Below, piece by piece: positions 1-12,976 of a DNA stretch of 12,976 bases. How positions within the stretch are numbered: the stretch's first letter is position 1; every line of letters begins with the position of its first letter. The position numbers and the translations under genes are program-made. The DNA comes from a virus. Its lineage: Duplodnaviria > Heunggongvirae > Uroviricota > Caudoviricetes. The stretch lies in IMG/VR virus record IMGVR_UViG_2778261571_000007; one strand, given 5' to 3'. The notes under the pieces were generated by a model. That model made no database searches, had not been told where the DNA came from, and saw only the letters and a program-made list of their open reading frames with translations.

Positions 1-28
1 AGGGACAGCTGATAGAAACAGAAGCCAC
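1..28 (-). CDS. insA: InsA (IS1) 5' fragment, cut by the window edge
   Basis: The reverse complement of 2-28 reads GTG GCT TCT GTT TCT ATC AGC TGT CCC, i.e. M-A-S-V-S-I-S-C-P, the InsA N-terminus. A GAGG Shine-Dalgarno lies upstream on the minus strand. Confidence 0.75.
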
Positions 29-83
29 TGGAGCACCTCAAAAACACCATCATACGCTAAATCAGTAAGTTGGCAGCATCACC
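1..83 (-). mobile_element. IS1 insertion sequence, terminal 83 bp (insA-proximal end), element continues leftward past the window edge
   Basis: Bases 1-83 are the reverse complement of the IS1 end as I recall it (GGTGATGCTGCCAACTTACTGATTTAGTGTATGATGGTGTTTTTGAGGTGCTCCAGTGGCTTCTGTTTCTATCAGCTGTCCCT), with one mismatch at window position 56. The terminal inverted repeat ends at 83 (...GCATCACC). Confidence 0.9.
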
Positions 84-223
84 CAAACAACGCTTATTAT
101 TAAAAGCGGTTAAACAAATTAAATTTTAATGTTATGCAAATTTGTCAGATCACCATAATATCTCATTTGAAAACCGCTGAAATAACAATCCTATCAGGAT
201 TAATCATATTAAGGTGAGTAAAT

Positions 224-310
224 ATGGAAAACAACAAATCTGCACATTACGCTCCTTTTTTATCTGTAATACTTTTTGTTTTTTGCTGTGTATGGGCATT
301 ATTTTTATAA
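224..310 (+). CDS. Hypothetical 28-aa hydrophobic peptide (MENNKSAHYAPFLSVILFVFCCVWALFL); may be spurious
   Basis: ATG at 224 is preceded by AAGGTGAG at 211-218. The predicted peptide has a polar N-terminus followed by one hydrophobic helix-length segment. It sits in an AT-rich region and I recognise no homolog. Confidence 0.2.
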   Translation: MENNKSAHYAPFLSVILFVFCCVWALFL

Positions 311-385
311 AAATATTCACAGATAAAATAAACTCGCCGAATCAGGTTAAGTGTGGGTGCGTTGAGGATGCCTGACACATCAGAG

Positions 386-409
386 GCGGCGAGGGATTTC
401 TCCCTCGCC
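386..409 (-). terminator. Stem-loop immediately 3' of hok (GGCGAGGGA-TTTC-TCCCTCGCC); candidate hok mRNA 3' fold-back/terminator structure
   Basis: A 9-bp perfect inverted repeat with a 4-nt loop starts about 10 nt downstream of the hok stop codon on the minus strand. No clear U-tract follows, so function as an intrinsic terminator is uncertain. Confidence 0.4.
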
Positions 410-418
410 TAGTCACTC

Positions 419-574
419 TTACTCCTCAGGTTCGTAAGCTGTGAAGACAGCGACCTCCGTCTGACCGGTTCGGATTCGCACCTCGCAGAGGTCTTTCCTC
501 GTTACCAGTGCCGTCACTATGACGGTTAAACAGATGACAATCAGTGCGACTAACATCGCCTTTTGCTGCTTCAT
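419..574 (-). CDS. hok: Hok/Gef family type I toxin (51 aa, small membrane-damaging peptide)
   Basis: The translation MKQQKAMLVALIVICLTVIVTALVTRKDLCEVRIRTGQTEVAVFTAYEPEE matches the Hok/Gef signature (N-terminal transmembrane helix, conserved RKDLCE...R.G..EVA.F.AYE) and is near-identical in pattern to E. coli HokC/HokD as I recall them. ATG at 572-574 has a GGAG Shine-Dalgarno upstream. Confidence 0.9.
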   Translation of the reverse strand: MKQQKAMLVALIVICLTVIVTALVTRKDLCEVRIRTGQTEVAVFTAYEPEE

Positions 575-631
575 AGCCTGCTTCTCCTTGCCTTCCGGCG
601 CGTAAGAGGCTAACCTACATGTGCAAAGCAT
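419..631 (-). CDS. Mok-like in-frame upstream extension of hok (70 aa), putative translational-coupling ORF
   Basis: The ORF starts at the ATG at 631 and reads in frame into hok. Its N-terminal extension MLCTCRLASYAPEGKEKQA resembles the MokC extension pattern. Whether it is translated is not determinable from sequence. Confidence 0.45.
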   Translation of the reverse strand: MLCTCRLASYAPEGKEKQAMKQQKAMLVALIVICLTVIVTALVTRKDLCEVRIRTGQTEVAVFTAYEPEE

Positions 632-1294
632 GAAATTGGCCTCAGATTAATGTTAAGCGTCTTGCCGGACGCGTAATGTTATCTGGGGCTTTTCTCTATC
701 TGCCTTTGGTGTTCATGCCTGAGGCAGATAGCCTCAAGCACCCGCAGCAATTCTACTTAACTCCCGTCACCTCGCCAATATAAAATCAATCAGAAAGGCG
801 ATCCATAAGAACAACAGCAAGACAATAAATTGCCATTACAGCCGCAATAGCTAGCGCACATTTGAGAACCAGCACGACAACCTCCTGTATTGGACGTACA
901 CCAGTTCTGATAAATATGAGGCTGTCTCATCATTGATTCAATATAACTATTGGGTATAGTTTCTGTGATTTTGTTCTGTAGAAATGGAACACAACAACCA
1001 GTCACCACCAGCACTTCTTTAAATACGCCAAGTCCGACGCAAGCTAACCTTCTAGTCCGCTTTGAGCGAGGAGCGGACCAAACCCGGCCAACTGACTCTT
1101 AAAGGGGCCGCAGGAATTTTTCGTCTGAACTTTCGAAGCTCCTCTCCCTGAAGACAGAAAACTTCTGTGTGCTGTGGGAATATTGAATCTTTGCCTTAGA
1201 TATAAATAATTTTATCCCGCCTGAAGTTTACATTATTTTATTTATCTGTTTTTCTAAATCAGACTGCACTCCTTACTTAAATCAGGAGCCAGTC

Positions 1295-2494
1295 ATGCCA
1301 TTTGTTATTTATGTGTTTACTATCAGTGCCTTTGCGCTCGGACTCGCGGAATTTGTCCCCATTGGGCTGACAGACGTTATGGCTCAGGGGTTGTGTGTGG
1401 GTGTGGAGCAGACCGGGGCAGCGGTTACAACCTATGCACTGGGGGCAACGTTCGCGGCACCCGTACTGTCTGCGCTGACAGCAAGCTGGAGCCGGAAAAA
1501 TGTAATGCTTACAACTGCCGTTGTGTTTACTGCCGGTAGTCTGGCGGCCGCGTTTGCAGCCACATTACCTCAGCTCCTGTTAGCGCGGTTCATTGCTGGT
1601 CTGGGACACGGCCTGTTTCTGGCTGCGGCATCCAGTACCGCAGCTCGTCTTGCTGGACCGGGTAAAGCAGGCAGAGCGGTGGCTGTGGTATTTGGTGGCT
1701 TTACTCTGGCGATGGCAATCGGCGTACCGCTGAGTACATGGTTGGGGGGGGTGGTCTCATGGCGTCCAGTTCTCGGCGCTATTGCCGCTTTTGGCGCGTT
1801 CGGATTCCTTGGACTGTTGTTCGGTATGAAAGATCCCGTACGCAGCGTGCCCGGTGAACATAGTGACTCAGCAATGCAGAATATCGGCATGCTGTTTAAC
1901 CGTAAGTTGCTGGCCGGCGCGCTGGTTACGGTGCTGGCGTATGCAGGCTCGTTTACGGATTACACCTTTATCGCACCTATTCTGACGCAGGTGACAGGGG
2001 TTACCGGAGCAACGGTGAGTCTGTTTATGCTGGTTTACGGTATTACAGCTGCGGTAGGTAATATTCTTGGTGGGAAACTTACCGACAGCATGGGGGTTAA
2101 TCGTGCCAATATACTCATCATTAGCGGCATTGTTGTTGTCGTGCTTGGTATGTGGCTGCTGTCATCCTCACCGGTGAGCATGGGCATTCTGGTTGCGCTG
2201 CTGGGTATGGTGACATTTGCCGCAGTGCCGGCACTGCAGGCCCGTCTGATTGGTGTCGCTGAGCAACATGCTCCTCATGCGCATGGTGTTGCTGCCGGCC
2301 TGAATATTGCGGGCTTCAACTCAGGTATAGCGCTGGGATCAGTACTGGGCAGCATTACTATAAGCCACGCCGGTATCGTGTATACCGGTATCAGCGGTGC
2401 GATTGTTTCTCTGCTCGGCCTGCTGTTGCTGCTTGCACAAATCCGTCGCAGCCACAGTCGTAAATTTCAACAGGTTAAAATCGTAGGCCAGTAA
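1295..2494 (+). CDS. MFS transporter, DHA1-type efflux pump (SotB/YdeA/NepI-like), 399 aa
   Basis: The protein is highly hydrophobic with a 12-helix-like pattern. It has an N-terminal EFVPIGL motif and a loop G(x)GKAGRAVAVVFGGFTLAMAIGVPL that align to the SotB-type sugar/purine efflux family. A GGAG Shine-Dalgarno lies 8 nt upstream. Confidence 0.88.
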   Translation: MPFVIYVFTISAFALGLAEFVPIGLTDVMAQGLCVGVEQTGAAVTTYALGATFAAPVLSALTASWSRKNVMLTTAVVFTAGSLAAAFAATLPQLLLARFIAGLGHGLFLAAASSTAARLAGPGKAGRAVAVVFGGFTLAMAIGVPLSTWLGGVVSWRPVLGAIAAFGAFGFLGLLFGMKDPVRSVPGEHSDSAMQNIGMLFNRKLLAGALVTVLAYAGSFTDYTFIAPILTQVTGVTGATVSLFMLVYGITAAVGNILGGKLTDSMGVNRANILIISGIVVVVLGMWLLSSSPVSMGILVALLGMVTFAAVPALQARLIGVAEQHAPHAHGVAAGLNIAGFNSGIALGSVLGSITISHAGIVYTGISGAIVSLLGLLLLLAQIRRSHSRKFQQVKIVGQ

Positions 2495-2505
2495 AGGGAG
2501 GTTAT

Positions 2506-3198
2506 ATGCTTACCCGTGAAAATATGCTTAATGGCACATTTGTCAGGGTGCATGAAGCGCTGCTCCCGGCGAATATGCTCTGGGACGCTGAAAAAATACG
2601 CGCATCAATGAACTCTACTCTGGAGGAGCGCCCGACGGGTGCTCCTGTCTGGATATTTGCCTACGGGTCATTGATGTGGAATCCCGTGCTGGCGATTGAA
2701 GAAATGCAACGGGCCCGTCTGAAAGGATTGCAGCGCAGTTTCTGCATTCGTTTGATATCCGGACGAGCGACTCCTGATGTCCCCGGCAGGATGTTATCGC
2801 TCGACGAAGGTGGAATTACCGAAGGTATTGCGTTCAGACTGCCGGAATCGACTCTTATTAATGAGCTGGAAATTGTCTGGACGCGCGAGATGATAACCGG
2901 TCTTTACCGTCCGGTCTGGGCAGACGTTTCGCTAGGAAACGGTGAGGAAATTCAGGCGCTGGCTTTCGTATCAGACAGACTGCATCCGCATTATGAACAG
3001 GACAATCTTACAGCGACCGTAGCGTTGAGCATCGCATCTGCCCGTGGAGACATTGGCACGAATGCAGATTATGTATGGAAACTGCAGGCCACTCTGGGTG
3101 CGTTGGGAATACGGGATGATTACGTGAGTGAACTGGCCCTTGCTCTGCATGAGGCTCCCTGTAACGATAAACTTCATCAGCGAGGCGCTTCACTATGA
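2506..3198 (+). CDS. ChaC-like gamma-glutamylcyclotransferase (glutathione-specific GGCT family), 230 aa
   Basis: The translation carries the hallmark YGSLMWNP motif and aligns along its length to E. coli ChaC as I recall it (e.g. PVWIFAYGSLMWNP, FC(I/L)RL, GRMLSLDEGG, WTREMITG). A strong AGGGAGG Shine-Dalgarno lies upstream; the gene starts 12 bp after the MFS stop. Confidence 0.85.
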   Translation: MLTRENMLNGTFVRVHEALLPANMLWDAEKIRASMNSTLEERPTGAPVWIFAYGSLMWNPVLAIEEMQRARLKGLQRSFCIRLISGRATPDVPGRMLSLDEGGITEGIAFRLPESTLINELEIVWTREMITGLYRPVWADVSLGNGEEIQALAFVSDRLHPHYEQDNLTATVALSIASARGDIGTNADYVWKLQATLGALGIRDDYVSELALALHEAPCNDKLHQRGASL

Positions 3199-4076
3199 GC
3201 CATCTGAGCCATCTGCGAACGTTTCTTGAGGCCTATCGCTCTGGCTCCTTTTCAAAGGCGGCAGAACTACTGGGCATCACTCAGCCCGCGGCGTCACAGC
3301 ATATCCAGTCTCTTGAGACTCTGGTTGGTAAGCGTCTGTTTATCAGGCAGGCCAGAGGCGTGACGGCAACCGAAGCTGCGGATGAGCTTGCCCGCTCAGT
3401 TTCACCCTTCATTGATGGTCTGGAAGAAAAGCTGTCCTCTTTCCGGTCAGGCTCTGTACGCGGGGGAACAATTAATCTGGCAGGACCGCCAGATTTTATT
3501 CATTCCCGGCTTGGGACAGTAATGGCTCCACTAATGAAGGAGGGGTATCGCCTACGCTTTCATACCGGCAATAAGCAACGTATTTATTCCCTTTTGCATG
3601 ACGGGAGCGCCGATCTCGCTGTTACCGCATCTATGCCTGATGACCGTCTGTACGGCTATGCACATCTACTGACTGAACGCATGCTCCTTGTTCATGCTCC
3701 CGCCATGTCAGAGATCATCGGATCAGAACCTGGTGCTGAAACGCTTGCCTCATTACCGCTGATTGCTTATGACGAAGAGTTGCCACTGATTAGAGCGCTC
3801 TGGGCCTCCATGTTTCAGAGAGCCCCTGAGATGCAGGCTACATTCACCATTCCGGATTTACGTATTATCCGCGACTTGGTCTGTGACGGCCACGGGTGGA
3901 CAGTGCTGCCGGATTATCACTGTGACAATGACCTGAAAAGTGGTCGCCTGATTTCAGTGACACCTGCAGACCTCGCTCCGACTAATCATCTTTATCTGGT
4001 CTGGAACAAAAGGACGGCTAATAACAGCCGAACCGCCTATGTTCGGGATTACATTCTTAAAACGTTTCCGCGTTGA
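3195..4076 (+). CDS. LysR-family transcriptional regulator, 293 aa
   Basis: The N-terminus has the LysR helix-turn-helix signature (LRTFLEAYRSGSFSKAAELLGITQPAASQHIQSLE), and the length and C-terminal domain are typical of the family. The start codon overlaps the ChaC-like stop (ATGA), implying co-transcription. Confidence 0.9.
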   Translation: MSHLSHLRTFLEAYRSGSFSKAAELLGITQPAASQHIQSLETLVGKRLFIRQARGVTATEAADELARSVSPFIDGLEEKLSSFRSGSVRGGTINLAGPPDFIHSRLGTVMAPLMKEGYRLRFHTGNKQRIYSLLHDGSADLAVTASMPDDRLYGYAHLLTERMLLVHAPAMSEIIGSEPGAETLASLPLIAYDEELPLIRALWASMFQRAPEMQATFTIPDLRIIRDLVCDGHGWTVLPDYHCDNDLKSGRLISVTPADLAPTNHLYLVWNKRTANNSRTAYVRDYILKTFPR

Positions 4077-4120
4077 TGTTTGAAACGGATGATTGGCGAT
4101 GCGTATCATAAGTTACGTAT

Positions 4121-4150
4121 GTCCGCTTCTGGCACAAAGCAGACGCCCAC
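4121..4150. repeat. Copy A of a 30-bp imperfect direct repeat (GTCCGCTTCTGGCACAAAGCAGACGCCCAC)
   Basis: 24 of 30 positions match copy B at 7794-7823 in the same orientation. It lies in the convergent intergenic gap between the LysR gene and the DUF2254-like gene. Confidence 0.6.
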
Positions 4151-4206
4151 TCTCACGCGAATGCTTTGCCCTTGACTTGCCAACAACCGTATCGCTTGCT
4201 CCGCAA

Positions 4207-5484
4207 CTATGGTTTTTTATTAGAATCTTCGCCACTAAATAAATTATAATAAATTGATTTTATTAGATATCTGTCAGAATCTATATGGTCAGCACGAGTA
4301 GCATGCTCTAATGTTTCAAATGCTAGGGTTTGTGCGGCTTCAGCAAAAATTCCAGGCCAACCCTTACTCAGCATCGACAGTCCTTTAAGTACCCTTATCT
4401 GAATTTCCCTCATACTGGCACCATCGCGCGCAACAGGTGAGAAAAAGTCTTCAAGTAGATCGTTATTCTGAAGTGGTGCAACATGTACAGAAGGATATTT
4501 CACTTCTATTTCATCAGATTTATTCTGCGCGTAAGCGGAAAGTATACGTACACCTCTGCCAATGACATCAATGGCGGTTCCAGGATCGTTCACTGCGGGG
4601 GAAAGGGCTCGGCAGGCTATTTCGGCCATGACGCTAAGACAAAATCGGGGGTCCTGAGCAAATGAACGTACATCCGAGACAATAATCGTCTCAAGTAAAT
4701 CGGTGCTGATTGATGACTCCTGGCCCTGACTCAGGTACAAAACTGGCGTGGACGGATGTATGAAACTGCCCGGCTGCGCCACGAGGTATACATGACGGGG
4801 ATCATTGGTCAGCAGCTTGCTGAGTTTCACCATATCAACATATTCAACATAGCCAATCTTTTTCGGATAAACTGCAACCGTTCCTTTCGGCTGTTCATTG
4901 TTCTCAAGCCATGGATATCCGCCGAGACAGGGATTTCTTGCTCTCGCAATAAATGTTTCGATGGCCGCCTGTTCTACTTTTGCCGTTGTCTCACCAACCC
5001 TCCCCAGAGAGGTCAAATGCTGTATCCAGCGAAGCAATGTGATGAGGATTAAGGCAATGACAACCAGTGTTACAATGAATAAAATGACTCTCCCCCTTTC
5101 TCCATAAGCTCCCATATTGAGGGCAATAATCCCTACCAGACTGAAGAGAAAAGAACCGATGAAGGTGGCCAGTACATTTTGTGTGGTGACGTCTTCAACA
5201 ACTAAACGAGTAGCTCTGGGAGTCACATTAGTAGTGGCTGAACCGTAGGCTGTGACCATGATGCTCAGCGAAAATGTGGTCACTGCCAGCATACTCGATG
5301 CCAGTATGTTCAGAATGTTATCGACTGCTTCCGCACCAACCTTCACGGAAACCGACTCAGGTATCATTGATTTAAAAAGAATTGATAAAAGGGCCGTTAT
5401 TATTGCGACAATTGCGAATAACGTTGCCCTGAACCATAGTTTTTTAAATGTCTGCTTCAGCATCCATTTCCAGCGTGAAATCAT
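4207..5484 (-). CDS. Integral membrane protein with a large C-terminal soluble domain, DUF2254-like, about 425 aa
   Basis: A long ORF with N-terminal transmembrane segments and a conserved-looking SPAVNDPGTAID motif. The start is probably the ATG at 5482-5484 (GAGGGA Shine-Dalgarno 9 nt upstream); the ORF track's ATG at 5499 has no Shine-Dalgarno. The family assignment is from memory and moderately certain. Confidence 0.8.
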   Translation of the reverse strand: MISRWKWMLKQTFKKLWFRATLFAIVAIITALLSILFKSMIPESVSVKVGAEAVDNILNILASSMLAVTTFSLSIMVTAYGSATTNVTPRATRLVVEDVTTQNVLATFIGSFLFSLVGIIALNMGAYGERGRVILFIVTLVVIALILITLLRWIQHLTSLGRVGETTAKVEQAAIETFIARARNPCLGGYPWLENNEQPKGTVAVYPKKIGYVEYVDMVKLSKLLTNDPRHVYLVAQPGSFIHPSTPVLYLSQGQESSISTDLLETIIVSDVRSFAQDPRFCLSVMAEIACRALSPAVNDPGTAIDVIGRGVRILSAYAQNKSDEIEVKYPSVHVAPLQNNDLLEDFFSPVARDGASMREIQIRVLKGLSMLSKGWPGIFAEAAQTLAFETLEHATRADHIDSDRYLIKSIYYNLFSGEDSNKKP

Positions 5485-5509
5485 TCTGCATTCCCTCATA
5501 TTGCAGCCG

Positions 5510-5541
5510 GGATAAATAAATGCCGCCTCTGTGGCGGCATG
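5510..5541 (-). terminator. Rho-independent terminator downstream of the BetT-like gene
   Basis: On the minus strand: ATGCCGCC-ACAGA-GGCGGCAT (8-bp GC-rich stem) followed directly by TTTATTTAT, starting 7 nt after the BetT-like stop. Confidence 0.7.
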
Positions 5542-5547
5542 TTGCTG

Positions 5548-7551
5548 TTAACGAACCAGATGCAGGAAGTGCAGGTGTTTTTCGTACTGGTCCAGTATGT
5601 CATTAATCAGCTGTTCCTGATTCCAGCCCATTACATCATAATTTTGGCCGCCCTCTTTGAGATAGACTTCAGCGCGATAATATCGATGTTGTTCACTCTG
5701 CTGCTCATCATTATCCAGCGCAGCGAGCGCGAAGGTCGGTGAGTTATACCCGCGAAGCCTCACTTCATATATATAATTCAGCTCGTTGCCCAAATCGACT
5801 TCAAGGCGAATACGATCCTCGGCGGCGTCACTGATGTGGCTTATCGTTCCCTGCTTGTTAAGTTCCTCCTGAACCAGCGTCATGGCGGGTTGGATAATGT
5901 CGTCCATAAAACGTTTCACAAGAGAGCGCTTCGGCAAATACGCGATATTGCGTAACCTTCTCTGCCAGGGAATTGGGTTACGTGCAGCCGTAGGAGCAAT
6001 AGTCGCCATGCTAAGGCTTTCACGTTTGGTCAAATCCCGACGCAGGGCTTTTAACAGTCCGTATATGGATATTAATAAGATAACTGAGAAGGGCAATGCA
6101 CTCGCTATCGTTACGGTTTGCAACGCACTCAGCCCCCCTGCGATCAGCAGGGCAATAGCAACAACGCCCATGAGCGATGCCCAGAAAATTCGCTGCCAGA
6201 CGGGCGTGTTTGCCACCCCACCTGATGCCAGAGTATCCACAACCATTGCCCCCGAATCAGCAGACGTTACAAAGAAGACGATGACCATCGCCATTGCAAT
6301 GAATGACAGCACGGAAGAGAACGGGAAATGCTCCAGGAAATTAAACAGGGCAAGCGCAACATCCTGCTGAACGGTATTGGCGAGGTCAGTGGCGCCCTGG
6401 TTCATGATGAGATAGATGGCGCTGTTTCCAAACACCGTCATCCACATGAGCGTAAAGCCGGCGGGAACAAACAACACGCCAGTCACGAACTCACGAATTG
6501 TCCTGCCGCGGGAAACGCGTGCAATGAACATACCTACAAACGGCGACCATGAAAGCCACCATCCCCAGTATAATAATGTCCAGCCCCCCAGCCAGTTGCT
6601 CGACTTGGGTTCATACGCGTAAAGGTTGAACGTTTTACTCACCAGTTCCGACAGATAACCACCCGTATTTTCCACAAATGACTTCAGCAGAAGCACAGTG
6701 GGACCCAGGCACAAGACCAGCGCCAGGAGCAACACCGCCAGGCCCAGATTAAGCTCAGACAGGATGCGTATTCCCTTGTCCAGGCCGGACACCACCGAAA
6801 TCGTCGCTAACCCCGTGATGACCACGATCAAAATGACCTGTACCGTTTCATTGATGGGCACGCCGAAAAGATGGTTCAAACCGGCATTCACCTGCAATAC
6901 ACCGTAACCCAGCGATGTTGCAACGCCAAAGACAGTGCCTATCACGGCGAAGATATCAACCGCGTGGCCTATAGGCCCGTAAATGCGATCGCCGATAATG
7001 GGATAGAGCGCAGAACGCAGCGTTAAAGGCAGACCGTGACGGTAACTGAAAAAGGCCAGAATCAGCGCCACGATGGCATAAATTGCCCATGCGTGCAGAC
7101 CCCAGTGGAAGAACGTCAGGCGCATGGCTTCCTTCGCTGCCGCAACGGTCTCTGGAGTGCCGACAGGTGGCGAAAGATAATGCATCACAGGTTCGGCAAC
7201 GCCAAAGAACATCAGGCCGATCCCCATCCCTGCCGAAAAAAGCATCGCGAACCAGGAGTGGTAGCTGAAATCAGGCTGCGCATGGTCTGGGCCCAGCTTT
7301 ATATCACCGTAACGTGAGAGTCCAAGGAACGTGACGCTCAGTAAAATCAGGGCCACAGCAAGTATGTAGAACCAGCTGGCATTCGTGAAGATTTGTTGCT
7401 GAAGTAGTTTAAAATTTTTGTCGGCGACATCCGGGAATACGGCGGCAAAGGCGACAAGAAGGAAAATTAGCAAAGCAGATGTAAAGAATACCGCTTTGTT
7501 AATCTGGCTTGTAGACTTCTTTGGGGTTGTATCATTTTCACTCATAATCAT
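5548..7551 (-). CDS. BCCT-family transporter, BetT-like (choline/betaine/carnitine family), 667 aa
   Basis: The translation aligns throughout with E. coli BetT as I recall it (e.g. KLGP(E/D)..P(E/D)FS..SW.AMLF.AG.GI.LMFF.VAEP, WSPFVG(M/L)F(I/L)ARISRGRTIR(E/Q)FV, VTSADSGA) and includes a long C-terminal cytoplasmic tail. No betI/betB/betA genes are adjacent. Confidence 0.9.
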   Translation of the reverse strand: MIMSENDTTPKKSTSQINKAVFFTSALLIFLLVAFAAVFPDVADKNFKLLQQQIFTNASWFYILAVALILLSVTFLGLSRYGDIKLGPDHAQPDFSYHSWFAMLFSAGMGIGLMFFGVAEPVMHYLSPPVGTPETVAAAKEAMRLTFFHWGLHAWAIYAIVALILAFFSYRHGLPLTLRSALYPIIGDRIYGPIGHAVDIFAVIGTVFGVATSLGYGVLQVNAGLNHLFGVPINETVQVILIVVITGLATISVVSGLDKGIRILSELNLGLAVLLLALVLCLGPTVLLLKSFVENTGGYLSELVSKTFNLYAYEPKSSNWLGGWTLLYWGWWLSWSPFVGMFIARVSRGRTIREFVTGVLFVPAGFTLMWMTVFGNSAIYLIMNQGATDLANTVQQDVALALFNFLEHFPFSSVLSFIAMAMVIVFFVTSADSGAMVVDTLASGGVANTPVWQRIFWASLMGVVAIALLIAGGLSALQTVTIASALPFSVILLISIYGLLKALRRDLTKRESLSMATIAPTAARNPIPWQRRLRNIAYLPKRSLVKRFMDDIIQPAMTLVQEELNKQGTISHISDAAEDRIRLEVDLGNELNYIYEVRLRGYNSPTFALAALDNDEQQSEQHRYYRAEVYLKEGGQNYDVMGWNQEQLINDILDQYEKHLHFLHLVR

Positions 7552-7793
7552 TTATTCCATTAATTAAATCCGCACTGGATAGAAGGTACTACCTCTCACA
7601 GAGTAGCAAAGTTCAACTGGCTATGCGGGGTTAATCGGAATGCATGGTGGAATGAGTGCCGATACAAATCATCCTATATTCTAAGGAGTTTTAAGTTACT
7701 CAGCCTGCCAATTACTGGGGCATTTAATTTGTATGATCTGTATCAAAGCTGGGATATAAGTTAAGTGAAGTATATTAGGCACGAATTACCAGC

Positions 7794-7823
7794 GTCTGCT
7801 CTTGGCACAAAGCGGACAACCAC
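7794..7823. repeat. Copy B of the 30-bp imperfect direct repeat (GTCTGCTCTTGGCACAAAGCGGACAACCAC)
   Basis: Matches copy A (4121-4150) at 24 of 30 positions. It lies between the BetT-like start and the end of the phage 140-aa gene. Confidence 0.6.
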
Positions 7824-7885
7824 GCTAGCTCTACCCTGTGCCACAAAATGTCAATTTGCATCTGAACTAATGCACTTTAATCTCG

Positions 7886-8308
7886 TCACTTCAATAAATA
7901 CCGAACATCCCCCTGATAAAACGACAATATGCGCTGCATAACTTCGCTCTTCCGGCACTCGCGACAGATTATGTTTAGGCGACTGTCGTAGCGACGTATT
8001 TCTCCGTCAGGTAATGACCAGATAAGGTCCGGATCAACCACAACCGGTTTCTTCAGCTTTGCCCTCGATAATTTTTTGCGGGCATTTTGCCAGTCTTTAC
8101 GAGCCTGTTCAGACGGGAATAACCCGTAGCCAGAATTGTATACATCGCCACTGGCAACCAGCTCTCTGGCCAGAACGCTCATCAGATATCTTGTTGCCCC
8201 AGTTTTAGCTTCCAGTTGTCGTAACGTCTCGCGCCCACTCTGGCGTACGAGTTCAAGAACCTGCCCTTTAATTTTTTCCCGCTCTTCTTGTGTAAAAACT
8301 TTTGCCAC
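7886..8308 (-). CDS. Phage-associated hypothetical protein (140 aa), last gene of the rightward early operon; function unknown
   Basis: GTG start at 8306-8308 with a strong AGGAGGG Shine-Dalgarno 5 nt upstream. It lies 40 bp downstream of the replisome-organizer gene. The basic protein has a C-terminal CRECRK motif and no recognisable helicase or helicase-loader motifs. Confidence 0.6.
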   Translation of the reverse strand: MAKVFTQEEREKIKGQVLELVRQSGRETLRQLEAKTGATRYLMSVLARELVASGDVYNSGYGLFPSEQARKDWQNARKKLSRAKLKKPVVVDPDLIWSLPDGEIRRYDSRLNIICRECRKSEVMQRILSFYQGDVRYLLK

Positions 8309-8348
8309 AAGCCCTCCTGAAAATTACCTCATGACCAGAAATTAACAC

Positions 8349-9419
8349 TTACCCCCTGAAGCCCGGCGGAATTTCGTTATCCGGTTCAGAAATATGATTC
8401 ACACAACGCTGGTTGTTCGTGCCGCTTACCGGGAGCAACCAGGGGTTCTCAAAATTCCGGTCCGGTCCAAAAAACGTCGTCGCTCGCTGAACAAATTCCG
8501 TTCCCGTTTTCCCGGTAGCCGCCAAGTATCTTGCGTAACGCCTCACGCCATCCAGCATGGCCTCTGGTGGCACCCCCTCGCGTAATCTGGCCTTCCAGGC
8601 ACTGAAAGCGGATTTCTTCGGGTTTGCCCCAGCACGCAACGGGTACTCCCGCCAGACCTGTTCGAACACATCCGGATAATCCACTCGTCCCACAGACTGC
8701 CCGGTGTTTTCCGGGACTACCCGATCGGCTTCCCGCTGAATGGCGGAATCGGCTTCAGGCTGCTGCAGTTGGTGTGATTGCTCCGCCCTTGCGGTCATCA
8801 CCTGCTGCACAGCGCCCGAATCGGCTTTCAGCGCATACGCTGAATCGGCTTCCGGTGTCGTGCCTGCTGGCTGACCAAGATTGACGGTCTGAACATCCCC
8901 TGCCTGGTTCGTGGCGTTTTTTACGCCATGGACCATAGTGTTTTGATCTTCTTGATCTGTATCTTTATCTGTATCTTTATCTGTCGTGACTCGTCGTGAC
9001 ATGTGCGTGACATTTCGTGACGCGCCGTGACAATCGCCATTTTGTTCCCGCTTTCTTTCCCTCTCTCGCTGCGCCCTCTTGCGCTCTGCAGGAGATTTTG
9101 CGGTTTGCGAAATATTGCCGTTGTCCTCTTTAAGCACCTGGCGTTTTTCCCATCCAGTGATTAAATCACCATCAAGTACCCGCCCCTGCATCGTCTGCAA
9201 AATTGAATCAATTACCTCTTCTGTCACGTCGAGCGCACTTGCCAAATCTTCTGTCGTGACATCAATGTGACCTCGCGTGACATTTCGTGACGCGCTCACC
9301 AGGAGGTGGATATACACTGCCATCACTGTTGCAATTGGCTGTCCTGACACCCTGGCAATTGTTCGCCACTTAGGGTCATTTGGCATGTCATGCCATAATC
9401 TGAGCCAGGCGTTAGCCAT
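8349..9419 (-). CDS. Phage replication initiator / replisome organizer (lambda O-like role), about 356 aa
   Basis: The N-terminus MANAWLRLWHDMPNDPKW resembles the phage replisome-organizer N-terminal domain pattern. The C-terminal segment F.QVW..YP...G...K..A..AW...L......E.......Y resembles the lambda O C-terminal region. Iteron-like repeats lie inside the gene, as in lambda ori. Start is probably the ATG at 9417-9419 (GAGGTGA Shine-Dalgarno); an in-frame GTG at 9425 is also possible. Confidence 0.75.
   Translation of the reverse strand: MANAWLRLWHDMPNDPKWRTIARVSGQPIATVMAVYIHLLVSASRNVTRGHIDVTTEDLASALDVTEEVIDSILQTMQGRVLDGDLITGWEKRQVLKEDNGNISQTAKSPAERKRAQRERERKREQNGDCHGASRNVTHMSRRVTTDKDTDKDTDQEDQNTMVHGVKNATNQAGDVQTVNLGQPAGTTPEADSAYALKADSGAVQQVMTARAEQSHQLQQPEADSAIQREADRVVPENTGQSVGRVDYPDVFEQVWREYPLRAGANPKKSAFSAWKARLREGVPPEAMLDGVRRYARYLAATGKTGTEFVQRATTFFGPDRNFENPWLLPVSGTNNQRCVNHISEPDNEIPPGFRG
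8944..9031. repeat. Putative replication origin core: tandem ATCTKT hexamers followed by five helically phased CGTGAC iterons
   Basis: ATCT recurs at 8946-8976 as (ATCTGT ATCTTT)x2 ATCTGT. CGTGAC then occurs at 8985, 8995, 9006, 9016 and 9026, a 10-11 bp periodicity, all in the same orientation inside the replication gene. Confidence 0.6.
9218..9291. repeat. Second iteron cluster inside the replication gene
   Basis: (C/T)GTGAC occurs at 9255, 9266, 9276 and 9286 with 10-11 bp phasing. One inverted GTCACG lies at 9223, and CTTCTGTC is duplicated at 9218 and 9248. The 21-mer GCGTGACATTTCGTGACGCGC at 9276-9296 is an exact copy of 9005-9025. Confidence 0.55.
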
Positions 9420-9490
9420 ACTCACCTCTTTTGATACCGAATCTTTTTACTCACAAATTGCCGGAAGTGATCCGGTATGAATATTGCGAG

Positions 9491-9916
9491 TCAATGCACA
9501 GCCACAATATTTCCTGCAGGGCCACCACGATTCATCTGGTTGAAACCAGCGATCGCCACTGCGACAAAATCATCAGCGTCTCTCACCAGTCGTTCCCGCG
9601 TCTCCACTAGTTCCCGAAAATAGGCTGAGCTATGGCTGCGCATTCGGGCCACCAGCAGAGGTGGCATTGCTTTTTCGATAGCTGGTAACAACGCCTGAAT
9701 TTTTTCAACTGCATCAGGGGTGTCTTTCTCTACCCAGCGGAAAATTTTCTGGGTATTGCGAGCCAGGGCTTCCGGATGGCTGTCGTCATACAGTTCTGGG
9801 AACGTCATACCCAGTTCAAAATAAGCCCTGGTTATTTCAGCTGCCGGAACTTTTTCACCGTCCGGATGCGCCCAGGCATTCATCGCCATGCGGATGTGTT
9901 CATGCTTGATTTTCAT
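9491..9916 (-). CDS. YdaT-like protein (lambdoid CII-position gene of Rac-type prophages), 141 aa
   Basis: The position directly after the Cro-like gene and before the replication gene, and the length (141 aa), match ydaT of Rac-type prophages. AGGAG Shine-Dalgarno 8 nt upstream. The start overlaps the 3' end of the upstream gene by 17 bp. Confidence 0.65.
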   Translation of the reverse strand: MKIKHEHIRMAMNAWAHPDGEKVPAAEITRAYFELGMTFPELYDDSHPEALARNTQKIFRWVEKDTPDAVEKIQALLPAIEKAMPPLLVARMRSHSSAYFRELVETRERLVRDADDFVAVAIAGFNQMNRGGPAGNIVAVH

Positions 9917-10181
9917 GAATCAAGCTCCTAGAAAGTGGTTGTGTTAACATTTTGGTATCTTCCAGCTCGGGCCAAATATTCATCCAATCAAAAGGCCTTA
10001 GTTGCTGACGTGTAACTTCACCATTACTGGCTCGCTCAATAAGGACACATAACGATGCCCCTAACACTTGACCTTTACTCAATGCCTTTCTTAGATAACC
10101 GATGCTGGTACCACACTCGCATGCAAACATACGCTGTTCATCTGACGAAAGAGAATTGAGAAATATTCTTAATTCTTCCAT
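9900..10181 (-). CDS. Cro-like helix-turn-helix regulator (YdaS family), 93 aa
   Basis: Divergent from the repressor gene. It contains a helix-turn-helix-like segment ...CGTSIGYLRKALSKGQ... followed by GEVTRQQLRP, typical of the YdaS/Cro-like family. AAGGAG Shine-Dalgarno 7 nt upstream of the ATG at 10179-10181. Confidence 0.7.
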   Translation of the reverse strand: MEELRIFLNSLSSDEQRMFACECGTSIGYLRKALSKGQVLGASLCVLIERASNGEVTRQQLRPFDWMNIWPELEDTKMLTQPLSRSLIHENQA

Positions 10182-10204
10182 AGCTACTCCTTAGTAAACA
10201 CAGC

Positions 10205-10286
10205 AAAGAATACCCATAGGTAAACAAAAGTCAATACCCACAGGTTGTTTACCTTGCAGTAATCGCATCTATTATTTACCTATGGA
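10205..10286. promoter_or_regulatory. Divergent immunity-region promoter/operator (OR-like): repeated TACCCA(T/C)AGG / AGGTAAACA motifs with candidate promoter elements on both strands
   Basis: TACCCATAGGTAAACA at 10211-10226; TACCCACAGGTTGTTTACC at 10235-10253; TTTACCTATGG at 10275-10285, overlapping the repressor start codon. Minus-strand -35 TTGACT (plus 10229-10234) and -10 TATTCT (plus 10207-10212) with a 16-bp spacer precede the Cro-like gene. Plus-strand -10 TATTAT at 10270-10275 ends 6 nt before the repressor ATG. Confidence 0.6.
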
Positions 10287-10701
10287 CAAATATGAATTTA
10301 GACGACAGCAACTCATCAAAATTCGTGATGAGAAATGCGATGGTAAAGCGGTTAACGTGGCCAGAAAGATCGGGCGCGAGCCTTCTTATGTATCAAGAAT
10401 GTTGTACCCAGAGGGGAAAAAGGGAAAAAAACGGATCGCTGATGATATGGTGGAGATTATCGAAGAGTCCTTTGGGTTACCCCGGGGATGGATGGATGGT
10501 ATCGTTTCATCATCAACGAACACAGCCTCCAGTTATGAAACAAGGGTTCTAACGCCACGACAACGTATTTTTTTAGATCTCTTAGACGAACTGCCAGAAA
10601 GTGAAGCGGATAACTTATTAAAAACTCTTGAAGAGAAAAAACAGTATTACAATATGATCTACGAAGAAATCCGTAAAAAGAAAGCACAAAACGCATCATA
10701 G
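10282..10701 (+). CDS. Prophage repressor, RacR/CI-position gene, 139 aa
   Basis: Divergent from the Cro-like gene and flanked on both sides by the same operator-like motif. It has a putative helix-turn-helix segment (AVNVARKIGREPSYVSRML) and an acidic C-terminal domain. No Shine-Dalgarno is present, which is consistent with a leaderless transcript. Identity with RacR is inferred from synteny, not sequence recall. Confidence 0.7.
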   Translation: MDKYEFRRQQLIKIRDEKCDGKAVNVARKIGREPSYVSRMLYPEGKKGKKRIADDMVEIIEESFGLPRGWMDGIVSSSTNTASSYETRVLTPRQRIFLDLLDELPESEADNLLKTLEEKKQYYNMIYEEIRKKKAQNAS

Positions 10702-10744
10702 CTCACCAAACAACTAGTCACCAGTTAAGACACCGCAAAAAGTT

Positions 10745-10780
10745 ACCCATGGGTATTTACTTTTTAAATACCTATGGGTA
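10745..10780. promoter_or_regulatory. OL-like operator / hairpin downstream of the repressor gene: TACCCATGGGTATTTA-CTTTTT-AAATACCTATGGGTA
   Basis: A near-perfect 16-bp inverted repeat carries the same TACCCATRGGTA motif seen in the divergent promoter region. It is followed by TCCTTCTTTT, so it could also act as the repressor-gene terminator. Confidence 0.55.
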
Positions 10781-10955
10781 TCCTTCTTTTCATACCAACC
10801 CACCCCGCCCCACAGAATGCAGGGCAATACTTCGAGTTACCAGGCAGTGGTCAGGGGTTAAGTAGCCAGCCCGAGGCGTAAGAACATGACGGCGGGATTC
10901 AAATTTTGCAGTGCAGCAGTTAGTTCCGCCACCCGGCGTTAAGGGGAGAGATAAG

Positions 10956-11090
10956 ATGGTGCATTACGAAGTAGTTCAGTATTTGATGGATTGTTGCGGT
11001 ATCACTTACAACCAGGCTGTGCAGGCTTTACGCAGCAACGACTGGGATCTCTGGCAGGCAGAAGTCGCTATACGTAGCAACAAGATGTGA
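10956..11090 (+). CDS. Small phage ORF, 44 aa (YdaG-position)
   Basis: ATG at 10956 has an AAGGGGAGAG Shine-Dalgarno 6 nt upstream. Translation: MVHYEVVQYLMDCCGITYNQAVQALRSNDWDLWQAEVAIRSNKM. Its size and position between the repressor and sieB match ydaG of the Rac prophage. It is below the ORF-track size cut-off. Confidence 0.5.
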   Translation: MVHYEVVQYLMDCCGITYNQAVQALRSNDWDLWQAEVAIRSNKM

Positions 11091-11100
11091 GATTCGCAAA

Positions 11101-11256
11101 ATGCAAAAAATCGACCTCGGCAACAACGAATCCCTGGTGTGCGGCGTGTTCCCCAACCAGGATGGAACGTTCACTGCCATGACGTATACCAAAAGCAAAA
11201 CATTTAAAACCGAAACTGGTGCGCGCCGATGGTTGGAGAAGCACACAGTAAGCTAA
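11101..11256 (+). CDS. Small phage ORF, 51 aa (YdaF-position)
   Basis: ATG at 11101. Translation: MQKIDLGNNESLVCGVFPNQDGTFTAMTYTKSKTFKTETGARRWLEKHTVS. Size and position match ydaF of Rac. The Shine-Dalgarno is weak. Its 3' end overlaps the convergent sieB stop by 4 bp. Confidence 0.45.
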   Translation: MQKIDLGNNESLVCGVFPNQDGTFTAMTYTKSKTFKTETGARRWLEKHTVS

Positions 11257-11741
11257 CGATTAAAACGTCTACTCCTGCTGTTCCAGAATAACTTCATAAA
11301 ATGGGAGTATTTTTCGGTGACGAGATAATAAGAACAGTTTGCGCTATCACTCTGATGTTGAATGATGCCCTTCCGTTCTAATTTTTTCATAACCGGGTTA
11401 CGGCAAGGAGAAGTGATAATAAGATTTCCTGTTTTAAGGAAATCTTTAAATACAGCGATTTCTTTCTCAGATAAACGAAGCAATACTCGTTGCTCTGGTA
11501 GTAATGAATAATGCTTTTGAATATGTGCTCGCAATCTTGAGAAGGAAATGGCGACCACGAAAGAAAAGGCAAAAACGATAATCTGAAAGAGCCAAGGCAT
11601 TTCAGTATAAGCATTGAATGCGACAGTAAACTCTTTCGGTATCAGCCAGAGAGTGAGACCAAAAATGATAATCGTATACATAAGTCTTTCGAGTGGCTCG
11701 TTAGCAAAAAGTTTCAACAATGGAGTAAATACATCCAACAT
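11253..11741 (-). CDS. sieB: Superinfection exclusion protein B (SieB), 162 aa
   Basis: Begins MLDVFTPLLKLFANEPLERLMYTIIIFGLTLWLIP and has two transmembrane segments with a basic C-terminal part, the SieB family pattern. Start is the ATG at 11739-11741 with a GAGAG Shine-Dalgarno. The 266-aa ORF in the track is an unsupported upstream extension of this gene. Confidence 0.75.
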   Translation of the reverse strand: MLDVFTPLLKLFANEPLERLMYTIIIFGLTLWLIPKEFTVAFNAYTEMPWLFQIIVFAFSFVVAISFSRLRAHIQKHYSLLPEQRVLLRLSEKEIAVFKDFLKTGNLIITSPCRNPVMKKLERKGIIQHQSDSANCSYYLVTEKYSHFMKLFWNSRSRRFNR

Positions 11742-11958
11742 ATCAATAACTCTCAACTGTAAGGGTATTGAAATGTTAACACAAGCTCTCGCTGTAGGGG
11801 TATAGCCGAGACCACCGAAGCCCGGAGGTGGTGAAATAAAACCGGGCACAACACGAAGGCGCATTTCCGATATCCATAAAGAGTCGGTCTTGTCTGTTAA
11901 ATTTAAATGGTGGAGTGCGCCTCCGGTTGTAAATAACGACATTGCTGTGTGTAGTCCT

Positions 11959-12009
11959 GGCGGCATCAGTTTTTTTCTTGAAGTTCGGCTGATGTCCGCC
12001 CTTTTTAAA
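11959..12009 (+). terminator. Strong hairpin (11-bp stem with one bulge, 19-nt loop) followed by CTTTTTAAA; candidate intrinsic terminator or regulatory RNA structure between sieB and kilR
   Basis: GGCGGCATCAG at 11959-11969 pairs with CTGATGTCCGCC at 11989-12000, followed by CTTTTT at 12001-12006. Confidence 0.4.
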
Positions 12010-12181
12010 GTGAATTTTGTGATGCGGTGAATGCGGCTAAGCGCACGTGGCACAGTTAAAAGTCATGTTAGTCCTTATTGGTTTGGGTGGGAAAGCCGAC
12101 TGTAATTGTTAACTGGTTGCAGTCACCTGGAGGCACCAGGCACCGCATCAACAAAGTTCATTTGTAAAAATGGAGATAATT

Positions 12182-12403
12182 ATGATTGCACATCACTTCG
12201 GAACTGATGAAATACCACGTCAGTGTGTGACTCCTGGCGATTATGTTCTTCATGAAGGCCGGACATATATTGCCTCGGCAAACAATATTAAAAAGCGAAA
12301 ACTATATATTCGTAACCTGACCACAAAAACATGCATTACTGACCGCATGATTAAAGTCTTCCTCGGTCGTGATGGTTTACCTGTAAAGGCGGAGTCATGG
12401 TGA
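12182..12403 (+). CDS. kilR: KilR-like cell-division (FtsZ) inhibitor, 73 aa
   Basis: ATG at 12182 has a GGAGA Shine-Dalgarno 5 nt upstream; the ORF-track start at 12170 lies inside that Shine-Dalgarno. The length (73 aa) and position (next to sieB, followed by the small zinc-finger ORF and the RacC-like gene) reproduce the Rac order kilR-ydaE-racC. The sequence [14 protein letters not shown]... is consistent with my recollection of KilR. Confidence 0.7.
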
Positions 12404-12573
12404 TGACTAAGAAAATAAAATGTGCTTACCACCTTTGCAAAAAAGACGTTGAAGAAAGCAAAGCTATTGAAAGAATGCTTCACTTCATGCACGGGATTTT
12501 ATCAAAAGACGAACCGAGAAAATATTGCAGTGAAGCTTGTGCCGAAAAAGACCAGATGGCACATGAACTTTAA
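12397..12573 (+). CDS. Small zinc-finger-like protein, 58 aa (YdaE-position)
   Basis: The start ATG at 12397 overlaps the kilR stop (ATGGTGA), implying translational coupling. It has four Cys arranged CxxxxC...CxxxC (KCAYHLC ... YCSEAC). Translation: [58 protein letters not shown]. Confidence 0.6.
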
Positions 12574-12647
12574 TTAATTGACTATTCGAAACTGAATTTA
12601 TGCCAGAAATGGCAGGTATTCGCTCAACCTTAATTAAGGAGAAAAAC

Positions 12648-12944
12648 ATGATTACCAATTATGAAGCCACTGTTGTAACTACCGATGACATTGTTCACGA
12701 GGTGAATCTGGAAGGAAAGCGCATTGGCTACGTAATTAAAACAGAAAATAAAGAAACCCCATTCACTGTGGTTGATATCGATGGTCCATCAGGCAACGTA
12801 AAAACACTTGATGAAGGTGTCAAAAAAATGTGCCTGGTGCATATCGGAAAGAATCTGCCCGCAGAAAAAAAAGCCGAATTTCTGGCAACTCTAATTGCAA
12901 TGAAATTAAAAGGTGAAATCTGGGTGATGCTGCCAACTTACTGA
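12648..12944 (+). CDS. RacC-position phage protein; native coding sequence runs to 12922 and the last 7 codons plus stop are supplied by the IS1 inverted repeat
   Basis: Strong AAGGAG Shine-Dalgarno 6 nt before the ATG at 12648. The reading frame enters the IS1 terminal repeat at 12923, which then encodes VMLPTY and the stop. The native portion is about 91 codons, the size of RacC. Confidence 0.6.
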   Translation: MITNYEATVVTTDDIVHEVNLEGKRIGYVIKTENKETPFTVVDIDGPSGNVKTLDEGVKKMCLVHIGKNLPAEKKAEFLATLIAMKLKGEIWVMLPTY

Positions 12945-12976
12945 TTTAGTGTATGATGGTGTTTTTGAGGTGCTCC
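12923..12976 (+). mobile_element. IS1 insertion sequence, first 54 bp (insA-proximal terminal repeat), element continues rightward past the window edge
   Basis: GGTGATGCTGCCAACTTACTGATTTAGTGTATGATGGTGTTTTTGAGGTGCTCC matches the IS1 terminus as I recall it. The insA GTG start would lie just past the window end. This copy is inverted relative to the copy at 1-83. Confidence 0.9.

Follow-up and report, generated by a model that had tools for sequence, protein, structure and literature searches.

Two inverted IS1 termini at the ends of a Rac-like prophage contig of Escherichia coli: most likely separate insertions around resident DNA

The window, by which we mean the whole 12,976-bp stretch of DNA analysed here, contains a hok/sok module, two cassettes of cargo genes and the early region of a Rac-like lambdoid prophage, and terminates at both ends within IS1. 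The toxin gene hokD (419-574, minus strand) is annotated by RefSeq in the collinear locus of E. coli TOE3 and falls into the NCBIfam Hok family, and it is accompanied by a sok antisense RNA region (569-743, minus strand; Rfam RF01794, 116 bits). Genes of the first cassette (1295-4076, plus strand) encode an MFS transporter (1295-2494), a gamma-glutamylcyclotransferase of the ChaC type (2506-3198) and a LysR regulator (3195-4076), while those of the second one (4207-7545, minus strand) encode a DUF2254 protein (4207-5484) and a BCCT/BetT-type transporter (5548-7545). The Rac-like early region (7886-12573), assigned from the RefSeq annotation of collinear loci and from Pfam tags on the source contig, comprises on the minus strand a DUF977/Ren-like gene (7886-8308; PHROG 142 for a DUF977 homologue in locus L019), a replisome organiser (8349-9419), ydaT (9491-9916), a cro-like regulator (9900-10181) and sieB (11253-11741), and on the plus strand a repressor-like ORF (10282-10701), ydaF (11101-11256), kilR (12182-12403) and ydaE (12403-12573), after which racC follows (12648-12944, plus strand). 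The initial annotation had read hok, an MFS/ChaC/LysR group, a DUF2254/BetT group and a Rac-like fragment from this DNA, and RefSeq, NCBIfam, Rfam and Pfam all agree with that gene content.

The cargo of the window is divided in two cassettes, 1079-4120 and 4145-7793, lying between short palindromic sites of 24 bp. Each site is built of 8-bp inverted arms around an asymmetric 8-bp spacer, and the spacers are of two types, A and B. A type A site (GTCCGCTT TGAGCGAG GAGCGGAC; 1055-1078, plus strand) stands where the hok module ends and the cargo starts, a type B site (GTCCGCTT CTGGCACA AAGCAGAC; 4121-4144, plus strand) separates the cassettes, and another type B site (GTCTGCTC TTGGCACA AAGCGGAC; 7794-7817, plus strand) lies where the cargo gives way to the phage replication/Ren-like module. 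The motif is found three times in the window against none expected, a count to be read with the fact that the pattern was derived from these same copies. Backbone homology breaks at the edge of the sites: 1078 is the precise last position of the similarity to phages Evi and Tritos, which is found again from 7793/7786 onwards. The block 4119-7818 is 99.9% identical on plasmid pPO125 and is also listed, with an identity of 99.8-99.9%, for 14 plasmid records of E. coli and Klebsiella, and the DUF2254-BetT cassette is present site-to-site on qnrS1 plasmids. When six contexts of the BetT cassette are compared, the left arm and the first spacer base of the site at 4121-4144 vary and its remaining positions do not, which places the junction inside the site. 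Across IMG/VR loci, 103 site-bounded segments were found in 72 cargo clusters.

Both ends of the window match IS1 far beyond chance. Positions 1-83, read on the opposite strand, equal without a mismatch nt 1-83 of a 768-bp IS1 (IS1A family) annotated in E. coli S171-1, so that the left copy (minus strand) runs from IS1 nt 83 to nt 1. It includes IRL and also the initial 28 nt of insA, a gene that begins with a GTG start codon at window 28-26 (minus strand). Positions 12923-12976 (plus strand) correspond to IS1 nt 1-54, again the IRL end, and stop 2 nt short of that start codon. The IRL terminal sequence GGTGATGCTGCCAACTTACTGAT... is thus present at both window ends, with 0 and 1 mismatch to the IS1A-family element, both junctions begin precisely at IS1 nt 1, and the IRL (insA end) of both copies faces inward. 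The one mismatch is a T for C at IS1 nt 28, where the right copy (window 12950, T) carries the majority base and the left one (window 56, G on the opposite strand) the minority C; of 8,362 matching records, only 260 have an exact 83/83 match as their best place. The two copies are therefore different IS1 sequence variants. The inverted-repeat search of the window returned a single pair, 30-85 and 12921-12976 (56 nt, 98% complementary), in which the extra bases 84-85 and 12921-12922 (CA/TG) belong to the flanks and match by chance. The alignment to annotated IS1 fully supports the earlier description of two inverted termini that face each other with their insA ends and differ at one base.

The meaning of this bracket is changed by the nature of the record. 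The window is found in full in NLNA01000058.1, a contig of the draft E. coli assembly GCA_002229155.1, and it is the whole 12,976-bp contig; positions 2648-12976 of that record are an exact substring of the window from 2648 on, and the 98-aa RacC variant described below maps to the same NCBI record. It is thus a complete contig with a multi-copy repeat at both ends, and its ends lie in IS1 because such repeats interrupt assembly. The 83-nt IS1 end of the window has about 60,000 matching places in 4,315 of the 5,426 complete E. coli genomes (median 9 places per genome having any), and the closest relatives contain at least 40 IS1-matching pieces per record. If about 40 IS1 copies were placed randomly on 4.59 Mb, about 4 adjacent pairs no more than 12.8 kb apart would be expected, and in about 1 of these the two IRLs would face inward. 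The lengths of the ends would fit a 55-mer assembly graph, assuming that k for the source assembler: window 1-55 is the first 55-mer without the copy-specific base 56, and the stretch 12922-12976 likewise measures exactly 55 nt. This account needs another IS1 copy with G immediately before it but no copy with TG there, a combination whose probability is only about 0.1 for about 40 copies with random flanks. The IS1 bracketing consists of assembler stop points and does not delimit an element. By itself it is of little consequence, and where a draft contig has IS termini on both sides, these should not be taken for the boundaries of an element.

For the left copy, relatives with finished genomes provide the missing outer side. 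Window 1-203 is 100% identical, the rare variant base included, in the complete genomes of S171-1 and EC20-72C-1, the two in which the left junction occurs. There the IS1 is 768 bp long, its insAB' transposase CDS is annotated as intact with the programmed frameshift, and the 9-bp sequence CAAACAACG stands on both of its sides, the outer flank pairing with the copy's own inner flank at window 84-92, while the empty site of TOE3 has a single copy. In the source strain the left copy is probably the same insertion, with the DUF1367 gene on its outer side. Judged from these relatives, the left IS1, between the DUF1367 gene and hokD, would be the older insertion, common to at least two sequenced strains.

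The right copy starts within the racC stop codon, at its third base, and in this respect the initial annotation, which placed it at the extreme 3' end of a RacC-like gene, was accurate, the stop codon itself being interrupted. The empty site in TOE3 reads ...AAATCTGA followed by AAGAAATAG, and the window reads ...AAATCTG followed by GGTGATG. The stop TGA is converted to TGG at 12921-12923, and the reading frame is therefore extended by seven codons (WVMLPTY) to a TGA within IS1 (12942-12944), giving a product of 98 aa instead of 91. This product is on record only on NLNA01000058.1 and on one Logan contig, and the right junction is present in none of the 5,426 complete E. coli genomes. The Logan contig, SRR3989754_359, came from a different assembler and equals window 8282-12950 exactly; it may represent reads of the same isolate, in which case the junction is confirmed and a second strain is not represented. 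From the empty site of TOE3 and the 9-bp duplications of other IS1 copies, TGAAATCTG (12914-12922) is the predicted target, which would recur past the far end of the right IS1 if it is a simple insertion. Exact-pattern scans for either side of the racC-stop insertion gave no match in the scanned collections, which do not include the source genome. The right copy would be a recent and lineage-specific insertion, probably a simple one with recE beyond it. As such, the racC-stop insertion is a further IS1 polymorphism of a cryptic prophage.

Taking these data together, we suggest, with a probability of roughly 85%, that the window, a complete short-read contig of an IS1-rich E. coli, represents the central part of a Rac-like prophage, and that the two IS1 copies are separate simple insertions acquired at different times. 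The 12.8 kb between them would then be resident prophage DNA that was not brought by the IS1 pair. Window 84-12922 is collinear, in one piece and with 3 mismatches, with the TOE3 prophage, which has IS1 at neither site and in which DUF1367 lies to the left of the interior and recE to its right. Coverage of the window reaches 80% or more in 280 genomes.

An unlikely variant of this reading keeps the left copy as ordinary and takes the right IS1 for a rearrangement junction, produced by an adjacent deletion or by IS1-IS1 recombination, which joins the end of racC to DNA other than recE. The lineage is rich in IS1, with at least about 40 copies in relatives, and IS-rich genomes often carry IS-mediated deletions and inversions. 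The reciprocal junction (the IRR end of IS1 followed by AAAGAAATAGCC...) was found in no collection scanned, but these negative scans weigh little because the collections lack the source genome. On the other side, the insertion point is in an A/T-rich stretch, such stretches being typical IS1 targets, and racC is followed by recE in the inspected cases among the 280 relatives covering the block.

Far less probable still is the proposal of the initial annotation that the IS1 pair with its 12.8 kb is a functional composite transposon of the Tn1681 type, with inverted IS1 copies, which arrived or is able to move as a unit. Inverted IS1 termini do flank the segment, and the geometry is a competent one, as E. 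coli OSUCMP42NDM has an IS1-4.1 kb-IS1 unit of the same orientation in this very prophage. Yet instead of a single duplication at the outer ends and none around the individual copies, the left IS1 has a 9-bp duplication of its own in S171-1 and EC20-72C-1, and the segment, far from being foreign, occurs in TOE3 with the same internal genes and prophage surroundings, both IS1 copies being absent there; as far as they can be applied, both of the checks that had been proposed, for target duplications and in related genomes, thus speak against a composite. The two insertions differ in their strain distribution (2 against 0 complete genomes) as they do in sequence variant, both junctions together are present in none of the 5,426 complete genomes, and the block as a unit was found nowhere else among the records searched, with no plasmid or phage record covering at least 80% of it. 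Future mobility of the pair is possible, as for any two IS1 copies, and the same applies to the suggestion that the inverted pair is a substrate for inversion, which is correct but trivially so for any such pair. That assembly artefacts account for one or both of the IS1 ends, a repeat having been wrongly attached to sites without IS1, is hardly credible: the ends of short-read contigs in repeats are their least reliable part, but two finished genomes match the left junction over 203 nt without a difference, rare variant base included, the right one was recovered independently from SRR3989754 by a different assembler, and both start exactly at IS1 nt 1.

What is worth keeping from this locus is that the exact borders of cargo coincide with short palindromic sites, in lambdoid as well as P2-like phages and also on resistance plasmids. 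We tentatively raise the possibility that the mobile units here are the cassettes, not anything defined by IS1, with the DUF2254-BetT cassette having moved from site to site onto qnrS1 plasmids, and that the 24-bp sites are putative sites of cassette exchange, heterospecific and inverted like those used in recombinase-mediated cassette exchange. Similar boundaries would, alternatively, arise if short homologies recombined at a conserved hairpin. A test for covariation of the arms of the 24-bp sites was not significant, a circle junction or an empty slot was looked for and none was found, and no dedicated recombinase for the exchange was identified. The work of Nilsson et al. of 2004 (Mol Biol Evol 21:1) reportedly concerns, by its title, site-specific recombination in P2-like phages, and may already describe these sites. 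If the proposal is true, the sites would supply the missing mechanism for gene swapping between unrelated phages and plasmids, and if they recombine, the question of cargo swapping at hotspots becomes directly testable. The mechanism by which accessory and defence genes are rapidly swapped at such phage hotspots has been called unknown (PMC9122126, PMC13586616).

Among known systems, simple IS1 insertions (768 bp, 9-bp duplication) share the IRL termini found here, and the left copy in relatives corresponds to them also in its length, its insAB' and its 9-bp duplication; unlike them, the window shows only 83 and 54 nt of the two copies, and none of the 5,426 complete genomes has an IS1 at the racC stop. 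Composite elements of IS1 are exemplified by Tn9, with direct copies, and Tn1681, with inverted ones. The IS1-ISEcp1 fragment-IS1 unit of OSUCMP42NDM resembles the window in that two IS1 copies bracket a segment with IRL inward and IRR outward, but its cargo is foreign and plasmid-like, and its single 9-bp duplication, TGCACTCCT, is confined to the outer ends. It is a genuine IS1 composite and displays the signature that is missing from the window.

The Rac prophage of E. coli K-12 and Rac-like prophages have the same early region (racC, ydaE, kilR, sieB, ydaF, ydaT, replisome organiser), which in relatives continues into recE, recT, ralR, xisR and intR, and the window racC is 100% identical to that of K-12 MG1655 over the last 120 nt. 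Compared with Rac, the present version retains the hok/sok module, the Q-side DUF1367/1364/1133 module and the lysis genes, and it has in addition the two transport/metabolic cargo cassettes. The closest known relative of the cassette slot is the fun(Z) hotspot of phage P2, located between the tail-fibre assembly gene G and the tail-sheath gene FI. P2 itself has the same A and B pair of 24-bp sites around fun(Z) (AF063097, 15335-15358 and a degenerate copy at 17432-17455), and in P2-like IMG/VR contigs the pair brackets varied cargo, its relative orientation agreeing with that in the window; the pair also flanks the slot between hok and the Ren-like gene in lambdoid phages. In distinction to P2, the slot of the window lies in a lambdoid backbone, between hok and the Ren-like/DUF977 gene, and holds two cassettes, and its cargo consists of transport and metabolic genes where the P2-type slot carries genes of defence.

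According to our analysis, the IS1 bracket around the window follows in an ordinary way from draft assembly and the copy number of IS1, together with two ordinary IS1 insertions. Positions 1-83, read as the reverse complement, are identical to IS1 nt 1-83, as represented by the 768-bp IS1A-family element annotated in Escherichia coli S171-1, and positions 12923-12976 correspond to IS1 nt 1-54 with T replacing C at nt 28. The IRL/insA end faces inward in both copies, the insA GTG start of the left one lying at 28-26 on the minus strand. A repeat search of the window returned the inverted pair 30-85 / 12921-12976, of which the two flank bases are a chance match. Thus the initial annotation, which described two inverted IS1 termini with their insA ends inward, is borne out by alignment to the annotated element. 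The same is true for the single base by which the termini were said to differ (IS1 nt 28, window 56, T in the right copy versus C in the left) and for the location of the right copy at the extreme 3' end of racC, where IS1 begins at the third base of the stop codon, changing TGA to TGG and adding 7 codons. As a separate observation, of the 8,362 records matching IS1, only 260 have an exact 83/83 match, with C at nt 28, as their best place, and in many of these records, among the matches listed, the exact copy overlaps or adjoins yjiC.

An exact-sequence match of the 98-aa extended RacC led to NCBI record NLNA01000058.1 of assembly GCA_002229155.1. Since this record has the same 12,976 bp, and the stretch of it that was compared is found unchanged within the window, the window is one complete draft contig. 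Among 5,426 complete E. coli genomes, 4,315 contain matches to the IS1 end, at about 60,000 places in total, and the closest relatives have at least 40 IS1-matching pieces per record; contigs stop just inside IS1 because a short-read assembler cannot pass through such a high-copy repeat. The first 55-mer that leaves out the copy-specific base 56 is 1-55, and the stretch 12922-12976 likewise measures exactly 55 nt; the end lengths of 83 and 54 nt would be compatible with a 55-mer assembly graph, the right end needing a somewhat unlikely flank configuration. It was probably the copy-specific base at 56 that let the assembler reach 83 nt, and not about 54 nt, into the repeat. Under random placement of about 40 IS1 copies on 4.59 Mb, approximately 4 neighbouring pairs at most 12.8 kb apart are expected, and in about 1 of these both IRLs would face inward.

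The comparison with related genomes suggested in the initial annotation finds the block in E. coli TOE3, where positions 84-12922 are collinear and align in a single piece with 3 mismatches, neither IS1 being present. In TOE3, DUF1367/DUF1364/DUF1133 and lysis genes lie to the left of the block, and recE, recT and ralR to its right; xisR and intR come next in other relatives. At least 80% of the window is covered in 280 complete genomes. Judged from these alignments, the interior is the middle section of a Rac-like lambdoid prophage located at the Rac site and not an imported block. The hok/sok module looks intact in the sequence, because the sok antitoxin RNA family RF01794 is matched over its full length (116 bits) at window 569-743 on the minus strand, overlapping hokD on its 5' side. 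The related prophage of strain SLK172 (L004, ~5500-11600) holds relE-relB-ydfV-flxA (Qin-like) and IS1, IS3 and ISNCY elements in the hokD-MFS gap, and an IS3 interrupts its ChaC-like gene; in general, this part of the prophage acts as a sink for IS elements.

Inside the block a 24-bp palindromic site occurs three times, at 1055-1078 (between hok and cassette 1, the MFS / gamma-glutamylcyclotransferase / LysR genes), at 4121-4144 (between cassette 1 and cassette 2, the DUF2254 and BCCT/BetT genes) and at 7794-7817 (between cassette 2 and the Ren-like gene). Each copy consists of 8-bp inverted arms GTCCGCTT/AAGCGGAC flanking an 8-bp spacer, which is either of type A (TGAGCGAG) or of type B (yTGGCACA). 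The functional phages Evi and Tritos are homologous to the window up to exactly 1078 and again from 7786/7793, and they carry different cargo flanked by A and B sites of their own. Window 4119-7818 is common, site to site, to plasmid pPO125 at 99.9%, and a plasmid search whose query began at window base 84 returned the DUF2254 and BetT/BCCT block at 99.8-99.9% identity on at least 14 E. coli and Klebsiella plasmid records. On the two plasmids inspected (IncY and IncFIA; L007 and L008, 5001-8700) cassette 2 adjoins relB, lies near ISKpn19-qnrS1 and IS26, and has no flanking IS1; the plasmid left site is a hybrid, GCCCGCTT-TTGGCACA-AAGCAGAC. The site-bounded cassettes are a separate lead, which is worth following.

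The site is spread among other phages, with at least 120 loci carrying it in the IMG/VR scan. The slot between hok and the Ren-like (DUF977) gene has 16 different lengths in 29 lambdoid loci and is never empty, nor was an empty lambdoid slot found in the IMG/VR scans; in the IMG/VR loci listed, 103 site-bounded segments fall into at least 72 cargo clusters, and some of this cargo matches the candidate defence families PDC-S15, PD-T7-1 and PDC-S33. A second backbone with the same A...B pair is P2-like, the pair being located between tail-fibre assembly and tail-sheath genes (in IMG/VR, for instance, L013, L072, L074 and L113), and no cargo common to the lambdoid and P2-like slots was found among the approximately 120 loci listed. 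In phage P2 itself the moron fun(Z) is flanked by a B-type site (AF063097, 15335-15358; 336-359 of the fetched locus L133) and, on its other side, by a degenerate A-type site (17432-17455; L133 2433-2456). These sites may already have been described by Nilsson et al. in 2004, in a work cited in the main papers on the P2 hotspots. Those main papers themselves make no mention of such sites and call the exchange mechanism unknown (PMC9122126, PMC13586616).

As for how the sites may work, the BetT cassette has six different left arms and first spacer bases in its six contexts and is constant from spacer position 2 on, and because the left arm and first spacer base vary while the rest is constant, the junction is placed inside the site. 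By their arms, the two B sites of the window look like hybrids of a backbone arm and a cassette arm with a T:A variant. The pattern at the BetT junction would fit either strand exchange within the spacer or short-homology recombination at a conserved palindrome. No recombinase for the sites was identified, and no junction of a circularised or tandem BetT cassette came up in the IMG/VR scan, the circle junction being predicted as GTCTGCTC-TTGGCACA-AAGCAGAC. Travelling of the cargo-proximal half-sites with the cargo was not significant, either by aggregate mismatch counts or by Fisher tests on the C/T arm variant, and the same is true of the arm covariation test. A role of the sites as RNA hairpins or terminators was rejected, the folding z-scores (+0.26, -0.88 and -1.63) being not significant and the window copies having no T-run after them.

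Returning to the IS1 copies, window 1-203, including the rare base 56, is 100% identical in S171-1 and EC20-72C-1, where the left IS1 is a 768-bp element with an annotated frameshifted transposase. A search for target-site duplications, which had been proposed as a check, finds the left copy with its own 9-bp duplication: CAAACAACG stands on both sides of it in these two strains, the inner copy being window 84-92, and once in the empty site of TOE3. The left IS1 is best described as a simple insertion that made a 9-bp duplication of its own. If it is the same insertion as in S171-1, its outer side in the source strain would read ...GGGATACAAACAACG followed by the IS1 IRR end. We also note that the LysR gene (window 3195-4076) has 882 bp in the window and TOE3 versus 873 bp, by a 9-bp deletion, in S171-1 and EC20-72C-1 (L002, L009), both having the left IS1, so that the source strain is no simple descendant of either.

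The junction of racC and the right IS1 occurs in 0 of 5,426 complete genomes. Two matches, H1 and H16, were rejected as carriers of both IS1 copies, since each match had taken in different IS1 copies located internally; on inspection neither has an IS1 at racC. The Logan assembly of SRR3989754, whose isolate may be the same as the source, reproduces window 8282-12950 exactly, and the right junction is therefore real. Exact-pattern scans of metagenome and genome contig collections, which probably do not hold the source strain, found neither this junction nor its reciprocal (IS1 IRR end, 0-14 nt, AAAGAAATAGCC...). The right IS1 is most likely a simple insertion too, and on its predicted far side the IS1 IRR end would give way to TGAAATCTGAAAGAAATAGCC... 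and then recE, with a 9-bp duplication; that it marks a rearrangement junction instead seems to us rather improbable.

Nothing indicates that the two copies and the 12.8 kb between them form a composite transposon that moved or arrived as a unit, and the potential IS1 composite element of the initial annotation is not borne out: the interior DNA is native to this site, the left IS1 has its own duplication, the insertions differ in strain distribution (the left in 2 genomes, the right in 0), and the copies are different sequence variants at nt 28. The block as a unit was not found on plasmids or in phages. The geometry, with IRL inward and IRR outward, is competent in principle, because the same orientation, with an outer-end duplication, is found in a genuine IS1 composite that the same prophage carries in strain OSUCMP42NDM, 22 bp upstream of the MFS gene. 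This 5.6-kb unit (L003 6191-11814) has two IS1B copies around approximately 4.1 kb of plasmid-like genes (a Hok/Gef gene, dqlB and an eutE fragment) with a truncated ISEcp1, and its 9-bp duplication TGCACTCCT, for which window 1265-1273 is the insertion point, stands at the outer ends only. Such an outer-end duplication is the signature of a composite insertion, and the block in the window does not have it.

Follow-up and report, generated by a model that had tools for sequence, protein, structure and literature searches.

The results of this analysis indicate that positions 345-778 of a 12,976-nucleotide stretch of viral DNA (the whole of which is referred to here as the window) hold a hok/mok/sok type I toxin-antitoxin module that is complete, belongs to the hokW/hokD subfamily and is carried by a Rac-like lambdoid prophage, with a probability of about 0.9 given to this reading. 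The presence, position and conservation of every element were established in the window, alternative folds were predicted, and the sok promoter is identical to one that has been mutated experimentally. The features of the locus lie far beyond chance (E=2e-26 for the Rfam model RF01794, and no shuffled sequence folding as well as the hok mRNA or Sok). Overall, the copy is an ordinary, apparently intact example of a well-known module in a lambda-like prophage of E. coli. Its type is already known: hok is named in RefSeq, the enrichment of hok loci in prophages is known, and a 92%-identical relative has been characterised experimentally; the significance beyond annotation is therefore small.

The locus lies in the E. 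coli chromosome, flanked by the replication/cargo region on one side and the nin-region genes on the other, within the Rac-like lambdoid prophage; the preliminary description had called it chromosomal, which should read prophage-borne. The features named in that description are all in the sequence, with coordinates shifted by just 1-2 nt. The host prophage looks cryptic and rearranged and carries cargo genes and IS elements, and an IS1 is located about 270 nt downstream of the locus, outside the transcript elements. A permissive Rfam scan returned nothing else credible among other RNA families in 1-1300, and the small ORFs at 224-310 and 786-875 gave no Pfam or NCBIfam match. The elements on the hok strand are as follows.

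750-778, minus strand: hok promoter, with a -35 TTGGCG at 778-773, a 17-nt spacer and a -10 TAGAAT at 755-750 (consensus scan, 9/12 matches).
345-743, minus strand: full-length hok mRNA, about 399 nt through fbi, from its fold and colinearity, with an uncertain exact 3' end.
732-743, minus strand: tac (translational activator element), GGGUGCUUGAGG, located at the 5' end of the mRNA and paired with fbi in the full-length MFE.
696-731, minus strand: inner helix of the 5' tac stem-loop, 10-bp, CUAUCUGCCU at 731-722 with AGGCAGAUAG at 705-696, in the MFE of both the full mRNA and the leader.
685-694, minus strand: ucb (anti-SD), GAAAAGCCCC, its partner being the mok SD region when the mRNA is closed and tac when it is open.
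606-643, minus strand: mok-SD/dcb stem with the Sok-target hairpin (GAGGC...GCCUC), from a constrained fold; third hairpin of RF01794.
419-631, minus strand: mok ORF, 70 aa, in frame with hok (ORF list; mokC/mokW geometry).
419-574, minus strand: hok ORF, 51 aa, MKQQKAMLVALIVICLTVIVTALVTRKDLCEVRIRTGQTEVAVFTAYEPEE (ORF list, Pfam, RefSeq).
388-409, minus strand: 3' stem-loop with a perfect 9-bp stem (388-396/401-409) and a 4-nt loop, an inverted repeat that is in the MFE.
355-367, minus strand: fbi (fold-back inhibitory element), CCUCAACGCACCC, pairing with tac and conserved in related loci.
322-349, minus strand: hok intrinsic terminator, now a degraded remnant (AACCUGA-UUCG-GCGAGUU-UAUUUUAU), by comparison with related loci.

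The intact Hok ORF and its in-frame Mok-like extension, both noticed earlier from the letters, were borne out on the minus strand. Hok matches Pfam HOK_GEF (PF01848) over the full profile (1-42/42) with 83.6 bits, the cut-off being 22, and the protein is HokD, WP_000813269.1, under RefSeq/PGAP naming; RefSeq annotates hok as hokD at this locus in many genomes. Against the NCBIfam Hok HMMs the protein fell under the strict cut-offs (49.1 vs 73), so the family assignment rests on Pfam and the RefSeq naming. The protein sequence shows a hydrophobic stretch, LVALIVICLTVIVTALV, as well as Cys30, and an SD, AAGGAG, precedes the hok ORF by about 9 nt. The mok SD (GAGG, 643-640) lies 8 nt upstream of its AUG at 631-629, and mok is the usual 19-codon in-frame extension of hok, kept in 59/66 distinct related copies and annotated with the same in-frame geometry for mokC and mokW. 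Across the 66 distinct copies, the hok coding sequence and all named elements are near-invariant.

Transcription of hok is predicted to start at G743, the base to which position 1 of the Rfam leader model aligns, and conservation of the hok -10 and +1 extends to 933W hokW and K-12 hokC. The full-length hok mRNA, which is colinear with 933W hokW (92.4% identity), K-12 hokC and R1 hok, has an MFE of -162.2 kcal/mol (z = -6.65, 0 shuffles as good) that contains both the tac/fbi and the ucb/SD pairing; the names of these elements follow PMC9841398, from which the ucb mechanism is also taken. In this fold the helices between ucb and the mok SD region are 694-691/635-632 and 689-687/641-639. Other states are predicted for shorter forms of the transcript: in the nascent 36 nt, tac and 715-725 form a metastable hairpin (-19.6), and in the isolated leader tac pairs with ucb (MFE -30.3). 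Once tac/ucb pairing is enforced in the truncated mRNA, the mok-SD/dcb stem appears just 1 kcal/mol above the MFE, with dcb (AGCCUC) at 611-606 and the 7-nt loop of the Sok-target hairpin, CUUUGCA, at 628-622. The UUUG of this loop would be a YUNR-type (U-turn) motif of the kind described by Franch et al. 1999. The open and closed forms of the truncated mRNA are within 1 kcal/mol of each other and the MFE slightly prefers the closed one, while the predicted P(unpaired) for the mok AUG increases from 0.08 to 0.57 once the mRNA is truncated.

At the other end of the transcript, the 9-bp stem-loop seen after the hok stop is real, at 388-409 rather than the 386-409 first given, and it is conserved in K-12 hokD and 933W. 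By homology to R1, whose 3' hairpin has a protective role (PMC9841398), it would likewise protect the 3' end of the hok mRNA after processing (truncation). The pairing of tac with fbi (743-732 with 367-355) consists of GGGUGC/GCACCC and UUGAGG/CCUCAA, 6+6 bp with one bulge, and occurs in the centroid as well as in the MFE. Disrupted 5'/3' pairing elements had been named beforehand as a sign against a working locus; the pairing came out intact, since tac and fbi pair in the MFE. Because tac is invariant (61 distinct related loci) and fbi varies across relatives solely at the bulged base, covariation within the subfamily lends the tac/fbi pairing no support.

The lost terminator after fbi is the sole defect in the window module. 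In about 65/76 related loci and in K-12 hokD, fbi is followed by a canonical terminator, AACCCGC-UUCG-GCGGGUU with a U-run (-12 to -15 kcal/mol), whereas the window version differs from it by 3 substitutions and folds at -2.0 kcal/mol; the consensus promoter/terminator scan called no terminator-like site downstream of fbi. These three substitutions destroy the terminator and thus leave the 3' end of the full-length hok mRNA undefined; read-through past it would run to about 108-91.

This loss is also the one point that speaks for decay in the choice, raised in the preliminary description, between a regulated toxin and a decayed copy whose pairing elements are here intact. The corresponding alternative is that the locus looks complete and is a decaying or inactive copy that has ceased to function as a regulated toxin-antitoxin pair, the conclusion reached for the chromosomal hok loci of K-12; native chromosomal hokA, hokB and hokC gave no post-segregational killing in earlier tests (summarised in bioRxiv 10.1101/2025.08.07.668861). 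Two related loci (L051 and L064) are intermediates in the terminator and one with the same flank (L011) is intact, suggesting stepwise decay in this sub-lineage, and both the IS1 insertion 270 nt downstream and the cryptic, rearranged look of the host prophage, with its cargo genes and IS elements, fit the same explanation. However, the IS1 is outside the transcript elements, and both promoters, tac, ucb, the mok SD and AUG, dcb, the hok SD and ORF, the 3' stem-loop, fbi and Sok are intact and match functional relatives. The K-12 loci bear obvious lesions (IS186 after hokC, the whole leader lost in hokD), none of which has a counterpart in the window. The post-fbi terminator is also not strictly family-defining, because 933W/Sp5 hokW works in its native prophage without the canonical hairpin. 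A decaying copy is therefore considered unlikely, and the complete hok/mok/sok module remains the preferred reading.

The antitoxin had been expected on the plus strand around 600-720 in the preliminary description, which could not confidently place a promoter or a terminator for it. Both were placed here by homology to sokC and sokW, and the gene is inside the expected range, opposite the mok start.

588-616, plus strand: sok promoter, with a -35 TTGCCT at 588-593, a 17-nt spacer and a -10 TAACCT at 611-616, by homology to R1 and 933W.
623-693/699, plus strand: Sok RNA, starting at G623; K-12 sokC maps to 623-699 and 933W sokW to 623-693.
655-672, plus strand: 18-nt extension of the Sok hairpin tip, holding the palindrome GCGTC (657-661) / GACGC (668-672).

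The sok promoter occupies the same position as that of R1 (TTGCGC-17-TATCCT) and is identical in sequence to that of 933W sokW; among 43 distinct sequences, TTG in the -35 and A2 and T6 in the -10 never vary. A consensus scan did not call it because the -10 matches the consensus at 3/6 positions, and the terminator was missed by the consensus promoter/terminator scan because its stem is long and interrupted. The placement of Sok instead follows from homology to the annotated sokC, the start of which maps to G623 in the comparison with hokC/sokC, and sokW, and from a published sokW promoter mutant: in the 'pro-less' mutant (primer YO-421), TAACCT was changed to GAGCCG and antitoxin activity was lost, while sokW RNA was seen on a northern blot with a probe that matches this region (PMC8621323).

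Sok would be 71 nt long if it ends after the UUUU at 693 (as sokW) or 77 nt if its end is at 699, as in sokC. A 9-nt single-stranded 5' tail (623-631) precedes a 27-bp interrupted hairpin (632-694), and a U-rich tail follows, an architecture found in all 43 distinct variants; the RNA folds at -30.6 kcal/mol (z = -4.5) with 0 shuffles as good. The predicted terminator is the long hairpin 638-690 followed by UUUUCUCU (UUUU), ending at 693-699. With 5-6 G.U pairs, the hairpin gains about 11 kcal/mol in stability on the Sok strand over the complement. A consensus hairpin across subfamilies (RNAalifold) showed compensatory changes at 2 pairs, a low number because hairpins of different length align poorly. 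Judged by its sequence, Sok is a putative cis-encoded antisense RNA of the mok initiation region. RefSeq E. coli genomes carry no annotation for the Sok RNAs of this very widespread prophage subfamily, and these RNAs can be placed reliably by homology.

The inverted repeat at 657-672 in the preliminary description is real and forms the tip of the Sok hairpin. The 18-nt tip is a hallmark of this prophage subfamily; it is missing from K-12 sokC and R1, and relative to the Rfam consensus it is an insertion. As a novelty it was dropped, a 57-nt stretch spanning it being present in 3312/5426 E. coli genomes and the tip itself occurring also in Shigella, E. albertii, E. ruysiae and Kluyvera. U682, which improves the Sok stem, looked unique in the viral-contig set but recurs in Kluyvera and other E. 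coli, and it is energetically neutral (-30.6 vs -30.2).

The second repeat that had been reported, at 695-704/720-729 (CTATCTGCCT/AGGCAGATAG), also exists, but its coordinates are 696-705/722-731 and it belongs to the hok leader, not to Sok. On the plus strand, both repeats lie downstream of the sok promoter, and each could form a hairpin in plus-strand RNA, which would allow an alternative in which both are Sok structure and Sok reaches about 730. This is very improbable: annotated sokC and sokW stop at the U-run equivalent to 693-699, ahead of the 696-705/722-731 repeat, the hairpin 638-690 with UUUUCUCU serves as the Sok terminator, and the 696-705/722-731 helix forms the inner stem that is conserved in the hok leader, being the first hairpin of the RF01794 consensus, the hairpin of the leader MFE and a part of every minus-strand fold. 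A Sok ending at 693-699 is accordingly retained.

The covariance-model search proposed in the preliminary description gave an RF01794 match that covers the whole hok leader (minus strand, 569-743, 116.1 bits, E=2e-26, gathering score 59, full length 1-157). Read literally, this would put the Sok antitoxin RNA at 569-743 on hok's own strand, in keeping with the name of the family ('sok antitoxin') and with its sole significant match being on the minus strand, but this reading has almost no chance of being correct, as the 3' end of the model falls on the hok start codon, the hairpins it describes are those of the tac and SD/dcb stems, it matches the hok-sense strand in five reference loci with sokC, sokB, sokE and sokW annotated opposite, its plus-strand match scores merely 19.9 bits, and the sok promoter and the G.U-rich hairpin are both on the plus strand. 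RF01794 thus reports the hok-sense leader and its strand should not be taken as that of the antitoxin, which in the preferred reading is encoded on the plus strand.

The first ~17 nt of Sok (623-640; the single-stranded tail and the start of the hairpin) are complementary to the mok start, including codons 2-5, and are the most variable segment of the transcript, with at least 10 discrete alleles shuffled against near-identical backbones. Co-resident copies carry distinct Sok tails (3/3 genomes, 5/5 pairs), a comparison that has no statistical power at 10 or more alleles. An apparent conservation of the hairpin 5' arm across genera proved to be an artefact of the search pattern and was discarded as evidence. 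It is possible, though somewhat doubtful, that the tail is an address cassette under diversifying selection. If so, the Sok of one prophage would not protect against the Hok of another, several hok/sok prophages in a cell would each enforce their own retention or induction-linked lysis, and the window allele (GCAAAG...) would be one specificity type.

A mechanism for the window copy, covering its transcription, processing, toxicity and biological role, can be proposed by homology to R1 hok/sok and Sp5/933W hokW-sokW. A stable hok mRNA would be made from the minus strand starting at G743, with tac kept in the metastable hairpin during synthesis. In the finished transcript, tac (743-732) would pair with fbi (367-355) and ucb (694-685) would mask the mok SD (643-640), a closed form barred to ribosomes and Sok alike. 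Slow 3' trimming back to the 409-388 stem-loop would remove fbi, upon which tac and ucb would pair and the mok SD/dcb stem would present the mok AUG region in the 7-nt loop. Translation of mok would be coupled to that of hok, and Hok (51 aa) would damage the inner membrane. From the plus strand, constitutive transcription from TTGCCT-17-TAACCT would supply Sok starting at G623, whose 9-nt single-stranded tail would contact the target loop before a duplex of 71-77 nt spreads across the mok SD and AUG, blocking translation and being cut by RNase III. Because Sok would be unstable, a loss of its transcription, through prophage induction or loss of the element, would lead to Hok being made.

Among known systems, R1 hok/mok/sok (parB) is the mechanistic paradigm: its tac, metastable hairpin, ucb, mok SD, dcb, 3' stem-loop and fbi can be aligned with the window, its Sok has a similar tail and hairpin, and its sok promoter is in the same position. 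It differs in a longer tac-stem loop, a short Sok hairpin, its plasmid location and its role in post-segregational killing, and HokW, a close relative of the window Hok, is 44% identical to R1 Hok (PMC8621323). A three-way alignment of the window, R1 and K-12 hokC has 67% mean column identity. The K-12 hokC (gef)/mokC/sokC locus shares the element order, the in-frame mok and the start of sokC (77% mean column identity), whereas sokC has a short hairpin and is 59 nt long without the 18-nt tip, IS186 directly after the hokC stop removes the 3' stem-loop and fbi, and the locus is chromosomal, not prophage-borne.

K-12 hokD (relF, Qin prophage) is likewise prophage-borne and has the same hok SD, 3' stem-loop and fbi; its hok CDS differs from that of the window at 6/156 nt, with one amino acid change (V9 for I9). 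Homology begins only about 16 nt upstream of the hok AUG, relBE sequence replacing the promoter, tac, ucb, mok start and sok that are complete in the window, while the canonical terminator, lost in the window, persists in K-12 hokD. K-12 hokD is a truncated remnant of the complete locus type seen in the window.

The 933W/Sp5 hokW/mokW/sokW locus (AF125520), which is also on a lambdoid prophage and also has an in-frame mok, is 92.4% identical in nucleotides across the whole transcript, with the same tac, ucb, dcb, 3' stem-loop and fbi. For sokW, the -35, spacer, -10 and start context are identical to the window and the long hairpin with the 18-nt tip is shared. The two loci differ in 7/17 of the first Sok nucleotides (GCAAAGCAUGAAAUUGG vs GUUCAGCAUGGAUUGAG) with mok codons 2-5, one base change in the Sok hairpin (U682 in the window vs A), the Hok C-terminus (HokD-like FTAYEPEE in the window vs FVDYESEK), the flanks, and the host prophage (Rac-like without stx vs the Stx2 phage 933W). 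Experimentally, hokW-sokW is a toxin-antitoxin system of type I; it needs RNase III as well as Hfq and is triggered when the prophage is induced (Takada et al. 2021, PMC8621323), and this 92%-identical relative lends indirect support, by analogy, to the transcription and instability of Sok, its repression of Hok and the toxicity of Hok that are proposed for the window copy.

The position of Sok, which the preliminary description had expected on the plus strand around 600-720 and left as an open point, is now resolved at 623-693/699 by homology to sokC and sokW; three independent lines agree on this placement (sokC, the sokW of phage 933W, and published experiments). The annotated 59-nt sokC of K-12 aligns to window 623-699. 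Phage 933W is 92.4% identical to window 345-763, and its record annotates mokW, hokW and a 'SokW antisense RNA' that maps to 623-693. The sokW RNA has been seen by northern blot and was inactivated by a promoter mutant, for which primer YO-421 shows TAACCT changed to GAGCCG (Takada et al. 2021, PMC8621323); the sokW probe of that study, YO-592, is complementary to an RNA beginning at the equivalent of window G623.

Features of the hok/mok/sok locus (window positions)
778-750, minus: hok promoter TTGGCG-17-TAGAAT, predicted +1 at G743
419-631, minus: mok ORF, 70 aa, in frame with hok
419-574, minus: hok ORF, 51 aa
388-396/401-409: stem-loop, 9 bp
322-349, minus: degraded terminator, three stem substitutions, -2.0 kcal/mol
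588-593, plus: sok -35, TTGCCT, equal to 933W sokW
611-616, plus: sok -10, TAACCT, 17-nt spacer from the -35, equal to 933W sokW
657-661/668-672: small palindrome
696-705/722-731: inverted repeat, CTATCTGCCT/AGGCAGATAG

The -35, the 17-nt spacer, the -10 and the ACATGT-G start context are all identical between the window and 933W sokW, and the R1 sok promoter (TTGCGC-17-TATCCT) falls in the same alignment columns. No variation occurs at the TTG of the -35, or at A2 and T6 of the -10, in 43 distinct sequences covering the region. A generic promoter scan did not call the sok promoter because its -10 matches the consensus at only 3/6 positions.

The covariance-model search returned a match to Rfam RF01794 at 743-569 (116.1 bits, E=2e-26), lying on the minus strand, the strand of hok, with the last model positions aligned to the hok start codon. 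RF01794 was also run on K-12 hokC, hokB and hokE, 933W hokW and an R1-type plasmid locus. In 6/6 loci (the window and the comparison loci L002, L005, L086, L087 and L089) the match was on the hok-sense strand and ran from the 5' leader up to the hok AUG, and the annotated sok (sokC, sokB, sokE, sokW) was on the opposite strand in 4/4 loci having one. Therefore, RF01794 models the hok mRNA leader despite its family name 'sok antitoxin'; the match is good evidence for the locus but no guide to the strand of Sok, and an automated RF01794 annotation would give 'sok' the wrong strand and the wrong extent.

The fold of Sok (623-699) consists of a single-stranded 5' tail of 9 nt, an interrupted hairpin of 27 bp and a U-rich tail (-30.6 kcal/mol, z = -4.5), an architecture seen in 43/43 variants, with the short-hairpin class, sokC and R1 Sok among them. 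Every variant (n=43) carries 4-7 G.U pairs in the hairpin, and the plus-strand hairpin exceeds its complement in stability by about 11 kcal/mol (mean -30.3 vs -19.2), an asymmetry expected from selection acting on the antisense RNA itself. The hairpin is kept in the consensus fold across Sok subfamilies, with compensatory changes at two pairs. Both inverted repeats previously linked to Sok are present within 2 nt of the coordinates first reported, and one of them belongs to it: the 657-672 palindrome is the Sok hairpin tip, inside an 18-nt extension that sokC, R1 and the Rfam consensus lack, whereas the 696-705/722-731 repeat lies beyond the Sok 3' end, in the hok leader, where it forms the inner helix of the tac stem-loop. 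The tip extension is not an unusual feature, as the 57-nt stretch spanning it occurs in 3312/5426 complete E. coli genomes and also in Shigella, E. albertii, E. ruysiae and several Kluyvera species. In one related locus (L009) the tip, GCGTCCTGCAAGACGC, is the exact reverse complement of the common GCGTCTTGCAGGACGC, which suggests that the quasi-palindromic tip has been inverted.

The intact Hok ORF and its in-frame Mok extension were confirmed, Hok scoring 83.6 bits against Pfam HOK_GEF (cut-off 22), as was the 9-bp stem-loop previously placed at 386-409. With element names taken from PMC9841398, the 5'/3' pairing elements of hok mRNA are also in place: in the full-length fold (z = -6.65), tac (743-732) pairs with fbi (367-355), ucb (694-685) with the mok Shine-Dalgarno (SD) region (643-639), and the mok AUG region with the 3' UTR. 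The nascent 36 nt form a metastable hairpin (-19.6 kcal/mol), and the isolated 60-nt leader forms the tac/ucb stem (-30.3 kcal/mol). When the mRNA is truncated just after the 409-388 stem-loop, an open form (tac/ucb stem, SD/dcb stem and a 7-nt target loop) comes within 1 kcal/mol of the closed form, and the unpaired probability of the mok AUG rises from 0.08 to 0.57. The Tyr47 codon of hok is UAC followed by G, giving a UACG motif (433-436, minus); TadA A-to-I editing of hokC, hokD and hokE mRNAs is reported to convert the equivalent Tyr to the Cys that the disulfide requires (bioRxiv 10.1101/2025.08.07.668861), and by analogy the window codon may be edited likewise.

A clean terminator (AACCCGC-UUCG-GCGGGUU, then a U-run, -12 to -15 kcal/mol) directly follows fbi in about 65/76 related loci and in K-12 hokD. 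In the window, three substitutions have cost this hairpin, and the minus strand offers no other terminator-like site before 108-91. Both the intact state and intermediate ones occur in relatives that share the downstream flank. The loss could be early decay; that the copy is inactive is nevertheless unlikely, as 933W hokW also lacks the canonical hairpin, yet works in its native prophage.

Surroundings of the locus (gene content from a genome colinear with the whole window)
One side of the locus: Rac-like prophage genes racC, kilR, sieB, ydaF and a YdaT-family gene
Between these and the hok locus: cargo block of BCCT transporter, DUF2254, LysR, gamma-glutamylcyclotransferase and MFS genes
Beyond the hok locus: IS1, then nin-region genes DUF1367, DUF1364 and DUF1133
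1-83: IS1 end, terminal part of the element
224-310, plus: 28-aa ORF MENNKSAHYAPFLSVILFVFCCVWALFL, good SD AAGGTGAG about 6 nt upstream of the ATG
786-875, minus: 29-aa hydrophobic ORF MLVLKCALAIAAVMAIYCLAVVLMDRLSD, GTG start, just upstream of the hok promoter

A 601-nt stretch around the locus is 100% identical to many complete E. coli chromosomes, where RefSeq annotates hokD (WP_000813269.1) at the matching site. The locus had been described as chromosomal; its gene setting, with Rac-like neighbours, shows that it is prophage-borne, in line with a reported prophage enrichment of hok (bioRxiv 10.1101/2025.08.07.668861). In the colinear genome S171-1, window 1-28 is overlapped by the CDS of the IS1A transposase; strain CP53, identical to the window from position 84 on, has no IS there. 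The IS1 insertion is therefore polymorphic. About 270 nt separate it from the hok fbi, and the module is left untouched.

The 224-310 ORF is convergent with hok, without RefSeq annotation or a match in Pfam and NCBIfam, and intact with 1-2 substitutions in three related viral contigs 4-10% diverged at the DNA level (L011, L051, L064). Any hok transcript reading past the degraded terminator would be antisense to it. The 786-875 ORF, without a family match and containing a terminator-like hairpin (832-851, minus), may be a chance ORF.

Across 66 distinct copies, the hok coding sequence is almost invariant and variability peaks at 640-621, a stretch that takes in the Sok 5' end (single-stranded tail and hairpin start), mok codons 2-5 and the target loop. 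This segment exists as 10 or more discrete alleles, which recombine with different backbones, hairpin variants and Hok C-termini. In three genomes carrying 2-3 copies, no two copies share a tail; co-resident copies all differ in E. coli ECMA0423, in S. flexneri SFBU1023 and in a tandem pair in L103. This pattern fits copy-specific addressing but is not significant because so many alleles circulate. L103 (Enterobacteriaceae MGYG-HGUT-00110; 846-866 and 1408-1428) carries two modules in tandem, about 560 nt apart, whose Sok tails differ and whose Hok proteins differ slightly. E. coli-type hok/sok with the long Sok hairpin also turns up under the names of unrelated taxa, in MAGs or short contigs assigned to Collinsella, Xanthomonas pisi, Scatousia, Haemophilus and Veillonella (L097, L098, L102, L105, L114), most likely because these assemblies are contaminated or mis-binned.

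Homology between K-12 hokD and the window is confined to a segment that starts about 16 nt before the hok AUG and ends just beyond fbi; upstream of it, K-12 hokD has relBE sequence. The window therefore carries the complete form, and K-12 hokD is a remnant of that form. In K-12 hokC the leader and sokC are retained, but an IS186 directly behind the stop codon has eliminated the 3' stem-loop and fbi. The window has neither lesion. Overall, the preliminary interpretation is supported, and the locus is a standard, apparently intact and already known member of a well-described family, whose closest relative, 933W hokW/sokW, is 92% identical and experimentally characterised.

Follow-up and report, generated by a model that had tools for sequence, protein, structure and literature searches.

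A DHA1-type efflux pump of the MFS family, a ChaC-family paralog and a LysR-type regulator make up a real, compact and previously uncharacterised cassette within the 12,976-nt stretch of viral DNA (hereafter, the window), which is a Rac-like lambdoid prophage of E. coli that holds the three genes as cargo in a variable slot; a literature search by gene combination and RefSeq protein accession retrieved nothing on this gene cluster. The reading we favour, with a probability slightly above one half (about 0.55), is that of a self-contained, horizontally mobile cassette, in which one promoter, 5' of the efflux-type MFS transporter gene, is under the control of the LysR-type regulator. The regulator would bind an ATAAA-N4-TTTAT dyad ~90 nt 5' of the MFS ATG and, in response to a small-molecule signal, would switch on one transcript encompassing MFS, ChaC and LysR, the LysR gene being expressed by translational coupling through its ATGA overlap with ChaC; the ChaC paralog would split glutathione, or a gamma-glutamyl-cysteinyl compound close to it, into 5-oxoproline and Cys-Gly, the pump would export a toxic substrate or product of this cleavage, and the cassette would be transcribed from its own promoter, against phage early transcription (features are collected in Table 1).

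Table 1. Features of the window referred to in the text (position 1 is the first nucleotide of the window).
Feature	Position	Strand	Basis and remarks
Type-A 24-bp dyad, cassette left border	1055-1078	.	GTCCGCT-TTGAGCGAGG-AGCGGAC
Conserved dyad, putative LysR site	1202-1215	+	ATAAATAATTTTAT; ATAAA-N4-TTTAT (T-N10-A), starts 93 nt 5' of the MFS ATG
Second conserved AT-rich block	1228-1246	+	TTACATTATTTTATTTATC; upstream alignments
MFS transporter, DHA1/YdhP-SotB-Cmx type, 12-TM, 399 aa	1295-2494	+	Pfam MFS_1, 145 bits
Intercistronic spacer MFS/ChaC	2495-2505	+	AGGGAGGTTAT; 11 nt, Shine-Dalgarno-like site; direct sequence reading
ChaC-family gamma-glutamylcyclotransferase paralog, 230 aa	2506-3198	+	Pfam ChaC, 118.6 bits
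LysR-type transcriptional regulator, 293 aa	3195-4076	+	Pfam HTH_1 and LysR_substrate, full length
Type-B 24-bp dyad, cassette right border and left border of the next cassette	4121-4144	+	GTCCGCT-TCTGGCACAA-AGCAGAC
DUF2254 membrane protein	4207-5499	-	Pfam and NCBIfam
BetT-like BCCT transporter	5548-7551	-	Pfam and NCBIfam
Second type-B dyad, cargo/phage backbone border, ren side	7794-7817	+	GTCTGCT-CTTGGCACAA-AGCGGAC

All three genes are intact plus-strand ORFs, and the families to which a previous, sequence-only reading had assigned them were upheld by Pfam and NCBIfam profile searches. The sequence confirms the ATGA overlap that this reading had described between the ChaC stop and the LysR start (3195-3198), whereas its 12-bp MFS/ChaC gap is in fact an 11-nt spacer, the MFS stop codon TAA occupying 2492-2494 and the ChaC ATG starting at 2506. 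Judging by gene spacing, the trio is probably co-transcribed as a single transcript. Its GC content is 52-57%, vs 40-45% in the flanks.

The MFS gene is preceded by a Shine-Dalgarno sequence (AGGAG, 1284-1288), and its product matches PF07690 (MFS_1) in two stretches, the best of which spans residues 9-328. Though related to Cmx/CmrA, SotB, AraJ and NepI, the pump falls into no named DHA1 equivalog, scoring below every curated NCBIfam cut-off (207 bits vs 400 for Cmx/CmrA, the best match, with 158 vs 401, 139 vs 499 and 110 vs 584 as the further scores); the full-length alignment to SotB gives 97 bits. The nearest solved structure is that of the DHA1 antiporter SotB (PDB 6KKI, 1.4e-26), identity to K-12 YdhP is 33%, and the alignments to both YdhP and SotB are full length. 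No nucleotide-level paralog of the gene was found in K-12 (blastn in distant mode, E. coli genomes), and orthologs from Pseudomonas, Cupriavidus and Paraburkholderia are 68-73% identical. The 12-TM MFS_1 architecture is common to the pump, YdhP (K-12, function unknown), SotB/YdeA (sugar efflux) and Cmx/CmrA (chloramphenicol efflux); what sets the pump apart is that it and its orthologs form a group of their own, well conserved and having a dedicated LysR partner. Going by what its closest named relatives are, the pump would be of the efflux (antiport) type, in agreement with what had been proposed previously.

The product of the middle gene matches PF04752 (ChaC) over residues 48-212 far above the cut-off (118.6 vs 21 bits), and keeps both the YGSL substrate-binding motif (Y53-G54-S55-L56, codons 2662-2673) and the catalytic Glu (E128, codon 2887-2889), the YGSL and R127-E128-M129 residues being invariant across 20 homologs, chaB-linked canonical ChaC included. 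In the profile alignment, E128 is aligned with E83 of human ChaC2, a residue for which strict conservation with the catalytic Glu of the GGCT enzymes is reported (PMC7022552). The AlphaFold2 model (pLDDT 91, pTM 0.87) has a ChaC fold, its top Foldseek matches being ChaC2 (6KY1, 6KY0 and 6K95; TM-score normalised to target 0.78-0.85), with yeast GCG1 (5HWI, 5HWK) also among the best. The paralog is found in E. coli besides the canonical chaC (K-12 b1218), the product of which is annotated in RefSeq, and described in a 2026 preprint, as a glutathione-specific gamma-glutamylcyclotransferase; the two are 44% identical over 216 residues, with a gap-free active-site region, which suggests that the paralog, too, would cleave glutathione to 5-oxoproline and Cys-Gly. 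With K-12 ChaC and ChaC2/GCG1 it further has in common PGRML and conserved Tyr residues, and, with K-12 ChaC, an N-terminal extension of ~45 residues. Unlike K-12 ChaC, which is linked to chaA-chaB, it is joined to an MFS pump and a LysR gene, belongs to a separate lineage in a neighbour-joining (NJ) tree, and is carried on a prophage/plasmid cassette present in ~5.7% of complete E. coli genomes. No NCBIfam model was found for the paralog, and PHROGs holds no ChaC family. The ChaC enzymes studied so far are, to our knowledge, specific for reduced glutathione, and we know neither of an action on conjugates nor of a characterised MFS partner of any ChaC.

The regulator shows both LysR domains (PF00126, 75 bits, residues 4-62; PF03466, 92 bits, residues 89-290), and its best NCBIfam match, to the ArgP/LysG subfamily, reaches 88 bits vs a 197-bit cut-off. 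A T-N11-A box, for which a search upstream of 1295 had been advised, is not found there with good dyad symmetry (the best candidate, 1228-1240, has 4/6 symmetric pairs); the conserved operator-like site is instead a T-N10-A dyad, and it is this dyad that we regard as the putative LysR recognition site. It occurs upstream of the MFS gene in 25/25 non-redundant ortholog loci, with 0-2 mismatches and whatever the layout: at -93 in the window and its close relatives, mostly between -92 and -102 in the remaining co-directional loci (the exceptions being -76 and -67), and at -115 to -120 in divergent layouts. In 17/25 loci, no more than 3% of shuffled sequences match the dyad as well, a figure to be read with the dyad having been defined post hoc from the same 25 loci. 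The dyad overlaps a predicted -10 hexamer, and the second AT-rich block downstream of it might possibly be an activation site or include a -35 region (TTTACA, 1227-1232).

Conservation of the neighbourhood was established via MFS orthologs, because a ChaC-profile scan gave almost exclusively canonical chaB-linked ChaC. The same trio is present in Enterobacter and Citrobacter, on Klebsiella plasmids and in environmental Proteobacteria. Among 26 dereplicated loci with an MFS ortholog of no less than 60% aa identity and with enough flanking DNA, the layouts, with M, C and L standing for MFS, ChaC and LysR, were M>C>L (7), L<|M>C (5), M>L (4), L<|M (6), M>C (1) and M alone (3). The linkage of the genes is therefore not by chance, as a LysR ortholog adjoins the MFS gene in 22 of the 26 loci, and ChaC lies directly downstream of it in 13; the stable core is the MFS gene with its cognate LysR, ChaC being a frequent passenger. 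Since half of the ortholog loci do without ChaC, the pump does not need it. The MFS-LysR pair alone is found in Pseudomonas and on Klebsiella plasmids, two loci of the latter (L154, L192) showing 75% nt identity to 1199-2441 and 3184-4071 of the window and lacking only ChaC, which is thus a clean indel inside the MFS-LysR unit.

The "unusual operon" of the sequence-only reading is consequently an overstatement: orthologous trios with a classical divergent LysR exist (loci L100-L103, L116, L117 and L149), and so do pairs without ChaC, which makes regulator-last one of four interchangeable layouts. The regulator is indeed the last and co-directional gene in the window; LysR is divergent in 11 of the 22 dereplicated loci in which it is adjacent. 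The LysR orthologs (56-96% identical) always go with the MFS ortholog, placed divergently upstream of it or in the same direction downstream, so the arrangement in the window is one of the permutations of an ordinary LTTR unit, divergent transcription being a common rather than a defining LTTR feature.

The dispensability of ChaC to the MFS-LysR unit (missing as a clean indel from 13/26 loci) bears on the first of the alternatives, namely, that the genes are neighbours by horizontal-transfer history only, with ChaC performing redundant housekeeping glutathione turnover and LysR regulating the pump alone. E. coli already having a canonical chaC, and ~60%-identical ChaC paralogs without a pump existing in Serratia and Erwinia, would fit such an account, which we nevertheless deem rather unlikely: the MFS>ChaC adjacency is kept across deep divergence (identities of 45-100% for ChaC and 61-100% for MFS; locus GC 0.44-0.67) and with either placement of the regulator, the intergenic distances are tight, with an overlap suggestive of translational coupling, and the pump-linked ChaCs share one large clade with the stand-alone paralogs, apart from canonical chaB-linked ChaC (NJ, no bootstrap).

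SDR, OYE, GST, DJ-1/PfpI, glyoxalase, FMN reductase and luciferase-like monooxygenase genes recur as neighbours in other genomes, and the most likely physiological theme of the cassette would therefore be a coupling of glutathione turnover with stress from electrophiles or xenobiotics, even if the evidence of the neighbours is anecdotal. A gamma-glutamyl/thiol processing and export module, as the sequence-only reading had it, would be plausible. Should transport run inwards, the pump would import a gamma-glutamyl compound (glutathione or a peptide), from which ChaC would free Cys-Gly and 5-oxoproline as nutrients, with LysR inducing the genes in the presence of the compound. The direction of transport is not readable from the sequence of a pump that lies below all curated family cut-offs, the carrier strains come from gut and animal sources, and, in Francisella, ChaC is reported to act with dedicated transporters in the use of glutathione from the host as a source of cysteine (PMC7340319). 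Uptake and use still appears improbable to us, as all the named relatives of the pump (Cmx/CmrA, SotB, NepI and the 6KKI antiporter) are exporters, the MFS-LysR pair does without ChaC in about half of the loci, and the neighbours are of a detoxification type rather than peptide/amino-acid catabolic genes.

Turning to the setting of the favoured mobile efflux cassette, the cargo has hokD and nin genes to one side of it and ren, replication genes, cII, cro, sieB, kilR and recE to the other. The three-gene unit is a ~3.1-kb cassette delimited by two conserved 24-bp dyads (1055-1078 and 4121-4144). For the pattern of the first, 0 matches are expected by chance. Homology to the K. pneumoniae plasmid LR890357 begins at 1054 and ends at 4145, while in the prophage of strain 4114, where other cargo replaces the module, homology stops at 1078 and resumes at 4119, the very position at which the DUF2254-BetT module begins on plasmids. 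The sequence-only reading made no mention of prophage cargo or of a repeat-bounded cassette. The three-gene module lies inside a prophage, is absent from related prophages, has a foreign GC content and travels with its conserved (putative) promoter region, all of which are traits of a moron. In E. coli the unit is not native and rides in a prophage cargo hotspot. IS3 insertions are seen in the module in some E. coli strains, which suggests weak selection there.

DUF2254-BetT (4207-7551, minus strand) is an adjoining, independent cargo module, occurring without the three genes on 1530 PLSDB plasmids and in 1967/5426 E. coli genomes. Among the matches listed in a PLSDB megablast, only the DUF2254-BetT half was represented; plasmid copies of the trio were found by tblastn. 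A megablast of 1295-7551 against INPHARED phage genomes gave no match, the module being known only from prophage contigs (IMG/VR), with no copy in deposited phage genomes.

In other prophage contigs, the slot between a type-A and a type-B dyad holds CBASS type II, a reverse transcriptase of a type IV retron, PDC-S39, and TIR, macro, FRG and adenosine-deaminase proteins. That the trio itself would be an anti-phage/superinfection-exclusion moron, acting, e.g., by glutathione depletion or an envelope change on infection, is very improbable despite this company and the nearby Ren-like exclusion protein and SieB in the window, considering that PADLOC (E <= 0.01) returned 0 matches for the five cargo proteins and the small neighbouring ORF (0/3 for the trio), that many Proteobacteria have the orthologous trio under a classical LysR at ordinary chromosomal sites unrelated to phages, and that the slot also holds plainly non-defence cargo (BetT/DUF2254, flxA in K-12 Qin, another MFS).

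Cargo units of 0.5-6 kb lie between such dyads; their arrays have N+1 repeats, and units are swapped among elements that are otherwise isogenic, as well as between prophages and plasmids. It is conceivable, albeit tentative and with the odds somewhat against it, that dyads A (GTCYGCT-nnGAGCGAnn-AGCRGAC) and B (GTCYGCT-nnTGGCACnn-AGCRGAC) bound mobile [A-cargo-B] units of an undescribed cargo-exchange system; in lambdoid prophages such units would line up as arrays, and they would also pass to plasmids, carrying defence systems as well as metabolic/efflux modules such as pump-ChaC-LysR. A literature search by the repeat sequences found nothing on the 24-bp dyads, and Rfam (E-value mode) has no family at them, listing elsewhere in the window only sok, a DicF-like RNA and STnc100. 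A reading of the dyads as stable hairpins/intrinsic terminators is not supported (single-strand folding z of about -1, no T-run, no clean compensatory arm variation). As in integron cassettes (attC), Acinetobacter plasmid pdif modules and the PeSL "mobile regulatory cassettes" of T4-type phages (PMC2839356), short palindromic repeats bracket discrete cargo here; the repeat, GTCYGCT-N10-AGCRGAC with two loop types, A and B, nevertheless resembles neither attC nor dif/pdif, and no integrase, Xer dependence or promoter element was found for the dyads. The cargo-exchange system, if true, would give phages an equivalent of integron cassettes or pdif modules.

LysG-LysE, ArgP-ArgO and MexT-MexEF-OprN are examples of classical LTTR-controlled exporter units, with the regulator beside the transporter. 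The cassette resembles them in that its LysR gene sits beside the presumed target exporter, an AT-rich dyad lies 5' of the transporter promoter, and many of its orthologs are divergent; it differs from them in the regulator being the last and presumably translationally coupled cistron in E. coli, in the dyad being of the T-N10-A kind, and in a ChaC enzyme gene sitting between the pump and the regulator. The comparison of layouts indicates that an LTTR gene can shift from a divergent to an operon-distal position with the upstream (putative) operator kept.

For E. coli, the cassette amounts to a second, mobile ChaC (predicted to degrade glutathione) tied to a dedicated pump and regulator, and it offers a tractable entry both to the poorly understood physiology of bacterial ChaC and to a widely conserved group of orphan MFS orthologs. 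Its borders, in turn, point to a repeat-bounded hotspot in lambdoid prophages, in which anti-phage systems are mixed with transport and metabolic cargo and which exchanges units with Klebsiella plasmids; if there is a real exchange mechanism behind it, this would help to explain the spread of such cargo among enterobacteria of human and farm-animal origin.

The operon made up of an MFS transporter, a ChaC paralog and a LysR regulator is, we conclude, a discrete cassette within a repeat-bounded cargo/defence hotspot of lambdoid prophages. The segment shared with a K. pneumoniae plasmid corresponds exactly to window 1054-4145 (92% identity), and an otherwise near-identical Rac-like prophage, that of strain 4114, agrees with the window as far as 1078, then carries other cargo and rejoins it at 4119. 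Both junctions carry a 24-bp dyad, as do the borders of the Klebsiella plasmid copy, while a third dyad lies further to the right (see the table); none would be expected in the window by chance, according to the pattern search. The slot is a swap site, as seen from the alternative cargo at locus L187 (E. coli 4114, NZ_CP071328.1, 769903-787484), where IS903 and two hypothetical proteins occupy dyad-bounded cassettes and a DUF1971 gene adjoins the left dyad on its outer side.

Features of the window discussed in the text
Feature	Position	Strand	Remarks
hok/sok type I toxin-antitoxin	419-743	-	
HokD-like ORF	419-631	-	Pfam HOK_GEF, 82 bits
sok antisense RNA	569-743	-	Rfam RF01794, 116 bits
74-aa ORF	790-1014	-	no match in Pfam, PHROGs or PADLOC
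24-bp dyad, left junction of the cassette	1055-1078		GTCCGCT-N10-AGCRGAC
Putative LysR site	1202-1215		ATAAA-N4-TTTAT
AT-rich block	1228-1246		includes a TTTACA hexamer
MFS transporter ORF	1295-2494	+	399 aa; Pfam MFS_1, 145 bits
ChaC paralog ORF	2506-3198	+	230 aa; Pfam ChaC, 118.6 bits (cut-off 21)
LysR regulator ORF	3195-4076	+	293 aa; Pfam HTH_1, 75 bits, and LysR_substrate, 92 bits
24-bp dyad, right junction of the cassette	4121-4144		GTCCGCT-N10-AGCRGAC
DUF2254 membrane protein and BetT-like BCCT transporter	4207-7551	-	independent mobile unit
Third 24-bp dyad	7794-7817		closes the DUF2254-BetT module
Sub-threshold Rfam matches	11946-12189	+	DicF, 39 bits (gathering 48); STnc100, 35.5 bits (gathering 47)

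Dyads of the general form GTCYGCT-N10-AGCRGAC, with loops of type A (GAGCGA) or B (TGGCAC), were compared across the window, L187, L191 and the IMG/VR loci L193-L312. The IMG/VR pattern scan returned at least 120 contigs with a dyad, and a relaxed scan of those listed found two or more in 78 of 120; most of the listed arrays read A, cargo, B in one orientation, with successive cassettes abutting as B, about 18 nt and A. At least 62 distinct cassettes of 0.5-5.8 kb could be delimited (60 coming from the listed IMG/VR contigs), many of which carry anti-phage cargo, such as type II CBASS (cyclase plus E1-E2), a type IV retron reverse transcriptase, PDC-S39 and TIR, with macro, FRG, adenosine-deaminase and radical-SAM proteins, another MFS transporter and many proteins of unknown function found in addition. 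Among the three K-12 cryptic prophages examined, Qin has one degenerate A/B pair around flxA and part of ydfV (L314, 15982-16996), and Rac and DLP12 have none. As single-strand hairpins the dyads are weak (z about -1), T-runs are absent, and the variation of their arms (C-G 81, T-G 41, C-A 17, T-A 3) is not cleanly compensatory; no Rfam family matched them, and our literature searches found no published description. They may be recognised by a site-specific recombinase, serve RecET/Red-type exchange as homologous linkers or work as RNA-level elements.

Several E. coli strain chromosomes match the window at 100% identity, and it sits within a Rac-like lambdoid prophage, with hokD/sok and the nin-type genes DUF1367, DUF1364 and DUF1133 to the left of the three genes, and a Ren-like exclusion gene, a replication initiator, cII-like and cro-like genes, sieB, kilR, racC, recE and, farther off, trkG to the right. 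The three genes run opposite to phage early-right transcription, and their GC content is 52-57% versus 40-45% in the phage flanks. They are present in 309 of 5426 complete E. coli genomes (5.7%), nearly always at >99% identity and in some copies interrupted by IS3, and an identical module occurs in 11 IMG/VR prophage contigs; it was absent from the deposited phage genomes searched. One copy lies beside IS26 on the 77.7 kb plasmid pPEC1012 (L090, NZ_CP161339.1), which holds the whole five-gene block including the dyads, bordered at one end by a BREX system plus IS26/TnAs1 remnants and at the other by Qin-type ydfV-relBE remnants, suggesting IS26-mediated capture of prophage DNA. The neighbouring DUF2254-BetT pair, both proteins of which have near-identical families in PHROGs, travels separately from the three genes: 1530 PLSDB plasmids, Klebsiella accounting for 1265, carry it in their absence, and it is found in 1967 of 5426 E. 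coli genomes, where a roughly 94%-identical chromosomal copy adjoins acuR and has a degenerate B dyad. As for the remaining surroundings, many prophage contigs keep the start-proximal region of the 74-aa ORF as part of the conserved backbone that abuts the left side of the type-A dyad, and the weak DicF and STnc100 matches fall between the sieB and kilR homologs, the corresponding region of K-12 Rac being annotated with the sRNA KilS.

Regarding the operon itself, the sequence-only reading was right as to the three genes, whose ORFs and Pfam families bear it out, and as to the ATGA in which the LysR ATG overlaps the ChaC TGA (3195-3198), whereas the proposed 12-bp gap is in fact an 11-nt spacer, AGGGAGGTTAT, with a Shine-Dalgarno site, between the MFS stop (TAA, 2492-2494) and the ChaC ATG; judging from this spacing, we infer that the genes are probably co-transcribed. 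The order and the ATGA overlap are shared by the Enterobacter sp. BIGb0383 chromosome (identities of 96, 89 and 91%), a contig from a soil metagenome and a conjugative IncF plasmid of K. pneumoniae; with an intergenic gap ahead of LysR, the order recurs in Citrobacter sp. wls619 and on IS-flanked Klebsiella variicola contigs, so the arrangement is not a peculiarity of this genome. The MFS ortholog group is tightly conserved, with 68-73% identity in Pseudomonas, Cupriavidus, Paraburkholderia and Achromobacter.

Loci around MFS orthologs and metagenomic relatives were scored by tblastn, leaving 26 dereplicated ones with sufficient context: seven have MFS, ChaC and LysR in one direction, five have MFS and ChaC with a classical divergent LysR, one has MFS and ChaC, four have MFS followed by LysR, six have MFS with a divergent LysR, and three have MFS alone. 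ChaC is thus present in 13 of the 26, every adjacent LysR is an ortholog of the window regulator (53-96% identity), and the Klebsiella plasmid MFS-LysR loci match window 1199-2441 and 3184-4071 with a nucleotide identity of 75%, lacking exactly the ChaC gene; the stable core is therefore the pump with its cognate regulator, and ChaC is a frequent insert. The regulator-last order is real but hardly the unusual design it was taken for, being one of the permuted forms that an ordinary LTTR unit takes. Neighbour joining (no bootstrap) groups the pump-linked ChaCs with stand-alone paralogs in one large clade, apart from the canonical chaB-linked ChaC. Pump-less paralogs, about 60% identical, occur in Serratia and Erwinia (L010, L011), the former beside an FMN reductase and a SnoaL-like protein, the latter beside glutaredoxin 2, an alpha/beta hydrolase, a convergent LysR, a luciferase-like monooxygenase and xylose-isomerase-like TIM-barrel genes, the last three kinds of neighbour being shared by metagenome contig L009; these loci hint at a broader tie of this ChaC lineage to redox/xenobiotic gene clusters.

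Among close relatives, the upstream region is kept from about 1181 to the MFS ATG. When the 150 nt preceding the MFS ATG were aligned for every layout, the ATAAA-N4-TTTAT dyad emerged, with 0-2 mismatches, in 25 of 25 non-redundant loci. Counted from that ATG, it starts at -93 both in the window and in close relatives of it; the remaining co-directional loci mostly have it at -92 to -102 (outliers being Citrobacter L004 at -76 and L151 at -67), and divergent layouts, along with two loci without an adjacent LysR (L122, L094), have it at -115 to -120. For 17 of the 25, no more than 3% of dinucleotide shuffles matched the dyad equally well, a figure that is indicative only, the pattern having been defined from the same sequences; positional conservation is the stronger argument. 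We infer that this dyad may be the LysR recognition site and that the second conserved block, which contains the sole T-N11-A with partial symmetry upstream of MFS, may be an activation site overlapping a weak promoter; a consensus promoter scan gives TTGAAT-16-AATAAT, whose predicted -10 overlaps the dyad.

The ChaC paralog shares 44% identity with K-12 ChaC over 216 residues, and the active-site region aligns without gaps (IVWTREMITGLY versus LLWKREMITGCY in K-12). Across 20 homologs, including the chaB-linked canonical ChaC from Pantoea, YGSL (53-56), R87, P93, G94, M96, L97, R127-E128-M129, Y134 and Y189 are invariant, and R95 is kept in at least 90%. In a profile search of the PDB, E128 aligned to Glu83 of human ChaC2, a residue reported to be strictly conserved as the catalytic Glu in GGCT-fold enzymes, YGSL being given as their other hallmark (PMC7022552). 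The AlphaFold2 model is confident (pLDDT 91), and its closest structures are ChaC2 (TM 0.85) and the yeast glutathione-specific GCG1. Because E128 is invariant and matches Glu83, and the fold matches ChaC2 and GCG1, the doubt as to whether the middle gene retains the catalytic Glu is removed; by analogy with E. coli ChaC, the enzyme likely converts glutathione to 5-oxoproline and Cys-Gly.

The best NCBIfam match of the pump is Cmx/CmrA chloramphenicol efflux (207 bits, below the 400-bit cut-off), with SotB-type sugar efflux, AraJ and NepI likewise below theirs; E. coli SotB is the only related solved structure, and identity to K-12 YdhP is 33%. By these relationships, the pump is a DHA1-type transporter resembling exporters, which supports the reading as a DHA1 efflux pump in type; it is a member of none of these named families. 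Redox/electrophile-detoxification genes repeatedly, if anecdotally, adjoin orthologous units: an SDR and a glyoxalase in Citrobacter, an SDR in Klebsiella, a zinc alcohol dehydrogenase in Pseudomonas, an OYE and two GSTs in Cupriavidus, an OYE, an SDR and a luciferase-like monooxygenase in a MAG, and DJ-1/PfpI on Klebsiella plasmids. Because of these neighbours, we propose that the unit might serve in electrophile/xenobiotic stress, coupled to glutathione turnover.

None of the components, taken singly, stands out from its known family; their combination is conserved yet uncharacterised, and the regulator-last order is a layout variant. We would class the module as a prophage moron, namely an exporter cassette under LTTR control to which ChaC is an accessory, and the most novel lead is the repeat-bounded cassette architecture that delimits it.

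Follow-up and report, generated by a model that had tools for sequence, protein, structure and literature searches.

Putative recombination-site palindromes border a cassette-like DUF2254-BCCT cargo module in a lambdoid prophage hotspot

Anti-phage defence systems, toxins and metabolic genes are replaced frequently in the Z/fun region of P2 and in the post-replication hotspots of lambdoid phages, which raises the question of how cargo is exchanged so cleanly. For the repeats in the Z/fun region of P2-like phages, a 2004 paper by Nilsson, Karlsson and Haggard-Ljungquist (Mol Biol Evol 21:1) reportedly proposes site-specific recombination in its title. In the P2-like record AJ512680, they carry the annotation of left and right inverted repeats on the two sides of the variable Z region, and the family also flanks Z/fun in P2 itself. 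In integrons, promoterless or self-contained modules are parted by imperfect palindromes (attC), the sites within an array are hybrids of neighbouring cassettes and a tyrosine recombinase acts on them. Acinetobacter plasmids carry XerC/XerD-dependent pdif modules, which are discrete and bounded by short palindromic sites in alternating orientation; they occur in many plasmid contexts and have their breakpoints within the sites. REP, BIME and REPIN elements are palindromes of two subtypes that are short, intergenic and arranged in alternating orientation; RAYT (Y1 HUH) transposases and a GTAG-type motif are associated with them.

Here we analysed a stretch of viral DNA of 12,976 nucleotides (IMG/VR record IMGVR_UViG_2778261571_000007), which we call the window. 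It contains a variable cargo hotspot of a Rac/Qin-type lambdoid prophage that extends from the replication gene DUF977 to hok/sok. The features are the following:

419 to 743, minus strand: hok toxin ORF (419-631) and sok antisense RNA (569-743), the conserved backbone flank opposite DUF977
1055 to 1078, minus strand: palindrome 3, GTCCGCTCCTCGCTCAAAGCGGAC read on the minus strand, centre TCGCTC, border between hok-side backbone and module A
1079 to 4120, plus strand: cargo module A, with MFS transporter (1295-2494), ChaC-like gamma-glutamylcyclotransferase (2506-3198) and LysR regulator (3195-4076), all by Pfam
4121 to 4144, plus strand: palindrome 1, GTCCGCTTC-TGGCAC-AAAGCAGAC, C4/A21 mismatch, border between modules A and B
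4145 to 7793, minus strand: cargo module B, with DUF2254 membrane protein (4207-5499) and a BCCT betaine/choline-type transporter of 667 aa (5548-7551)
7794 to 7817, plus strand: palindrome 2, GTCTGCTCT-TGGCAC-AAAGCGGAC, T4/G21, border between module B and the phage replication module
7886 to 8308, minus strand: DUF977 gene, last gene of the phage replication module and conserved backbone flank

Our main reading is that the repeats on both sides of module B are recombination-site palindromes and that they enclose the DUF2254-BCCT pair as a cassette-like cargo module; we assign it a probability of about 0.6.

The two repeats had been reported by the first-pass annotation as an imperfect direct repeat, and we confirm that 4121-4150 (GTCCGCTTCTGGCACAAAGCAGACGCCCAC) and 7794-7823 (GTCTGCTCTTGGCACAAAGCGGACAACCAC) match at 24 of 30 positions, both on the plus strand, with mismatches at positions 4, 8, 9, 21, 25 and 26. 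In a repeat search of the window, the match extends to 33 nt at 79% identity, that is, the similarity runs on to 4153 and 7826. Both copies are intergenic and surround DUF2254 and BCCT: the first lies between the stop codons of LysR (4076) and DUF2254 (4207), the second between the start of BCCT (7551) and the stop of DUF977 (7886). Each repeat is itself a 24-bp palindrome with 7-bp arms (GTCYGCT-N10-AGCRGAC), and a pattern scan of the window detected a third palindrome at 1055-1078, in opposite orientation and with perfect arms; the first-pass annotation had missed both the palindromic structure and the third copy. When up to three mismatches are allowed, the pattern GTCCGCT-N10-AGCGGAC matches three times in the window compared to 0.39 expected matches, and 1 of 200 shuffled windows reached three. 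By itself, the palindrome signal from the window is modest. Chance two-copy repeats of comparable length are also present in the window. We consider the repeats to be real because the same element occurs at the same type of junction in thousands of genomes; a match to palindrome 2 is carried by 3127 of 5426 E. coli genomes.

Two copies in direct orientation might also be left by a DUF2254-BCCT transposon that duplicated a 30-bp target. This explanation is contradicted by an identity of only 24/30 between the copies, even though module B is 99.9% conserved elsewhere, by the lack of a transposase between them, by the recurrence of the sequence at many unrelated junctions and by copy differences that are reciprocal and not random. 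We thus regard a target-site duplication as extremely improbable.

Palindromes 3, 1 and 2 sit exactly at the borders of the two cargo modules, MFS-ChaC-LysR and DUF2254-BCCT. The hotspot ends are formed by two 24-bp palindromes that are inverted relative to each other, with the centre TGGCAC beside DUF977 and the centre TCGCTC beside hok. We found that the TGGCAC palindrome adjoins DUF977 and the TCGCTC palindrome adjoins hok in 8 annotated prophages and in 49 IMG/VR loci, many of which are orthologous copies and not independent events. The hok-side palindrome of other prophages has the type and orientation of palindrome 3. Between the hotspot palindromes, the 49 IMG/VR loci hold 16 distinct cargos of 984-6715 bp. 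Among the hotspot loci compared, internal palindromes occur in multi-module cargos only and single-module cargos contain none. The sok RNA was identified by Rfam (RF01794, 116 bits), and related prophages carry hokD at the corresponding position. The first-pass annotation had located the repeats at a junction between chromosome-like genes and a prophage remnant, a view we abandon as the whole site lies inside the prophage cargo hotspot. A reading of the repeats as the att site of an integrase-bearing element in the window is not supported either. No integrase is encoded in the cargo; IntR, the integrase of the prophage, is encoded far from the hotspot.

The palindromes belong to the same family as the P2-like Z/fun repeats, in which the left repeat as annotated ends towards the cargo in GTCCGCTATGTGCCAAGAGCGGAC and the right repeat in TTCGCTCCTCGCTCAAAGCAGAC. 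In a BLAST search, the DUF977-side palindrome matches P2-EC46 under 'left inverted repeat', and the 24-mers common to the window and the AJ512680 repeats agree at 16-18 of 19 scored positions. The arrangement is alike, as TGGCAC- and TCGCTC-type copies are inverted around variable cargo between conserved phage genes in P2-like phages, as are palindromes 3 and 2 here, and an extra copy can lie between two cargo genes in both cases. The window differs in that palindromes 1 and 2 form a direct pair around one of two modules, with one copy being internal, and in its lambdoid Rac/Qin-type backbone with a hotspot from DUF977 to hok. To what is annotated for the P2-like repeats, our analysis adds mapped breakpoints, half-sites read as hybrids and a candidate recombinase.

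Homology among prophages, plasmids and islands breaks within the palindromes, at the edges of the 6-7-bp centre. As the arms are conserved across the family, breakpoints can be placed only where the parents differ, and several junctions are resolved to a few bases. On the hok side, homology with more than 1000 other prophages stops at window positions 1069-1078, and the island-type copies of module B begin at 4125. Junction alignments lose identity between palindrome positions 9 and 10 or 16 and 17 where the parents differ enough; at the right-hand junction of module B, the break can be placed only at or before position 24. The Enterobacter bugandensis chromosome has a segment that is 98% identical to one cargo end and reaches a palindrome there; the search query ended at the palindrome, and in the junction alignment identity persists to about position 16 inside the palindrome and then breaks.

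The two palindromes around module B differ in which side is shared with other elements. Between palindrome 1 and plasmid pPO125, identity covers the centre, the right arm and module B, whereas the left arm and all DNA leftward of it differ. Palindrome 2 is identical from its centre rightwards in all related prophages, whereas its left arm varies with the cargo; T4 was seen with module B only among the related prophages compared. The arms GTCTGCT and AGCAGAC, module B's own, are perfectly complementary, and the odd bases are T4 in palindrome 2 and A21 in palindrome 1. Sites with T4:A21 were found elsewhere too. One-sided variants are fairly common (T4 in 18 and A21 in 23 of 208 unique copies), and the T4/A21 reciprocity is a single case. 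Judged from the sequences, the reciprocal mismatches are supported as those expected of hybrid attL/attR-like sites. Palindromes 1 and 2 would each combine one arm of module B (GTCTGCT...AGCAGAC) with a second arm from the resident site (GTCCGCT...AGCGGAC).

We propose that each palindrome is a putative core site of a tyrosine recombinase with two inverted arms of 8-9 bp, that the asymmetric centre would be the place of strand exchange and that recombination between palindromes could gain, lose or swap modules. The elements have the layout of such core sites, with inverted arms around an asymmetric centre of 6-8 bp (GTCCGCTyy / TGGCAC or TCGCTC / AAAGCGGAC), and wherever breaks could be placed in the junction alignments, crossovers are at the edges of the centre.

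Breakpoints inside the repeats are also expected if the palindromes merely serve as short portable homology. They would then be conserved linkers without a dedicated enzyme, and RecA, lambda Red or Rac RecET would cross over within about 24 bp during exchange among co-resident phages, plasmids and chromosomes. Prophages of this type encode recE/recT, and REP-like chromosomal copies in other Enterobacterales could provide homology for gene capture. Furthermore, no recombinase of the small 200-aa type is encoded in the window, which is an observation against the recombination-site reading. However, efficient RecA or Red recombination usually needs about 20-30 bp, and the stretch over which both parents are identical often measures only about 15 bp at a junction, which counts against these enzymes because it is below that length. 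In addition, the breaks concentrate at the edges of the centre and are not scattered along the repeat. Protein recognition is indicated by the asymmetric conserved flank, the two discrete types of centre and the absence of compensatory changes, and the half-site beside a recombinase gene is kept across orders. We therefore consider exchange by homology alone unlikely.

The recombination-site reading further draws on the portability of module B, whose two genes are separated by a terminator-like hairpin (5520-5540). Window positions 4119-7818 are present at 99.9% identity on the IncY plasmid pPO125 and on one Shigella plasmid, in both of which the DNA on either side is unrelated to the window. 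The pPO125 copy, which was found by a search with module B and not with the palindrome, runs from palindrome to palindrome. At 92-94% identity, module B occurs in an E. coli island and in 1534 plasmids, 1267 of which are from Klebsiella; the 90-95% identity band comprises 2641 records and corresponds to the E. coli island locus among the matches listed. A cargo of 984 bp behaves alike, being 100% identical in prophages and pPO125 with palindromes at both ends in each. These data support that the DUF2254-BCCT pair is a discrete, portable module that ends at the two repeats. Since the repeats belong to a palindrome family that marks points of cargo swapping, the transporter pair is a portable module and no accident of sequence. 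This explains the spread of an osmoprotectant-type transporter pair among prophages and an island of E. coli as well as more than 1,200 plasmids from Klebsiella.

The idea of an inserted cassette put forward in the first-pass annotation is thus upheld by the portable module, the breaks in the repeats and the reciprocal mismatches, whereas its reading as a unique att site or a target duplication is not. The suggested comparison to an empty site yielded nothing: module A joined to the DUF977 flank via a single palindrome was found in 0 of 5,426 complete E. coli genomes, and the insertion of module B at this exact place is undocumented for this reason. The two modules may have been acquired jointly or in a different order. 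Module A was detected in about 297 E. coli genomes, and every full-length match listed also contains DUF2254. In Enterobacter sp. BIGb0383, its three genes lie on the chromosome, with 87% identity over window 1182-4079, and no palindromes flank them there; that the closest chromosomal relative lacks palindromes counts against the recombination-site reading.

Searches with the element revealed that the repeats are not specific to this site but belong to a dispersed family, also outside E. coli; such dispersal had been named by the first-pass annotation as a sign of a coincidental arrangement. The arrangement is nevertheless not coincidental because the members sit systematically at the borders of cargo modules. 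In E. coli, the family is low-copy, with a median of one copy per genome and no more than 6 copies in any genome; K-12 has one copy by family search, which is located in Qin. All five E. coli genome places inspected after the element search lie in prophages or in the island. In other genera, the family looks like REP elements, and this appearance in Enterobacter, Pantoea, Ewingella and Alphaproteobacteria also tells against the recombination-site reading: Ewingella, Enterobacter and Pantoea have doublets with a spacing of about 42 bp and reach 9 copies per 8 kb, and Alphaproteobacteria have hundreds of copies downstream of paralogous genes.

The palindromes might thus be independent REP-type elements, selfish or structural, that settled in non-essential intergenic gaps and bracket the gene pair incidentally. 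They share with REP, BIME and REPIN elements the short intergenic palindromes, the two subtypes, the alternating orientation and the doublets, together with a high copy number in some genomes of other genera. The family is strongly intergenic (6 of 248 copies are inside long ORFs, although these cover 61% of the sequence), and the palindrome-free chromosomal version of module A would fit as well. On the other hand, the high chromosomal copy number of REP elements is not seen in E. coli, the flank consensus is AAY and not a GTAG-type 5' motif, and the associated gene is a classical tyrosine recombinase. Furthermore, several independent comparisons place homology breaks on the palindromes to the exact base, the palindrome arms co-vary with the adjoining module and internal copies never occur in single-module cargos. 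An origin as independent REP-type elements is therefore improbable.

Among the 208 unique copies, we counted 11-54 one-sided changes per stem pair compared to 0-3 compensatory changes, hence it is the sequence that is conserved and not the base pairing. The 5' flank AAY is conserved whereas the 3' flank is not, and the centres are of two discrete types. The folding of palindromes 1 and 2 is weak (-3 to -5 kcal/mol, z-scores +0.56 to -1.17), and no Rfam family matched the palindromes. These properties bear on the explanation that the hairpins are transcriptional punctuation, that is, terminators, RNA-stabilizing stem-loops or insulators travelling with each moron. Promoter/terminator pairs are described for phage morons, and in lambda tR2 follows the replication genes; palindrome 2, which lies after the last replication gene, would have an analogous position, and palindrome 1 lies between convergent genes. 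Yet the genes on the two sides of palindrome 3 are divergent, the T-run that would follow the G+C-rich stem of an intrinsic terminator is absent after every copy, no copy was called terminator-like, and weak folding without compensatory changes or an Rfam family is not what such hairpins would show. We consider transcriptional punctuation very improbable.

Compared to integrons, the modules here are likewise separated by imperfect palindromes, the sites appear as hybrids of neighbouring modules, the candidate enzyme is of the tyrosine type and its gene is laid out as an ORF followed by the site. In contrast to integrons, the primary sequence is conserved and not a folded structure, the modules occur in either orientation and the hosts are phage hotspots instead of an integron platform. 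IntI, attI and Pc are absent from the cargo of the window, and the RYYYAAC/GTTRRRY core is absent from the palindromes. With pdif modules, the window shares discrete modules that lie between short palindromic sites in alternating orientation and that recur on plasmids with breakpoints within the sites. The palindrome arms are not known to be related to the dif consensus, and the candidate enzyme is a separate 200-aa protein that matched Xer models only far below the cut-offs.

In the window, cargo blocks end in a specific 24-bp palindrome at base resolution, and these blocks are found again on plasmids and in other prophages, with the same palindromes on either side. The palindrome can thus be used as a sequence signature to delimit cargo modules in enterobacterial mobile elements. 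Furthermore, our finding offers a testable mechanism, site-specific exchange at hybrid sites, and a candidate enzyme. More speculatively, and by association, this enzyme would be a widespread tyrosine recombinase of 200 aa that consists of the catalytic domain only and may act in trans. We tentatively suggest, as a possibility that we hold in less than even confidence, that the palindromes are the sites of a widespread uncharacterized cassette-exchange system run by this highly conserved protein. If so, the system would shuttle modules, anti-phage and metabolic cargo among them, between lambdoid and P2 hotspots, phage-plasmids, conjugative islands and chromosomes. In some genomes, the sites of this system would have expanded into families resembling REP elements, and the system would be a tyrosine-recombinase counterpart of both integrons and REP/RAYT systems.

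The candidate has PF00589 as its sole match (E = 2e-17), and the catalytic R...HxxR...H...Y residues are present (motifs RGCDL, HSMRRT and LLGHKKLESTVRY read from the sequence). No NCBIfam equivalog was found for it. The recombinase gene recurs as a module of about 700 bp in multi-module arrays, and its homologues are 77-95% identical across Gammaproteobacteria. Five distant contexts have a half-site after the stop codon of the gene; downstream of the copies from E. coli, Providencia, Idiomarina and marine islands, a stem-loop is fused to G-TGCCA-AGAGCGGAC. Recombinase clades differ in the centre type that goes with them, and homologues at 55-62% identity accompany GGCC/GACC centre variants, sites of the alphaproteobacterial type. 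Finally, at least one palindrome was present in 19 of the 27 viral loci with a recombinase that we analysed, compared to about 0.03 per locus by chance as estimated from the match rule.

The first-pass annotation described two 30-bp direct repeats that bracket the DUF2254 and BetT-like gene pair and interpreted them as the footprint of an inserted cassette. The observation is real: both 30-mers are read out at 4121–4150 and 7794–7823 with 24 of 30 matching positions, and the gene map places them in the intergenic gaps on either side of the pair. With a repeat search of the window, the match lengthens to 33 nt at 79%. What had not been described is that each repeat is a palindrome with 7-bp arms (GTCYGCT ... 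AGCRGAC) and that the window holds a third copy, which runs the other way and whose arms match perfectly. The pattern GTCCGCT-N10-AGCGGAC with at most three mismatches has exactly three matches in the window compared to 0.39 expected, and three were reached in 1 of 200 shuffles. These window-only statistics are suggestive but not decisive; other sequences settle the matter.

Order of genes and palindromes on the minus strand (the rightward direction of the phage), starting from the replication side
cro-like gene
ydaT-like gene
replisome organiser
DUF977
7794–7817 (+), palindrome 2
4145–7793, module B: BCCT transporter, DUF2254
4121–4144 (+), palindrome 1
1079–4120, module A: LysR, ChaC-like, MFS (all three on the other strand)
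1055–1078 (-), palindrome 3
hok/sok

E. coli chromosomes match the window at 99.9–100% identity and carry it within a Rac-type lambdoid prophage (trkG, recET, intR, ttcA). From the order of genes and palindromes, we conclude that two modules lie between the replication module and hok/sok, delimited by the three palindromes; these do not mark a junction between chromosome and prophage, as had been supposed. The same backbone carries quite different cargo in other E. coli prophages (QueH, DUF4209, relBE and several hypothetical proteins), and in each of these a palindrome with the centre TGGCAC adjoins DUF977 and one with the centre TCGCTC, inverted, adjoins hok. A scan of IMG/VR detected 248 copies in 120 viral loci, 106 of them with the centre TCGCTC and 97 with TGGCAC. 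Only six of these copies are within ORFs of at least 150 aa, although such ORFs make up 61% of the sequence. Both ends of the hotspot are present in 49 loci, which enclose 16 distinct cargos of 984–6715 bp, and internal palindromes are confined to cargos with several modules.

When comparing the modules to other genomes, we find that homology breaks within the palindromes. The hok-side flank is common to more than 1000 genomes and its homology ends at window positions 1069–1078, while module A is present in about 297 genomes. The MFS-ChaC-LysR trio of module A also forms a chromosomal cluster in Enterobacter sp. BIGb0383 (87% identical; comparison locus L253, 4678–7574), which points to a probable Enterobacter-like origin. 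No flanking palindromes were found beside this cluster, the nearest chromosomal relative of module A; capture via REPs of the donor is thus unsupported. Module B occurs on 1,534 plasmids, mostly from Klebsiella. In the IncY plasmid pPO125 and in one Shigella plasmid, a 99.9% match covers 4119–7818, that is, palindrome 1 to palindrome 2. In the junction alignment with pPO125, the centre, right arm and module are identical at the left junction, whereas identity is lost from the left arm (GTCCGCTTC compared to GCCCGCTTT) outwards. At the right junction, the left arm GTCTGCTCT travels with the module; past the palindrome, the window continues into the DUF977 flank whereas pPO125 continues into a relB flank, which is that of Qin in K-12. 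An unrelated E. coli island also carries module B, with an identity of about 94%; homology begins there at window position 4125, and at the far end, which is the promoter side, an IS3-family element truncates the module exactly at 7654. In this common island copy (E. coli O104:H4; L002, 9529–9560), the end of the IS3-family element reads TGAGGTGTACTGGC... and the palindrome of the other end is decayed (GTTTGCTTTTGACACAAAGCATAC).

The same break pattern was observed in five prophages, at their junctions on the hok side and on the DUF977 side, for a 984-bp module that is 100% identical in prophages and pPO125, and for a cargo end that is 98% identical to the Enterobacter bugandensis chromosome. 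At the junctions where breaks can be resolved, they fall between palindrome positions 9 and 10 or 16 and 17, which are the edges of the 6–7-bp centre. The cassette reading holds insofar as the gene pair is a portable module with recombination-prone repeats at its ends, but its particulars were wrong. The repeats are not a target duplication, and no match to the predicted empty site, in which module A is joined to DUF977 via one palindrome, was obtained when 5,426 genomes were queried with a synthetic junction.

The mismatches between the arms are C4/A21 in palindrome 1 and T4/G21 in palindrome 2, and module B carries along the arms GTCTGCT and AGCAGAC, which complement each other perfectly. 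A reciprocal exchange between a module-borne site GTCTGCTCT-TGGCAC-AAAGCAGAC and a resident site GTCCGCT...AGCGGAC would yield palindromes 1 and 2. An excised circular module B would then be joined as GTCTGCTCT-TGGCAC-AAAGCAGAC, and the reciprocal deletion site would read GTCCGCTTC-TGGCAC-AAAGCGGAC. T4:A21 sites were also found elsewhere, and variants with T4 or A21 on one side only are not rare. The reciprocity of T4 and A21 is one case and supports hybrid sites without proving them. Homologous recombination across short repeats would yield similar junctions; we rank this explanation second, in view of the short identical tracts that are shared and of the clustering of breaks at the centre.

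With its inverted arms and asymmetric centre, the palindrome has the shape expected of a core recombination site. Across 208 unique copies, one-sided changes number 11–54 in each of the seven stem pairs, compared to 0–3 compensatory changes. The 5' flank AAY is conserved and has no 3' counterpart, and positions 8–9 vary whereas positions 16–17 are invariant. The copies considered here fold weakly as single strands, neither a T-run nor a terminator-like call was obtained for them, and an Rfam search, run at E ≤ 1 for the window and at the gathering score for 15 other loci, detected no family over the palindromes. It is thus the double-stranded sequence that is conserved and not a hairpin. We thus rejected an RNA or DNA hairpin under structural selection, given the weak folds and the lack of compensatory changes, and a terminator, given the lack of a T-run and of a terminator-like call. 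A sequence resemblance to dif/Xer or attC sites was also considered and rejected in an informal comparison.

An enzyme that might act on these sites is encoded elsewhere and is absent from the window. The multi-module arrays of the E. coli prophage locus L003 and of pPO125 encode a 'site-specific integrase' of 200 aa, of which WP_023147793 and WP_001752951 are examples. Its sole match is to the catalytic domain PF00589; an NCBIfam equivalog is lacking, and its resemblance to Xer and FimB/E-type enzymes is far below the cut-offs. In islands, plasmids and prophage hotspots, the gene recurs as a module of about 700 bp flanked by resistance or cargo modules. It shows extreme conservation in the Gammaproteobacteria, and homologues with 77–95% identity are found in Providencia, Proteus, Pantoea, Erwinia, Sodalis, Idiomarina, Cycloclasticus and others.

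Positions of the 200-aa recombinase gene in comparison loci
L003, 2202–2804
L131, 3299–3901
L255, L259 and L260–L263, 4001–4603/4612

Within a few tens of bases (about 30) past its stop codon, a stem-loop (CAGGGCTG-N5-CAGCCCTG) is fused to the half-site TGCCAAGAGCGGAC, that is, to G-TGCCA-AGAGCGGAC, which corresponds to the centre and one arm of the palindrome. This arrangement was present in every context fetched (an E. coli prophage, the IncY plasmid, a Providencia island, an Idiomarina chromosome and marine arsenic/copper islands). We fetched 68 viral loci encoding relatives of the recombinase and analysed 27, of which 19 hold one to five palindromes, compared to about 0.03 per locus expected by our estimate. 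The half-site is kept in 11 of the 14 viral loci whose relatives are at least 83% identical, and relatives at 55–66% identity accompany the centre variants GGCC or GACC, which are of the alphaproteobacterial type. This covariation makes the 200-aa protein the best candidate for the enzyme of the palindromes.

The repeats are not unique to this site; they belong to a family already annotated in P2-like phages, where a BLAST search of phage records detected matches. In AJ512680 (P2-EC46 'proviral Z-region'), the annotated left and right inverted repeats each end in a palindrome on the cargo side, and a further copy separates the two cargo ORFs; P2 itself has the palindromes on either side of Z/fun, between genes G and FI. 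AJ512680 is the record of a 2004 paper by Nilsson et al. with a title that proposes site-specific recombination. Later papers refer to this work only for the variable loci, and the repeats are not discussed in papers that cite it or its 2006 follow-up. Literature searches for palindromes of morons or hotspots, or for tyrosine recombinases together with REPs, returned nothing relevant, and the sole match of a full-text search with the sequence was a chance hit to a fish genetics paper. From the annotation and the 2004 title, the repeat family and the general idea were thus already known for P2-like phages; added here are the lambdoid hotspot, breakpoints at base level, the putative hybrid half-sites and the candidate recombinase.

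Copy numbers are low in E. coli: a generic TGGCAC-type query matches 3,712 of 5,426 genomes, in a median of one place and at most six. K-12 has one such match, in Qin under 'ydfV', and a looser pattern scan found a second, weaker copy in Qin between ydfW and flxA (L004, 4008–4031). The further places inspected are a lambdoid hotspot and an Ag43/YeeP-type island. In E. coli WP5-S18-ESBL-07 (L333, around 5001–5028), an integrative island has a palindrome where its MFS/hydrolase/LysR cargo meets the YeeP-GTPase/Ag43 backbone, so the family extends beyond phages.

In data with one genome per species, the exact pattern is present at no fewer than 120 loci, far above the roughly 4 expected by our estimate from the collection size and 19 fixed bases. 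Many of these are Alphaproteobacteria, where the element is REP-like and often tandem at 45 bp (spacer form ...tagtgcaccgcacat; e.g. L030, 2983–3051 and L076, 2579–2647). In Pseudolabrys, Xanthobacteraceae and Bradyrhizobium (L006–L125), the 24-mer has the centre TGGCMC and a very high copy number. Alphaproteobacterial copies are often downstream of paralogous solute-binding-protein genes ending in DEVIE, which are the only recurrent genes near them; neither a transposase nor a recombinase recurs there. The 200-aa recombinase is absent from the 8-kb genome loci save for one weak tblastn match (26% identity) in a Pseudolabrys locus. In Enterobacter, Pantoea, Mixta, Citrobacter, Klebsiella spallanzanii and Ewingella, doublets about 42 bp apart are found among ordinary chromosomal genes. 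The flanks (AAY ... AT) and T10-G11, which are outside the search pattern, agree between the alphaproteobacterial and enterobacterial groups, so we take these as one family, or as families bound by related proteins.

Further features were observed in the window. The sok antisense RNA (569–743, minus strand; 116 bits, above the gathering score) adjoins the hok ORF (419–631), and matches below the gathering score resemble DicF (11946–12001, plus strand; 39 bits) and STnc100 (12003–12189, plus strand; 35 bits). CGTGAC-rich direct repeats (8993–9031 and 9253–9291) are within a 358-aa ORF (8349–9425, minus strand), which the annotation of a relative calls 'phage replisome organizer'; these repeats resemble origin iterons within a lambda-O-like gene. 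A bidirectional terminator-like hairpin (5520–5540; eight pairs, of which six are G-C) separates the BCCT gene from the DUF2254 gene, and the two may thus not form a simple operon. Lastly, the window ends carry a 56-nt inverted repeat (30–85 and 12921–12976, 98% complementary), which we take to be the terminal inverted repeat of IS1, so that the window would be the stretch between two inverted IS1 copies within the prophage.

What the first reader, a model, noticed from the sequence alone, without database searches (positions are those of the whole stretch)
4207..7551. Orphan BetT-like transporter without betIBA, paired with a membrane protein of unknown function
The BCCT transporter is clearly BetT-like, with a long C-terminal tail, but is not linked to the betI/betB/betA genes that accompany betT in E. 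coli. It is followed by a terminator and then a DUF2254-like membrane protein. The pair may be an osmolyte or quaternary-amine uptake module acquired as cargo next to the prophage, analogous to trkG in the Rac prophage.
Basis: partly seen in the sequence, partly recalled or inferred. Interest (0 to 1): 0.4.

Follow-up and report, generated by a model that had tools for sequence, protein, structure and literature searches.

The report
BetU betaine transporter cassette in Rac
The "orphan BetT-like" gene is almost certainly betU, an already described accessory E. coli transporter that takes up betaines under salt stress. It travels with a membrane protein of unknown function as a 3.7-kb cassette sitting inside the Rac prophage.

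Summary
On the minus strand, 5548-7551 encodes a 667-aa BCCT transporter with a long C-terminal domain. A terminator-like hairpin follows, then a DUF2254 membrane protein (4207-5484/5499).

- The window is E. coli, and the pair lies inside the Rac prophage, about 13 kb from trkG, not beside it.
- A genome with a 100% identical pair region has the normal betT-betIBA locus 1.09 Mb away. This is therefore a second paralogue, not a displaced betT.
- It matches betU, the betaine-specific osmoregulatory transporter of Ly et al. 2004. The two genes match the cargo of Tn6062, which was cloned as a pair and makes S. Typhi grow in 0.8 M NaCl (Holt et al. 2011).
- Its substrate-site motif is that of the betaine transporter BetP (AGMGIGLMF). 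It lacks both acidic residues proposed for proton coupling in choline-type BetT. The RefSeq name "choline BCCT transporter BetT" is therefore probably wrong.

DUF2254 has no known function and no structural relative. It recurs next to betaine-type BCCT, NhaA and ClC genes, but is IS-disrupted in many E. coli.

The finding itself is already known.

One unexpected result: the pair is bounded by 24-nt palindromic sites. These sites mark a variable cargo slot in lambdoid prophages that elsewhere holds anti-phage defence systems.

The parts
5548..7551 (-). betU: BCCT-family osmoregulatory betaine uptake transporter. The transmembrane domain spans residues ~15-513 and the BetT-type cytoplasmic C-terminal domain ~525-667. 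RefSeq start is 7545.
   Evidence: Pfam BCCT 661.7 bits and NCBIfam BetT subfamily 752/695. 42% identity to K-12 BetT. 646 bits to P. syringae BetT 8ybq, including the C-terminal domain. TM3 AGMGIGLMF, S213, and Trp prism W331/W332/W335. Tn6062 primer match and expected amplicon length.
5510..5540 (-). Intrinsic-terminator-like hairpin (AUGCCGCC-ACAGA-GGCGGCAU followed by UUAUUUAU) in the 63-nt gap between betU and the DUF2254 gene. It is probably a partial terminator.
   Evidence: Terminator scan, sequence, fold. There is no room for a separate promoter before the DUF2254 start. In a related Klebsiella plasmid, RPKM was 54 for BetU and 16 and 4 for the two downstream ORFs. The identity of those ORFs was not checked.
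4207..5484 (-). DUF2254 membrane protein (425 aa; the ORF is open up to 5499). It has four predicted N-terminal transmembrane helices and a ~250-aa alpha/beta domain, inferred here to be cytoplasmic. Function unknown.
   Evidence: Pfam PF10011 310.6 bits. Alignment A1 with invariant motifs RSFxQDPRF and RALSPxxNDPGTAID. AF2 model with pLDDT 79, above 90 for residues 170-425. No PDB sequence or fold relative.
4121..4144 (.). 24-nt palindromic boundary site (type A), GTCCGCTTCTGGCACAAAGCAGAC, at the DUF2254 end of the cassette.
   Evidence: Homology with plasmids (from 4119), Kluyvera (from 4117) and the leuX-island copy (from 4125) begins here.
7794..7817 (.). 24-nt palindromic boundary site (type A), GTCTGCTCTTGGCACAAAGCGGAC, at the betU-upstream end of the cassette, about 70 nt downstream of the DUF977 gene.
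   Evidence: Homology with plasmids ends at 7818 and with Kluyvera at 7815. The same site occurs with the same right flank but 14 different left flanks in other prophages.
7552..7793 (-). betU upstream region that travels with the cassette and presumably holds its promoter, which was not identified.
   Evidence: It is included in the plasmid and Kluyvera units. The first ~100 nt are also kept in the leuX-island copy (to 7654) and in the Tn6062 clone (to ~7620). The sigma-70 scan found no good match on this strand.
1055..1078 (.). Related palindromic site (type B, spacer GAGCGA), GTCCGCTTTGAGCGAGGAGCGGAC. It marks the far end of the cargo slot.
   Evidence: B...A brackets recur in 46 places in viral contigs.
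1295..4076 (+). Neighbouring cargo module in the same slot: MFS transporter (1295-2494), ChaC-like gamma-glutamylcyclotransferase (2506-3198), LysR regulator (3195-4076). It is convergent with the betU pair and is not part of the plasmid-borne unit.

Best explanation
The transporter is BetU, an accessory E. coli BCCT transporter that imports glycine betaine and proline betaine when external osmolarity is high.

Inferred from homologues:
- It works as a trimer with the LeuT-type fold.
- The substrate's trimethylammonium group sits in a tryptophan prism (W331, W332, W335).
- The unwound TM3 stretch carries the BetP-type AGMGIG motif, which suits a betaine carboxylate rather than choline.
- The ~150-residue BetT-type cytoplasmic C-terminal domain gates activity in response to osmolarity.
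- Because the imported solute is already the osmoprotectant, no betA/betB oxidation step is needed. This explains the absence of bet genes.

The DUF2254 gene is probably transcribed from the betU promoter by read-through of a leaky terminator, and so at a lower level. Its role is unknown and is probably not required for uptake.

The two genes form a 3.7-kb unit (4119-7818) bounded by 24-nt palindromic sites. Here the unit occupies the variable cargo slot of the Rac prophage between hokD and the replication genes. The same unit, or IS-captured versions such as Tn6062, occurs on many enterobacterial plasmids, in a leuX island and in Kluyvera.
For: Shown here:
- BCCT and DUF2254 calls.
- Location inside Rac at ttcA, with trkG in the same prophage.
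- Canonical betT-betIBA present 1.09 Mb away in a genome with a 100% identical pair region.
- Only 42% identity to K-12 BetT, which scores 1315 bits on the BetT model against 752 for this protein.
- TM3 AGMGIGLMF is identical to BetP. Gly112 sits at the EcBetT D108 / PsBetT T109 position, and Ser213 at the PsBetT D210 position.
- Trp prism and C-terminal domain are conserved. H90, R171 and E633 of the C-terminal/transmembrane domain interface are kept.
- The terminator-like hairpin.
- Unit boundaries at 4119-7818.
- The pair occurs on 1531 of 72,556 plasmids and in 1373 of 5426 E. coli genomes.

From papers:
- BetU is betaine-specific (PMC4411257).
- Tn6062 carries betU plus a second putative transporter. 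The two genes, cloned together, allow S. Typhi to grow in 0.8 M NaCl (PMC3139670).
- The gene-specific 3' part of one Tn6062 cloning primer matches 4217-4236 exactly. The core of the other lies at 7603-7616. That predicts a 3404-bp product, against 3405 bp published.

Inferred: trimer formation, osmotic gating by the C-terminal domain, coupling ion, read-through transcription.
Against: - The deposited HU734 betU sequence and the Ly et al. paper could not be read. Identity with BetU therefore rests on Holt et al.'s equation of SPAP0106 with betU, plus one exact primer match. The second primer differs from the window at 4-5 of 22 positions, so Tn6062 carries a different allele.
- The protein passes the NCBIfam BetT (choline) subfamily cutoff and fails the betaine_BCCT equivalog cutoff (593 against 650).
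- Overall it is closer to choline transporters (44% to PsBetT) than to BetP (38%).
- The trimethylamine transporter 8zw8 also has GMGIG, so the motif does not prove betaine specificity.
- No promoter was identified.
Confidence: 0.82

Rival explanations
1. It is a second choline transporter of the BetT type. It feeds choline to the chromosomal BetA/BetB pathway encoded elsewhere, as current RefSeq names on plasmids state.
For: NCBIfam BetT subfamily hit above cutoff (752 against 695). BetT-type C-terminal domain. The genome has betIBA to use the choline. Public names say 'choline BCCT transporter BetT'.
Against: Gly at the EcBetT D108 position and Ser at the PsBetT D210 position remove both proposed proton-coupling sites. 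The TM3 motif is identical to that of betaine transporter BetP. The score on the BetT model is barely above cutoff, against 1315 bits for real BetT. It also scores higher on the betaine model than BetT does (593 against 493). Reviews and Holt et al. state betaine specificity.
Confidence: 0.1
2. DUF2254 is a functional partner of the betaine transporter, for example a regulator or a solute/ion release pathway. On this view the pair is a true two-component osmotic module.
For: - The pair is kept together in the Rac slot, the leuX island, at least 1462 plasmids and Kluyvera at 89-100% DNA identity.
- In Pluralibacter, BetU is 93% identical but DUF2254 only 68%, yet they remain adjacent.
- Among 80 DUF2254 loci from distinct species, 9 have an adjacent BCCT in at least 4 arrangements (Enterobacterales upstream, Pantoea eucrina downstream, Agrobacterium upstream, Aurantimonadaceae downstream). 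Four Pseudomonas loci have one within 6 kb.
- All of these BCCTs carry the betaine-type AGMGIG/ATSLG signature.
- Other immediate neighbours include NhaA (6), ClC (7), Na/H exchangers (3) and MgtE (2).
- Both genes were present in the clone that conferred osmotolerance.
Against: - 67 of 80 DUF2254 loci have no BCCT nearby.
- The NhaA and ClC neighbours come mostly from one lineage, Pseudomonas.
- A terminator-like hairpin separates the genes.
- In many E. coli genomes DUF2254 is split by IS100 or ISVsa5 while betU stays intact.
- No experiment separates the two genes, and no fold or sequence clue to an activity was found.
- Tight linkage alone would keep two adjacent genes together on a small mobile unit.
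Confidence: 0.3
3. DUF2254 is an unrelated hitch-hiker that merely lies next to betU on the mobile unit.
For: IS-disrupted copies are common. Most family members sit in unrelated contexts. There is a terminator between the genes.
Against: Adjacency to betaine-type BCCT genes recurs independently in distant lineages and in both gene orders.
Confidence: 0.55

Closest known systems
BetU of uropathogenic E. coli HU734 (Ly et al. 2004, J Bacteriol 186:296; not readable here). This is the same gene as SPAP0106 of Tn6062 on IncHI1 PST6 plasmids of S. Typhi (Holt et al. 2011, PMC3139670).
   Same: An accessory E. coli BCCT transporter on mobile DNA that is present in only part of the species, 25% of complete genomes here. 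It is followed by a second membrane-protein gene. The gene-specific 3' part of one Tn6062 cloning primer matches exactly, and the amplicon length fits. The betaine-type binding-site signature is present.
   Different: Here the pair is not flanked by IS1 as in Tn6062. It is bounded by 24-nt palindromic sites inside the Rac prophage. The upstream Tn6062 primer does not match exactly, so the allele differs. I found no paper linking betU to Rac.
BetT, the choline:H+ symporter of E. coli K-12 (b0314) and of Pseudomonas syringae (PDB 8ybq)
   Same: Same BCCT fold. Same ~150-residue alpha/beta C-terminal regulatory domain. Conserved Trp prism. 42-44% identity over the full length.
   Different: No betIBA linkage. 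Gly112 replaces EcBetT D108, and Ser213 replaces PsBetT D210. The reported substrate is betaines rather than choline. The His and Asp residues that may coordinate a metal ion in PsBetT are replaced (Y630, N637).
BetP, the glycine betaine:Na+ symporter of Corynebacterium glutamicum (PDB 2wit)
   Same: Identical TM3 core AGMGIGLMF. Ser at the TM5 position. Same Trp box and TM10 FFxTSADS. Both are osmotically regulated betaine importers.
   Different: Only 38% identity. BetP has a short helical C-terminal domain, whereas this protein has the BetT-type alpha/beta domain.
trkG in the Rac prophage
   Same: An osmoregulatory transporter gene carried as prophage cargo. It lies in the same prophage, about 13 kb away.
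   Different: Different transporter family and substrate (K+). It sits in a different position in the prophage, in the lysis/tail region rather than the slot after the replication genes.

Membership tests
BCCT family (Pfam PF02028 / TIGR00842) | Full-length match to the family profile above the curated cutoff | tested here: met
   PF02028 at 661.7 bits (cutoff 27), profile positions 1-485 of 485. TIGR00842 at 542.6 bits (cutoff 407.55).
BetT (choline:H+ symporter) | Score above the NCBIfam BetT subfamily cutoff | tested here: met
   752 against 695. This is marginal: K-12 BetT scores 1315.
BetT (choline:H+ symporter) | Acidic residue proposed for proton coupling (EcBetT D108 in TM3, or PsBetT D210 in TM5) | tested here: not met
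   Gly112 and Ser213 occupy these positions.
BetT (choline:H+ symporter) | Genetic linkage to betI/betB/betA | tested here: not met
   No bet genes within 20 kb. The genuine betT-betIBA locus lies 1.09 Mb away in the same genome.
BetT (choline:H+ symporter) | Long alpha/beta C-terminal regulatory domain | tested here: met
   Residues ~515-667 align with the C-terminal domains of EcBetT and PsBetT.
BetT (choline:H+ symporter) | Choline specificity | not testable with these tools
   Papers describe BetU as betaine-specific. An uptake assay is needed.
BetU (E. coli accessory betaine transporter) / Tn6062 cargo | Sequence identity with the published betU / SPAP0106-SPAP0105 pair | tested here: inconclusive
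The gene-specific 3' part of primer IS1056-03 matches 4217-4236 exactly. The core of IS1056-04 lies at 7603-7616. The predicted product is 3404 bp against 3405 bp published. The full second primer does not match.
BetU (E. coli accessory betaine transporter) / Tn6062 cargo | Accessory gene on mobile DNA, present in only some E. coli | tested here: met
   1373 of 5426 complete genomes. Found in the Rac slot, the leuX island between IS3 copies, and plasmids.
BetU (E. coli accessory betaine transporter) / Tn6062 cargo | IS1-flanked composite transposon structure (Tn6062) | tested here: not met
   In this window the unit is bounded by palindromic sites, not by IS1. The only IS1 fragment is at 1-86.
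BetP-type betaine:Na+ symporters | TM3 glycine motif AGMGIG and the Trp box | tested here: met
   The core AGMGIGLMF is identical, and the Trp box is conserved.
BetP-type betaine:Na+ symporters | Score above the NCBIfam glycine betaine BCCT equivalog cutoff | tested here: not met
   593.5 against 650.
CaiT-type carnitine/gamma-butyrobetaine antiporters | Score above the CaiT equivalog cutoff, or closest similarity to CaiT | tested here: not met
   262.8 against 541. CaiT chains score 166-170 bits, the weakest BCCT hits in the PDB.
DUF2254 (PF10011) | Full-length match above the Pfam cutoff | tested here: met
   310.6 bits (cutoff 28.8), profile positions 3-366 of 368.
Integron gene cassettes (considered for the boundary sites) | attC sites with RYYYAAC/GTTRRRY cores and a nearby IntI integrase | tested here: not met
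   The sites are 24-nt 9-6-9 palindromes with different sequences. No recombinase gene recurs within about 7 kb.

The most novel reading that the evidence does not exclude
The betU-DUF2254 unit may be one cassette of an undescribed cassette-exchange system in lambdoid prophages and phage-plasmids.

The sites are 24-nt palindromes with 9-nt arms, consensus GTCCGCTTT / AAAGCGGAC, around a 6-nt asymmetric spacer. The spacer is GTGCCA in 'A' sites and GAGCGA in 'B' sites.

These sites bracket a variable slot just after the replication genes. Cargo in the slot is swapped, sometimes in tandem arrays. The exchange would be by a site-specific recombinase encoded elsewhere, or by short-homology RecET/Red recombination. 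Most cargo is anti-phage defence; here it is osmotic and transport cargo.
Probability: 0.3. Interest if true: 0.75.

Novelty: already known. Interest (0 to 1): 0.3.

Why it matters
**For the finding as given:** it matters little, because BetU and the Tn6062 pair are published.

**Practical points**
- RefSeq and PGAP name this protein "choline BCCT transporter BetT" on more than a thousand plasmids and in many genomes. Literature and binding-site residues point to betaines instead. Metabolic models and plasmid-cargo surveys inherit this probable error.
- The pair is one of the commonest non-resistance cargo units on Klebsiella, E. coli, Shigella and Salmonella resistance plasmids. It confers salt tolerance, so it is relevant to plasmid fitness.
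- DUF2254 remains a widespread, highly conserved membrane protein without a function. Its recurrent neighbours (betaine-type BCCT, NhaA, ClC) give a concrete hypothesis to test.

**The more interesting lead:** the palindromic boundary sites may explain how cargo, including defence systems, is exchanged at one slot of lambdoid prophages.

Tried and rejected
- **Primary BetU paper.** Reading it by PMC id and by PubMed id failed.
- **pAKU_1 (AM412236).** Fetching it to compare SPAP0105/0106 failed, as the record is not in the collection.
- **PDB sequence search with DUF2254.** No hit at E up to 1.
- **Literature on DUF2254.** Only an AlphaFold knot survey, with no function assigned.
- **Source names for the exact proteins.** None says BetU. 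The look-up also merged both proteins into one cluster, which looks like a database artefact.
- **sigma-70 promoter scan upstream of betU.** No convincing site.
- **Rfam on the window.** Nothing at the boundary sites.
- **Hybrid-palindrome argument.** I first argued that window sites 2 and 3 are hybrid palindromes formed by crossover between two perfectly paired sites. Counting 63 independent contexts showed no covariation between the two arms (C-G 36, C-A 12, T-G 10, T-A 0). I withdrew that argument, together with the hairpin-pairing reading.
- **Integron attC, XerCD/dif, IS ends and REP as identities for the sites.** Considered from memory. Sequences and architecture do not fit. None was formally tested beyond the integron features.
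- **A recombinase gene near the sites.** None recurs within about 7 kb in 120 viral contigs.
- **Literature on the sites.** Three searches for a lambdoid cargo slot with such sites, or for betU in Rac, found nothing relevant.


Full report
**1. What is in the window**

ORF listing shows two adjacent minus-strand genes exactly at the reported coordinates: 5548-7551 (667 aa) and 4207-5499 (430 aa).

The larger protein:
- It matches Pfam BCCT over the whole profile (661.7 bits).
- In NCBIfam it matches the 'choline BCCT transporter BetT' subfamily at 752 bits (cutoff 695).
- It scores 593.5 on the glycine-betaine BCCT equivalog (cutoff 650) and only 262.8 on CaiT (cutoff 541).

The smaller protein:
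- It matches Pfam DUF2254 over the whole profile (310.6 bits).
- Alignment with 29 homologues, and the RefSeq annotation, put its true start at 5484 (425 aa).

Between the genes lies an 8-pair, G+C-rich hairpin followed by UUAUUUAU (5510-5540).

**2. Where it comes from**

The region is E. coli. A 3.9-kb query around the pair is found at 100% identity in several complete genomes. At least 80% of it is present in 1373 of 5426 genomes.

In strain S171-1 the 44 kb around it is the Rac prophage at ttcA. The gene order runs:
- intR, xisR, recET, kilR, sieB
- repressor/cro-like genes, YdaT, a replication protein, DUF977
- BCCT, DUF2254, LysR, ChaC-like, MFS
- hokD, nin-type genes, lysis genes, trkG, pinR

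So the pair is inside the prophage, about 13 kb from trkG, and no bet gene lies within 20 kb. The same chromosome carries a normal betT-betI-betB-betA locus 1.09 Mb away. The window gene is an additional paralogue. It is 42% identical to K-12 BetT over its full length, including the C-terminal domain.

**3. Identity**

- A review from the Wood laboratory lists BetU beside BetT in E. coli. It states that BetT is choline-specific and BetU betaine-specific (PMC4411257).
- Holt et al. 2011 describe Tn6062 on IncHI1 PST6 plasmids of S. Typhi. It carries betU (SPAP0106), said to transport glycine betaine and proline betaine, plus a second putative transporter (SPAP0105). A 3405-bp fragment with both genes let S. 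Typhi grow in 0.8 M NaCl (PMC3139670).
- The gene-specific 3' part of their primer IS1056-03 matches the window exactly at 4217-4236.
- The core of IS1056-04 lies at 7603-7616. That predicts 3404 bp.
- The full second primer does not match, so Tn6062 holds another allele.
- A Klebsiella plasmid transcriptome paper annotates the homologue as 'Secondary glycine betaine transporter BetU' (PMC6286996).

I could not read Ly et al. 2004 or fetch the reference sequences. My memory of that paper is that betU was isolated from pyelonephritis strain HU734 by complementation, and that betU and trkG distributions were compared. That recollection is marked as unverified.

**4. Substrate and mechanism**

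The closest solved structure is P. syringae BetT (8ybq, 646 bits, aligned from residue 7 to 667). After it come a trimethylamine transporter, E. coli BetT without its tail, BetP, DddT and CaiT.

The PsBetT paper defines these features (PMC11323884):
- a choline-binding Trp prism (W327/W328/W331);
- a proton site D210, which contacts T109;
- EcBetT D108 at the T109 position;
- a frataxin-like C-terminal domain that autoinhibits the neighbouring protomer through H627, E630 and D634 contacting H87, R168 and R508.

Mapping these onto the window protein:

| Feature | In the window protein |
|---|---|
| Trp prism | kept (W331/W332/W335) |
| EcBetT D108 position | Gly112 |
| PsBetT D210 position | Ser213 |
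| TM3 core | AGMGIGLMF, identical to BetP |
| C-terminal domain | homologous throughout |
| H90, R171, E633 | kept |
| Putative metal ligands | replaced by Y630 and N637 |

For comparison, EcBetT has AGIGIDLMF in TM3 and PsBetT has AGISITLFF. A BetP G153D structure with choline bound exists (3P03; PMC3578728). From memory, that mutation confers choline transport.

K-12 BetT scores 1315 bits on the BetT model and 493 on the betaine model. The window protein scores 752 and 593.

My reading is a betaine importer built on a BetT-like chassis with an osmosensing C-terminal domain. The coupling ion is not determined. The trimethylamine transporter also has GMGIG, so the motif is supportive and not decisive.

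**5. DUF2254**

The family is strongly conserved, at 50% identity or more across Enterobacterales, Pseudomonas, Alcanivorax, Rhizobiales and Burkholderiales. Invariant motifs occur both in the membrane part and in a soluble domain (RSFxQDPRF, RALSPxxNDPGTAID).

The AF2 model (pLDDT 79) shows four long N-terminal helices and a confident alpha/beta domain. I infer from the positive-inside rule that this domain is cytoplasmic.

No PDB sequence or fold relative was found. The only literature is a knot survey.

Among 80 loci from different species:
- A BCCT gene is the immediate neighbour in nine, in both gene orders and in distant lineages. A shorter BCCT lies within 6 kb in four Pseudomonas loci.
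- All of these BCCTs have the betaine-type signature.
- Other immediate neighbours include NhaA, ClC channels, Na+/H+ exchangers and MgtE. The NhaA and ClC cases are mostly one Pseudomonas synteny block.

Against a required partnership:
- 67 of 80 loci have no BCCT.
- A terminator-like hairpin separates the genes.
- In many E. coli genomes DUF2254 is split by IS100 or ISVsa5 while betU is intact.

I rate a functional link as possible (about 0.3) and its nature as unknown.

**6. Mobility**

The pair occurs on 1531 plasmids, 1266 of them Klebsiella at about 93% identity. It also occurs at 99.8% on IncY and other plasmids of E. coli, Shigella, Klebsiella and Salmonella.

| Context | Window coordinates shared | Identity |
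|---|---|---|
| 99.8-99.9% plasmid copies | 4119-7818 | 99.9% (pPO125) |
| Kluyvera chromosomes | 4117-7815 | 90% |
| E. coli leuX island, between IS3 copies | 4125-7654 | 94% |

Both ends of the unit coincide with copies of a 24-nt palindrome, GTCYGCT-N10-AGCRGAC, at 4121-4144 and 7794-7817. A third, related copy lies at 1055-1078. That is three matches against 0.07 expected by chance. The third copy closes off the neighbouring MFS/ChaC-like/LysR module.

A lambdoid prophage without cargo has hokD next to DUF977.

**7. The boundary sites (side result, partly followed)**

- Usually one 'A' site (spacer TGGCAC) lies about 70-100 nt downstream of the DUF977 gene. Its right flank is constant, but there are 14 different left flanks among 52 cases. 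Overall, 53 left-flank clusters join 32 right-flank clusters.
- A 'B' site (spacer GAGCGA) lies 0.45-5.8 kb away. The 46 B...A brackets found fall into 26 cargo types, some in tandem arrays.
- Ten cargo proteins that I selected as likely defence genes all matched anti-phage defence families: Tmn, CBASS cyclase, PDC-S06, a TIR-like PDC-S35, DarT and DarG, Pycsar cyclase, PD-T7-1, and Hp1/Hp2.

So the betU unit sits in a cargo slot that is mostly used for defence systems.

The arms do not covary, so a hairpin is not supported. No recombinase gene recurs nearby. I found no paper on it. Both site-specific recombination and RecET/Red-type exchange through the short conserved sequence remain open.

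**8. Verdict**

The gene pair is real and is ordinary in the sense that it is already described (BetU; the Tn6062 pair). Interest in the finding itself is low.

Three leads are worth keeping:
- the probable misannotation of the transporter as a choline BetT;
- the unexplained DUF2254 partner;
- above all, the palindromic boundary sites of the prophage cargo slot.

Noticed in passing
window 1055-1078, 4121-4144, 7794-7817: There are three copies of a 24-nt palindrome, GTCYGCT-N10-AGCRGAC (0.07 expected by chance). They sit exactly at the edges of the two cargo modules. Homology with plasmid, Kluyvera and leuX-island copies of the betU unit breaks inside these sites. The architecture is 9-nt arms around a 6-nt asymmetric spacer: TGGCAC in sites 2 and 3, GAGCGA in site 1.
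   Followed up: partly
loci L087-L206 (viral contigs), e.g. L094:1149-2638, L106:477-4609, L166:9041-12384: The same sites bracket a variable slot next to the DUF977 replication-module gene in many lambdoid prophages. I found 26 cargo types in 46 brackets, some in tandem arrays. Cargo includes Tmn, a CBASS cyclase, DarTG, Pycsar, PD-T7-1, PDC-S06 and PDC-S35. No recombinase is nearby, and I found no paper on it.
   Followed up: partly
window 1295-4076 (+): A second cargo module shares the slot: an MFS transporter (best match Cmx/CmrA family, 207 bits, far below cutoff), a ChaC-like gamma-glutamylcyclotransferase and a LysR regulator, apparently forming one operon. Its function is unknown and it is not on the plasmids that carry betU.
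   Followed up: no
E. coli genomes H1, H3-H10: In many genomes with a 100% identical pair, the DUF2254 gene is interrupted by IS100 or ISVsa5 while betU is intact. This suggests DUF2254 is dispensable there.
   Followed up: no
L085:8001-11529 (NZ_CP048326.1): A second chromosomal home of the pair in E. coli is a leuX (tRNA-Leu) island, between IS3 copies and next to lpxM/virK/capU and fec genes. This allele is 94% identical to the window. Most E. coli carriers have an allele in the 90-95% identity band, like this one.
   Followed up: partly
RefSeq/PLSDB annotations: The protein is named 'choline BCCT transporter BetT' (gene betT) on plasmids and in most source names. In the E. coli chromosome records shown it is 'BCCT family transporter'. 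The literature and binding-site residues indicate a betaine transporter (BetU). The NCBIfam BetT subfamily cutoff (695) lets it through at 752 bits.
   Followed up: partly
L013:3887-7257 (Pluralibacter gergoviae): BetU is 93% identical to the window protein, but the adjacent DUF2254 is only 68% identical. The pair is therefore mosaic, yet the two genes stay adjacent.
   Followed up: no
L029, L039, L053, L054, L066, L079, L083 (Pseudomonas): There is a conserved synteny NhaA - DUF2254 - ClC channel. In some loci a short betaine-type BCCT lies a few kb away.
   Followed up: partly
L004:1119-5426, L005 (Kluyvera georgiana, K. ascorbata): Kluyvera chromosomes carry the same 3.7-kb unit at 90% identity with the same end points. 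A further B-type site lies 590 bp beyond it, after a truncated flavin oxidoreductase gene. This may be a source or a parallel recipient of the cassette.
   Followed up: no
window 428-583 (-) and 569-743 (-): A hokD toxin gene and its sok antisense RNA (Rfam RF01794, 116 bits) flank the cargo slot on the other side.
   Followed up: no
window 11946-12001 and 12003-12189 (+): There are sub-threshold Rfam matches to DicF (39.1 bits, gathering score 48) and STnc100 (35.5 bits, gathering score 47) in the immunity-region side of the prophage.
   Followed up: no
window 1-86: The left end of the window is the edge of an IS1 copy (97-99% identical to IS1A/IS1B in many records).
   Followed up: no
The exact-sequence look-up placed the BCCT and the DUF2254 protein in the same 90% cluster of 11,294 members. 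This is presumably caused by fused or mis-called ORFs in the collection. Cluster sizes for these two proteins should not be trusted.
   Followed up: no

Follow-up and report, generated by a model that had tools for sequence, protein, structure and literature searches.

A likely early and immunity region of a Rac-family prophage, cut at two IS1 copies

The locus analysed here raises the question of whether a prophage can be held in its host by its own repressor. The window, the whole stretch of 12,976 bp, is the complete draft contig NLNA01000058.1 of assembly GCA_002229155.1. An earlier note had read about 5 kb of it, from position 7886 rightward, as a short cryptic remnant that may be kept by a Rac-type repressor guarding against toxic YdaS/YdaT and KilR, and may pay its way through phage exclusion by SieB. 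The gene identifications in that note (Cro-like YdaS, CII-like YdaT, a divergent repressor, SieB and KilR) are correct: the named ORFs are present and intact, with Pfam, PHROG and NCBIfam matches. We consider it very likely, however, that the window is the early-gene and immunity region of a larger Rac-family lambdoid E. coli prophage, cut at two IS1 copies, and that it is a mosaic of two modules with a lambda-like switch.

Contig ends and the surrounding prophage

Both ends of the contig are IS1 left ends. Bases 1-83 match the first 83 bases of the IS1 of strain H7 in reverse orientation (minus strand, 98.8% identity), and the element runs leftward off the contig; bases 12923-12976 are 100% identical to the first 54 bases of IS1 (plus strand), and the element runs off rightward. 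The left ends thus face outward, the flanking IS1 copies are inverted, and bases 1-83 are an assembly break. Integrase, lysis and structural genes are indeed absent from the window, as the note had observed, but since IS1 stands at both ends, the lack of other phage genes reflects an assembly edge and not a biological boundary.

Positions 84-12922 are 99.97% identical to DNA of strain CP53, where a prophage of about 38 kb surrounds the near-identical stretch and carries intR, xisR, ralR, recT, recE, a Q-like gene, essD/rrrD/Rz, trkG and terminase, portal and capsid genes. Tail genes are missing from the CP53 prophage, and the label of defective prophage is still correct for this relative. Near-identical DNA adjoins intR, xisR, recET and a Q-like gene in all three complete genomes examined; lysis and terminase genes are also seen in two of them and capsid/head genes in one. 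The right-hand context in complete genomes is recE, recT, ralR, xisR, intR and ttcA, and the left-hand context is hokD, nin-like genes, the Q-like gene, essD/rrrD/Rz, trkG, terminase, portal and capsid; in the relatives examined, the prophage is integrated at ttcA, with intR and xisR.

Prophage DNA extends to the left of position 7886 and fills the entire window, so the description as a fragment of about 5 kb is not supported. At the far left lie hokD (419-574) and its sok antisense RNA (569-743), a type I toxin-antitoxin pair of the same prophage (419-743, minus strand). The sok match to Rfam RF01794 scores 116 bits against a gathering score of 59, and the annotations of strains CP53 and H7 have hokD at this position too. 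A cargo island inside the prophage (1295-7545) encodes an MFS transporter, a gamma-glutamylcyclotransferase, a LysR regulator, a DUF2254 protein and a BCCT transporter, the names being those of the RefSeq annotation of the 99.97% identical CP53 DNA. Its GC content is 0.52-0.57, against 0.42-0.49 in the phage genes to its right, among which only the replisome-organizer stretch stands out, with 0.57 at 8501-9000. In TA8571 and CFT073, other cargo occupies this position.

The outward-facing left ends of the inverted IS1 copies also fit a reading in which 84-12922 is an IS1-bounded block in the source strain, whether rearranged, compound-transposon-like, or left by IS1-mediated deletion of the prophage arms. 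The racC/IS1 junction was found in none of 5426 complete E. coli genomes, and a contig from another sequencing run, SRR3989754, ends at the same junction, both of which favor such a block. Short-read assemblies, however, break at every IS1 copy regardless of what lies beyond, and wherever complete genomes show IS1 in this prophage, it is a simple insertion flanked on either side by further prophage DNA. We regard an IS1-bounded block as rather unlikely; the element in the source strain could have been truncated by an IS1-mediated deletion or rearrangement.

A K-12 Rac block joined to a different immunity and replication module

Within this larger prophage, the similarity to K-12 Rac (racR-ydaS-ydaT; ydaG-ydaF-sieB-kilS-kilR-ydaE-racC-recET) is confined to one side. 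Blastn against NC_000913.3 aligned 10791-12922 (plus strand, ydaG to racC) over 2133 bp at 99.58% identity, and found no K-12 match to the left of 10791 apart from a stretch of 30 bp at the ydaS/ydaT junction. The left breakpoint of the block lies just right of the putative operator region OL. The module on its left, about 7886-10790, is by these alignments a different immunity and replication allele from that of K-12. Gene order and strands are those of K-12 Rac, and the window's relatives share its integration at ttcA. In contrast, the repressor, Cro-like gene, operators and replication genes are of another allele, ydaV (DnaC-like) and ydaW are absent, beyond the replication genes come a 6-kb transporter cargo island and hokD/sok, and the lysis, terminase and head genes lost in K-12 are kept in the window's relatives.

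The K-12 Rac block begins with ydaG (10956-11090) and ydaF (11101-11256), both on the plus strand and 100% identical to the K-12 proteins; they are the first genes of the operon read from the predicted promoter PL. Antisense to this operon lies sieB (11253-11741, minus strand; Pfam PF14163, 106 bits, E 1.6e-30), whose superinfection exclusion protein is identical to K-12 SieB at 161 of 162 residues and which occurs in 1376 of the 5426 complete genomes. The KilS small RNA, a kilR 5'UTR element, was placed at 11909-12006 (plus strand) by transfer of the K-12 b4833 coordinates through the 99.6% alignment; its 3' hairpin (11959-12000) is followed by a U-run and folds at -33.7 kcal/mol (z = -2.7). 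In K-12, KilS has been verified by northern blot (PMC8175672). The kilR gene (12182-12403, plus strand; NCBIfam NF008465, 161.5 bits against a cut-off of 92) encodes an inhibitor of FtsZ and cell division that shares 72 of 73 residues with K-12 KilR, the single difference being F51C. It is followed by ydaE (12403-12573, plus strand), 100% identical to K-12 YdaE, and racC (12648-12946, plus strand), of which residues 1-91 are identical to K-12 RacC; the IS1 insertion alters its stop codon from TGA to TGG and adds seven residues.

On the other side, the minus-strand genes resemble those of other prophages. YdaS (9900-10181), a Cro-like regulator, belongs to PHROG 35 (E 1e-22); it matches K-12 YdaS weakly (54% over 28 aa). 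YdaT (9491-9916), a CII-like transcription factor (Pfam PF06254; PHROG 163, 'CII-like'), is identical at 140 of 141 residues to PDB 3c4r and about 85% identical to the CP-933P YdaT of PDB 8bt1, against 33% for K-12 YdaT. An inverted repeat, TTGATTN6AATCAA, has its one exact match in the window at the ydaS/ydaT junction (OM, 9906-9923), and a site of the same motif and position has been footprinted in CP-933P (PMC9986795). Further along lie the gene of a replisome organizer, an analogue of lambda O (8349-9419; PHROG 3729, 'replication initiation protein', E 2e-257), in which only the C-terminal 19 aa resemble K-12 YdaU, and a DUF977/Ren-like gene (7886-8308; Pfam PF06163, 99 bits; PHROG 142, 'Ren-like exclusion protein'), with which the rightward early operon ends in the window.

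The 1.3-kb module from ydaT to OL occurs in 813 genomes, and 822 have the repressor gene. The same RefSeq repressor (WP_000362155.1) and YdaS (WP_000391949.1) occur in an unrelated prophage at potC in CFT073 (O6:H1), the source of PDB 3c4r, together with a near-identical YdaT, O-like and DUF977 genes of the same type, and hokD downstream. That prophage, however, has a dicB-type left arm (ydfA, ydfB, ydfC, dicB, ydfD) and its own integrase and attachment site, and lacks the BCCT cargo island. CP-933P/Sp12 of E. coli O157:H7 (paaR2-paaA2-parE2/ydaS-ydaT) shares the YdaT type, the repeat at the ydaS/ydaT junction, a short repressor lacking a peptidase domain, and a divergent layout with a division-inhibitor gene downstream of the repressor. 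It differs in that its repressor and YdaS are only 26% and 27% identical to those of the window, its paaA2-parE2 toxin-antitoxin pair after the repressor has no counterpart in the window, and the left arm of the window has kilR and sieB in place of dicB.

The Pfam family names YdaS_toxin and YdaT_toxin could suggest that ydaS and ydaT form a type II toxin-antitoxin pair; both families are hit here (YdaS with 25.8 bits, under the 30-bit cut-off), and K-12 YdaT is toxic when ectopically expressed. We consider this reading almost certainly wrong. In CP-933P, YdaS and YdaT take the roles of Cro and CII, and no toxicity was seen (PMC8630535); YdaT binds DNA as a POU/HTH tetramer at a defined operator (PMC9986795), which occurs in the window; and earlier tests for toxin-antitoxin activity failed (PMC5917428).

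The repressor and its predicted operators

Between the two modules' operons lies the divergent gene of a 139-aa CI-type repressor (10282-10701, plus strand; PHROG 5736). BLASTP gave no match between this repressor and RacR, and no Pfam domain, S24 peptidase included, was found in it; a Rac-type repressor, as the note had it, is not borne out. Residues 1-75 are about 85% identical to 221-aa LexA-family S24 repressors (75% over the full 89-residue alignment), and the homology ends there. Residues 86-136 match the C-terminus of DicA weakly (23.9 bits against a family cut-off of 101), and PaaR2 is 26% identical over 97 aa, with the distant similarity including the C-terminus. DicA, from the cryptic prophage Qin, is likewise a short prophage repressor (135 aa) lacking a peptidase domain, in which the C-terminal 50 aa are weakly similar but the N-terminal DNA-binding domain is unrelated; in K-12 it is counted with the essential repressors of defective prophages (PMC5917428). 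The homologues of the window's repressor fall into two classes: short forms of 135-140 aa, which have no Pfam domain, and S24 forms of 220-240 aa, whose alignment covers only the N-terminal 53-73% of the repressor. The repressor resembles a chimeric protein in which a CI DNA-binding domain is joined to a DicA/PaaR2-like C-terminus. Since it lacks the S24 autopeptidase domain, it is probably left uncleaved in the SOS response.

Candidate operators flank the repressor gene. With one mismatch allowed, TACC-N4-GGTA has eight matches in 13 kb, against a chance expectation of 2.7 and with eight reached in one of 200 shuffles; five of the eight, and all three exact matches, lie in the two intergenic regions flanking the gene. 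The OR region (10207-10275) has three (10211-10222, 10235-10246 and 10250-10261), which overlap back-to-back promoter-like sites found by a promoter hexamer scan: a PR-like site within OR on the minus strand (10234 to 10207) and a PRM-like site on the plus strand (10248-10275) that ends 6 nt before the repressor ATG. The OL region (10744-10780) has two exact copies (10744-10755 and 10769-10780). A PL promoter presumably lies between and over them, pointing rightward; the candidate has 8 of 12 hexamer matches by manual count and falls below the threshold of the scan, which lists none there.

The active temperate phage mEp043, whose cI N-terminal domain is 65% identical to the repressor of the window, has the same motif with the same OR spacing (23-24 and 15-16 nt), and two such sites over its annotated putative PL. 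Its cI differs in having 228 aa and resembling the 933W CI repressor, related repressors of 220-240 aa carrying an S24 peptidase domain; its Cro and CII belong to different families, and an N antiterminator follows PL. No N-like antiterminator is visible in the window, a point against transcripts from PL reaching as far as kilR and recET.

Operators on either side of the repressor gene fit a lambda-like switch over both early operons. The repressor would bind the TACC-N4-GGTA sites, three at OR in the gap between its gene and ydaS and two at OL just downstream of its gene. Bound there, it would shut off PR, and with it ydaS, ydaT, the replisome organizer and DUF977, as well as PL, from which transcription would pass through ydaG and ydaF, antisense across sieB, and on through KilS, kilR, ydaE and racC towards recET. 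YdaS would serve as the Cro analogue of the switch, and YdaT as the CII analogue, binding TTGATTN6AATCAA at the ydaS/ydaT junction. The claim that the genes stand under one repressor is accordingly plausible for the two early operons. It does not extend plausibly to sieB, a gene of the opposite strand that is probably read from its own promoter in the lysogen. Phage exclusion by SieB requires that sieB be expressed while the repressor is active, and expression in the lysogen would be expected; our literature search found no published exclusion phenotype for Rac SieB. For kilR, the KilS/terminator element adds a further layer of control, as does Rho/NusG termination in K-12 (PMC5793797, PMC12482147).

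Repressor addiction and retention of the prophage

The case for addiction comes largely from K-12, where racR cannot be deleted unless ydaS/ydaT is removed (PMC5700373; PMC11014345). Natural sequences offer some agreement. All the named genes are intact, gross disruption of the repressor gene was seen in 0 of 822 carrier genomes, the adjacent repressor is present in 813 of 813 genomes with this ydaS-ydaT allele, and natural IS hits occur in kilR (strain H7) and in the PR-ydaS gap and sieB (TA8571) but not in the repressor. However, gross disruption is equally rare in kilR (3/1882) and sieB (5/1376), so the repressor is not preferentially retained, and its co-occurrence with ydaST is expected anyway from the physical linkage of a 1.3-kb cassette.

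The K-12 data, moreover, concern RacR, YdaS and YdaT of a different immunity allele: the repressor here is unrelated to RacR, YdaT is only 33% identical to that of K-12, and its closest studied relative, CP-933P YdaT, is reported to be non-toxic (PMC8630535; PMC11014345). K-12 also speaks against the note's account of kilR: racR resisted deletion even where kilR had been removed (PMC5700373), and NusG/Rho has a part in silencing kilR. The addictive paaA2-parE2 pair of CP-933P is absent from the window, and the apparent remnant is a contig-edge artefact, with a larger prophage in relatives.

A repressor that silences toxic genes of its own element gives that element no stability, because loss of the whole element removes both. 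In K-12, Rac can be deleted as a whole (PMC5700373), and a shortage of RacR selects for cells that have excised and lost the prophage (PMC11014345), which speaks against repressor addiction as the force that maintains the prophage. We consider the addicted remnant an improbable reading, still less likely than the IS1-bounded block. Collectively, the larger prophage described above has an early region of an ordinary kind that is largely known; repressor addiction can retain a repressor gene, not a prophage, and the need for this repressor is probably trivial, no different from the dependence of any lysogen on its own repressor.

Gene content and extent of the prophage

Based on the six-frame ORF list and the family searches, all 11 genes assigned from 7886 rightward have open reading frames. 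Four lie on the minus strand at the left: a gene for a DUF977/Ren-like protein (7886-8308; Pfam PF06163, PHROG 142), a lambda-O-like replisome organizer gene (8349-9419; PHROG 3729, E 2e-257), ydaT (9491-9916; Pfam PF06254, PHROG 163 'CII-like') and a Cro-like ydaS (9900-10181; PHROG 35). A divergent 139-aa regulator, the repressor (10282-10701; PHROG 5736), is followed on the plus strand by ydaG (10956-11090), ydaF (11101-11256), kilR (12182-12403; NCBIfam NF008465, 161.5 bits against a cut-off of 92; PHROG 294), ydaE (12403-12573) and racC (12648-12946); sieB (11253-11741; Pfam PF14163, 106 bits against a cut-off of 26; PHROG 6399) is on the minus strand. The Cro-like/YdaT-like pair, the KilR-like protein and SieB named in an earlier note on this DNA are thus present with open frames; the extent, the boundaries and the repressor identity given there were wrong.

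The DUF977 gene directly follows the replisome organizer gene, and a DnaC/P-like helicase loader gene is absent. K-12 Rac has such a loader, ydaV, and so does a CP-933P-type locus (L008 1390-2136). The loader-less arrangement is probably a functional variant and not decay, since the prophage at potC in strain CFT073 has the same arrangement.

When the RacC product was looked up by exact protein match, the window proved to be the complete draft contig NLNA01000058.1 (assembly GCA_002229155.1, 12,976 bp); the only other record returned was one 4.7-kb read-assembly contig. Positions 12923-12976 correspond to the first 54 bases of IS1, and positions 1-83 to its first 83 bases, oppositely oriented. 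The interval 84-12922 is flanked by these two inverted IS1 copies, the left ends of which both face outward. The right-hand copy lies in the racC stop codon, converting TGA to TGG and adding 7 residues to RacC, and this racC/IS1 junction was found in 0 of 5426 complete E. coli genomes. Given that both contig ends are IS1 sequence, the assembly broke at the two IS1 copies; therefore, the absence of integrase, lysis or structural genes 'in view' permits no inference on the presence of these genes in the strain.

The 5.5-kb query 7500-12976 was covered to at least 80% in 262 of the 5426 complete E. coli genomes. Strain CP53 matched 84-12922 at 99.97% identity. Right of racC, it carries recE, recT, ralR, rcbA, xisR and intR, followed by ttcA; left of hokD are genes for DUF1367 and DUF1364 proteins, a Q-like DUF1133 gene, tolA-like genes, essD, rrrD, an Rz-type lysis gene and trkG. 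Beyond trkG are genes for the small and large terminase, portal, minor head, scaffold and P22-type major capsid proteins and head-completion genes, with a truncated pin recombinase gene after them. At about 38 kb, this Rac-family prophage of CP53, inserted at ttcA, is much larger than a 5-kb remnant, although it has no tail genes and remains defective. Strain H7 has a CP53-like layout with an IS1 in kilR (L001 19683-20681), and strain TA8571 carries an IS1 between PR, the ydaS-side early promoter, and ydaS, and an IS3 in sieB (L010 9410-10428 and 11540-13289). Integration at ttcA with intR and xisR is seen in these three relatives, and the window itself ends at IS1. The proposal of a remnant of about 5 kb, with no integrase, lysis or structural genes in view, is not supported, given the contig edges at IS1, the prophage DNA left of 7886 and the CP53 relative. 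The remnant status is an artefact, in which an IS-element contig edge was taken for a biological boundary, and similar edges call for caution.

The left part of the window contains hokD (419-574, minus strand) with the sok antisense RNA alongside (together 419-743), and between hokD/sok and DUF977 lies a 6-kb cargo island (1295-7545; GC 0.52-0.57) encoding an MFS transporter, a gamma-glutamylcyclotransferase, a LysR regulator, a DUF2254 protein and a BCCT transporter. The cargo in the slot flanked by DUF977 and the hokD/nin-like genes is variable: DUF262, TPR and DUF1971 proteins are encoded there in TA8571 (L010 2975-7151), and small hypothetical genes occupy the slot in CFT073 (L009 8439-9553). 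The BCCT and DUF2254 pair also occurs at other chromosomal sites, at about 94% identity, in well over a thousand genomes.

Mosaic structure and the immunity switch

The window was compared with the Rac prophage of K-12 MG1655 by blastn. A block at 10791-12922, spanning the spacer before ydaG through racC, matched over 2133 bp with 99.58% identity, and the only other K-12 match was 30 bp at the ydaS/ydaT junction. The operon on the side of PL, the ydaG-side early promoter, matches b1351-b1355, kilS and sieB of K-12 in gene order and strand, with proteins 98.6-100% identical: the ydaG, ydaF and ydaE products and RacC (residues 1-91) are identical, SieB differs by one residue (99.4% identical) and KilR by one, F51C (72/73 identical). 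The immunity side is different, although the divergent layout of YdaS/YdaT versus the repressor in the K-12 RacR-YdaS-YdaT module is present here. RacR and the window repressor gave no BLASTP alignment at E values up to 10. YdaT is 33% identical to K-12 YdaT (Pfam PF06254, 39.6 bits against a cut-off of 21), YdaS matches K-12 YdaS over 28 aa only (Pfam PF15943, 25.8 bits, under the 30-bit cut-off), and the replisome organizer has its final 19 residues alone in common with K-12 YdaU. Because the repressor, YdaS, YdaT and the replisome organizer all diverge, the prophage is heteroimmune to K-12 Rac. The designation 'Rac-type repressor' does not fit a protein that cannot be aligned with RacR, encoded in a region that, left of 10791, resembles K-12 DNA over 30 bp alone.

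The CFT073 prophage at potC encodes the same RefSeq repressor (WP_000362155.1) and YdaS (WP_000391949.1), and its YdaT, O-like and DUF977 genes are near-identical; its left arm differs, being ydfA-ydfB-ydfC-dicB. This is textbook lambdoid mosaicism, with one immunity/replication cassette and varied left arms joined just past the OL operators. Overall, the early region is of an ordinary mosaic lambdoid kind, assembled from parts studied before.

Repeat searches found a palindromic motif, TACC-N4-GGTA, flanking the repressor gene. Three sites between ydaS and the repressor gene (10211-10222, 10235-10246 and 10250-10261) form the putative OR, and two exact sites between the repressor stop codon and ydaG (10744-10755 and 10769-10780) form the putative OL. 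With one mismatch allowed, the motif has 8 matches in the window against 2.7 expected, and 5 of the 8, including all three exact ones, fall within these two short intergenic regions. The OL pair had been labelled 'terminator-like' by the promoter scan; it was reread as operators because OR and phage mEp043 carry these repeats too. In this active temperate phage, the cI N-terminal domain is 65% identical to that of the window repressor, OR has the same motif at the same 23-24 and 15-16 nt spacing, and two motif copies lie over the annotated putative PL, parallel to OL here. The predicted operator assignment is thereby cross-validated by mEp043. The K-12 homology breakpoint at 10791 is immediately right of OL; therefore, the exchanged cassette brings along operators of its own at either end, which is what an immunity swap would be expected to produce.

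Promoter-like hexamers on both strands overlap the OR sites, one set PR-like toward ydaS and the other PRM-like toward the repressor; the scan gave neither a PL nor a sieB promoter at its threshold. Within 10248-10284, the -10 hexamer of the PRM-like site stops 6 nt short of the repressor ATG, so the repressor mRNA may be leaderless or nearly so. The lambda cI mRNA from PRM is likewise leaderless or nearly so. At the ydaS/ydaT junction, the YdaT operator TTGATTN6AATCAA is present as an exact copy, TTGATTTTCATGAATCAA (9906-9923). The corresponding operator (OM) of CP-933P has been footprinted at the ydaS/ydaT junction, beside a PRE-like promoter (PMC9986795; PMC8630535).

The region thus has divergent repressor and cro-like genes, OR over back-to-back promoters, OL, and a CII-type activator with its junction site, all features of a lambdoid switch; a C-terminal S24 (LexA-like) autopeptidase domain was not found in the repressor. 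In the proposed switch, the repressor would act at OR and OL, YdaS would serve as the Cro-like protein, and YdaT would act in a CII-like manner at the ydaS/ydaT junction. A single repressor plausibly controls both early operons.

Toxicity, exclusion and repressor addiction

The earlier note had placed KilR and SieB, too, under the one repressor. That idea is plausible for the early operons, does not hold for sieB and is not simply true of kilR. The KilS small RNA, in the 5' UTR of kilR, was located at 11909-12006 (plus strand) by alignment transfer of the K-12 annotation; it folds (-33.7 kcal/mol, z = -2.7) with a GC-rich, terminator-like hairpin and a U-run at its 3' end, which lies about 175 nt before kilR. 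In K-12, KilS has been confirmed by northern blot and apparently has its own promoter (PMC8175672), and NusG and Rho hold kilR expression down until it is released by OxyS (PMC5793797, PMC12482147). Given these layers, KilR is not simply under one repressor. Furthermore, KilR is not the cause of repressor essentiality in K-12, since racR is undeletable even in a kilR deletion strain (PMC5700373). The KilR F51C substitution is at 12332, and by its annotation, WP_000560223.1, the variant is also present in CP53 and TA8571.

sieB is opposite in strand to the PL-side operon. With the same layout in P22 and lambda, sieB is reportedly expressed in the lysogen from its own promoter, as described by Ranade and Poteete in 1993. 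SieB cannot be both repressed and exclusion-providing. The literature search retrieved no reported exclusion phenotype for Rac SieB, and a PADLOC scan of ten proteins gave no SieB model match and no defence-system match except a weak, meaningless one to JetC.

YdaT was 140/141 residues identical to PDB 3c4r (E. coli O6:H1) and about 85% identical to PDB 8bt1 (CP-933P YdaT), and the window shares both YdaT type and operator with the CP-933P immunity region. CP-933P YdaT is reported to be non-toxic, and the addictive behaviour of CP-933P has been ascribed to paaA2-parE2 (both PMC8630535; PMC11014345). Both genes lie 3' of paaR2 in the CP-933P-type locus, whereas the window is without the pair: no ORF of at least 40 aa begins and ends inside 10702-10910. 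The sole overlapping minus-strand ORF (10457-10699) is within the repressor gene. A type II toxin-antitoxin pair formed by ydaS and ydaT was ruled out on the literature (PMC5917428, PMC9986795, PMC8630535).

The statement that the repressor of K-12 Rac is essential is correct, RacR being required because ydaS/ydaT expression is lethal (PMC5700373, PMC5700377). Its extension to the window is limited by the different immunity allele, the CP-933P-type YdaT reported as non-toxic and the missing paaA2-parE2. K-12 results on RacR were applied to a heteroimmune prophage with an unrelated repressor, and to a YdaT of the subtype reported as non-toxic; both steps call for caution. Maintenance of the element by repressor addiction fares no better, since the entire Rac prophage can be deleted from K-12 (PMC5700373) and RacR deficit selects for its excision and loss (PMC11014345). 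Jobling has argued that a repressor is needed by every lysogen in which early or lytic genes still work (PMC5917428), and the relatives H7 and CP53 keep a Q-like gene and the lysis cassette. A repressor silencing the genes of its own element protects the repressor gene only, and 'addiction' does not explain element maintenance. The interpretation as a whole is thus supported in part: one repressor over both early operons is plausible, the remnant is an artefact, the evidence for essentiality comes from another allele, and addiction fails as the reason why the element is kept.

Conservation was then compared among the complete genomes. The repressor gene was present in 822 genomes, and the ydaS-ydaT allele pair and the 1.3-kb ydaT-to-OL module in 813 each, placing the immunity cassette in 15% of complete E. 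coli genomes. ydaT by itself, common to many other Cro/CI types, was present in about 3040, Rac-type kilR in 1882 and sieB in 1376. Gross disruption, a measure blind to frameshifts and point mutations, affected 0/822 repressor genes, 3/1882 kilR genes and 5/1376 sieB genes, with no meaningful difference. Natural IS insertions lie in kilR (H7) and in the PR-ydaS gap and sieB (TA8571); in the repressor gene, none was seen among the 822 genomes. Strict co-occurrence of the repressor with ydaS/ydaT does not discriminate, since tight linkage predicts the same. Neither disruption nor co-occurrence separates the hypotheses.

The Rfam scan of the window returned sok as the sole match (RF01794, 116 bits); KilS belongs to no Rfam family. 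hokD/sok, a type I toxin-antitoxin pair of the same prophage outside 7886-12944, is the only element here of a family known for post-segregational killing, and could provide true killing of this kind.

The 139-residue repressor

Residues 1-75 of the repressor are about 85% identical (75% over an 89-residue alignment) to 221-aa LexA-family S24 repressors of Salmonella, and the homology ends near residue 75-89. No match was found in the Pfam search, and the PDB sequence search gave chance-level matches only. Database relatives are of two kinds: S24-bearing proteins, 220-240 aa long, and short proteins of 135-140 aa without a Pfam domain. The short form is a real family and not a truncation, because E. 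coli, Salmonella, Serratia and Yersinia all have it. A weak resemblance to the DicA C-terminus extends over residues 86-136, and a weak C-terminal resemblance to PaaR2 was also found (26% over 97 aa). PaaR2, like the window repressor, is a CI analogue without an autopeptidase domain. Since that domain is absent, we infer that the repressor would escape direct inactivation by RecA.

This short CI-type repressor, annotated as 'hypothetical protein', is the only modestly new, uncharacterised item of the locus, and its operators are clearly predictable. We tentatively suggest, as a rather unlikely reading, that it is a natural chimera of a DNA-binding domain from an SOS-cleavable S24 CI family and a non-cleavable DicA/PaaR2-type C-terminus, that is, an SOS-blind, host-domesticated 'immunity-only' repressor. 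If this were true, the SOS response would not induce the prophage, inducible phages of the same operator specificity (TACC-N4-GGTA, as in mEp043) would find the host immune, and the cassette would spread among unrelated lambdoid backbones, such as Rac at ttcA and the CFT073 prophage at potC.

Follow-up and report, generated by a model that had tools for sequence, protein, structure and literature searches.

A candidate phage replication origin formed by phased GTCACG repeats within the replisome-organizer gene of a Rac-like Escherichia coli prophage

In iteron plasmids, the origin consists of direct repeats for a winged-helix initiator next to an AT-rich region; the iterons are about 17-22 bp long, usually lie outside the rep gene and are usually accompanied by DnaA boxes, and a further cluster of iterons can have a control function. 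In bacteriophage lambda, ori-lambda comprises four iterons and a 39-bp high-AT region within gene O, and the iterons are 18-bp inverted repeats, each said to bind two O proteins (PMC6022878). In bacteriophage SPP1, oriL lies within gene 38 and consists of "AB boxes" bound by the organizer G38P together with an AT-rich unwinding element (PMC5737612). For the Rac prophage, an active origin, oriJ, has been reported (PMC3945230).

Here we analyse a 12,976-bp segment of the E. coli chromosome with a Rac-like prophage (the window, by which we mean the whole stretch of DNA analysed). Its replisome-organizer gene carries two arrays, A and B, of a short phased repeat (Table 1), and we propose that positions 8940-9291 are very probably a theta-type replication origin of this prophage, embedded in the sequence that codes for its own initiator. 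The original prediction had named the repeats a candidate phage origin within the initiator gene, and it is supported by the phasing of the repeats and their selection as DNA, by the annotation of the gene as an initiator, and by an adjoining stretch of low duplex stability. A search of the literature found no description of an organizer-gene iteron origin family. The candidate origin in the organizer gene is a new, hitherto uncharacterised representative of a well-known design, in which the origin resides within the initiator gene.

How does the locus compare with the systems described above? With ori-lambda it shares the embedding of the origin in the initiator's own gene, in the region that joins the N-terminal DNA-binding part to the C-terminal part; the succession, in the direction of transcription, of iterons and a roughly 40-bp AT-rich stretch prone to unwinding (PMC6022878); and the placement of the initiator gene in an early operon after cro-like and cII-like genes. 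It differs from ori-lambda in having a 6-bp direct-repeat core, one per helical turn, rather than 18-bp palindromes, in having an inverted copy and two arrays separated by about 260 bp, and in having no adjacent P-type or DnaC-type loader gene; in the window, the gene next downstream of the organizer is the DUF977 gene. Moreover, the full organizer protein matches no Pfam family at E <= 0.01, lambda O-type domains included, and it is not a lambda O homologue. The likeness to the lambda origin in gene O that had been suggested for this locus therefore extends to the embedding and the AT-rich flank, but not to the 18-bp palindromes or to homology with O.

Similarly, SPP1 oriL is embedded in a replisome-organizer gene and has direct repeats beside an AT-rich element, and in both systems the organizer lacks an AAA+ domain (PMC5737612). 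SPP1, however, has a second binding region, oriR, as well as genes for its own helicase G40P and its own loader G39P (PMC5737612), genes that have no counterpart here, and its repeat sequence is a different one. The relation between the proteins appears remote at best: the isolated N-terminus of the organizer aligns with positions 1-119 of the 121 in the Pfam profile PF09681 (Phage_rep_org_N) at 16.5 bits (E = 0.0085), below the gathering threshold of 23.3 bits, and none of 64 relatives matches this profile at E <= 0.01. The Rac prophage of strain K-12 is of the same type as the one in the window, and its replication module likewise sits between a racR/ydaS/ydaT-like switch and ydaW/DUF977. 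At that position, however, the module of K-12 Rac is an unrelated one, made up of YdaU (DUF1376) and the DnaC-like YdaV, and the K-12 prophage contains no GTCACG cluster, with four scattered copies in 10 kb. We therefore regard the module in the window as swapped in, and we have rejected K-12 Rac as a direct homologue. Finally, in contrast to plasmid iteron origins, the organizer-gene arrays lie inside the gene, have a 6-bp core, and have no DnaA boxes in or near them. The locus also differs from the known cases in that one of its two arrays falls within the part of the gene that encodes the DNA-binding domain.

The genes listed in Table 1 are read leftwards from about 10.2 kb, and beyond the DUF977/Ren-like gene lie a cargo island and hok/sok. 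The organizer open reading frame extends from 8349 to 9425 on the minus strand, and the RefSeq start is the ATG at 9419. At the level of annotation, the encoded protein belongs to phrog_3729, "replication initiation protein" (E = 2e-257), and its relatives carry the NCBI name "phage replisome organizer". No RNA family of Rfam was found within the gene. In the phage collection, the gene is 97.8-99.4% identical at the nucleotide level to those of E. coli phages that include vB_Eco-type isolates, Tritos (98.9%) and Evi (97.8%), and a single cluster of the protein at 90% identity holds 1,121 member sequences. More widely, the module is distributed over the Gamma- and Betaproteobacteria. In Tritos and Evi, no annotated helicase or loader gene lies within 4 kb on either side of the organizer gene. 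The organizer thus apparently works alone, without a phage loader, as a single phage protein together with host factors.

Table 1. Coordinates of the genes, DNA elements and protein segments discussed in the text. Nucleotide positions are those of the window; aa, residues of the organizer protein.
Feature	Position	Strand	Details or basis
Repressor-like gene, divergent	10282-10701	+	
Cro/YdaS-like gene	9900-10181	-	
CII/YdaT-like gene	9491-9916	-	
Replisome-organizer / replication-initiator gene, 356 aa	8349-9419	-	Open reading frame and translation; RefSeq CDS of 1071 nt
DUF977/Ren-like gene	7886-8308	-	Directly downstream of the organizer gene
Array A, three exact iterons and one 5/6 copy	9255-9291		Exact copies at 9255, 9276 and 9286
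Single inverted iteron	9223-9228		GTCACG on the plus strand; codes for D64-V65-T66
Array B, five iterons	8985-9031		CGTGAC on the plus strand, GTCACG in gene sense; spacing 10/11/10/10 bp
A-rich, purine-rich stretch, candidate DNA unwinding element	8940-8984		ATCTKT x5 on the plus strand; ACAGATAAAGATACAGATAAAGATACAGATCAAG... in gene sense
N-terminal helical, winged-helix-like domain	aa 1 to ~100		AF2 model
Basic helix	aa 110-127		AF2 model
Disordered linkers, then C-terminal domain	disorder past aa 131		AF2 model
DnaT-like C-terminal tail, 25 residues (SGTNNQRCVNHISEPDNEIPPGFRG)	8352-8426	-	PDB, BLASTP, NCBIfam

The hexamer CGTGAC stands far above background in the window, both in frequency and in phasing. 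It occurs 13 times, compared with 4.68 +/- 1.96 copies expected, and none of 200 shuffled sequences reaches 13; nine of the 13 copies fall within 307 bp. It is also the sole hexamer in the window that forms a chain of at least four copies at a spacing of 9-12 bp, and the only further chain of at least three copies is the neighbouring ATCTGT repeat. In array B, the five copies begin, on the plus strand, at 8985, 8995, 9006, 9016 and 9026, with the positions and the 10-11 bp spacing that had been predicted; they code for linker residues 130-145 (CHGASRNVTHMSRRVT) and fall in codon phases 1, 2, 0, 2 and 0. Array A codes for residues 43-55 (ASRNVTRGHIDVT), which form a loop that connects helix 3 with the helix-turn-helix. 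Here the prediction of four copies was right for three, and the fourth is a degenerate TGTGAC at 9266-9271 that matches five of six positions. Likewise, the claim of a single orientation holds for the two arrays but overlooked the inverted iteron. Both arrays lie inside the open reading frame of the organizer, as the original prediction had stated, and so does the inverted copy.

Are the hexamers selected as DNA, or does the protein impose them? The repeats do coincide with a duplicated peptide, since ASRNVT is found at residues 43-48 and again, as had been noticed earlier, at residues 133-138, and copy number shifts in frame-preserving steps of 21 bp. Duplicated peptides of this kind, or replication slippage, might then have left the hexamers behind as a by-product with no function as DNA. 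We consider this extremely unlikely and have rejected it. GTCACG hexamers occupy all three codon phases of the gene, and when synonymous codons were shuffled with the protein and the codon usage of the gene kept, the mean was 1.63 copies and 0 of 20,000 shuffled genes reached the observed eight. Codon choice in homologous genes argues in the same direction. From 52 homologous loci of a genome collection, one per species, plus phage loci, we used 23 GTCACG-class orthologues of about 55-75% amino acid identity (Enterobacterales, Pseudomonas, Bordetella, Acidovorax, Stenotrophomonas, Chromobacterium and others) and considered conserved residues with at least fourfold degenerate codons. The orthologues were retrieved partly by a peptide pattern that overlaps array A, which biases amino acids but not codon choice. 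The entropy of codon choice is 0.13 bits inside hexamers (n = 8) and 1.89 bits outside (n = 28), without overlap between the two distributions (p = 1e-5, although p-values overstate independence for sequences that are related).

The individual codons illustrate this pattern. In array A, V47 is encoded by GTC, T48 by ACG and G50 by GGT in 23 of 23 orthologues, and S44 by TCA in 22 of 23, whereas R49, in the spacer between hexamers, is encoded by four different codons. For the inverted copy, the orthologues use GAC (17/23), GTG (19/19) and ACA (13/17). In the disordered linker, the sole invariant residues are H131, S134, R135, V137 and T138, all of which are imposed by hexamers. Conversely, the hexamers remain where the peptide differs: the Pseudomonas phages phi1 and Marin (69.5% amino acid identity) have four plus four GTCACG copies and the inverted copy although the linker peptide around them is different, and in the phi1 linker the four copies are exactly 10 bp apart. 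The hexamer repeats are selected as DNA, not as protein. Homologues conserve the nucleotide repeats beyond the needs of the protein, with codons frozen in the hexamers and free in the spacers. Of the two outcomes that the original prediction had named as fatal to it, neither conservation of the amino acids without the repeats nor a hexamer frequency and phasing at background level is what we find. The frozen codons and the invariant "CH..SR.VT" of the disordered linker should accordingly be annotated as a constraint on DNA rather than on protein. Comparisons at close range are uninformative on this point. Among 25 distinct, near-identical E. coli versions of the DNA, four of 30 variable sites fall in hexamers, with about 3.5 expected, and in a scan of IMG/VR with the N-terminal alignment all 80 of the 80 loci returned are 100% identical at the protein level.

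The same layout recurs in about 50 homologous genes: array A in the loop of the N-terminal domain, followed about 260 bp further on by array B, within the disordered linker, and next by an A-rich, purine-rich stretch. In most homologues array A lies at gene nucleotides 129-170, with four exact copies in many orthologues, and array B lies at nucleotides 345-500 with two to seven copies; many orthologues also have the inverted copy at nucleotide 192. From copy to copy, a spacing of 10 bp is seen 137 times, one of 11 bp 32 times and one of 20 or 21 bp 15 times. Seven members of the family have no clear arrays. The sequence of the motif changes with the subfamily, from GTCACG to GTAACG, GAACGC/CGAACG, GCAACG (as in the Ralstonia phage Firinga) and AACGCC, with an ACG core common to all. 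When regions A and B were searched separately and de novo for phased 5-mers, the same or an overlapping motif was found in 34 of 35 genes; permuted A/B pairings gave 19.7 on average and at most 30 in 10,000 trials. This joint switching of the motif in both arrays provides a natural series for the study of co-evolution between initiator and origin.

Which protein reads the hexamers? A host factor, or a phage regulator such as the YdaT/CII-like protein, could bind them in place of the organizer, and it is true that the Pseudomonas phage Marin also has a YdaT-domain gene upstream. However, the motif class, as assigned here, tracks the organizer subfamily and not the host. The GTCACG class is found in Enterobacterales, Pseudomonadales, Burkholderiales, Xanthomonadales and Neisseriales, while other Enterobacterales, a Pantoea and an Enterobacter, have GTAACG. 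Furthermore, the arrays are invariably located within the organizer gene, and in 56 loci tblastn detected homologues of the neighbouring genes only rarely (ydaT-like in four, ydaS-like in four, DUF977 in one), a search of limited sensitivity in which the annotated YdaT-domain gene of Marin itself went undetected. With neighbour homologues in only one to four of the 56 loci, the organizer gene is the only constant companion of the arrays. A product of a neighbouring gene is thus disfavoured as the binder, within the sensitivity of that search, and we judge binding by any protein other than the organizer to be very unlikely.

If the organizer is the binder, do both arrays belong to the origin? 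The A-rich stretch (AGATAAAGATA...) follows directly after array B in the direction of the gene. The tandem ATCTKT repeat that had been noted beside this array is reported by TRF at 8950-8984, with a period of 6 (5.5 copies) or 12 (2.9 copies). The stretch is 71% AT, compared with 46% for the gene, and nowhere in the gene is the GC content lower; of all 41-nt duplexes in the gene, the one at 8941-8981 is the least stable (dG of -44.7, compared with a mean of -58.8 +/- 3.8). Nearly all homologues have a AGATAAAGATAAAGA-like stretch after array B, typically of the form (C/A)(T/C)AGATAAAGATAAAGA, and across the family the 45 nt that follow array B have an AT content of 63%, compared with 45% gene-wide (p = 6e-11), and a purine content of 72%, compared with 57%. 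This rise in AT content is seen also in genes of 32-40% AT. In several genes, the CAGATAA with which the stretch begins is shifted in frame and encodes Q-I-R instead of T-D-K; since its reading frame differs, the A-rich stretch, too, is a DNA element.

Because the stretch of low stability adjoins array B only, the origin proper might consist of array B and the A-rich stretch, and the arrays, or at least array A and the inverted copy, would then be regulatory sites for the organizer outside the minimal origin, acting in autorepression, as a transcriptional roadblock, or in "handcuffing" copy control like the control iterons of plasmids. Three members of the family have array B without array A, and the distance from A to B varies between 240 and 350 bp in the family, which implies no fixed helical register between the arrays. 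On the other hand, the synonymous conservation of array A equals the strongest anywhere in the gene, its motif covaries with that of array B, and its place is in the coding region, with any promoter for the gene well upstream. We consider a purely regulatory role for these sites unlikely and favour an origin that includes both arrays.

What does the organizer protein contribute? An AF2 model of residues 1-157, built from 64 sequences, has pLDDT values of 86-95 for most of residues 11-90 (residues 11-40 and 51-90). It predicts helices at residues 4-14, 16-25 and 29-45, a loop at residues 46-55, a helix-turn-helix at residues 56-63 and 67-77, and after it a beta wing. A Foldseek comparison of the N-terminal model with the PDB gave no significant match; the list is headed by the winged-helix regulators MarR, GntR and CRP, with a best E of 0.18. 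In this model, array A corresponds to the end of helix 3 and the loop, and array B and the A-rich stretch correspond to disordered linker. The segments encoded by the two arrays are places that tolerate change, as loop insertions of 7, 14 and 22 residues in homologues bring additional iterons; similarly, the linker of the protein in the window contains an extra 21-bp unit of two iterons (HMSRRVT).

At its other end, the protein resembles DnaT, a primosomal protein of the host. In a search of PDB sequences, the tail matches the DnaT chains 6aep, 2ru8 and 9zbt at their C-termini only; in a BLASTP alignment with DnaT of K-12, 15 of 25 residues are identical and both proteins end in IPPGFRG; and the NCBIfam DnaT model matches organizer residues 333-356 with E = 7e-4. 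Several relatives with different C-terminal domains share the DnaT-like ending, and 16 of 64 relatives have the Pfam DnaT DNA-binding domain. A study of the preprimosome proposes that DnaT marks the site of helicase loading and may recruit DnaB/DnaC (PMC13377028). In light of this proposed role, the shared tail is suggestive, and it may be a docking motif for the helicase-loading machinery of the host.

We propose the following model for initiation, in which we infer from sequence features the identity of the binding protein, the unwinding, the recruitment of the helicase and the firing of the origin. First, transcription of the rightward-operon type through the ydaS-like, ydaT-like and organizer genes would yield the organizer protein. 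Second, the organizer would bind the GTCACG iterons through its N-terminal winged-helix-like domain and, with one site per helical turn, bound organizers would be aligned on one face of the DNA. Array B with its five sites and array A with its three to four sites and one inverted site would then assemble into a higher-order nucleoprotein complex, with the approximately 220 bp between the arrays possibly looped out. Third, strain from this complex would open the adjacent A-rich stretch. Finally, the C-terminal domain with its DnaT-like tail would bring in the host DnaB/DnaC, a step that we propose since neither a helicase nor a loader is encoded by these phages themselves. This sequence of steps follows the logic established for ori-lambda (PMC6022878) and for SPP1 oriL (PMC5737612). 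The locus provides a concrete candidate origin, open to testing, for a replication module found commonly in E. coli. The organizer module is also a compact candidate for a minimal replicon, and a handle on how phage initiators use the DnaT/DnaC/DnaB pathway of the host.

Finally, array A might serve at once as iterons and as the code for a loop (residues 43-56) that determines the specificity of the DNA-binding domain. Were this so, the binding site and its reader would share the same bases, a single mutational event could change both, and the overlap would offer an inherent path to new origin specificities and incompatibility groups. We regard this idea as speculative and unlikely. The canonical residues of the helix-turn-helix do not separate the motif classes. 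One of the few places in the DNA-binding domain where the classes consistently diverge is the loop, which reads SRNVTRGH..VT in proteins with GTCACG and SNATERGR in those with GAACGC.

How do the replication modules of Rac-like prophages differ? A single map position carries two modules, one in K-12 Rac (NC_000913.3 1421119-1422729) and the other in the window (8349-9419). K-12 Rac encodes YdaU (DUF1376) and the DnaC-like YdaV and is without GTCACG arrays, whereas the window encodes a solo replisome organizer with a putative embedded origin. The replication module is swapped at this one position among Rac-like prophages. The two prophages also differ in that K-12 Rac contains trkG where the window prophage has a cargo island encoding an MFS transporter, a gamma-glutamylcyclotransferase, a LysR regulator, a DUF2254 protein and a BCCT transporter.

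The loop that follows helix 3 of the organizer is encoded by iteron array A, and homologs carry insertions of 7, 14 and 22 residues in it (E. albertii L090, Sphingomonas L129 and Pseudomonas L115). Every one of these insertions is made of extra iteron units; thus, the number of iterons changes via frame-preserving indels within a structural domain.

Other homologs combine the organizer domains differently. For example, the organizer of Shigella phage 75/02 Stx (L008) has only its C-terminal half in common with the window protein. Between 1361 and 1500, its gene contains short repeats of its own and, at the position equivalent to that in the window, a purine-rich CAAGAACAGGAA… stretch. This arrangement suggests the same origin logic as in the window, but with another N-terminal domain and another site. 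In a Serratia MAG (L131) and in Pantoea (L138), the N-terminal domain of the organizer is retained but fused with another C-terminal region. The sequence of this region (…YVYYVA…VGIS.NPWAR…) appears to resemble a GIY-YIG/T5orf172-type motif. GTCACG-type arrays are absent from both loci, where there are a few ACTACG repeats only, and these two proteins may not be initiators.

The second linker of the organizer contains a further repeat, all four copies of which are in frame and encode the peptide (P)EADS(A). Two copies occur in L008, at 1678 and 1701 (23 bp apart), and are translated in different frames. The linker repeat may be a repeat at the peptide level, may reflect a compensated frameshift or may serve as a site in the DNA.

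The DnaT-like motif that ends the organizer also closes relatives whose C-terminal domains are different. The tail could be a short docking motif, either copied from the host replication-restart machinery or common to it. Finally, we note that the window encodes a sok antitoxin RNA (569-743; Rfam, 116 bits), and that hokD is annotated close to this match in RefSeq.

Features of the window and of the Shigella phage locus L008
Feature	Coordinates	Strand	Details
hok/sok-type toxin-antitoxin locus	419-743	-	Rfam and RefSeq
Cargo island within prophage	1295-7551		between replication module and hok
DnaT-like tail, last 25 organizer residues (…VNHISEPDNEIPPGFRG)	8352-8426	-	15/25 identical to extreme C-terminus of host primosomal protein DnaT
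Linker repeat, GAATCGGCTTC x4 (gene sense GAAGCCGAT[T/C])	8722-8852		starts 8722, 8746, 8818, 8842; spacings 24/72/24 bp
L008 short repeats, TTTTATCAT/TTTTATGAT; AAGGGGCTTC x2	L008 1361-1500		11-bp spacing

What the first reader, a model, noticed from the sequence alone, without database searches (positions are those of the whole stretch)
10205..10790. Repressor gene flanked on both sides by TACCCATRGGTA operator-like palindromes (OR/OL-like layout)
The same motif occurs three times in the divergent repressor/Cro promoter region (10211-10286), overlapping a candidate minus-strand promoter (TTGACT-16 bp-TATTCT). It occurs again as a near-perfect 16-bp inverted repeat 45 bp downstream of the repressor gene (10745-10780). 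This mirrors the lambda immunity region, where the repressor binds operators on both sides of its gene, and gives a concrete operator prediction.
Basis: partly seen in the sequence, partly recalled or inferred. Interest (0 to 1): 0.55.

Follow-up and report, generated by a model that had tools for sequence, protein, structure and literature searches.

The report
Prophage repressor operators on both sides
These short palindromes are very probably the binding sites through which a lambda-style prophage repressor shuts off the two early promoters on either side of its own gene; this is a well-supported but conceptually ordinary immunity switch of an E. coli Rac-type prophage.

Summary
Within 2 mismatches, TACCCATRGGTA occurs only in this 600-bp stretch of the 13-kb window (0 of 200 shuffles reach the count). 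The window is a Rac-type E. coli prophage that is heteroimmune to K-12 Rac.

The first 75 residues of the 139-aa protein are 65-80% identical to the DNA-binding domain of true phage CI repressors, such as mEp043 cI. In 43 related loci from Gamma- and Betaproteobacteria, TACC-N4-GGTA lies at fixed offsets (-73, -48, -33) before the repressor ATG. In 34 of them it also occurs as a downstream pair 25-26 bp apart, bracketing a -35 hexamer and overlapping a -10.

So 10744-10780 is an OL/PL cassette (OL2, TTTACT, 17 bp, OL1/TATCCT) that reads into ydaG-ydaF. It is not merely a terminator.

One correction is needed.

The repressor lacks the S24 autocleavage domain. It carries a DicA-like C-terminal helical domain instead, so induction is probably not by RecA cleavage.

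No binding experiment exists. Verdict: new member of a known kind, interest about 0.3.

The parts
10282..10701 (+). Repressor gene (139 aa). The CI-family HTH N-domain is aa 1-75 (10282-10506). A disordered linker covers aa 77-87. A DicA-like helical C-domain covers aa 88-139 (10543-10698).
   Evidence: Homologs; mEp043 cI is 65% identical over aa 1-86; alignment; AF2 model pLDDT 85.7; Foldseek best match is phage SPC32H Rep, 72 columns at rmsd 1.2; DicA C-terminal hit E 2.8e-5; no similarity to K-12 RacR.
9900..10181 (-). Cro-like (YdaS-family) gene, divergent from the repressor gene. It is the first gene of the PR-type operon.
   Evidence: Weak Pfam YdaS hit; PHROG 35 transcriptional repressor; homologs sit divergently next to the cI N-domain gene in 34 loci.
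10211..10222 (.). OR1, TACCCATAGGTA. It lies in the spacer of PR and overlaps its -10.
   Evidence: offset -71 to -73 in all loci; 22.0 bits, top site of the window.
10235..10246 (.). OR2, TACCCACAGGTT. It abuts the PR -35 and is centred about -41.5 from the predicted PRM start.
   Evidence: The imperfect right half (GGTT) is conserved across the family. 11.9 bits.
10250..10261 (.). OR3, TACCTTGCAGTA. It overlaps the PRM -35 and spacer.
   Evidence: Offset -32/-33 is conserved in 37 loci. Close relatives have a perfect GGTA here. 11.0 bits.
10207..10234 (-). PR-type promoter TTGACT-16-TATTCT, reading into cro-like, ydaT-like and the replication genes.
   Evidence: The TCAA adjoining OR2 is conserved in the family.
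10248..10275 (+). PRM-type promoter TTTACC-16-TATTAT. The -10 ends 7 nt before the ATG, so the repressor mRNA is predicted to be leaderless.
   Evidence: A TAnnnT lies 6-8 nt before the ATG, with no Shine-Dalgarno sequence, in many family loci. The analogy with lambda cI and paaR2 comes from PMC8630535.
10277..10288 (.). It may be a weak lineage-specific fourth site or a chance match.
   Evidence: 2 mismatches; 7.1 bits, 8th in the window; kept in close E. coli and Salmonella relatives but absent in Yersinia and beyond.
10744..10755 (.). OL2, TACCCATGGGTA, immediately upstream of the PL -35.
   Evidence: 19.6 bits.
10756..10784 (+). PL-type promoter TTTACT-17-TATCCT, reading into ydaG, ydaF and the left operon. 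The predicted start is about 10791.
   Evidence: Geometry is identical to 34 family loci and to K-12 Rac TTGACA-17-TATAGT. The 99.6% homology to K-12 begins at 10791. With 8 of 12 matches it falls below the scan threshold.
10769..10780 (.). OL1, TACCTATGGGTA, in the PL spacer. Its last TA begins the -10.
   Evidence: 19.0 bits.
10740..10794 (+). RNA hairpin formed by OL2 and OL1, followed by UCCUUCUUUU. It could also terminate the repressor transcript as a secondary role.
   Evidence: Terminator scan; folding energy -22.9 kcal/mol, z -5.3. There is no inter-site covariation, and the T-tail occurs in only a few loci.

Best explanation
This is the immunity switch of a Rac-type lambdoid prophage of E. 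coli.

The 139-aa protein is a CI-type repressor. Its N-terminal helix-turn-helix domain presumably binds, as a dimer, the palindrome TTACC-YRYR-GGTAA. Three sites lie between the repressor gene and the divergent cro-like gene.
- OR1 (10211) sits inside the PR-type promoter.
- OR2 (10235) lies next to the PR -35 and about 41.5 bp upstream of the predicted start of the repressor's own promoter.
- OR3 (10250) sits inside that promoter.

Two more sites (OL2 at 10744, OL1 at 10769) bracket the -35 and overlap the -10 of a PL-type promoter. That promoter reads rightward in the window into ydaG, ydaF and the kilR-recET-xis-int operon.

Repressor on OR1/OR2 and OL1/OL2 would shut both early promoters. 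At OR2 it may activate its own leaderless transcript, and at OR3 it may limit it. The cro-like protein probably competes for the same sites.

The C-terminal half is a DicA-like helical domain rather than an S24 protease. Inactivation is therefore more likely to come through an antirepressor or some other route than through RecA-stimulated self-cleavage.

Shown here: the existence of the sites, their positions and conservation, their co-variation with repressor type, protein homology and fold. Inferred: binding itself, promoter activity, activation at OR2, competition by Cro, and the route of induction.
For: - The motif is confined to this region of the window: 8 strand-hits against 1.09 expected, 0 of 200 shuffles.
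- A weight matrix trained only on other loci puts the top five sites of the window at 10211, 10744, 10769, 10235 and 10250.
- The N-domain is 65-80% identical to S24-type CI repressors, including phage mEp043 cI. The recognition helix EPSYVSRML is nearly invariant. The AF2 model shows an HTH (helices 23-30 and 34-40), and the best structural match is a phage repressor.
- In 43 loci there are 129 perfect TACC-N4-GGTA sites against 5.1 expected: 65 at -90..-20 from the ATG, 57 in pairs 23-27 bp apart, and 7 elsewhere.
- The downstream pair follows the pattern [site]TTGACx[7-8 nt][site]. Its -10 is TAnnnT in 34 of 34 loci.
- Heteroimmune controls agree. K-12 Rac carries its footprinted RacR palindrome TAGGC-N3-GCCTA three times in the racR-ydaS spacer (PMC9638921), and two more copies flank TTGACA-17-TATAGT downstream of racR. 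Phage Tritos has GTAC-type repeats at both positions.
- Homology to K-12 starts at 10791. Homology to Tritos breaks exactly over cro+OR+cI-N-domain and again over OL/PL.
- In five Klebsiella loci the cro homolog is absent but the sites remain, so the sites track the cI N-domain.
- In K-12, ydaG, ydaF and kilR rise 40-70-fold when racR expression falls (PMC6765115).
- An OR/OL layout is documented for the short repressors DicA and PaaR2 (PMC10448788; PMC8630535).
Against: - There are no binding or transcription data for this protein or this motif. No paper in the searchable library contains the motif.
- The PL hexamers in this window are weak (TTTACT/TATCCT, 8 of 12) and the promoter scan did not list them.
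- OR3 here has a mismatch in an otherwise invariant position (AGTA).
- OR2 and OR3 are only 15 bp apart centre to centre, unlike lambda, so the cooperative logic may differ.
- The oligomeric state of the DicA-like C-domain is unknown, so cooperativity and OR-OL looping are speculation.
- The prophage is cryptic and carries cargo genes, so part of the switch may be decaying.
Confidence: 0.85

Rival explanations
1. The downstream inverted repeat (10744-10780) is only an intrinsic terminator of the repressor transcript and has no operator role.
For: The scan flags a 16-pair stem, a 5-nt loop and a TCCTTCTTTT tail. The RNA fold is -22.9 kcal/mol, z -5.3. There is no other terminator between the stop codon (10701) and ydaG.
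Against: Two tandem copies of any palindrome form a hairpin automatically. In 34 loci the centres of the two sites show no complementarity beyond that of sites taken from different loci (2.12 against 2.14 of 4). T-rich tails occur in only a handful of loci. The pair is often more than 1 kb from the repressor gene, behind other genes. What is conserved between and after the sites is a -35 and a TAnnnT -10. K-12 Rac and Tritos have their own operator types at the same place. A dual role (operators that also terminate) is not excluded for this window.
Confidence: 0.05
2. The palindromes are bound mainly by the cro-like (YdaS-family) protein or by another factor such as YdaT or a host protein, and not by the 139-aa protein.
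For: The cro-like gene co-occurs with the motif in 34 loci. In lambda-type switches Cro does bind the same operators. YdaS and PaaR2 footprints overlap in CP-933P (PMC8630535).
Against: Five Klebsiella loci keep the cI N-domain and the sites (at -73 and -33, plus the downstream pair) but lack the cro homolog. The invariant half-site parallels the invariant recognition helix of the cI N-domain. YdaT-type proteins recognise TTGATT-N6-AATCAA, a different motif that is present separately at 9906-9923 (PMC9986795, PMC11879457). Shared binding by Cro is expected and is part of the main explanation.
Confidence: 0.07
3. The repeats are a chance or compositional feature, or relics of a mobile-element end, with no regulatory role.
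For: None beyond the shortness of the motif.
Against: 0 of 200 shuffles reach the count. The motif is about 25-fold enriched across 334 kb of related loci at fixed offsets. The half-sites are invariant while centres and flanks drift, even among close relatives.
Confidence: 0.01

Closest known systems
Bacteriophage lambda immunity region (cI, cro, OR1-3, OL1-3, PR, PRM, PL)
   Same: The repressor and cro genes are divergent. Three operators overlap PR and PRM. A second operator cluster overlaps a leftward early promoter downstream of the repressor gene. OR2 lies about -42 from the PRM start. The repressor mRNA is predicted to be leaderless.
   Different: The operator is a 12-14-bp TTACC-YRYR-GGTAA instead of lambda's 17-mer. 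There are two clear OL sites rather than three. OR2-OR3 spacing is 15 bp rather than 23. OR and OL are only about 560 bp apart rather than 2.3 kb. The repressor has no S24 autocleavage domain, and there are no rexAB genes between cI and PL.
Phage mEp043 cI and related S24-type CI repressors (Salmonella, Klebsiella, Pantoea, Edwardsiella, Xanthomonas, Neisseria prophages)
   Same: The N-terminal DNA-binding domain is the same (65-80% identity), the TACC-N4-GGTA sites lie at the same offsets, and the PL/OL cassette is the same.
   Different: Those proteins are 221-242 aa and carry a LexA-like S24 peptidase domain. The window protein replaces it with a 50-aa helical domain. As far as the searchable literature shows, the operators of mEp043 have not been described experimentally either.
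K-12 Rac prophage RacR / YdaS / YdaT module
   Same: The prophage backbone and gene order are the same (ydaT, ydaS/cro, repressor, ydaG, ydaF, sieB, kilR...), with 99.6% identity from 10791 onward. The operator layout is the same, including a pair downstream of the repressor gene. The YdaT-box is also present.
   Different: The repressor is unrelated in sequence (BLASTP E 2.3). The operator is different: TAGGC-N3-GCCTA (PMC9638921). The two prophages are therefore heteroimmune.
DicA of prophage Qin, and the CI of phage Tritos
   Same: All are short repressors (135-139 aa) with a homologous C-terminal helical domain and no Ala-Gly cleavage site. Operators are documented on both sides of dicA, at dicCp and dicBp (PMC10448788).
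   Different: The N-terminal DNA-binding domain (XRE type) and the operators differ. Relief of DicA by the antirepressor Rem is established, whereas no antirepressor has been identified for the window protein.
PaaR2 / YdaS / YdaT switch of CP-933P (E. coli O157:H7)
   Same: It is a Rac-like cryptic prophage with a CI-like repressor. It has OR-type sites, a PL933P with OL sites, and a leaderless repressor mRNA (PMC8630535).
   Different: The operator sequence differs (GTTTAGTAA repeats), and a toxin-antitoxin pair follows the repressor gene there.

Membership tests
Lambdoid CI/Cro immunity switch with OR and OL | Divergent repressor and cro genes separated by a short spacer with about three repeated operators that overlap two back-to-back promoters | tested here: met
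   Sites at 10211, 10235 and 10250. PR is TTGACT-16-TATTCT and PRM is TTTACC-16-TATTAT.
Lambdoid CI/Cro immunity switch with OR and OL | A second operator cluster overlapping an early promoter on the far side of the repressor gene (OL/PL) | tested here: met
   Sites at 10744 and 10769 bracket TTTACT-17-TATCCT. The same cassette occurs in 34 of 43 loci, with TAnnnT in all 34. K-12 homology starts at 10791.
Lambdoid CI/Cro immunity switch with OR and OL | Repressor with an N-terminal helix-turn-helix domain homologous to known phage cI proteins | tested here: met
   65% identity to mEp043 cI over aa 1-86. AF2 predicts an HTH, and Foldseek hits phage Rep and XRE folds.
Lambdoid CI/Cro immunity switch with OR and OL | C-terminal S24 (LexA-like) domain allowing RecA-stimulated self-cleavage | tested here: not met
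   There is no PF00717 hit, and the protein ends at residue 139. The C-terminal 50 aa align with the DicA/Tritos C-domain.
Lambdoid CI/Cro immunity switch with OR and OL | Direct, sequence-specific and cooperative binding of repressor (and Cro) to the sites; repression of PR and PL | not testable with these tools
   This needs EMSA or footprinting and reporter assays.
Lambdoid CI/Cro immunity switch with OR and OL | Leaderless repressor transcript from PRM | tested here: inconclusive
   The -10 ends 7 nt before the ATG, there is no Shine-Dalgarno sequence, and the pattern recurs in the family. No 5'-end data are available.
K-12 Rac RacR immunity type | Repressor homologous to RacR | tested here: not met
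   BLASTP best E-value 2.3.
K-12 Rac RacR immunity type | Operators of the form (T/A)TAGGC-N3-GCCTA(T/A) | tested here: not met
   That motif is present in K-12. The window instead has TACC-N4-GGTA, and the best score in K-12 with the window-family matrix is 4.9 bits.
K-12 Rac RacR immunity type | Position in a Rac-type prophage between ydaS/ydaT and ydaG/ydaF, at the ttcA integration site | tested here: met
   Annotated context in strain CP53; homology map.
DicA-type short repressors | C-terminal helical domain of about 50 aa shared with DicA | tested here: inconclusive
   NCBIfam NF007257 matches aa 86-136 at E 2.8e-5 but scores 23.9 bits against a cut-off of 101, because only the C-domain matches. 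Nucleotide identity to the 3' end of Tritos CI is 76%.
DicA-type short repressors | XRE-type N-domain of DicA and its operators | tested here: not met
   The N-domain aligns with the mEp043-type cI proteins and not with Tritos/DicA.
Rho-independent terminator | Stable hairpin followed by a U-tract | tested here: met
   for this window only.
Rho-independent terminator | Hairpin maintained by compensatory change, and U-tract conserved in relatives | tested here: not met
   Pairing between the site centres is 2.12 against 2.14 of 4 in the control. A tail with at least 7 T in 10 occurs in only 5 of 34 loci.

The most novel reading that the evidence does not exclude
The OL pair in this lineage may have two uses. 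As DNA it would be the operator pair of PL. As RNA it would form a terminator hairpin that stops the leaderless repressor transcript 40 nt after its stop codon. Together with OR only about 560 bp away, it could form an unusually tight repression loop.

More broadly, the TTACC-YRYR-GGTAA operator and the 75-aa N-domain make up a large CI family without a Pfam model, spread over Gamma- and Betaproteobacteria. Its DNA-binding module has been recombined onto at least three different C-terminal modules (S24 peptidases of different types and a DicA-like helical domain). The operator specificity stays the same while the induction pathway is switched.
Probability: 0.2. Interest if true: 0.45.

Novelty: new member of a known kind. 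Interest (0 to 1): 0.3.

Why it matters
The work gives a concrete, testable operator (TTACC-YRYR-GGTAA) and a promoter map for an immunity type carried by about 140 of 5,426 complete E. coli genomes. The same operator applies to a widespread CI family that includes the functional phage mEp043, and no operator for that family appears in the searchable literature.

It also offers a clean natural experiment. The same prophage backbone carries three different repressor/operator sets (this one, K-12 RacR and Tritos/DicA-type), exchanged precisely at the promoter boundaries. The same DNA-binding domain is fused either to an SOS-cleavable domain or to a non-cleavable one.

This is useful for annotating prophages, for predicting heteroimmunity, and for designing orthogonal repressor/operator pairs. 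It does not change how such switches are understood.

Tried and rejected
- Pfam gave no hit for the 139-aa protein. A sequence search of the PDB gave only marginal winged-helix (ADAR1 Z-alpha) matches at E about 0.08, which I disregarded.
- BLASTP against K-12 RacR found no similarity, so the protein is not a RacR ortholog.
- A literature search for the motif in six spellings returned 0 papers. The mEp043 papers do not deal with its operators. The 2026 racR preprint could not be opened.
- 'Terminator only' was rejected after the covariation and tail analysis.
- An Rfam scan of the whole window found nothing in the immunity region or in the conserved PL leader, only sok at 569-743.
It was rerun without that row.
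Full report
**What the window is.** Region 9800-11300 is 100% identical to the chromosomes of many E. coli strains. In strain CP53 it lies in a Rac-type prophage next to ttcA. The gene order there is DUF977, a replication protein, a YdaT-family protein, a small 'transcriptional regulator', a 139-aa 'hypothetical protein', ydaG, ydaF, sieB, kilR, ydaE, racC, recE, recT, ralR, rcbA, xisR and intR. Only 139 of 5,426 complete genomes carry at least 80% of this 1.5-kb stretch, whereas 3,868 match part of it. The backbone is therefore common and this immunity region is a minority type.

**Checking the observation.** Within 2 mismatches, TACCCATRGGTA occurs only at 10211, 10235, 10277, 10744 and 10769. 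That is 8 strand-hits against 1.09 expected, and no shuffle out of 200 reaches 8. The repeat finder recovers the same sites, plus the 21-nt, 86% complementary inverted repeat 10739-10759 / 10765-10785. The promoter scan finds TTGACT-16-TATTCT on the minus strand (10234..10207) and TTTACC-16-TATTAT on the plus strand (10248-10275). It also finds one terminator-like hairpin at 10744-10780 followed by TCCTTCTTTT.

**What the protein is.**
- Pfam has no model for the 139-aa protein, and it shows no similarity to K-12 RacR.
- A search of 5.8 billion proteins shows two kinds of relatives. Full-length relatives of 135-139 aa occur in E. coli, Salmonella, Serratia and Yersinia. There are also hundreds of 221-242-aa 'LexA family / S24 peptidase' repressors whose first ~75-85 residues are 65-80% identical to it.
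- Among sequenced phages, the cI of the lambdoid phage mEp043 matches residues 1-86 at 65%. The CI of phage Tritos matches residues 21-139 at 39.5%. The DNA-level homology to Tritos is confined to the C-terminal domain codons.
- The alignment shows a modular protein. It has a conserved N-domain (MDKYE..RR..L..IRD...GKA..VARKI.REPSYVSRMLYPEGKKGKKRIADDM...IE..F.LPRGWMDG), a variable linker, and then either an S24 domain or a 50-aa helical domain.
- The helical domain gives a sub-threshold match to the C-terminus of DicA (NCBIfam NF007257, residues 86-136, E 2.8e-5).
- The AlphaFold2 model has mean pLDDT 85.7. It shows helices 3-18, 23-30, 34-40 and 54-63, a disordered stretch at 77-87, and a helical hairpin at 92-138.
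- The best structural match is the repressor of Salmonella phage SPC32H (5d50, 72 columns at 1.2 Å), followed by XRE-type regulators. Helix 34-40 (SYVSRML) occupies the recognition-helix position and is nearly invariant in the family.

**Comparative test of the operator idea.** I collected 41 loci from one-genome-per-species contigs and added phages mEp043 and CharmingMan. In these 43 loci (334 kb) there are 129 perfect TACC-N4-GGTA sites where about 5 are expected.
- 65 lie between -90 and -20 of the repressor ATG, a zone that is 0.9% of the sequence.
- 57 belong to pairs 23-27 bp apart.
- Only 7 lie elsewhere, which is about the chance number.

The upstream sites sit at fixed offsets of -73, -48 and -33. 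The aligned spacers show the pattern tTTACCnnnnGGTAAa, 9 nt, TCAATACCnnnnGGttaTTTACCnnnnGGTAA, about 20 nt containing TAnnnT, then ATGGAYAAATAY. This holds from Xanthomonas, Neisseria and Paraburkholderia through to E. coli. The consensus is TTACC-YRYR-GGTAA, and the second site always has a degenerate right half.

A weight matrix built only from the 169 sites of these other loci picks out the top five positions of the window: 10211 (22.0 bits), 10744 (19.6), 10769 (19.0), 10235 (11.9) and 10250 (11.0). Close relatives have TACCTTGCGGTA, TACCTTATGGTA or TACCTATTGGTA there.

About 1.9 such hits are expected per window. Half of it is the conserved Met-Asp-Lys coding sequence, and the upstream half is not kept in Yersinia or beyond. 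It may be a lineage-specific weak site, comparable to RacR O3 over the racR ATG (PMC9638921), but the evidence does not separate it from chance.

**The downstream pair is a PL/OL cassette.**
- In 34 of 43 loci a pair of sites 25-26 bp apart lies downstream of the repressor gene, anywhere from 43 bp to 3.4 kb after the stop codon.
- The hexamer that follows the first site is TTGACx, TAGACA or similar. The hexamer that begins with the last TA of the second site is TAnnnT in all 34 loci.
- The window has TACCCATGGGTA-TTTACT-ttttaaa-TACCTATGGGTA-TCCT, which reads as -35 TTTACT, a 17-bp spacer and -10 TATCCT.
- This is the mirror of the PR side read on the minus strand: AACCTGTGGGTA-TTGACT-tttgtt-TACCTATGGGTA-TTCT.
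- The centres of the two sites show no more complementarity within a locus than between loci (2.12 against 2.14 pairs of 4). T-rich tails occur in only a few loci. The RNA hairpin (-22.9 kcal/mol) is therefore a by-product of two palindromes in tandem. A secondary terminator role in this lineage remains possible.

**Heteroimmune controls.** K-12 RacR was footprinted on three to four (T/A)TAGGC-N3-GCCTA(T/A) operators between racR and ydaS (PMC9638921; PMC11879457). In the K-12 sequence I find the same palindrome twice more, downstream of racR, flanking TTGACA-17-TATAGT and spaced 25 bp apart. That is exactly the geometry seen in the window.

Phage Tritos, which shares the C-domain but has an XRE N-domain, has GTAC-type repeats at both positions.

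The homology map is sharp.
- K-12 matches the window at 99.6% from 10791 onward, about 7 nt after the predicted -10, which is the expected PL start. It does not match between about 9922 and 10790.
- Tritos matches 7786-9928 at 95.8%, then 10585-10700 (the C-domain), then 10798 onward.
- Cro+OR+N-domain and OL/PL therefore form two separate specificity patches.

Five Klebsiella loci lack the cro homolog yet keep the sites, whereas 34 loci have both. The sites therefore follow the cI N-domain. In K-12, loss of racR expression raises ydaG, ydaF, ydaE, racC and kilR 40-70-fold (PMC6765115). This fits a repressor-controlled PL ahead of ydaG.

**Mechanism.** The likely mechanism is as follows (inference unless marked otherwise).
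- Repressor dimers occupy OR1 (PR spacer and -10) and OR2 (abutting the PR -35), and OL1/OL2 at PL. This silences the cro-ydaT-replication operon and the ydaG-kilR-recET-xis-int operon.
- OR2 is centred about 41.5 bp upstream of the predicted PRM start at 10282, the position from which lambda CI activates PRM.
- OR3 covers the PRM -35 and spacer and would give negative autoregulation.
- The PRM -10 ends 7 nt before the ATG and there is no Shine-Dalgarno sequence. The transcript is therefore predicted to be leaderless, as for lambda cI and paaR2 (PMC8630535).
- The cro-like protein probably uses the same sites.
- There is no S24 domain (shown). The C-domain resembles DicA, a short repressor that is not RecA-cleaved and is relieved by the antirepressor Rem (PMC10448788). 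Induction therefore probably does not go through self-cleavage.

**Comparison and novelty.** An OR/OL layout is textbook for lambda. It has also been documented for the short repressors of cryptic prophages: DicA (PMC10448788), PaaR2 (PMC8630535) and, for OR, RacR (PMC9638921). What is new here is modest.
- The operator sequence of this immunity type, and of the wider mEp043-type cI family, is absent from the searchable literature.
- The corrected site map is new.
- The domain-swap picture is new.

I class this as a new member of a known kind, with interest about 0.3.

**Limits.** Everything rests on sequence, homology and conservation. No binding, transcription-start or termination data exist for this element. 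The PL hexamers here are weak, and the oligomeric state of the repressor is unknown.

Noticed in passing
L002 (K-12 MG1655) 2131-2143 and 2156-2168, i.e. downstream of racR, before ydaG: Two further copies of the published RacR operator palindrome (TAGGTAATGCCTA, TAGGCTATGCCTA) flank a near-consensus promoter, TTGACA-17-TATAGT, that reads into ydaG. This looks like an OL/PL analogue of K-12 Rac. The RacR operator paper does not mention ydaG, ydaF or this region.
   Followed up: partly
window 9906-9923: A perfect YdaT-box, TTGATT-N6-AATCAA, has the ydaT-like start codon (CAT at 9914-9916) in its spacer. The surrounding 30 bp are the only part of the immunity region still 97% identical to K-12 Rac. 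This matches the published CII-like YdaT site (PMC9986795, PMC11879457).
   Followed up: partly
window 10791-10955: The ~165-nt leader between the predicted PL start and ydaG begins with the C-rich run CCCACCCCGCCCC. It is conserved across heteroimmune prophages (99.6% to K-12 Rac, 89% to phage Tritos). It has no Rfam match, and its role is unknown (nut-like site or structured leader?).
   Followed up: no
window 1295-7551: Five non-phage cargo genes sit inside the prophage between hokD and the DUF977 gene: an MFS transporter, a gamma-glutamylcyclotransferase, a LysR regulator, a DUF2254 protein and a BCCT transporter (annotation of strain CP53).
   Followed up: no
window 419-743: A hokD toxin gene (419-574, minus strand) has a full-length sok antitoxin RNA (569-743, minus strand; Rfam RF01794, 116 bits).
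   Followed up: no
L004 (phage Tritos) 2860-2920 and 3400-3460: Phage Tritos shares the replication/ydaT genes and the repressor C-domain with the window, but it has an XRE-type N-domain and GTAC-containing repeats at both the OR and OL positions. This is a clean example of a split specificity cassette.
   Followed up: partly
L009, L011, L013-L015 (Klebsiella spp.): These loci have the same cI N-domain and the TACC-N4-GGTA sites at -73 and -33, plus a downstream pair. They lack the cro homolog and the middle (-48) site, so the switch architecture differs.
   Followed up: no
hits H1-H3 (strains TA8571, XD35, W409): In some strains the otherwise identical region is split into two pieces with an IS1 transposase annotated under the match. 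The immunity region is therefore interrupted by IS1 in part of the population.
   Followed up: no

Follow-up and report, generated by a model that had tools for sequence, protein, structure and literature searches.

The window, that is, the whole 12,976-nucleotide stretch of DNA that was analysed, is a Rac-like lambdoid prophage of Escherichia coli, and Rac is among the commonest prophages of this species. The window is reversed in orientation relative to K-12, and its plus strand runs in the direction of the lambdoid "leftward early" operon. On this strand, the gene order is repressor, ydaG, ydaF, sieB (antisense), a gap, kilR, ydaE, racC, and recE, the last lying beyond the window. As in lambda, sieB is antisense to the early-left operon; it provides context and lies outside the RNA module described below. 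The kilR gene, which makes Rho and NusG inhibition lethal, encodes a product that matched PHROG 294 (Kil protein) with an E-value of 1.4e-35.

Features of the sieB–kilR gap

An earlier note made from the sequence alone had described a 440-bp non-coding gap between sieB and kilR. Its limits were confirmed by the RefSeq annotation (sieB, 11253–11741, minus strand; kilR, 12182–12403, plus strand), and the 266-aa ORF that the note had dismissed as artefactual is an upstream extension of sieB, whose RefSeq product has only 162 aa. The gap sequence is identical to that of E. coli strain CP53, and the gap was present at full length in 1760 E. coli genomes. The whole of it is non-coding, yet it is densely structured as RNA on the plus strand. 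The features of the region are as follows.

11253–11741, minus strand: sieB gene, encoding 162 aa (as annotated by RefSeq in identical or near-identical loci)
11787–11811, plus strand: hairpin A, 10 pairs between 11787–11796 and 11801–11811 with C11806 bulged, GGGG loop
11812–11847, plus strand: hairpin B, CCACC (11812–11816) paired with GGTGG (11827–11831)
11848–11930, plus strand: long-range helix C, 11848–11868 paired with 11910–11930 and enclosing a variable insert (minimum-free-energy fold of the gap)
11941–11956, plus strand: conserved 16-nt block ATTGCTGTGTGTAGTC, identical to the conserved single-stranded block of RprA; predicted seed
11959–12006, plus strand: very probable DicF-type Rho-independent terminator, with putative sRNA 3′ hairpin and U-tract (fold, Rfam DicF match below threshold, alignment to Qin dicF)
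12009–12162, plus strand: structured kilR leader, STnc100-like (Rfam, Qin homology, covariation), with a closing helix of ~20 bp (12009–12029 with 12141–12162) and inner helices 12033–12037/12043–12048, 12049–12051/12095–12097, 12098–12108/12114–12124, and 12126–12130/12136–12140
12172–12175, plus strand: kilR Shine–Dalgarno sequence GGAG, just outside the leader domain
12182–12403, plus strand: kilR coding sequence (RefSeq annotation), the first gene downstream of the RNA module

Neither a simple scan nor a looser weighted scan revealed a convincing σ70 promoter on the plus strand of the gap, and the best promoter-like matches of the weighted scan within the gap were on the minus strand. Since there is no good plus-strand promoter, production of an sRNA from the gap depends on upstream transcription that crosses sieB in the antisense direction; such an sRNA, if made, would need either derepression of the early-left operon or read-through. 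Across the gap, an Rfam scan gave no match of the nut or put type, although Rfam may hold no such models. Further upstream, a 16-bp hairpin with a T-rich tail was found at 10744–10790 on the plus strand, after the repressor gene (10282–10701) and before ydaG. By analogy with lambda tImm, it is probably the terminator of the repressor gene, in which case the early-left promoter is expected between ~10790 and 10910. Elsewhere in the window, a full-score sok antitoxin RNA (116 bits) adjoins hokD (569–743, minus strand, and about 419–574), and non-phage cargo genes follow sok/hokD inside the prophage, encoding an MFS transporter, a gamma-glutamylcyclotransferase, a LysR regulator, a DUF2254 protein, and a BCCT transporter.

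In the left half of the gap, hairpin A is kept beside the sieB start in lambda and in Klebsiella and Salmonella phages, and its stems covary (UCUCG/CGAGA, UCUGG/CCAGA, CUUGG/CCAAG, GCUGG/CCAGC, and CCUUC/GAAGG). A 33-nt element with 94–97% identity to hairpin B occurs in lambda, P22, HK620, and numerous phages of Salmonella and Klebsiella. The hairpin B loop GCCCGG (11820–11825) may pair with CCGGGC (11842–11847), which would give an H-type pseudoknot, and the two sides of this modelled pairing co-change (GCCUG/CAGGC versus GCCCGG/CCGGGC). In one variant of hairpin B, a G–U pair on the plus strand corresponds to C–A on the other strand. Because a MAFFT alignment of the two hairpins was out of register for column counts, they were folded sequence by sequence. 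Both hairpins, each with covarying stems among the homologues, are present nearly unchanged at 34398–34445 of lambda (NC_001416), whose record is unannotated there. Helix C has homologous arms in Qin (GAAAGCGCATGG / CCGTGCGCTTCC) and in the phage loci L025, L228, and L254, where the distal bases are changed and still pair. The earlier note had proposed that GC-rich segments at 11816–11830 and 11902–11920 pair with each other. Complementary segments do exist there, but they are not mutual partners, as both folding and homology assign the first to hairpin B and the second to the 3′ arm of helix C.

These structures could be incidental to the plus strand if the gap mainly supplied the promoter, operators, and 5′ UTR of sieB. 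Measured from the sieB start, hairpins A and B are 44–107 nt upstream, in the equivalent place to that in lambda; the best promoter-like matches of the gap are on the sieB strand; and in P22 a 105-nt antisense RNA, sas, acts on sieB (PMC12197685). Conversely, the hairpin at 11959–12000 lies 218–259 nt upstream of sieB and has its U-tract on the plus strand only, the hairpin and the leader also occur in phages without an adjoining sieB (Qin and Tritos), and the G–U pairs favour the plus strand. We consider a minus-strand function, which would be applicable to 11742–11850 only, to be a very improbable account of the gap. Hairpins A and B may relate to a sas-like antisense RNA or to the structure of the pL transcript.

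A DicF-type hairpin followed by a structured leader

The hairpin upstream of kilR consists of the arms GGCGGCATCAG (11959–11969) and CTGATGTCCGCC (11989–12000), followed by C (12001) and TTTTT (12002–12006). Its stem has 11 pairs, including 5 G–C pairs at the base, and one bulged U, and its loop is 19 nt long, so that a GC-rich stem directly precedes a U-tract on the transcribed strand. The earlier note had placed a strong hairpin with a T-tract at exactly this position and proposed a folding calculation, which bore it out: the minimum free energy of the RNA was −19.5 kcal/mol, compared with −10.8 ± 2.5 kcal/mol for shuffled sequences (z = −3.5), and the hairpin was better than 199 of the 200 shuffles. 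A simple terminator scan missed it solely through its 8-nt loop limit. On the minus strand, no T-tract follows the hairpin, indicating that any terminator here acts on the plus strand only. The single shuffle that folded equally well could be taken to mean that the hairpin arose by chance in AT-rich spacer DNA, but this explanation is refuted by homology, covariation, and conservation across hundreds of loci, and we regard its probability as negligible.

A permissive Rfam scan matched 11946–12001 to DicF (RF00039) with 39.1 bits and E = 1.1e-6, below the gathering score of 48 and below the 72–77 bits of true DicF copies. The stem base and the U-tract are shared with the DicF terminator (TGGCGG.ATC.G ... 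C.GAT.CCGCCCTTTTTAAAG), and a 209-nt alignment to dicF–dicB of prophage Qin, with 78% identity, begins exactly where the hairpin stem begins and continues as far as the downstream gene. Within this alignment, the two sequences hardly differ in the stem base, the U-tract, and the 50 nt beyond (TGGCGG.ATCAGTTTT ... CCGCCCTTTTTAAAGTGAATTTTGTGATG.GGTGAATGCGGCT). This homology supports the intrinsic terminator suggested in the earlier note, and the Rfam match favours the small RNA that it had offered as an alternative, more specifically than could be seen from the letters alone. Together, these results suggest that the hairpin is, with high probability, an intrinsic terminator homologous to that of DicF. 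Termination may be partial, with a U-tract of just 5 U and a long loop (19 nt).

DicF is a small RNA encoded upstream of dicB in Qin, and its 5′ end is made by RNase E; Rho-independent termination within the dicB operon gives rise to a 53-nt form, and RNase III cleavage of the full-length operon mRNA to a 72-nt form (PMC5069750). The Qin terminator is leaky, as there is a full-length dicBF mRNA, which RNase III cleaves (PMC5069750). By homology, the Rac RNA would likely share this biogenesis, with a 5′ end made by RNase E and a 3′ end made by termination or by RNase III. The order repressor, small ORFs, hairpin, leader, kil or dicB, and exonuclease VIII recurs across sequenced phages, including Qin, Tritos, Evi, Rac-SA53, phiSTEC1589-Stx1c (which also encodes N), 75/02 Stx, and pPE4. 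In phage Evi, a full-score DicF (76 bits) lies directly upstream of a KilR homologue, showing that the DicF slot and kilR are naturally linked.

Related prophages that keep kilR were examined for loss of the hairpin, which the earlier note had named as an observation that would speak against a terminator. Among 80 IMG/VR loci encoding an identical KilR, the hairpin was found upstream of kilR in all 69 that were locatable by the kilR start; as this search returned only 100%-identical KilR copies, the count tests retention of the hairpin and not deep divergence. The wider terminator family comprised 111 distinct hairpins with medians of 14 pairs and −20.9 kcal/mol, and their inner stems covary (for example, CAUCAG/CUGAUG, UACCAG/CUGGUA, UGAUGG/CUAUCA, and UCGGCA/UGUCGA), an ungapped count of 6-nt arms being confounded by bulges. 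Seven IMG/VR members of the family (L018, L043, L047, L057, L088, L111, and L237) have a long interior, ...CUUCAACC...AGGAGG..GAAGAUAAUGUUC..., in which a Shine–Dalgarno-like motif and an AUG are buried within the stem and could represent a mini-ORF or a toxin-like element. Since the loop of the window hairpin (UUGAAGUUCGGC) and the 5′ arm of this long form (GCCGAACUUCAA) are exact reverse complements, sequence comparison suggests that the Rac hairpin is a deletion derivative of it.

Curated K-12 Term-seq 3′ ends and Rho-termination regions, obtained in LB or M63 from uninduced cells in which the operon was probably silent, included none at kilR or sieB, indicating that the RNA is not detectably made in the uninduced lysogen. 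Outside the window, a very strong published Term-seq 3′ end antisense to racC lies at 1417486 (plus strand) of K-12 MG1655. It falls at a hairpin, AGCCTGCGCCATACGCAGGCT, followed by a T-rich tail, a sequence absent from the window, and it implies an abundant antisense transcript near racC and recE.

Downstream of the hairpin, 12003–12189 matched the whole of the Rfam STnc100 model (RF02076, positions 1–206) with 35.5 bits and E = 9.5e-6, below the gathering score of 47. Homology to the dicF–dicB spacer covers the 180 nt beyond the hairpin; the leader is 78% identical to this spacer and shows the multi-helix secondary structure of STnc100, with 12003–12170 folding into a multi-helix domain (z = −4.45). 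In an alignment of 17 diverse homologues, including those from a Klebsiella phage and phage D6, the consensus comprised 44 pairs and 96.9% of the cells could pair. Compensatory changes were present in 13 of these 44 pairs, compared with 3.6 ± 1.4 in shuffled alignments (0 of 500 reached this value) and 1–4 in slid controls. The end of the 72-nt DicF maps ~19 nt past the 3′ end of the 53-nt form, which corresponds to roughly 12020 in the window. As this falls inside the 5′ arm of the closing helix, the helix is, by analogy with Qin, a probable RNase III substrate. The core of an STnc100-like leader was also seen directly upstream of tciA in P1-like phages (D6, L008, 2001–2121; P7, 72453–72568); tciA is annotated with tellurite or colicin resistance or with inhibition of cell division.

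The earlier note had proposed that the terminator insulates the toxic kilR from read-through. This function is plausible but incomplete as an explanation, because the same slot also precedes dicB and unrelated genes, the Qin terminator is leaky, and what follows is a structured leader.

An RprA-identical block, its predicted targets, and its spread

The single strand 5′ of the hairpin reads AACGACAUUGCUGUGUGUAGUC. The 5′ seed that DicF uses for xylR (UUUCUGGUGACG) is absent, and the 16-nt block at 11941–11956, which the earlier note had passed over, stands in its place. This block is an exact 16-mer shared with K-12 rprA; the chance expectation for such a match is 5.6e-4, and none of 200 shuffled RprA sequences reached 16 nt. 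As in RprA, a conserved single-stranded block, UUGCUGUGUGUAGUC, is located immediately 5′ of the terminator. The Rfam RprA model (RF00034) gave 28.2 bits and E = 0.85, against a gathering score of 70, with only the 3′ block aligned. From its sequence, the block is predicted to be a seed of the RprA type, as opposed to the DicF seeds. Its predicted targets are consequently those of RprA, namely the csgD 5′ UTR and dgcM, and not ftsZ.

RprA represses csgD via its 5′ UTR and acts on YdaM/DgcM (PMC3971182; PMC5861431). The block was predicted to form 15 contiguous pairs with positions −98 to −82 of the csgD 5′ UTR, at −24.2 kcal/mol compared with −10.6 ± 2.1 kcal/mol for shuffles (0 of 300). A predicted duplex of 11 pairs was also obtained with +2 to +14 of dgcM. 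A variant seed in other Rac-like prophages, ACACUGCUGUGUGUAGU, gave 16 perfect predicted pairs with csgD. Full-length RNAduplex calculations against ftsZ were uninformative (p = 0.18 versus shuffles for both DicF and the Rac RNA), and seed- or loop-restricted duplexes were used instead. With this restriction, the DicF loop paired with the ftsZ Shine–Dalgarno sequence, whereas the Rac loop gave no pairing above background with the ftsZ translation-initiation region (−10.8 versus −12.7 ± 2.3 for shuffles). Neither the DicF seed nor either of the two loops gave a csgD or dgcM pairing comparable to that of the block. The block has no complementary partner within the window, and a cis antiterminator partner for the seed was rejected on this ground. 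The dgcM gene itself (ydaM; 22875–24107 in the CP53 chromosome record L371), which is an RprA target and a predicted pairing partner of the prophage seed, is situated only ~10 kb outside the prophage, past its integrase end.

We found no description in the literature of an RprA-like seed in such a setting or of an RprA-like prophage RNA, nor any link between dicF and Rac; an earlier mention of a dicF-like sequence in Rac may nevertheless exist. What is new here is a DicF-family module, itself of a known kind, whose predicted seed is that of RprA.

A search with a pattern consisting of the block plus TGGCGG matched at least 120 IMG/VR contigs, and at least 77 distinct cores were found among the matches listed, with unrelated 5′ flanks and hairpin interiors; part of the apparent conservation of the seed arises from its inclusion in the search pattern. 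A scan with the terminator only (TTGGCGG...CCGCCCTTTTT) removes this bias. It revealed three kinds of 5′ sequence, DicF-type, RprA-like, and others, and the RprA-like kind was the most diverse seed class, with about 19–26 of 60 distinct sequences, including the GCUGUGUGGAGUC and GCUGUGUGAAGUU variants. RprA-like seeds are mostly followed by kilR and DicF seeds mostly by dicB, each kind of seed is also found before the other gene, and the RprA-like module stands upstream of unrelated phage ORFs as well. In one-genome-per-species data, the module was found in Escherichia, Shigella, Citrobacter, Enterobacter, Klebsiella, Raoultella, Serratia, Erwinia, Mixta, Buttiauxella, and other genera. In four loci (L025, L068, L102, and L116), an STnc100-like 3′ hairpin (CAGGTGGAGGCACCACC) lies directly before the RprA-like block and terminator. 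As the module order is reversed in these phages, the modules appear to shuffle.

The conservation of the block bears on whether the locus encodes a terminator only, that is, a tL-like attenuator limiting read-through into the toxic kilR, with the RprA-like block as a passive relic and no stable sRNA. The hairpin and U-tract are homologous to a proven terminator, their position directly before division inhibitors is conserved, an N-suppressible terminator is expected in N-encoding relatives such as phiSTEC1589-Stx1c, and no 3′ end or sRNA has been reported at the locus in uninduced K-12, all of which are consistent with this explanation. However, a relic would not hold 16 nt invariant in at least 77 contexts and many genera while its flanks and the hairpin interior diverge. 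Moreover, the block matches a functional host seed and the target of that seed, and the homologous slot in Qin yields a functional sRNA (PMC5069750). We consider a terminator without an sRNA unlikely, while still the foremost of the alternatives.

Another explanation is that the block and hairpin act in cis as a processing or regulatory signal of the operon (for example, a site for RNase E entry or Hfq loading, or a Rho/NusG modulator) controlling the fate of the kilR mRNA. The block and RprA would then be alike because RNase E and Hfq constrain both, and not because they share targets. The block always lies 2–4 nt before the terminator, and kilR is reportedly derepressed when OxyS represses nusG. 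In addition, RNase E cleaves RprA, releasing a shorter form (PMC6202311), and makes the 5′ end of DicF (PMC5069750). A generic RNase E or Hfq signal, however, needs no 16 invariant nucleotides, and DicF-type and other members of the terminator family are quite different in sequence at the block position. The lack of a complementary partner in the window and the occurrence of the same module before unrelated genes also argue against a cis-acting element, which seems improbable to us.

We slightly favour, overall, a DicF-family terminator/sRNA module that carries an RprA seed and targets csgD and dgcM. In this model, most polymerases transcribing the early-left operon would stop at the 11959–12006 hairpin, and cleavage by RNase E in the A/U-rich single strand at ~11930–11941 would yield an sRNA of ~65 nt in which an unpaired 5′ seed (AUUGCUGUGUGUAGUC) precedes the terminator hairpin and a U-tail. 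Hfq-binding sRNAs usually have this layout, and the RNA would bind Hfq. Its seed could then pair with the csgD 5′ UTR and dgcM, leading to control of curli and biofilm formation in place of ftsZ. Polymerases that read through would produce a kilR mRNA with a 150-nt structured leader, and RNase III acting at the closing helix of this leader may separate the sRNA from the kilR message. For the parts of this model, we judge the existence of a stable seed-bearing sRNA to be evenly balanced, and actual regulation of csgD or dgcM by the prophage RNA to be possible though somewhat short of even.

As a DicF-type cassette, the Rac gap ties Rac and Qin to one design consisting of an sRNA, a structured leader, and a division inhibitor. 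More tentatively, lambdoid phages of Enterobacterales may share an early-operon sRNA cassette with a fixed GGCGG...CCGCC-U scaffold and exchangeable seeds, one class of which would be a copy of the host RprA seed delivering a csgD/dgcM-silencing mimic. The copy in Rac, a prophage present in about one third of complete E. coli genomes, would be one case of the RprA-type seed, and the 3′ half of RprA itself may share ancestry with the phage module. If this cassette exists, derepression of the prophage or loss of Rho/NusG silencing would release an RprA mimic that shuts down csgD and dgcM and hence curli and biofilm formation, whereas DicF-type copies would hit ftsZ instead. Should the RprA-identical seed prove functional, it would clearly exemplify a phage that imitates the seed of a host sRNA instead of sponging that sRNA. 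It would also tie biofilm control to prophage induction via CsgD and DgcM, and would show that sRNAs can evolve by exchanging seeds on a conserved terminator scaffold.

Comparison with known systems

The Rac element resembles DicF in its slot in the early-left operon, directly followed by a structured leader and the gene of a cell-division inhibitor, in its homologous GGCGG...CCGCCC terminator hairpin and U-tract, and in its homologous downstream leader. It differs in that both targeting regions are replaced: the 5′ seed is UUUCUGGUGACGUU in DicF and AUUGCUGUGUGUAGUC in the Rac-type copy, and the DicF loop UUUUACUCC, which pairs with the ftsZ Shine–Dalgarno sequence, corresponds to UUUUUUUCUUGAAGUUCGG in the Rac-type loop.

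RprA, a core-genome sRNA with three stem-loops that is induced by Rcs, has the identical 16-nt block at the same distance from its terminator. In both cases, the block ends 2–4 nt before a Rho-independent terminator, putative in the prophage (AAUUGCUGUGUGUAGUCUUUG-hairpin-U-tail versus CAUUGCUGUGUGUAGUCCUG-hairpin-U-tail), and the same csgD and dgcM pairing is predicted. In contrast to RprA, the prophage RNA would lack the RprA 5′ hairpins and the rpoS-activating region, its terminator hairpin differs, it is located in a prophage and not at ydiK–ydiL, and a promoter of its own is not evident.

The kilR leader aligns to the whole STnc100 model and shares the multi-helix architecture of STnc100/PasD. 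STnc100/PasD RNAs proper are Hfq-bound sRNAs of the late region near Q, PR′, and the stx genes, whereas the element in the window is the 5′ leader of kilR (or, in Qin, dicB) in the early-left operon; the kilR leader is thus a distant STnc100 relative in a different operon. The sieB–ral region of lambda and P22 is also similar, with sieB running antisense to pL transcription and a non-coding gap after it (in lambda, N, sieB antisense, non-coding gap, ral ... kil) and with hairpins A and B nearly unchanged in both phages. In lambda, however, no DicF-like terminator or STnc100-like leader comes after these hairpins, and orf28 and ral follow directly.

Finally, AgvB, AsxR, and StxS, from the group of phage-encoded anti-sRNAs and seed mimics, are prophage RNAs that plug into host Hfq networks (PMC4104026; PMC7547250). 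The Rac RNA would likewise act within the host Hfq network, but AgvB and AsxR are sponges complementary to host sRNAs, whereas the Rac RNA would copy the seed of one.

Follow-up and report, generated by a model that had tools for sequence, protein, structure and literature searches.

The Rac kil region and its phage relatives

The closest described counterpart of the locus analyzed here lies in the Rac prophage of Escherichia coli K-12, where KilR is toxic to the cell through its inhibition of FtsZ (and of MreB) (PMC12482147, PMC5793797). The K-12 gene is held silent by RacR repression together with Rho/NusG termination, and it is induced when the small RNA OxyS lowers NusG during oxidative stress (PMC5793797), while KilS, encoded in the kilR 5' UTR, has been verified in K-12 by northern blot (PMC8175672). 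[quoted passage not shown]

Lambdoid phages also carry kil regions of this kind. In Rac-SA53, phiSTEC1589-Stx1c and Shigella phage 75/02 Stx, an exonuclease VIII (recE-type) gene follows downstream of kil, as it does in Rac. The three are mosaic in composition: ydaE is missing from 75/02 Stx although kil is present, and both Stx phages have an unrelated 128-aa ORF in the place of racC. This ORF stands directly upstream of the exonuclease VIII gene, at 1752-2138 and 1587-1973 of the two Stx phage loci, and the slot in front of recE can be described from these sequences as mosaic. Since 75/02 Stx has the one gene without the other, the kilR-ydaE pair is not obligatory.

The stretch of DNA analyzed here (the window, 12,976 nucleotides) is the whole of draft contig NLNA01000058.1 (12,976 bp) of assembly GCA_002229155.1. 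Positions 12182-12922 of the window are the Rac prophage kilR-ydaE-racC and match many complete E. coli genomes at 100% identity. The perfect match extends over 823 nt (12100-12922) in many complete chromosomes, in which RefSeq labels the genes kilR, ydaE and racC. In a BLAST search with an 877-nt query, 1,735 of the 5,426 complete E. coli genomes covered at least 80% of the query in one place, and the early-left segment is essentially identical to that found in about one third of complete E. coli genomes. Alignment with Rac of K-12 MG1655 gave 99.7% identity over 1,182 nt. Reading of 11500-12976 together with the ORF listing showed three ORFs on the same strand, with good ribosome-binding sites, and comparison with K-12 kilR (b1352), ydaE (b4526), racC (b1351) and KilS (b4833) showed the same order, spacing and starts, the same orientation of sieB and the same stop/start overlap. 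The preliminary description of this DNA, which had read gene order, sizes and start sites as those of the Rac kil region and had proposed an alignment with Rac kilR-ydaE-racC, was therefore borne out, both against K-12 and against the other E. coli genomes that match perfectly.

The NCBIfam profile scores of KilR, YdaE and RacC all exceed their curated cut-offs, and the resemblance to Rac is thus not a matter of chance. Taken with the near-identity to K-12 and other E. coli, the neighboring sieB and the KilS match, these scores identify the block as the early-left segment of Rac itself, beyond a merely Rac-like one, and no observation speaks against this identification. We consider it about 90% probable that the region is an ordinary early-left segment (KilS/5' UTR, kilR, ydaE and racC) of a Rac-type prophage which, in this strain, has taken a simple IS1 hit in the racC stop codon. 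Nothing in the genes, in the order in which they lie, in the overlap or in IS1 departs from textbook knowledge of E. coli. Against K-12 Rac, the block differs in that IS1 has destroyed the racC stop, which gives a 98-aa RacC, and in that KilR has C51 in place of F51; the rest of the present Rac variant is unlike K-12: the immunity region is a different one, and an island of transporter cargo is present.

kilR (12182..12403, + strand) has a GGAG 6 nt ahead of its start and encodes a 73-aa protein predicted to inhibit both cell division (FtsZ) and elongation (MreB); its coordinates agree with the RefSeq annotation in relatives. Its position is that of K-12 kilR, beside the divergent sieB and upstream of ydaE-racC. 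The suggestion that the 73-aa protein is KilR-like proved sound: it scored 161.5 bits against NCBIfam NF008465 (cut-off 92) over residues 1-73 of 73, Pfam PF27398 is on record for the protein of the present window, and 72 of its 73 residues are identical to those of K-12 KilR in alignment. The sole difference is F51C, and C51 is also the residue of the other Rac-type relatives examined, three phage homologs. We infer that inhibition of FtsZ and MreB carries over from the K-12 protein to this one.

Upstream, sieB (superinfection exclusion; 11253..11741, - strand; Pfam SieB, E = 1.6e-30) is the divergent neighbor of kilR, as in K-12 Rac, and RefSeq annotates it at these coordinates in relatives as a 162-aa protein. 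The kilR 5' UTR contains a homolog of the KilS sRNA (11912..12006, + strand) that is identical to K-12 b4833 at 95 of 95 nt and has a predicted fold (z = -2.9) with a hairpin at its end and UUUUU after it. The original annotation of the contig has a longer sieB of 229 aa (11253-11942), which runs antisense into the first 31 nt of the KilS match. An Rfam scan gave no match within 12182-12976, the window's one match being sok at 569-743.

Overlap of kilR and ydaE

The kilR stop codon, TGA at 12401-12403, lies within ATGGTGATG (12397..12405, + strand), over three in-frame start candidates for ydaE: ATG at 12397, GTG at 12400 and ATG at 12403. Each of these overlaps or abuts the kilR stop, and a GGAG at 12391-12394 lies 2, 5 or 8 nt upstream of them, respectively. 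Because ATGGTGATG holds all three candidates, the kilR stop and the ydaE start overlap whichever start is used. RefSeq and K-12 place the start at ATG 12403, with a 1-nt overlap (TGATG), and this start gives a ydaE of 56 aa (12403..12573, + strand), a small protein with four cysteines and predicted zinc binding; from ATG 12397, the start chosen in the preliminary description, ydaE has 58 aa.

The ATGGTGATG string is also found in K-12 and in Rac-SA53, and the Rac-SA53 record starts ydaE at the first ATG, which corresponds to an ATGGTGA overlap. phiSTEC1589-Stx1c has ATGGTGATA at this point, with ATA as the third candidate codon, and only the first ATG or the GTG is usable there. The absence of the RefSeq-start ATG from this phage favors the ATGGTGA reading, or the GTG within it. 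The kilR stop had been described earlier as overlapping the start of a small zinc-finger ORF at ATGGTGA, and an overlap is indeed kept in K-12, Rac-SA53 and phiSTEC1589-Stx1c. An upstream stop that overlaps or abuts a downstream start, with conservation of this arrangement in relatives, is the layout typical of translationally coupled genes, and ydaE is probably translated by ribosomes that have just ended at the kilR stop. The kilR stop and all candidate starts of ydaE fall within a palindrome, AGTCATGGTGATGACT, at 12393-12408. Folding indicated a possible 6-bp hairpin (AGUCAU/AUGACU) over the ydaE start codons, weak and not conserved in phiSTEC1589; such a hairpin could mask the ydaE starts until a ribosome completes kilR.

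All 56 residues of YdaE are identical to those of K-12 b4526, which the K-12 record labels a zinc-binding protein. The protein scored 86.1 bits against NCBIfam YdaE_coli (NF041288; cut-off 35) and belongs to Pfam family PF27493, while matches to the Rtr1/RPAP2 zinc finger (weak) and to metallothionein in Pfam were sub-threshold. The four cysteines, C7, C12, C43 and C47 (CX4C...CX3C), are kept in the diverged homologs of Rac-SA53 and phiSTEC1589.

The racC-IS1 junction and the contig ends

The third ORF of the block (12648..12944, + strand; AAGGAG 6 nt upstream) is a racC::IS1 chimera of 98 aa, in which the native RacC residues 1-91 are followed by WVMLPTY. Residues 1-91 are identical to RacC of K-12 and of E. 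coli C, and over these residues the protein scored 205.7 bits against NCBIfam NF007306 (cut-off 171). The RacC relatives available share more than 90% identity. Native RacC is 91 aa long and ends in KGEI followed by the stop, whereas the present ORF runs to 98 aa; it is a mutant allele of racC and not a member of another family.

Alignment with E. coli C and K-12 places the junction to the base. The native sequence reads AAA GGT GAA ATC TGA AAGAAATAGCCTGCG, and the window reads AAA GGT GAA ATC TG/G GTG ATG CTG CCA ACT TAC TGA, with the slash at the junction. Homology to IS-free Rac stops at 12922, and IS1 nt 1 is position 12923. The native coding part of racC ends at 12920, so that all 91 residues are kept and the stop codon alone is lost: at 12921..12923 (+ strand), the native TGA has become TGG, with IS1 nt 1 as its third base. 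IS1 then supplies six more codons (VMLPTY) and a stop, TGA, at IS1 nt 20-22. The preliminary description was exact in deriving the final seven codons and the stop from the IS1 terminal repeat. Its chimeric C-terminus is chimeric by virtue of IS1, but the change is an extension from 91 to 98 aa in which no native residue is replaced or truncated. The seven added residues are mostly hydrophobic.

The IS1 part of the window (12923..12976, + strand) is the left end of the element, nt 1-54, which comprises the left inverted repeat and the insA promoter region. Both the terminal inverted repeat and the adjoining left-end sequence are present, and 54 of 54 nt match the IS1A head of strain H7. The element points in the same direction as racC, and the window ends 2 nt before the GTG start of insA; a promoter-like CTGCCA-16-TATGAT lies within this left end at 12930-12957, just upstream of that start. 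From the usual 9-bp duplication of IS1, TGAAATCTG at 12914..12922 (+ strand) is the predicted near copy of the target duplication, and its far copy would be beyond the window.

A second IS1 left end, inverted, occupies 1..83 (- strand) at the other end of the window; its reverse complement is IS1 nt 1-83 except at nt 28, which is C and not T. Both ends of the window are thus IS1 left ends that face outward and are inverted relative to each other. The left junction is also present in complete genomes such as S171-1, as a simple insertion with a 9-bp duplication, CAAACAACG. The left copy as found in S171-1 differs from IS1A at seven positions, nt 28 among them, and the racC copy has the IS1A base at nt 28. 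Next to the left IS1 are the toxin gene hokD (419-574, - strand) and the sok antisense RNA (569-743, - strand; Rfam RF01794, 116 bits).

Since the contig runs into a multi-copy 768-bp repeat on either side, nothing about the DNA further on can be read from the point where the window stops. The contig would have halted where a short-read assembler was unable to cross the multi-copy 768-bp IS1 repeat, and the apparent end of the prophage at 12976 is a contig break and not a feature of its biology. The IS1 lengths retained are 54 nt and 83 nt, the nt-28 SNP making the left copy unique, and these lengths probably reflect a de Bruijn assembler with k = 55 at true repeat boundaries. The preliminary description had recE and recT severed from the block by the insertion; of this, what holds is the presence of at least an IS1 between racC and the DNA beyond it, as the window ends in IS1. 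In IS-free relatives, 101 nt separate racC from the genes that come next, recE-recT-ralR-rcbA-xisR-intR-ttcA, and recE comes directly after racC in every related complete genome examined.

The native sequence beyond racC contains a strong hairpin of 11 bp (ATAGCCTGCGC/GCGCAGGCTAT, -18.8 kcal/mol, z = -4.3) that lies 6 nt after the racC stop, at 6830-6854 of the locus of an IS-free relative; a T-run follows it on the opposite strand only. In the present strain, IS1 separates racC from this hairpin. Scanning of the + strand for consensus terminators did not reveal an intrinsic one for racC.

Origin of the insertion and the rest of the Rac variant

The combination of racC with IS1 at this position is rare. 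A 117-nt query across the junction had a spanning match in 0 of 5,426 complete genomes of E. coli, and a search of the species-representative genomes for the exact 41-nt pattern at the junction gave 0 matches. The 98-aa RacC has the accession WP_089632842.1 and is recorded for a single NCBI contig and a single Logan run (SRR3989754), and racC::IS1 is a private insertion allele, found in one or two samples, that joins known genes to a known IS. Strain H7, the top BLAST match with 100% coverage, was considered as a carrier of the junction and rejected, as its IS1 is a different one, inside kilR; OSUCMP42NDM was likewise rejected, its IS1 copies lying elsewhere.

Independent IS1 insertions in the kilR-racC block as such are commonplace. 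IS1 splits kilR in H7 (14167-14934 of the related locus) and in TUM10008 (~1762-2515), and in JX21CE35 two copies are present, the first upstream of kilR and the second in the ydaE-racC interval (~1530-2300 and ~2770-3540), all of these in complete E. coli genomes. The insertions in H7, TUM10008 and JX21CE35 involve the same element (IS1A-type, 54 of 54 nt) and the same target block of ~0.8 kb as the present one. Those in H7 and TUM10008 split kilR, whereas the present insertion, in the racC stop, leaves all three ORFs intact. The recurrence of such insertions could reflect a hot spot or selection against KilR toxicity.

IS1 inserted between the second and the third base of the racC stop, most likely as a simple insertion that duplicated 9 bp. 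Beyond its right end, TGAAATCTG, AAAGAAATAGCC and recE would then follow, and recE would begin ~878 nt (768 + 9 + 101) beyond the old racC stop, as against 101 nt in the native arrangement; the window itself includes neither the right IS1 end nor a second duplication copy nor recE. An IS1-mediated rearrangement, in which racC has been truly severed from recET and the integrase end of the prophage by an adjacent deletion of recE-recT...intR or by inversion of the 12.8-kb segment, appears unlikely. The two IS1 copies are inverted, an arrangement in which recombination inverts the intervening DNA and which replicative intramolecular inversion also leaves behind, and the far side of the racC copy is beyond the window. 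However, the copies differ at nt 28 (C versus T), and the left one is an old and simple insertion that has its own 9-bp duplication and is common to complete genomes in which racC-recE is intact. Since both of these features mark the racC copy as an independent insertion and not as the product of replicative inversion, replicative inversion from the left IS1 was rejected. The constant position of recE after racC among the related complete genomes examined also argues against a deletion, of which there is no positive sign. A later inversion of the 12.8-kb segment, by homologous recombination between the inverted copies, could have occurred and would look the same in a short-read contig. It is barely credible that the junction is an artefact of assembly in which Rac reads were wrongly joined to an IS1 k-mer: the contig does end in a multi-copy repeat, assembly is at its least dependable in such places, and IS1 is present for 54 nt only, but the independently built Logan assembly of SRR3989754 has the same junction base for base, and the break falls exactly at IS1 nt 1, with retained lengths such as a k = 55 de Bruijn assembler would probably leave.

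What a simple insertion would do to the block can be considered in the light of the K-12 work on Rac, by which the block would normally be silent and be expressed under oxidative stress. KilR would then block FtsZ and MreB, and RacC would block the retron toxin RcaT that RecE would otherwise trigger. In the present strain, kilR and ydaE are untouched by IS1. Insertions of IS1 are classically polar on downstream transcription, and by analogy this one would reduce the transcription that reaches recE-recT-ralR-rcbA-xisR-intR. IS1 lies exactly between the members of a linked blocker-trigger pair, racC and recE, which is a mildly interesting angle, yet the allele is private. We regard it as very unlikely that the insertion is functionally meaningful, by way of the hydrophobic seven-residue tail of RacC and a RacC cut off, transcriptionally or physically, from RecE, or by way of the inverted IS1 12.8 kb away. 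If it were, the interplay of retron and prophage in this strain would be changed, or the segment would be invertible or mobile.

It is likewise highly improbable that the insertion is adaptive, either in uncoupling the blocker RacC from the trigger RecE or in silencing recET and the excision genes, or that the 12.8-kb segment, with its transporter cargo and kil block, is a composite transposon. The description of racC-recE as a linked pair acting on retron toxin-antitoxin systems and the recurrence of IS1 in this block in other strains would agree with adaptation, and the IS1 ends that bracket the segment would agree with a transposon. Against adaptation, the allele is confined to one or two samples and gives no sign of spread or selection, and IS1 prefers AT-rich DNA, a preference with which the recurrent insertions are consistent. 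The composite transposon was rejected because the 12.8-kb segment occurs as a unit on 0 of 72,556 plasmids and because the left IS1 has its own target duplication in S171-1. A simple insertion into the racC stop remains our preferred account. The practical value of the finding is in annotation hygiene, in that a 98-aa "hypothetical protein" is RacC with its stop knocked out by IS1; even this matters little, as the chimeric protein is already in RefSeq under the accession given above.

Outside the kil block, the window contains a cargo island (1295-7551) that encodes an MFS transporter, a ChaC-like gamma-glutamylcyclotransferase, a LysR regulator, a DUF2254 protein and a BCCT/BetT transporter and that is absent from the stretch of K-12 Rac examined. 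Its DUF2254-BetT part (~4119-7818) matches plasmid segments from Klebsiella and E. coli at 99.8-99.9% identity. The immunity/regulatory region (9491-10701) differs from racR-ydaS of K-12, and it encodes a 139-aa protein on the + strand whose C-terminal part is weakly DicA-like, a 93-aa regulator that is divergent from it, and a member of the YdaT family.
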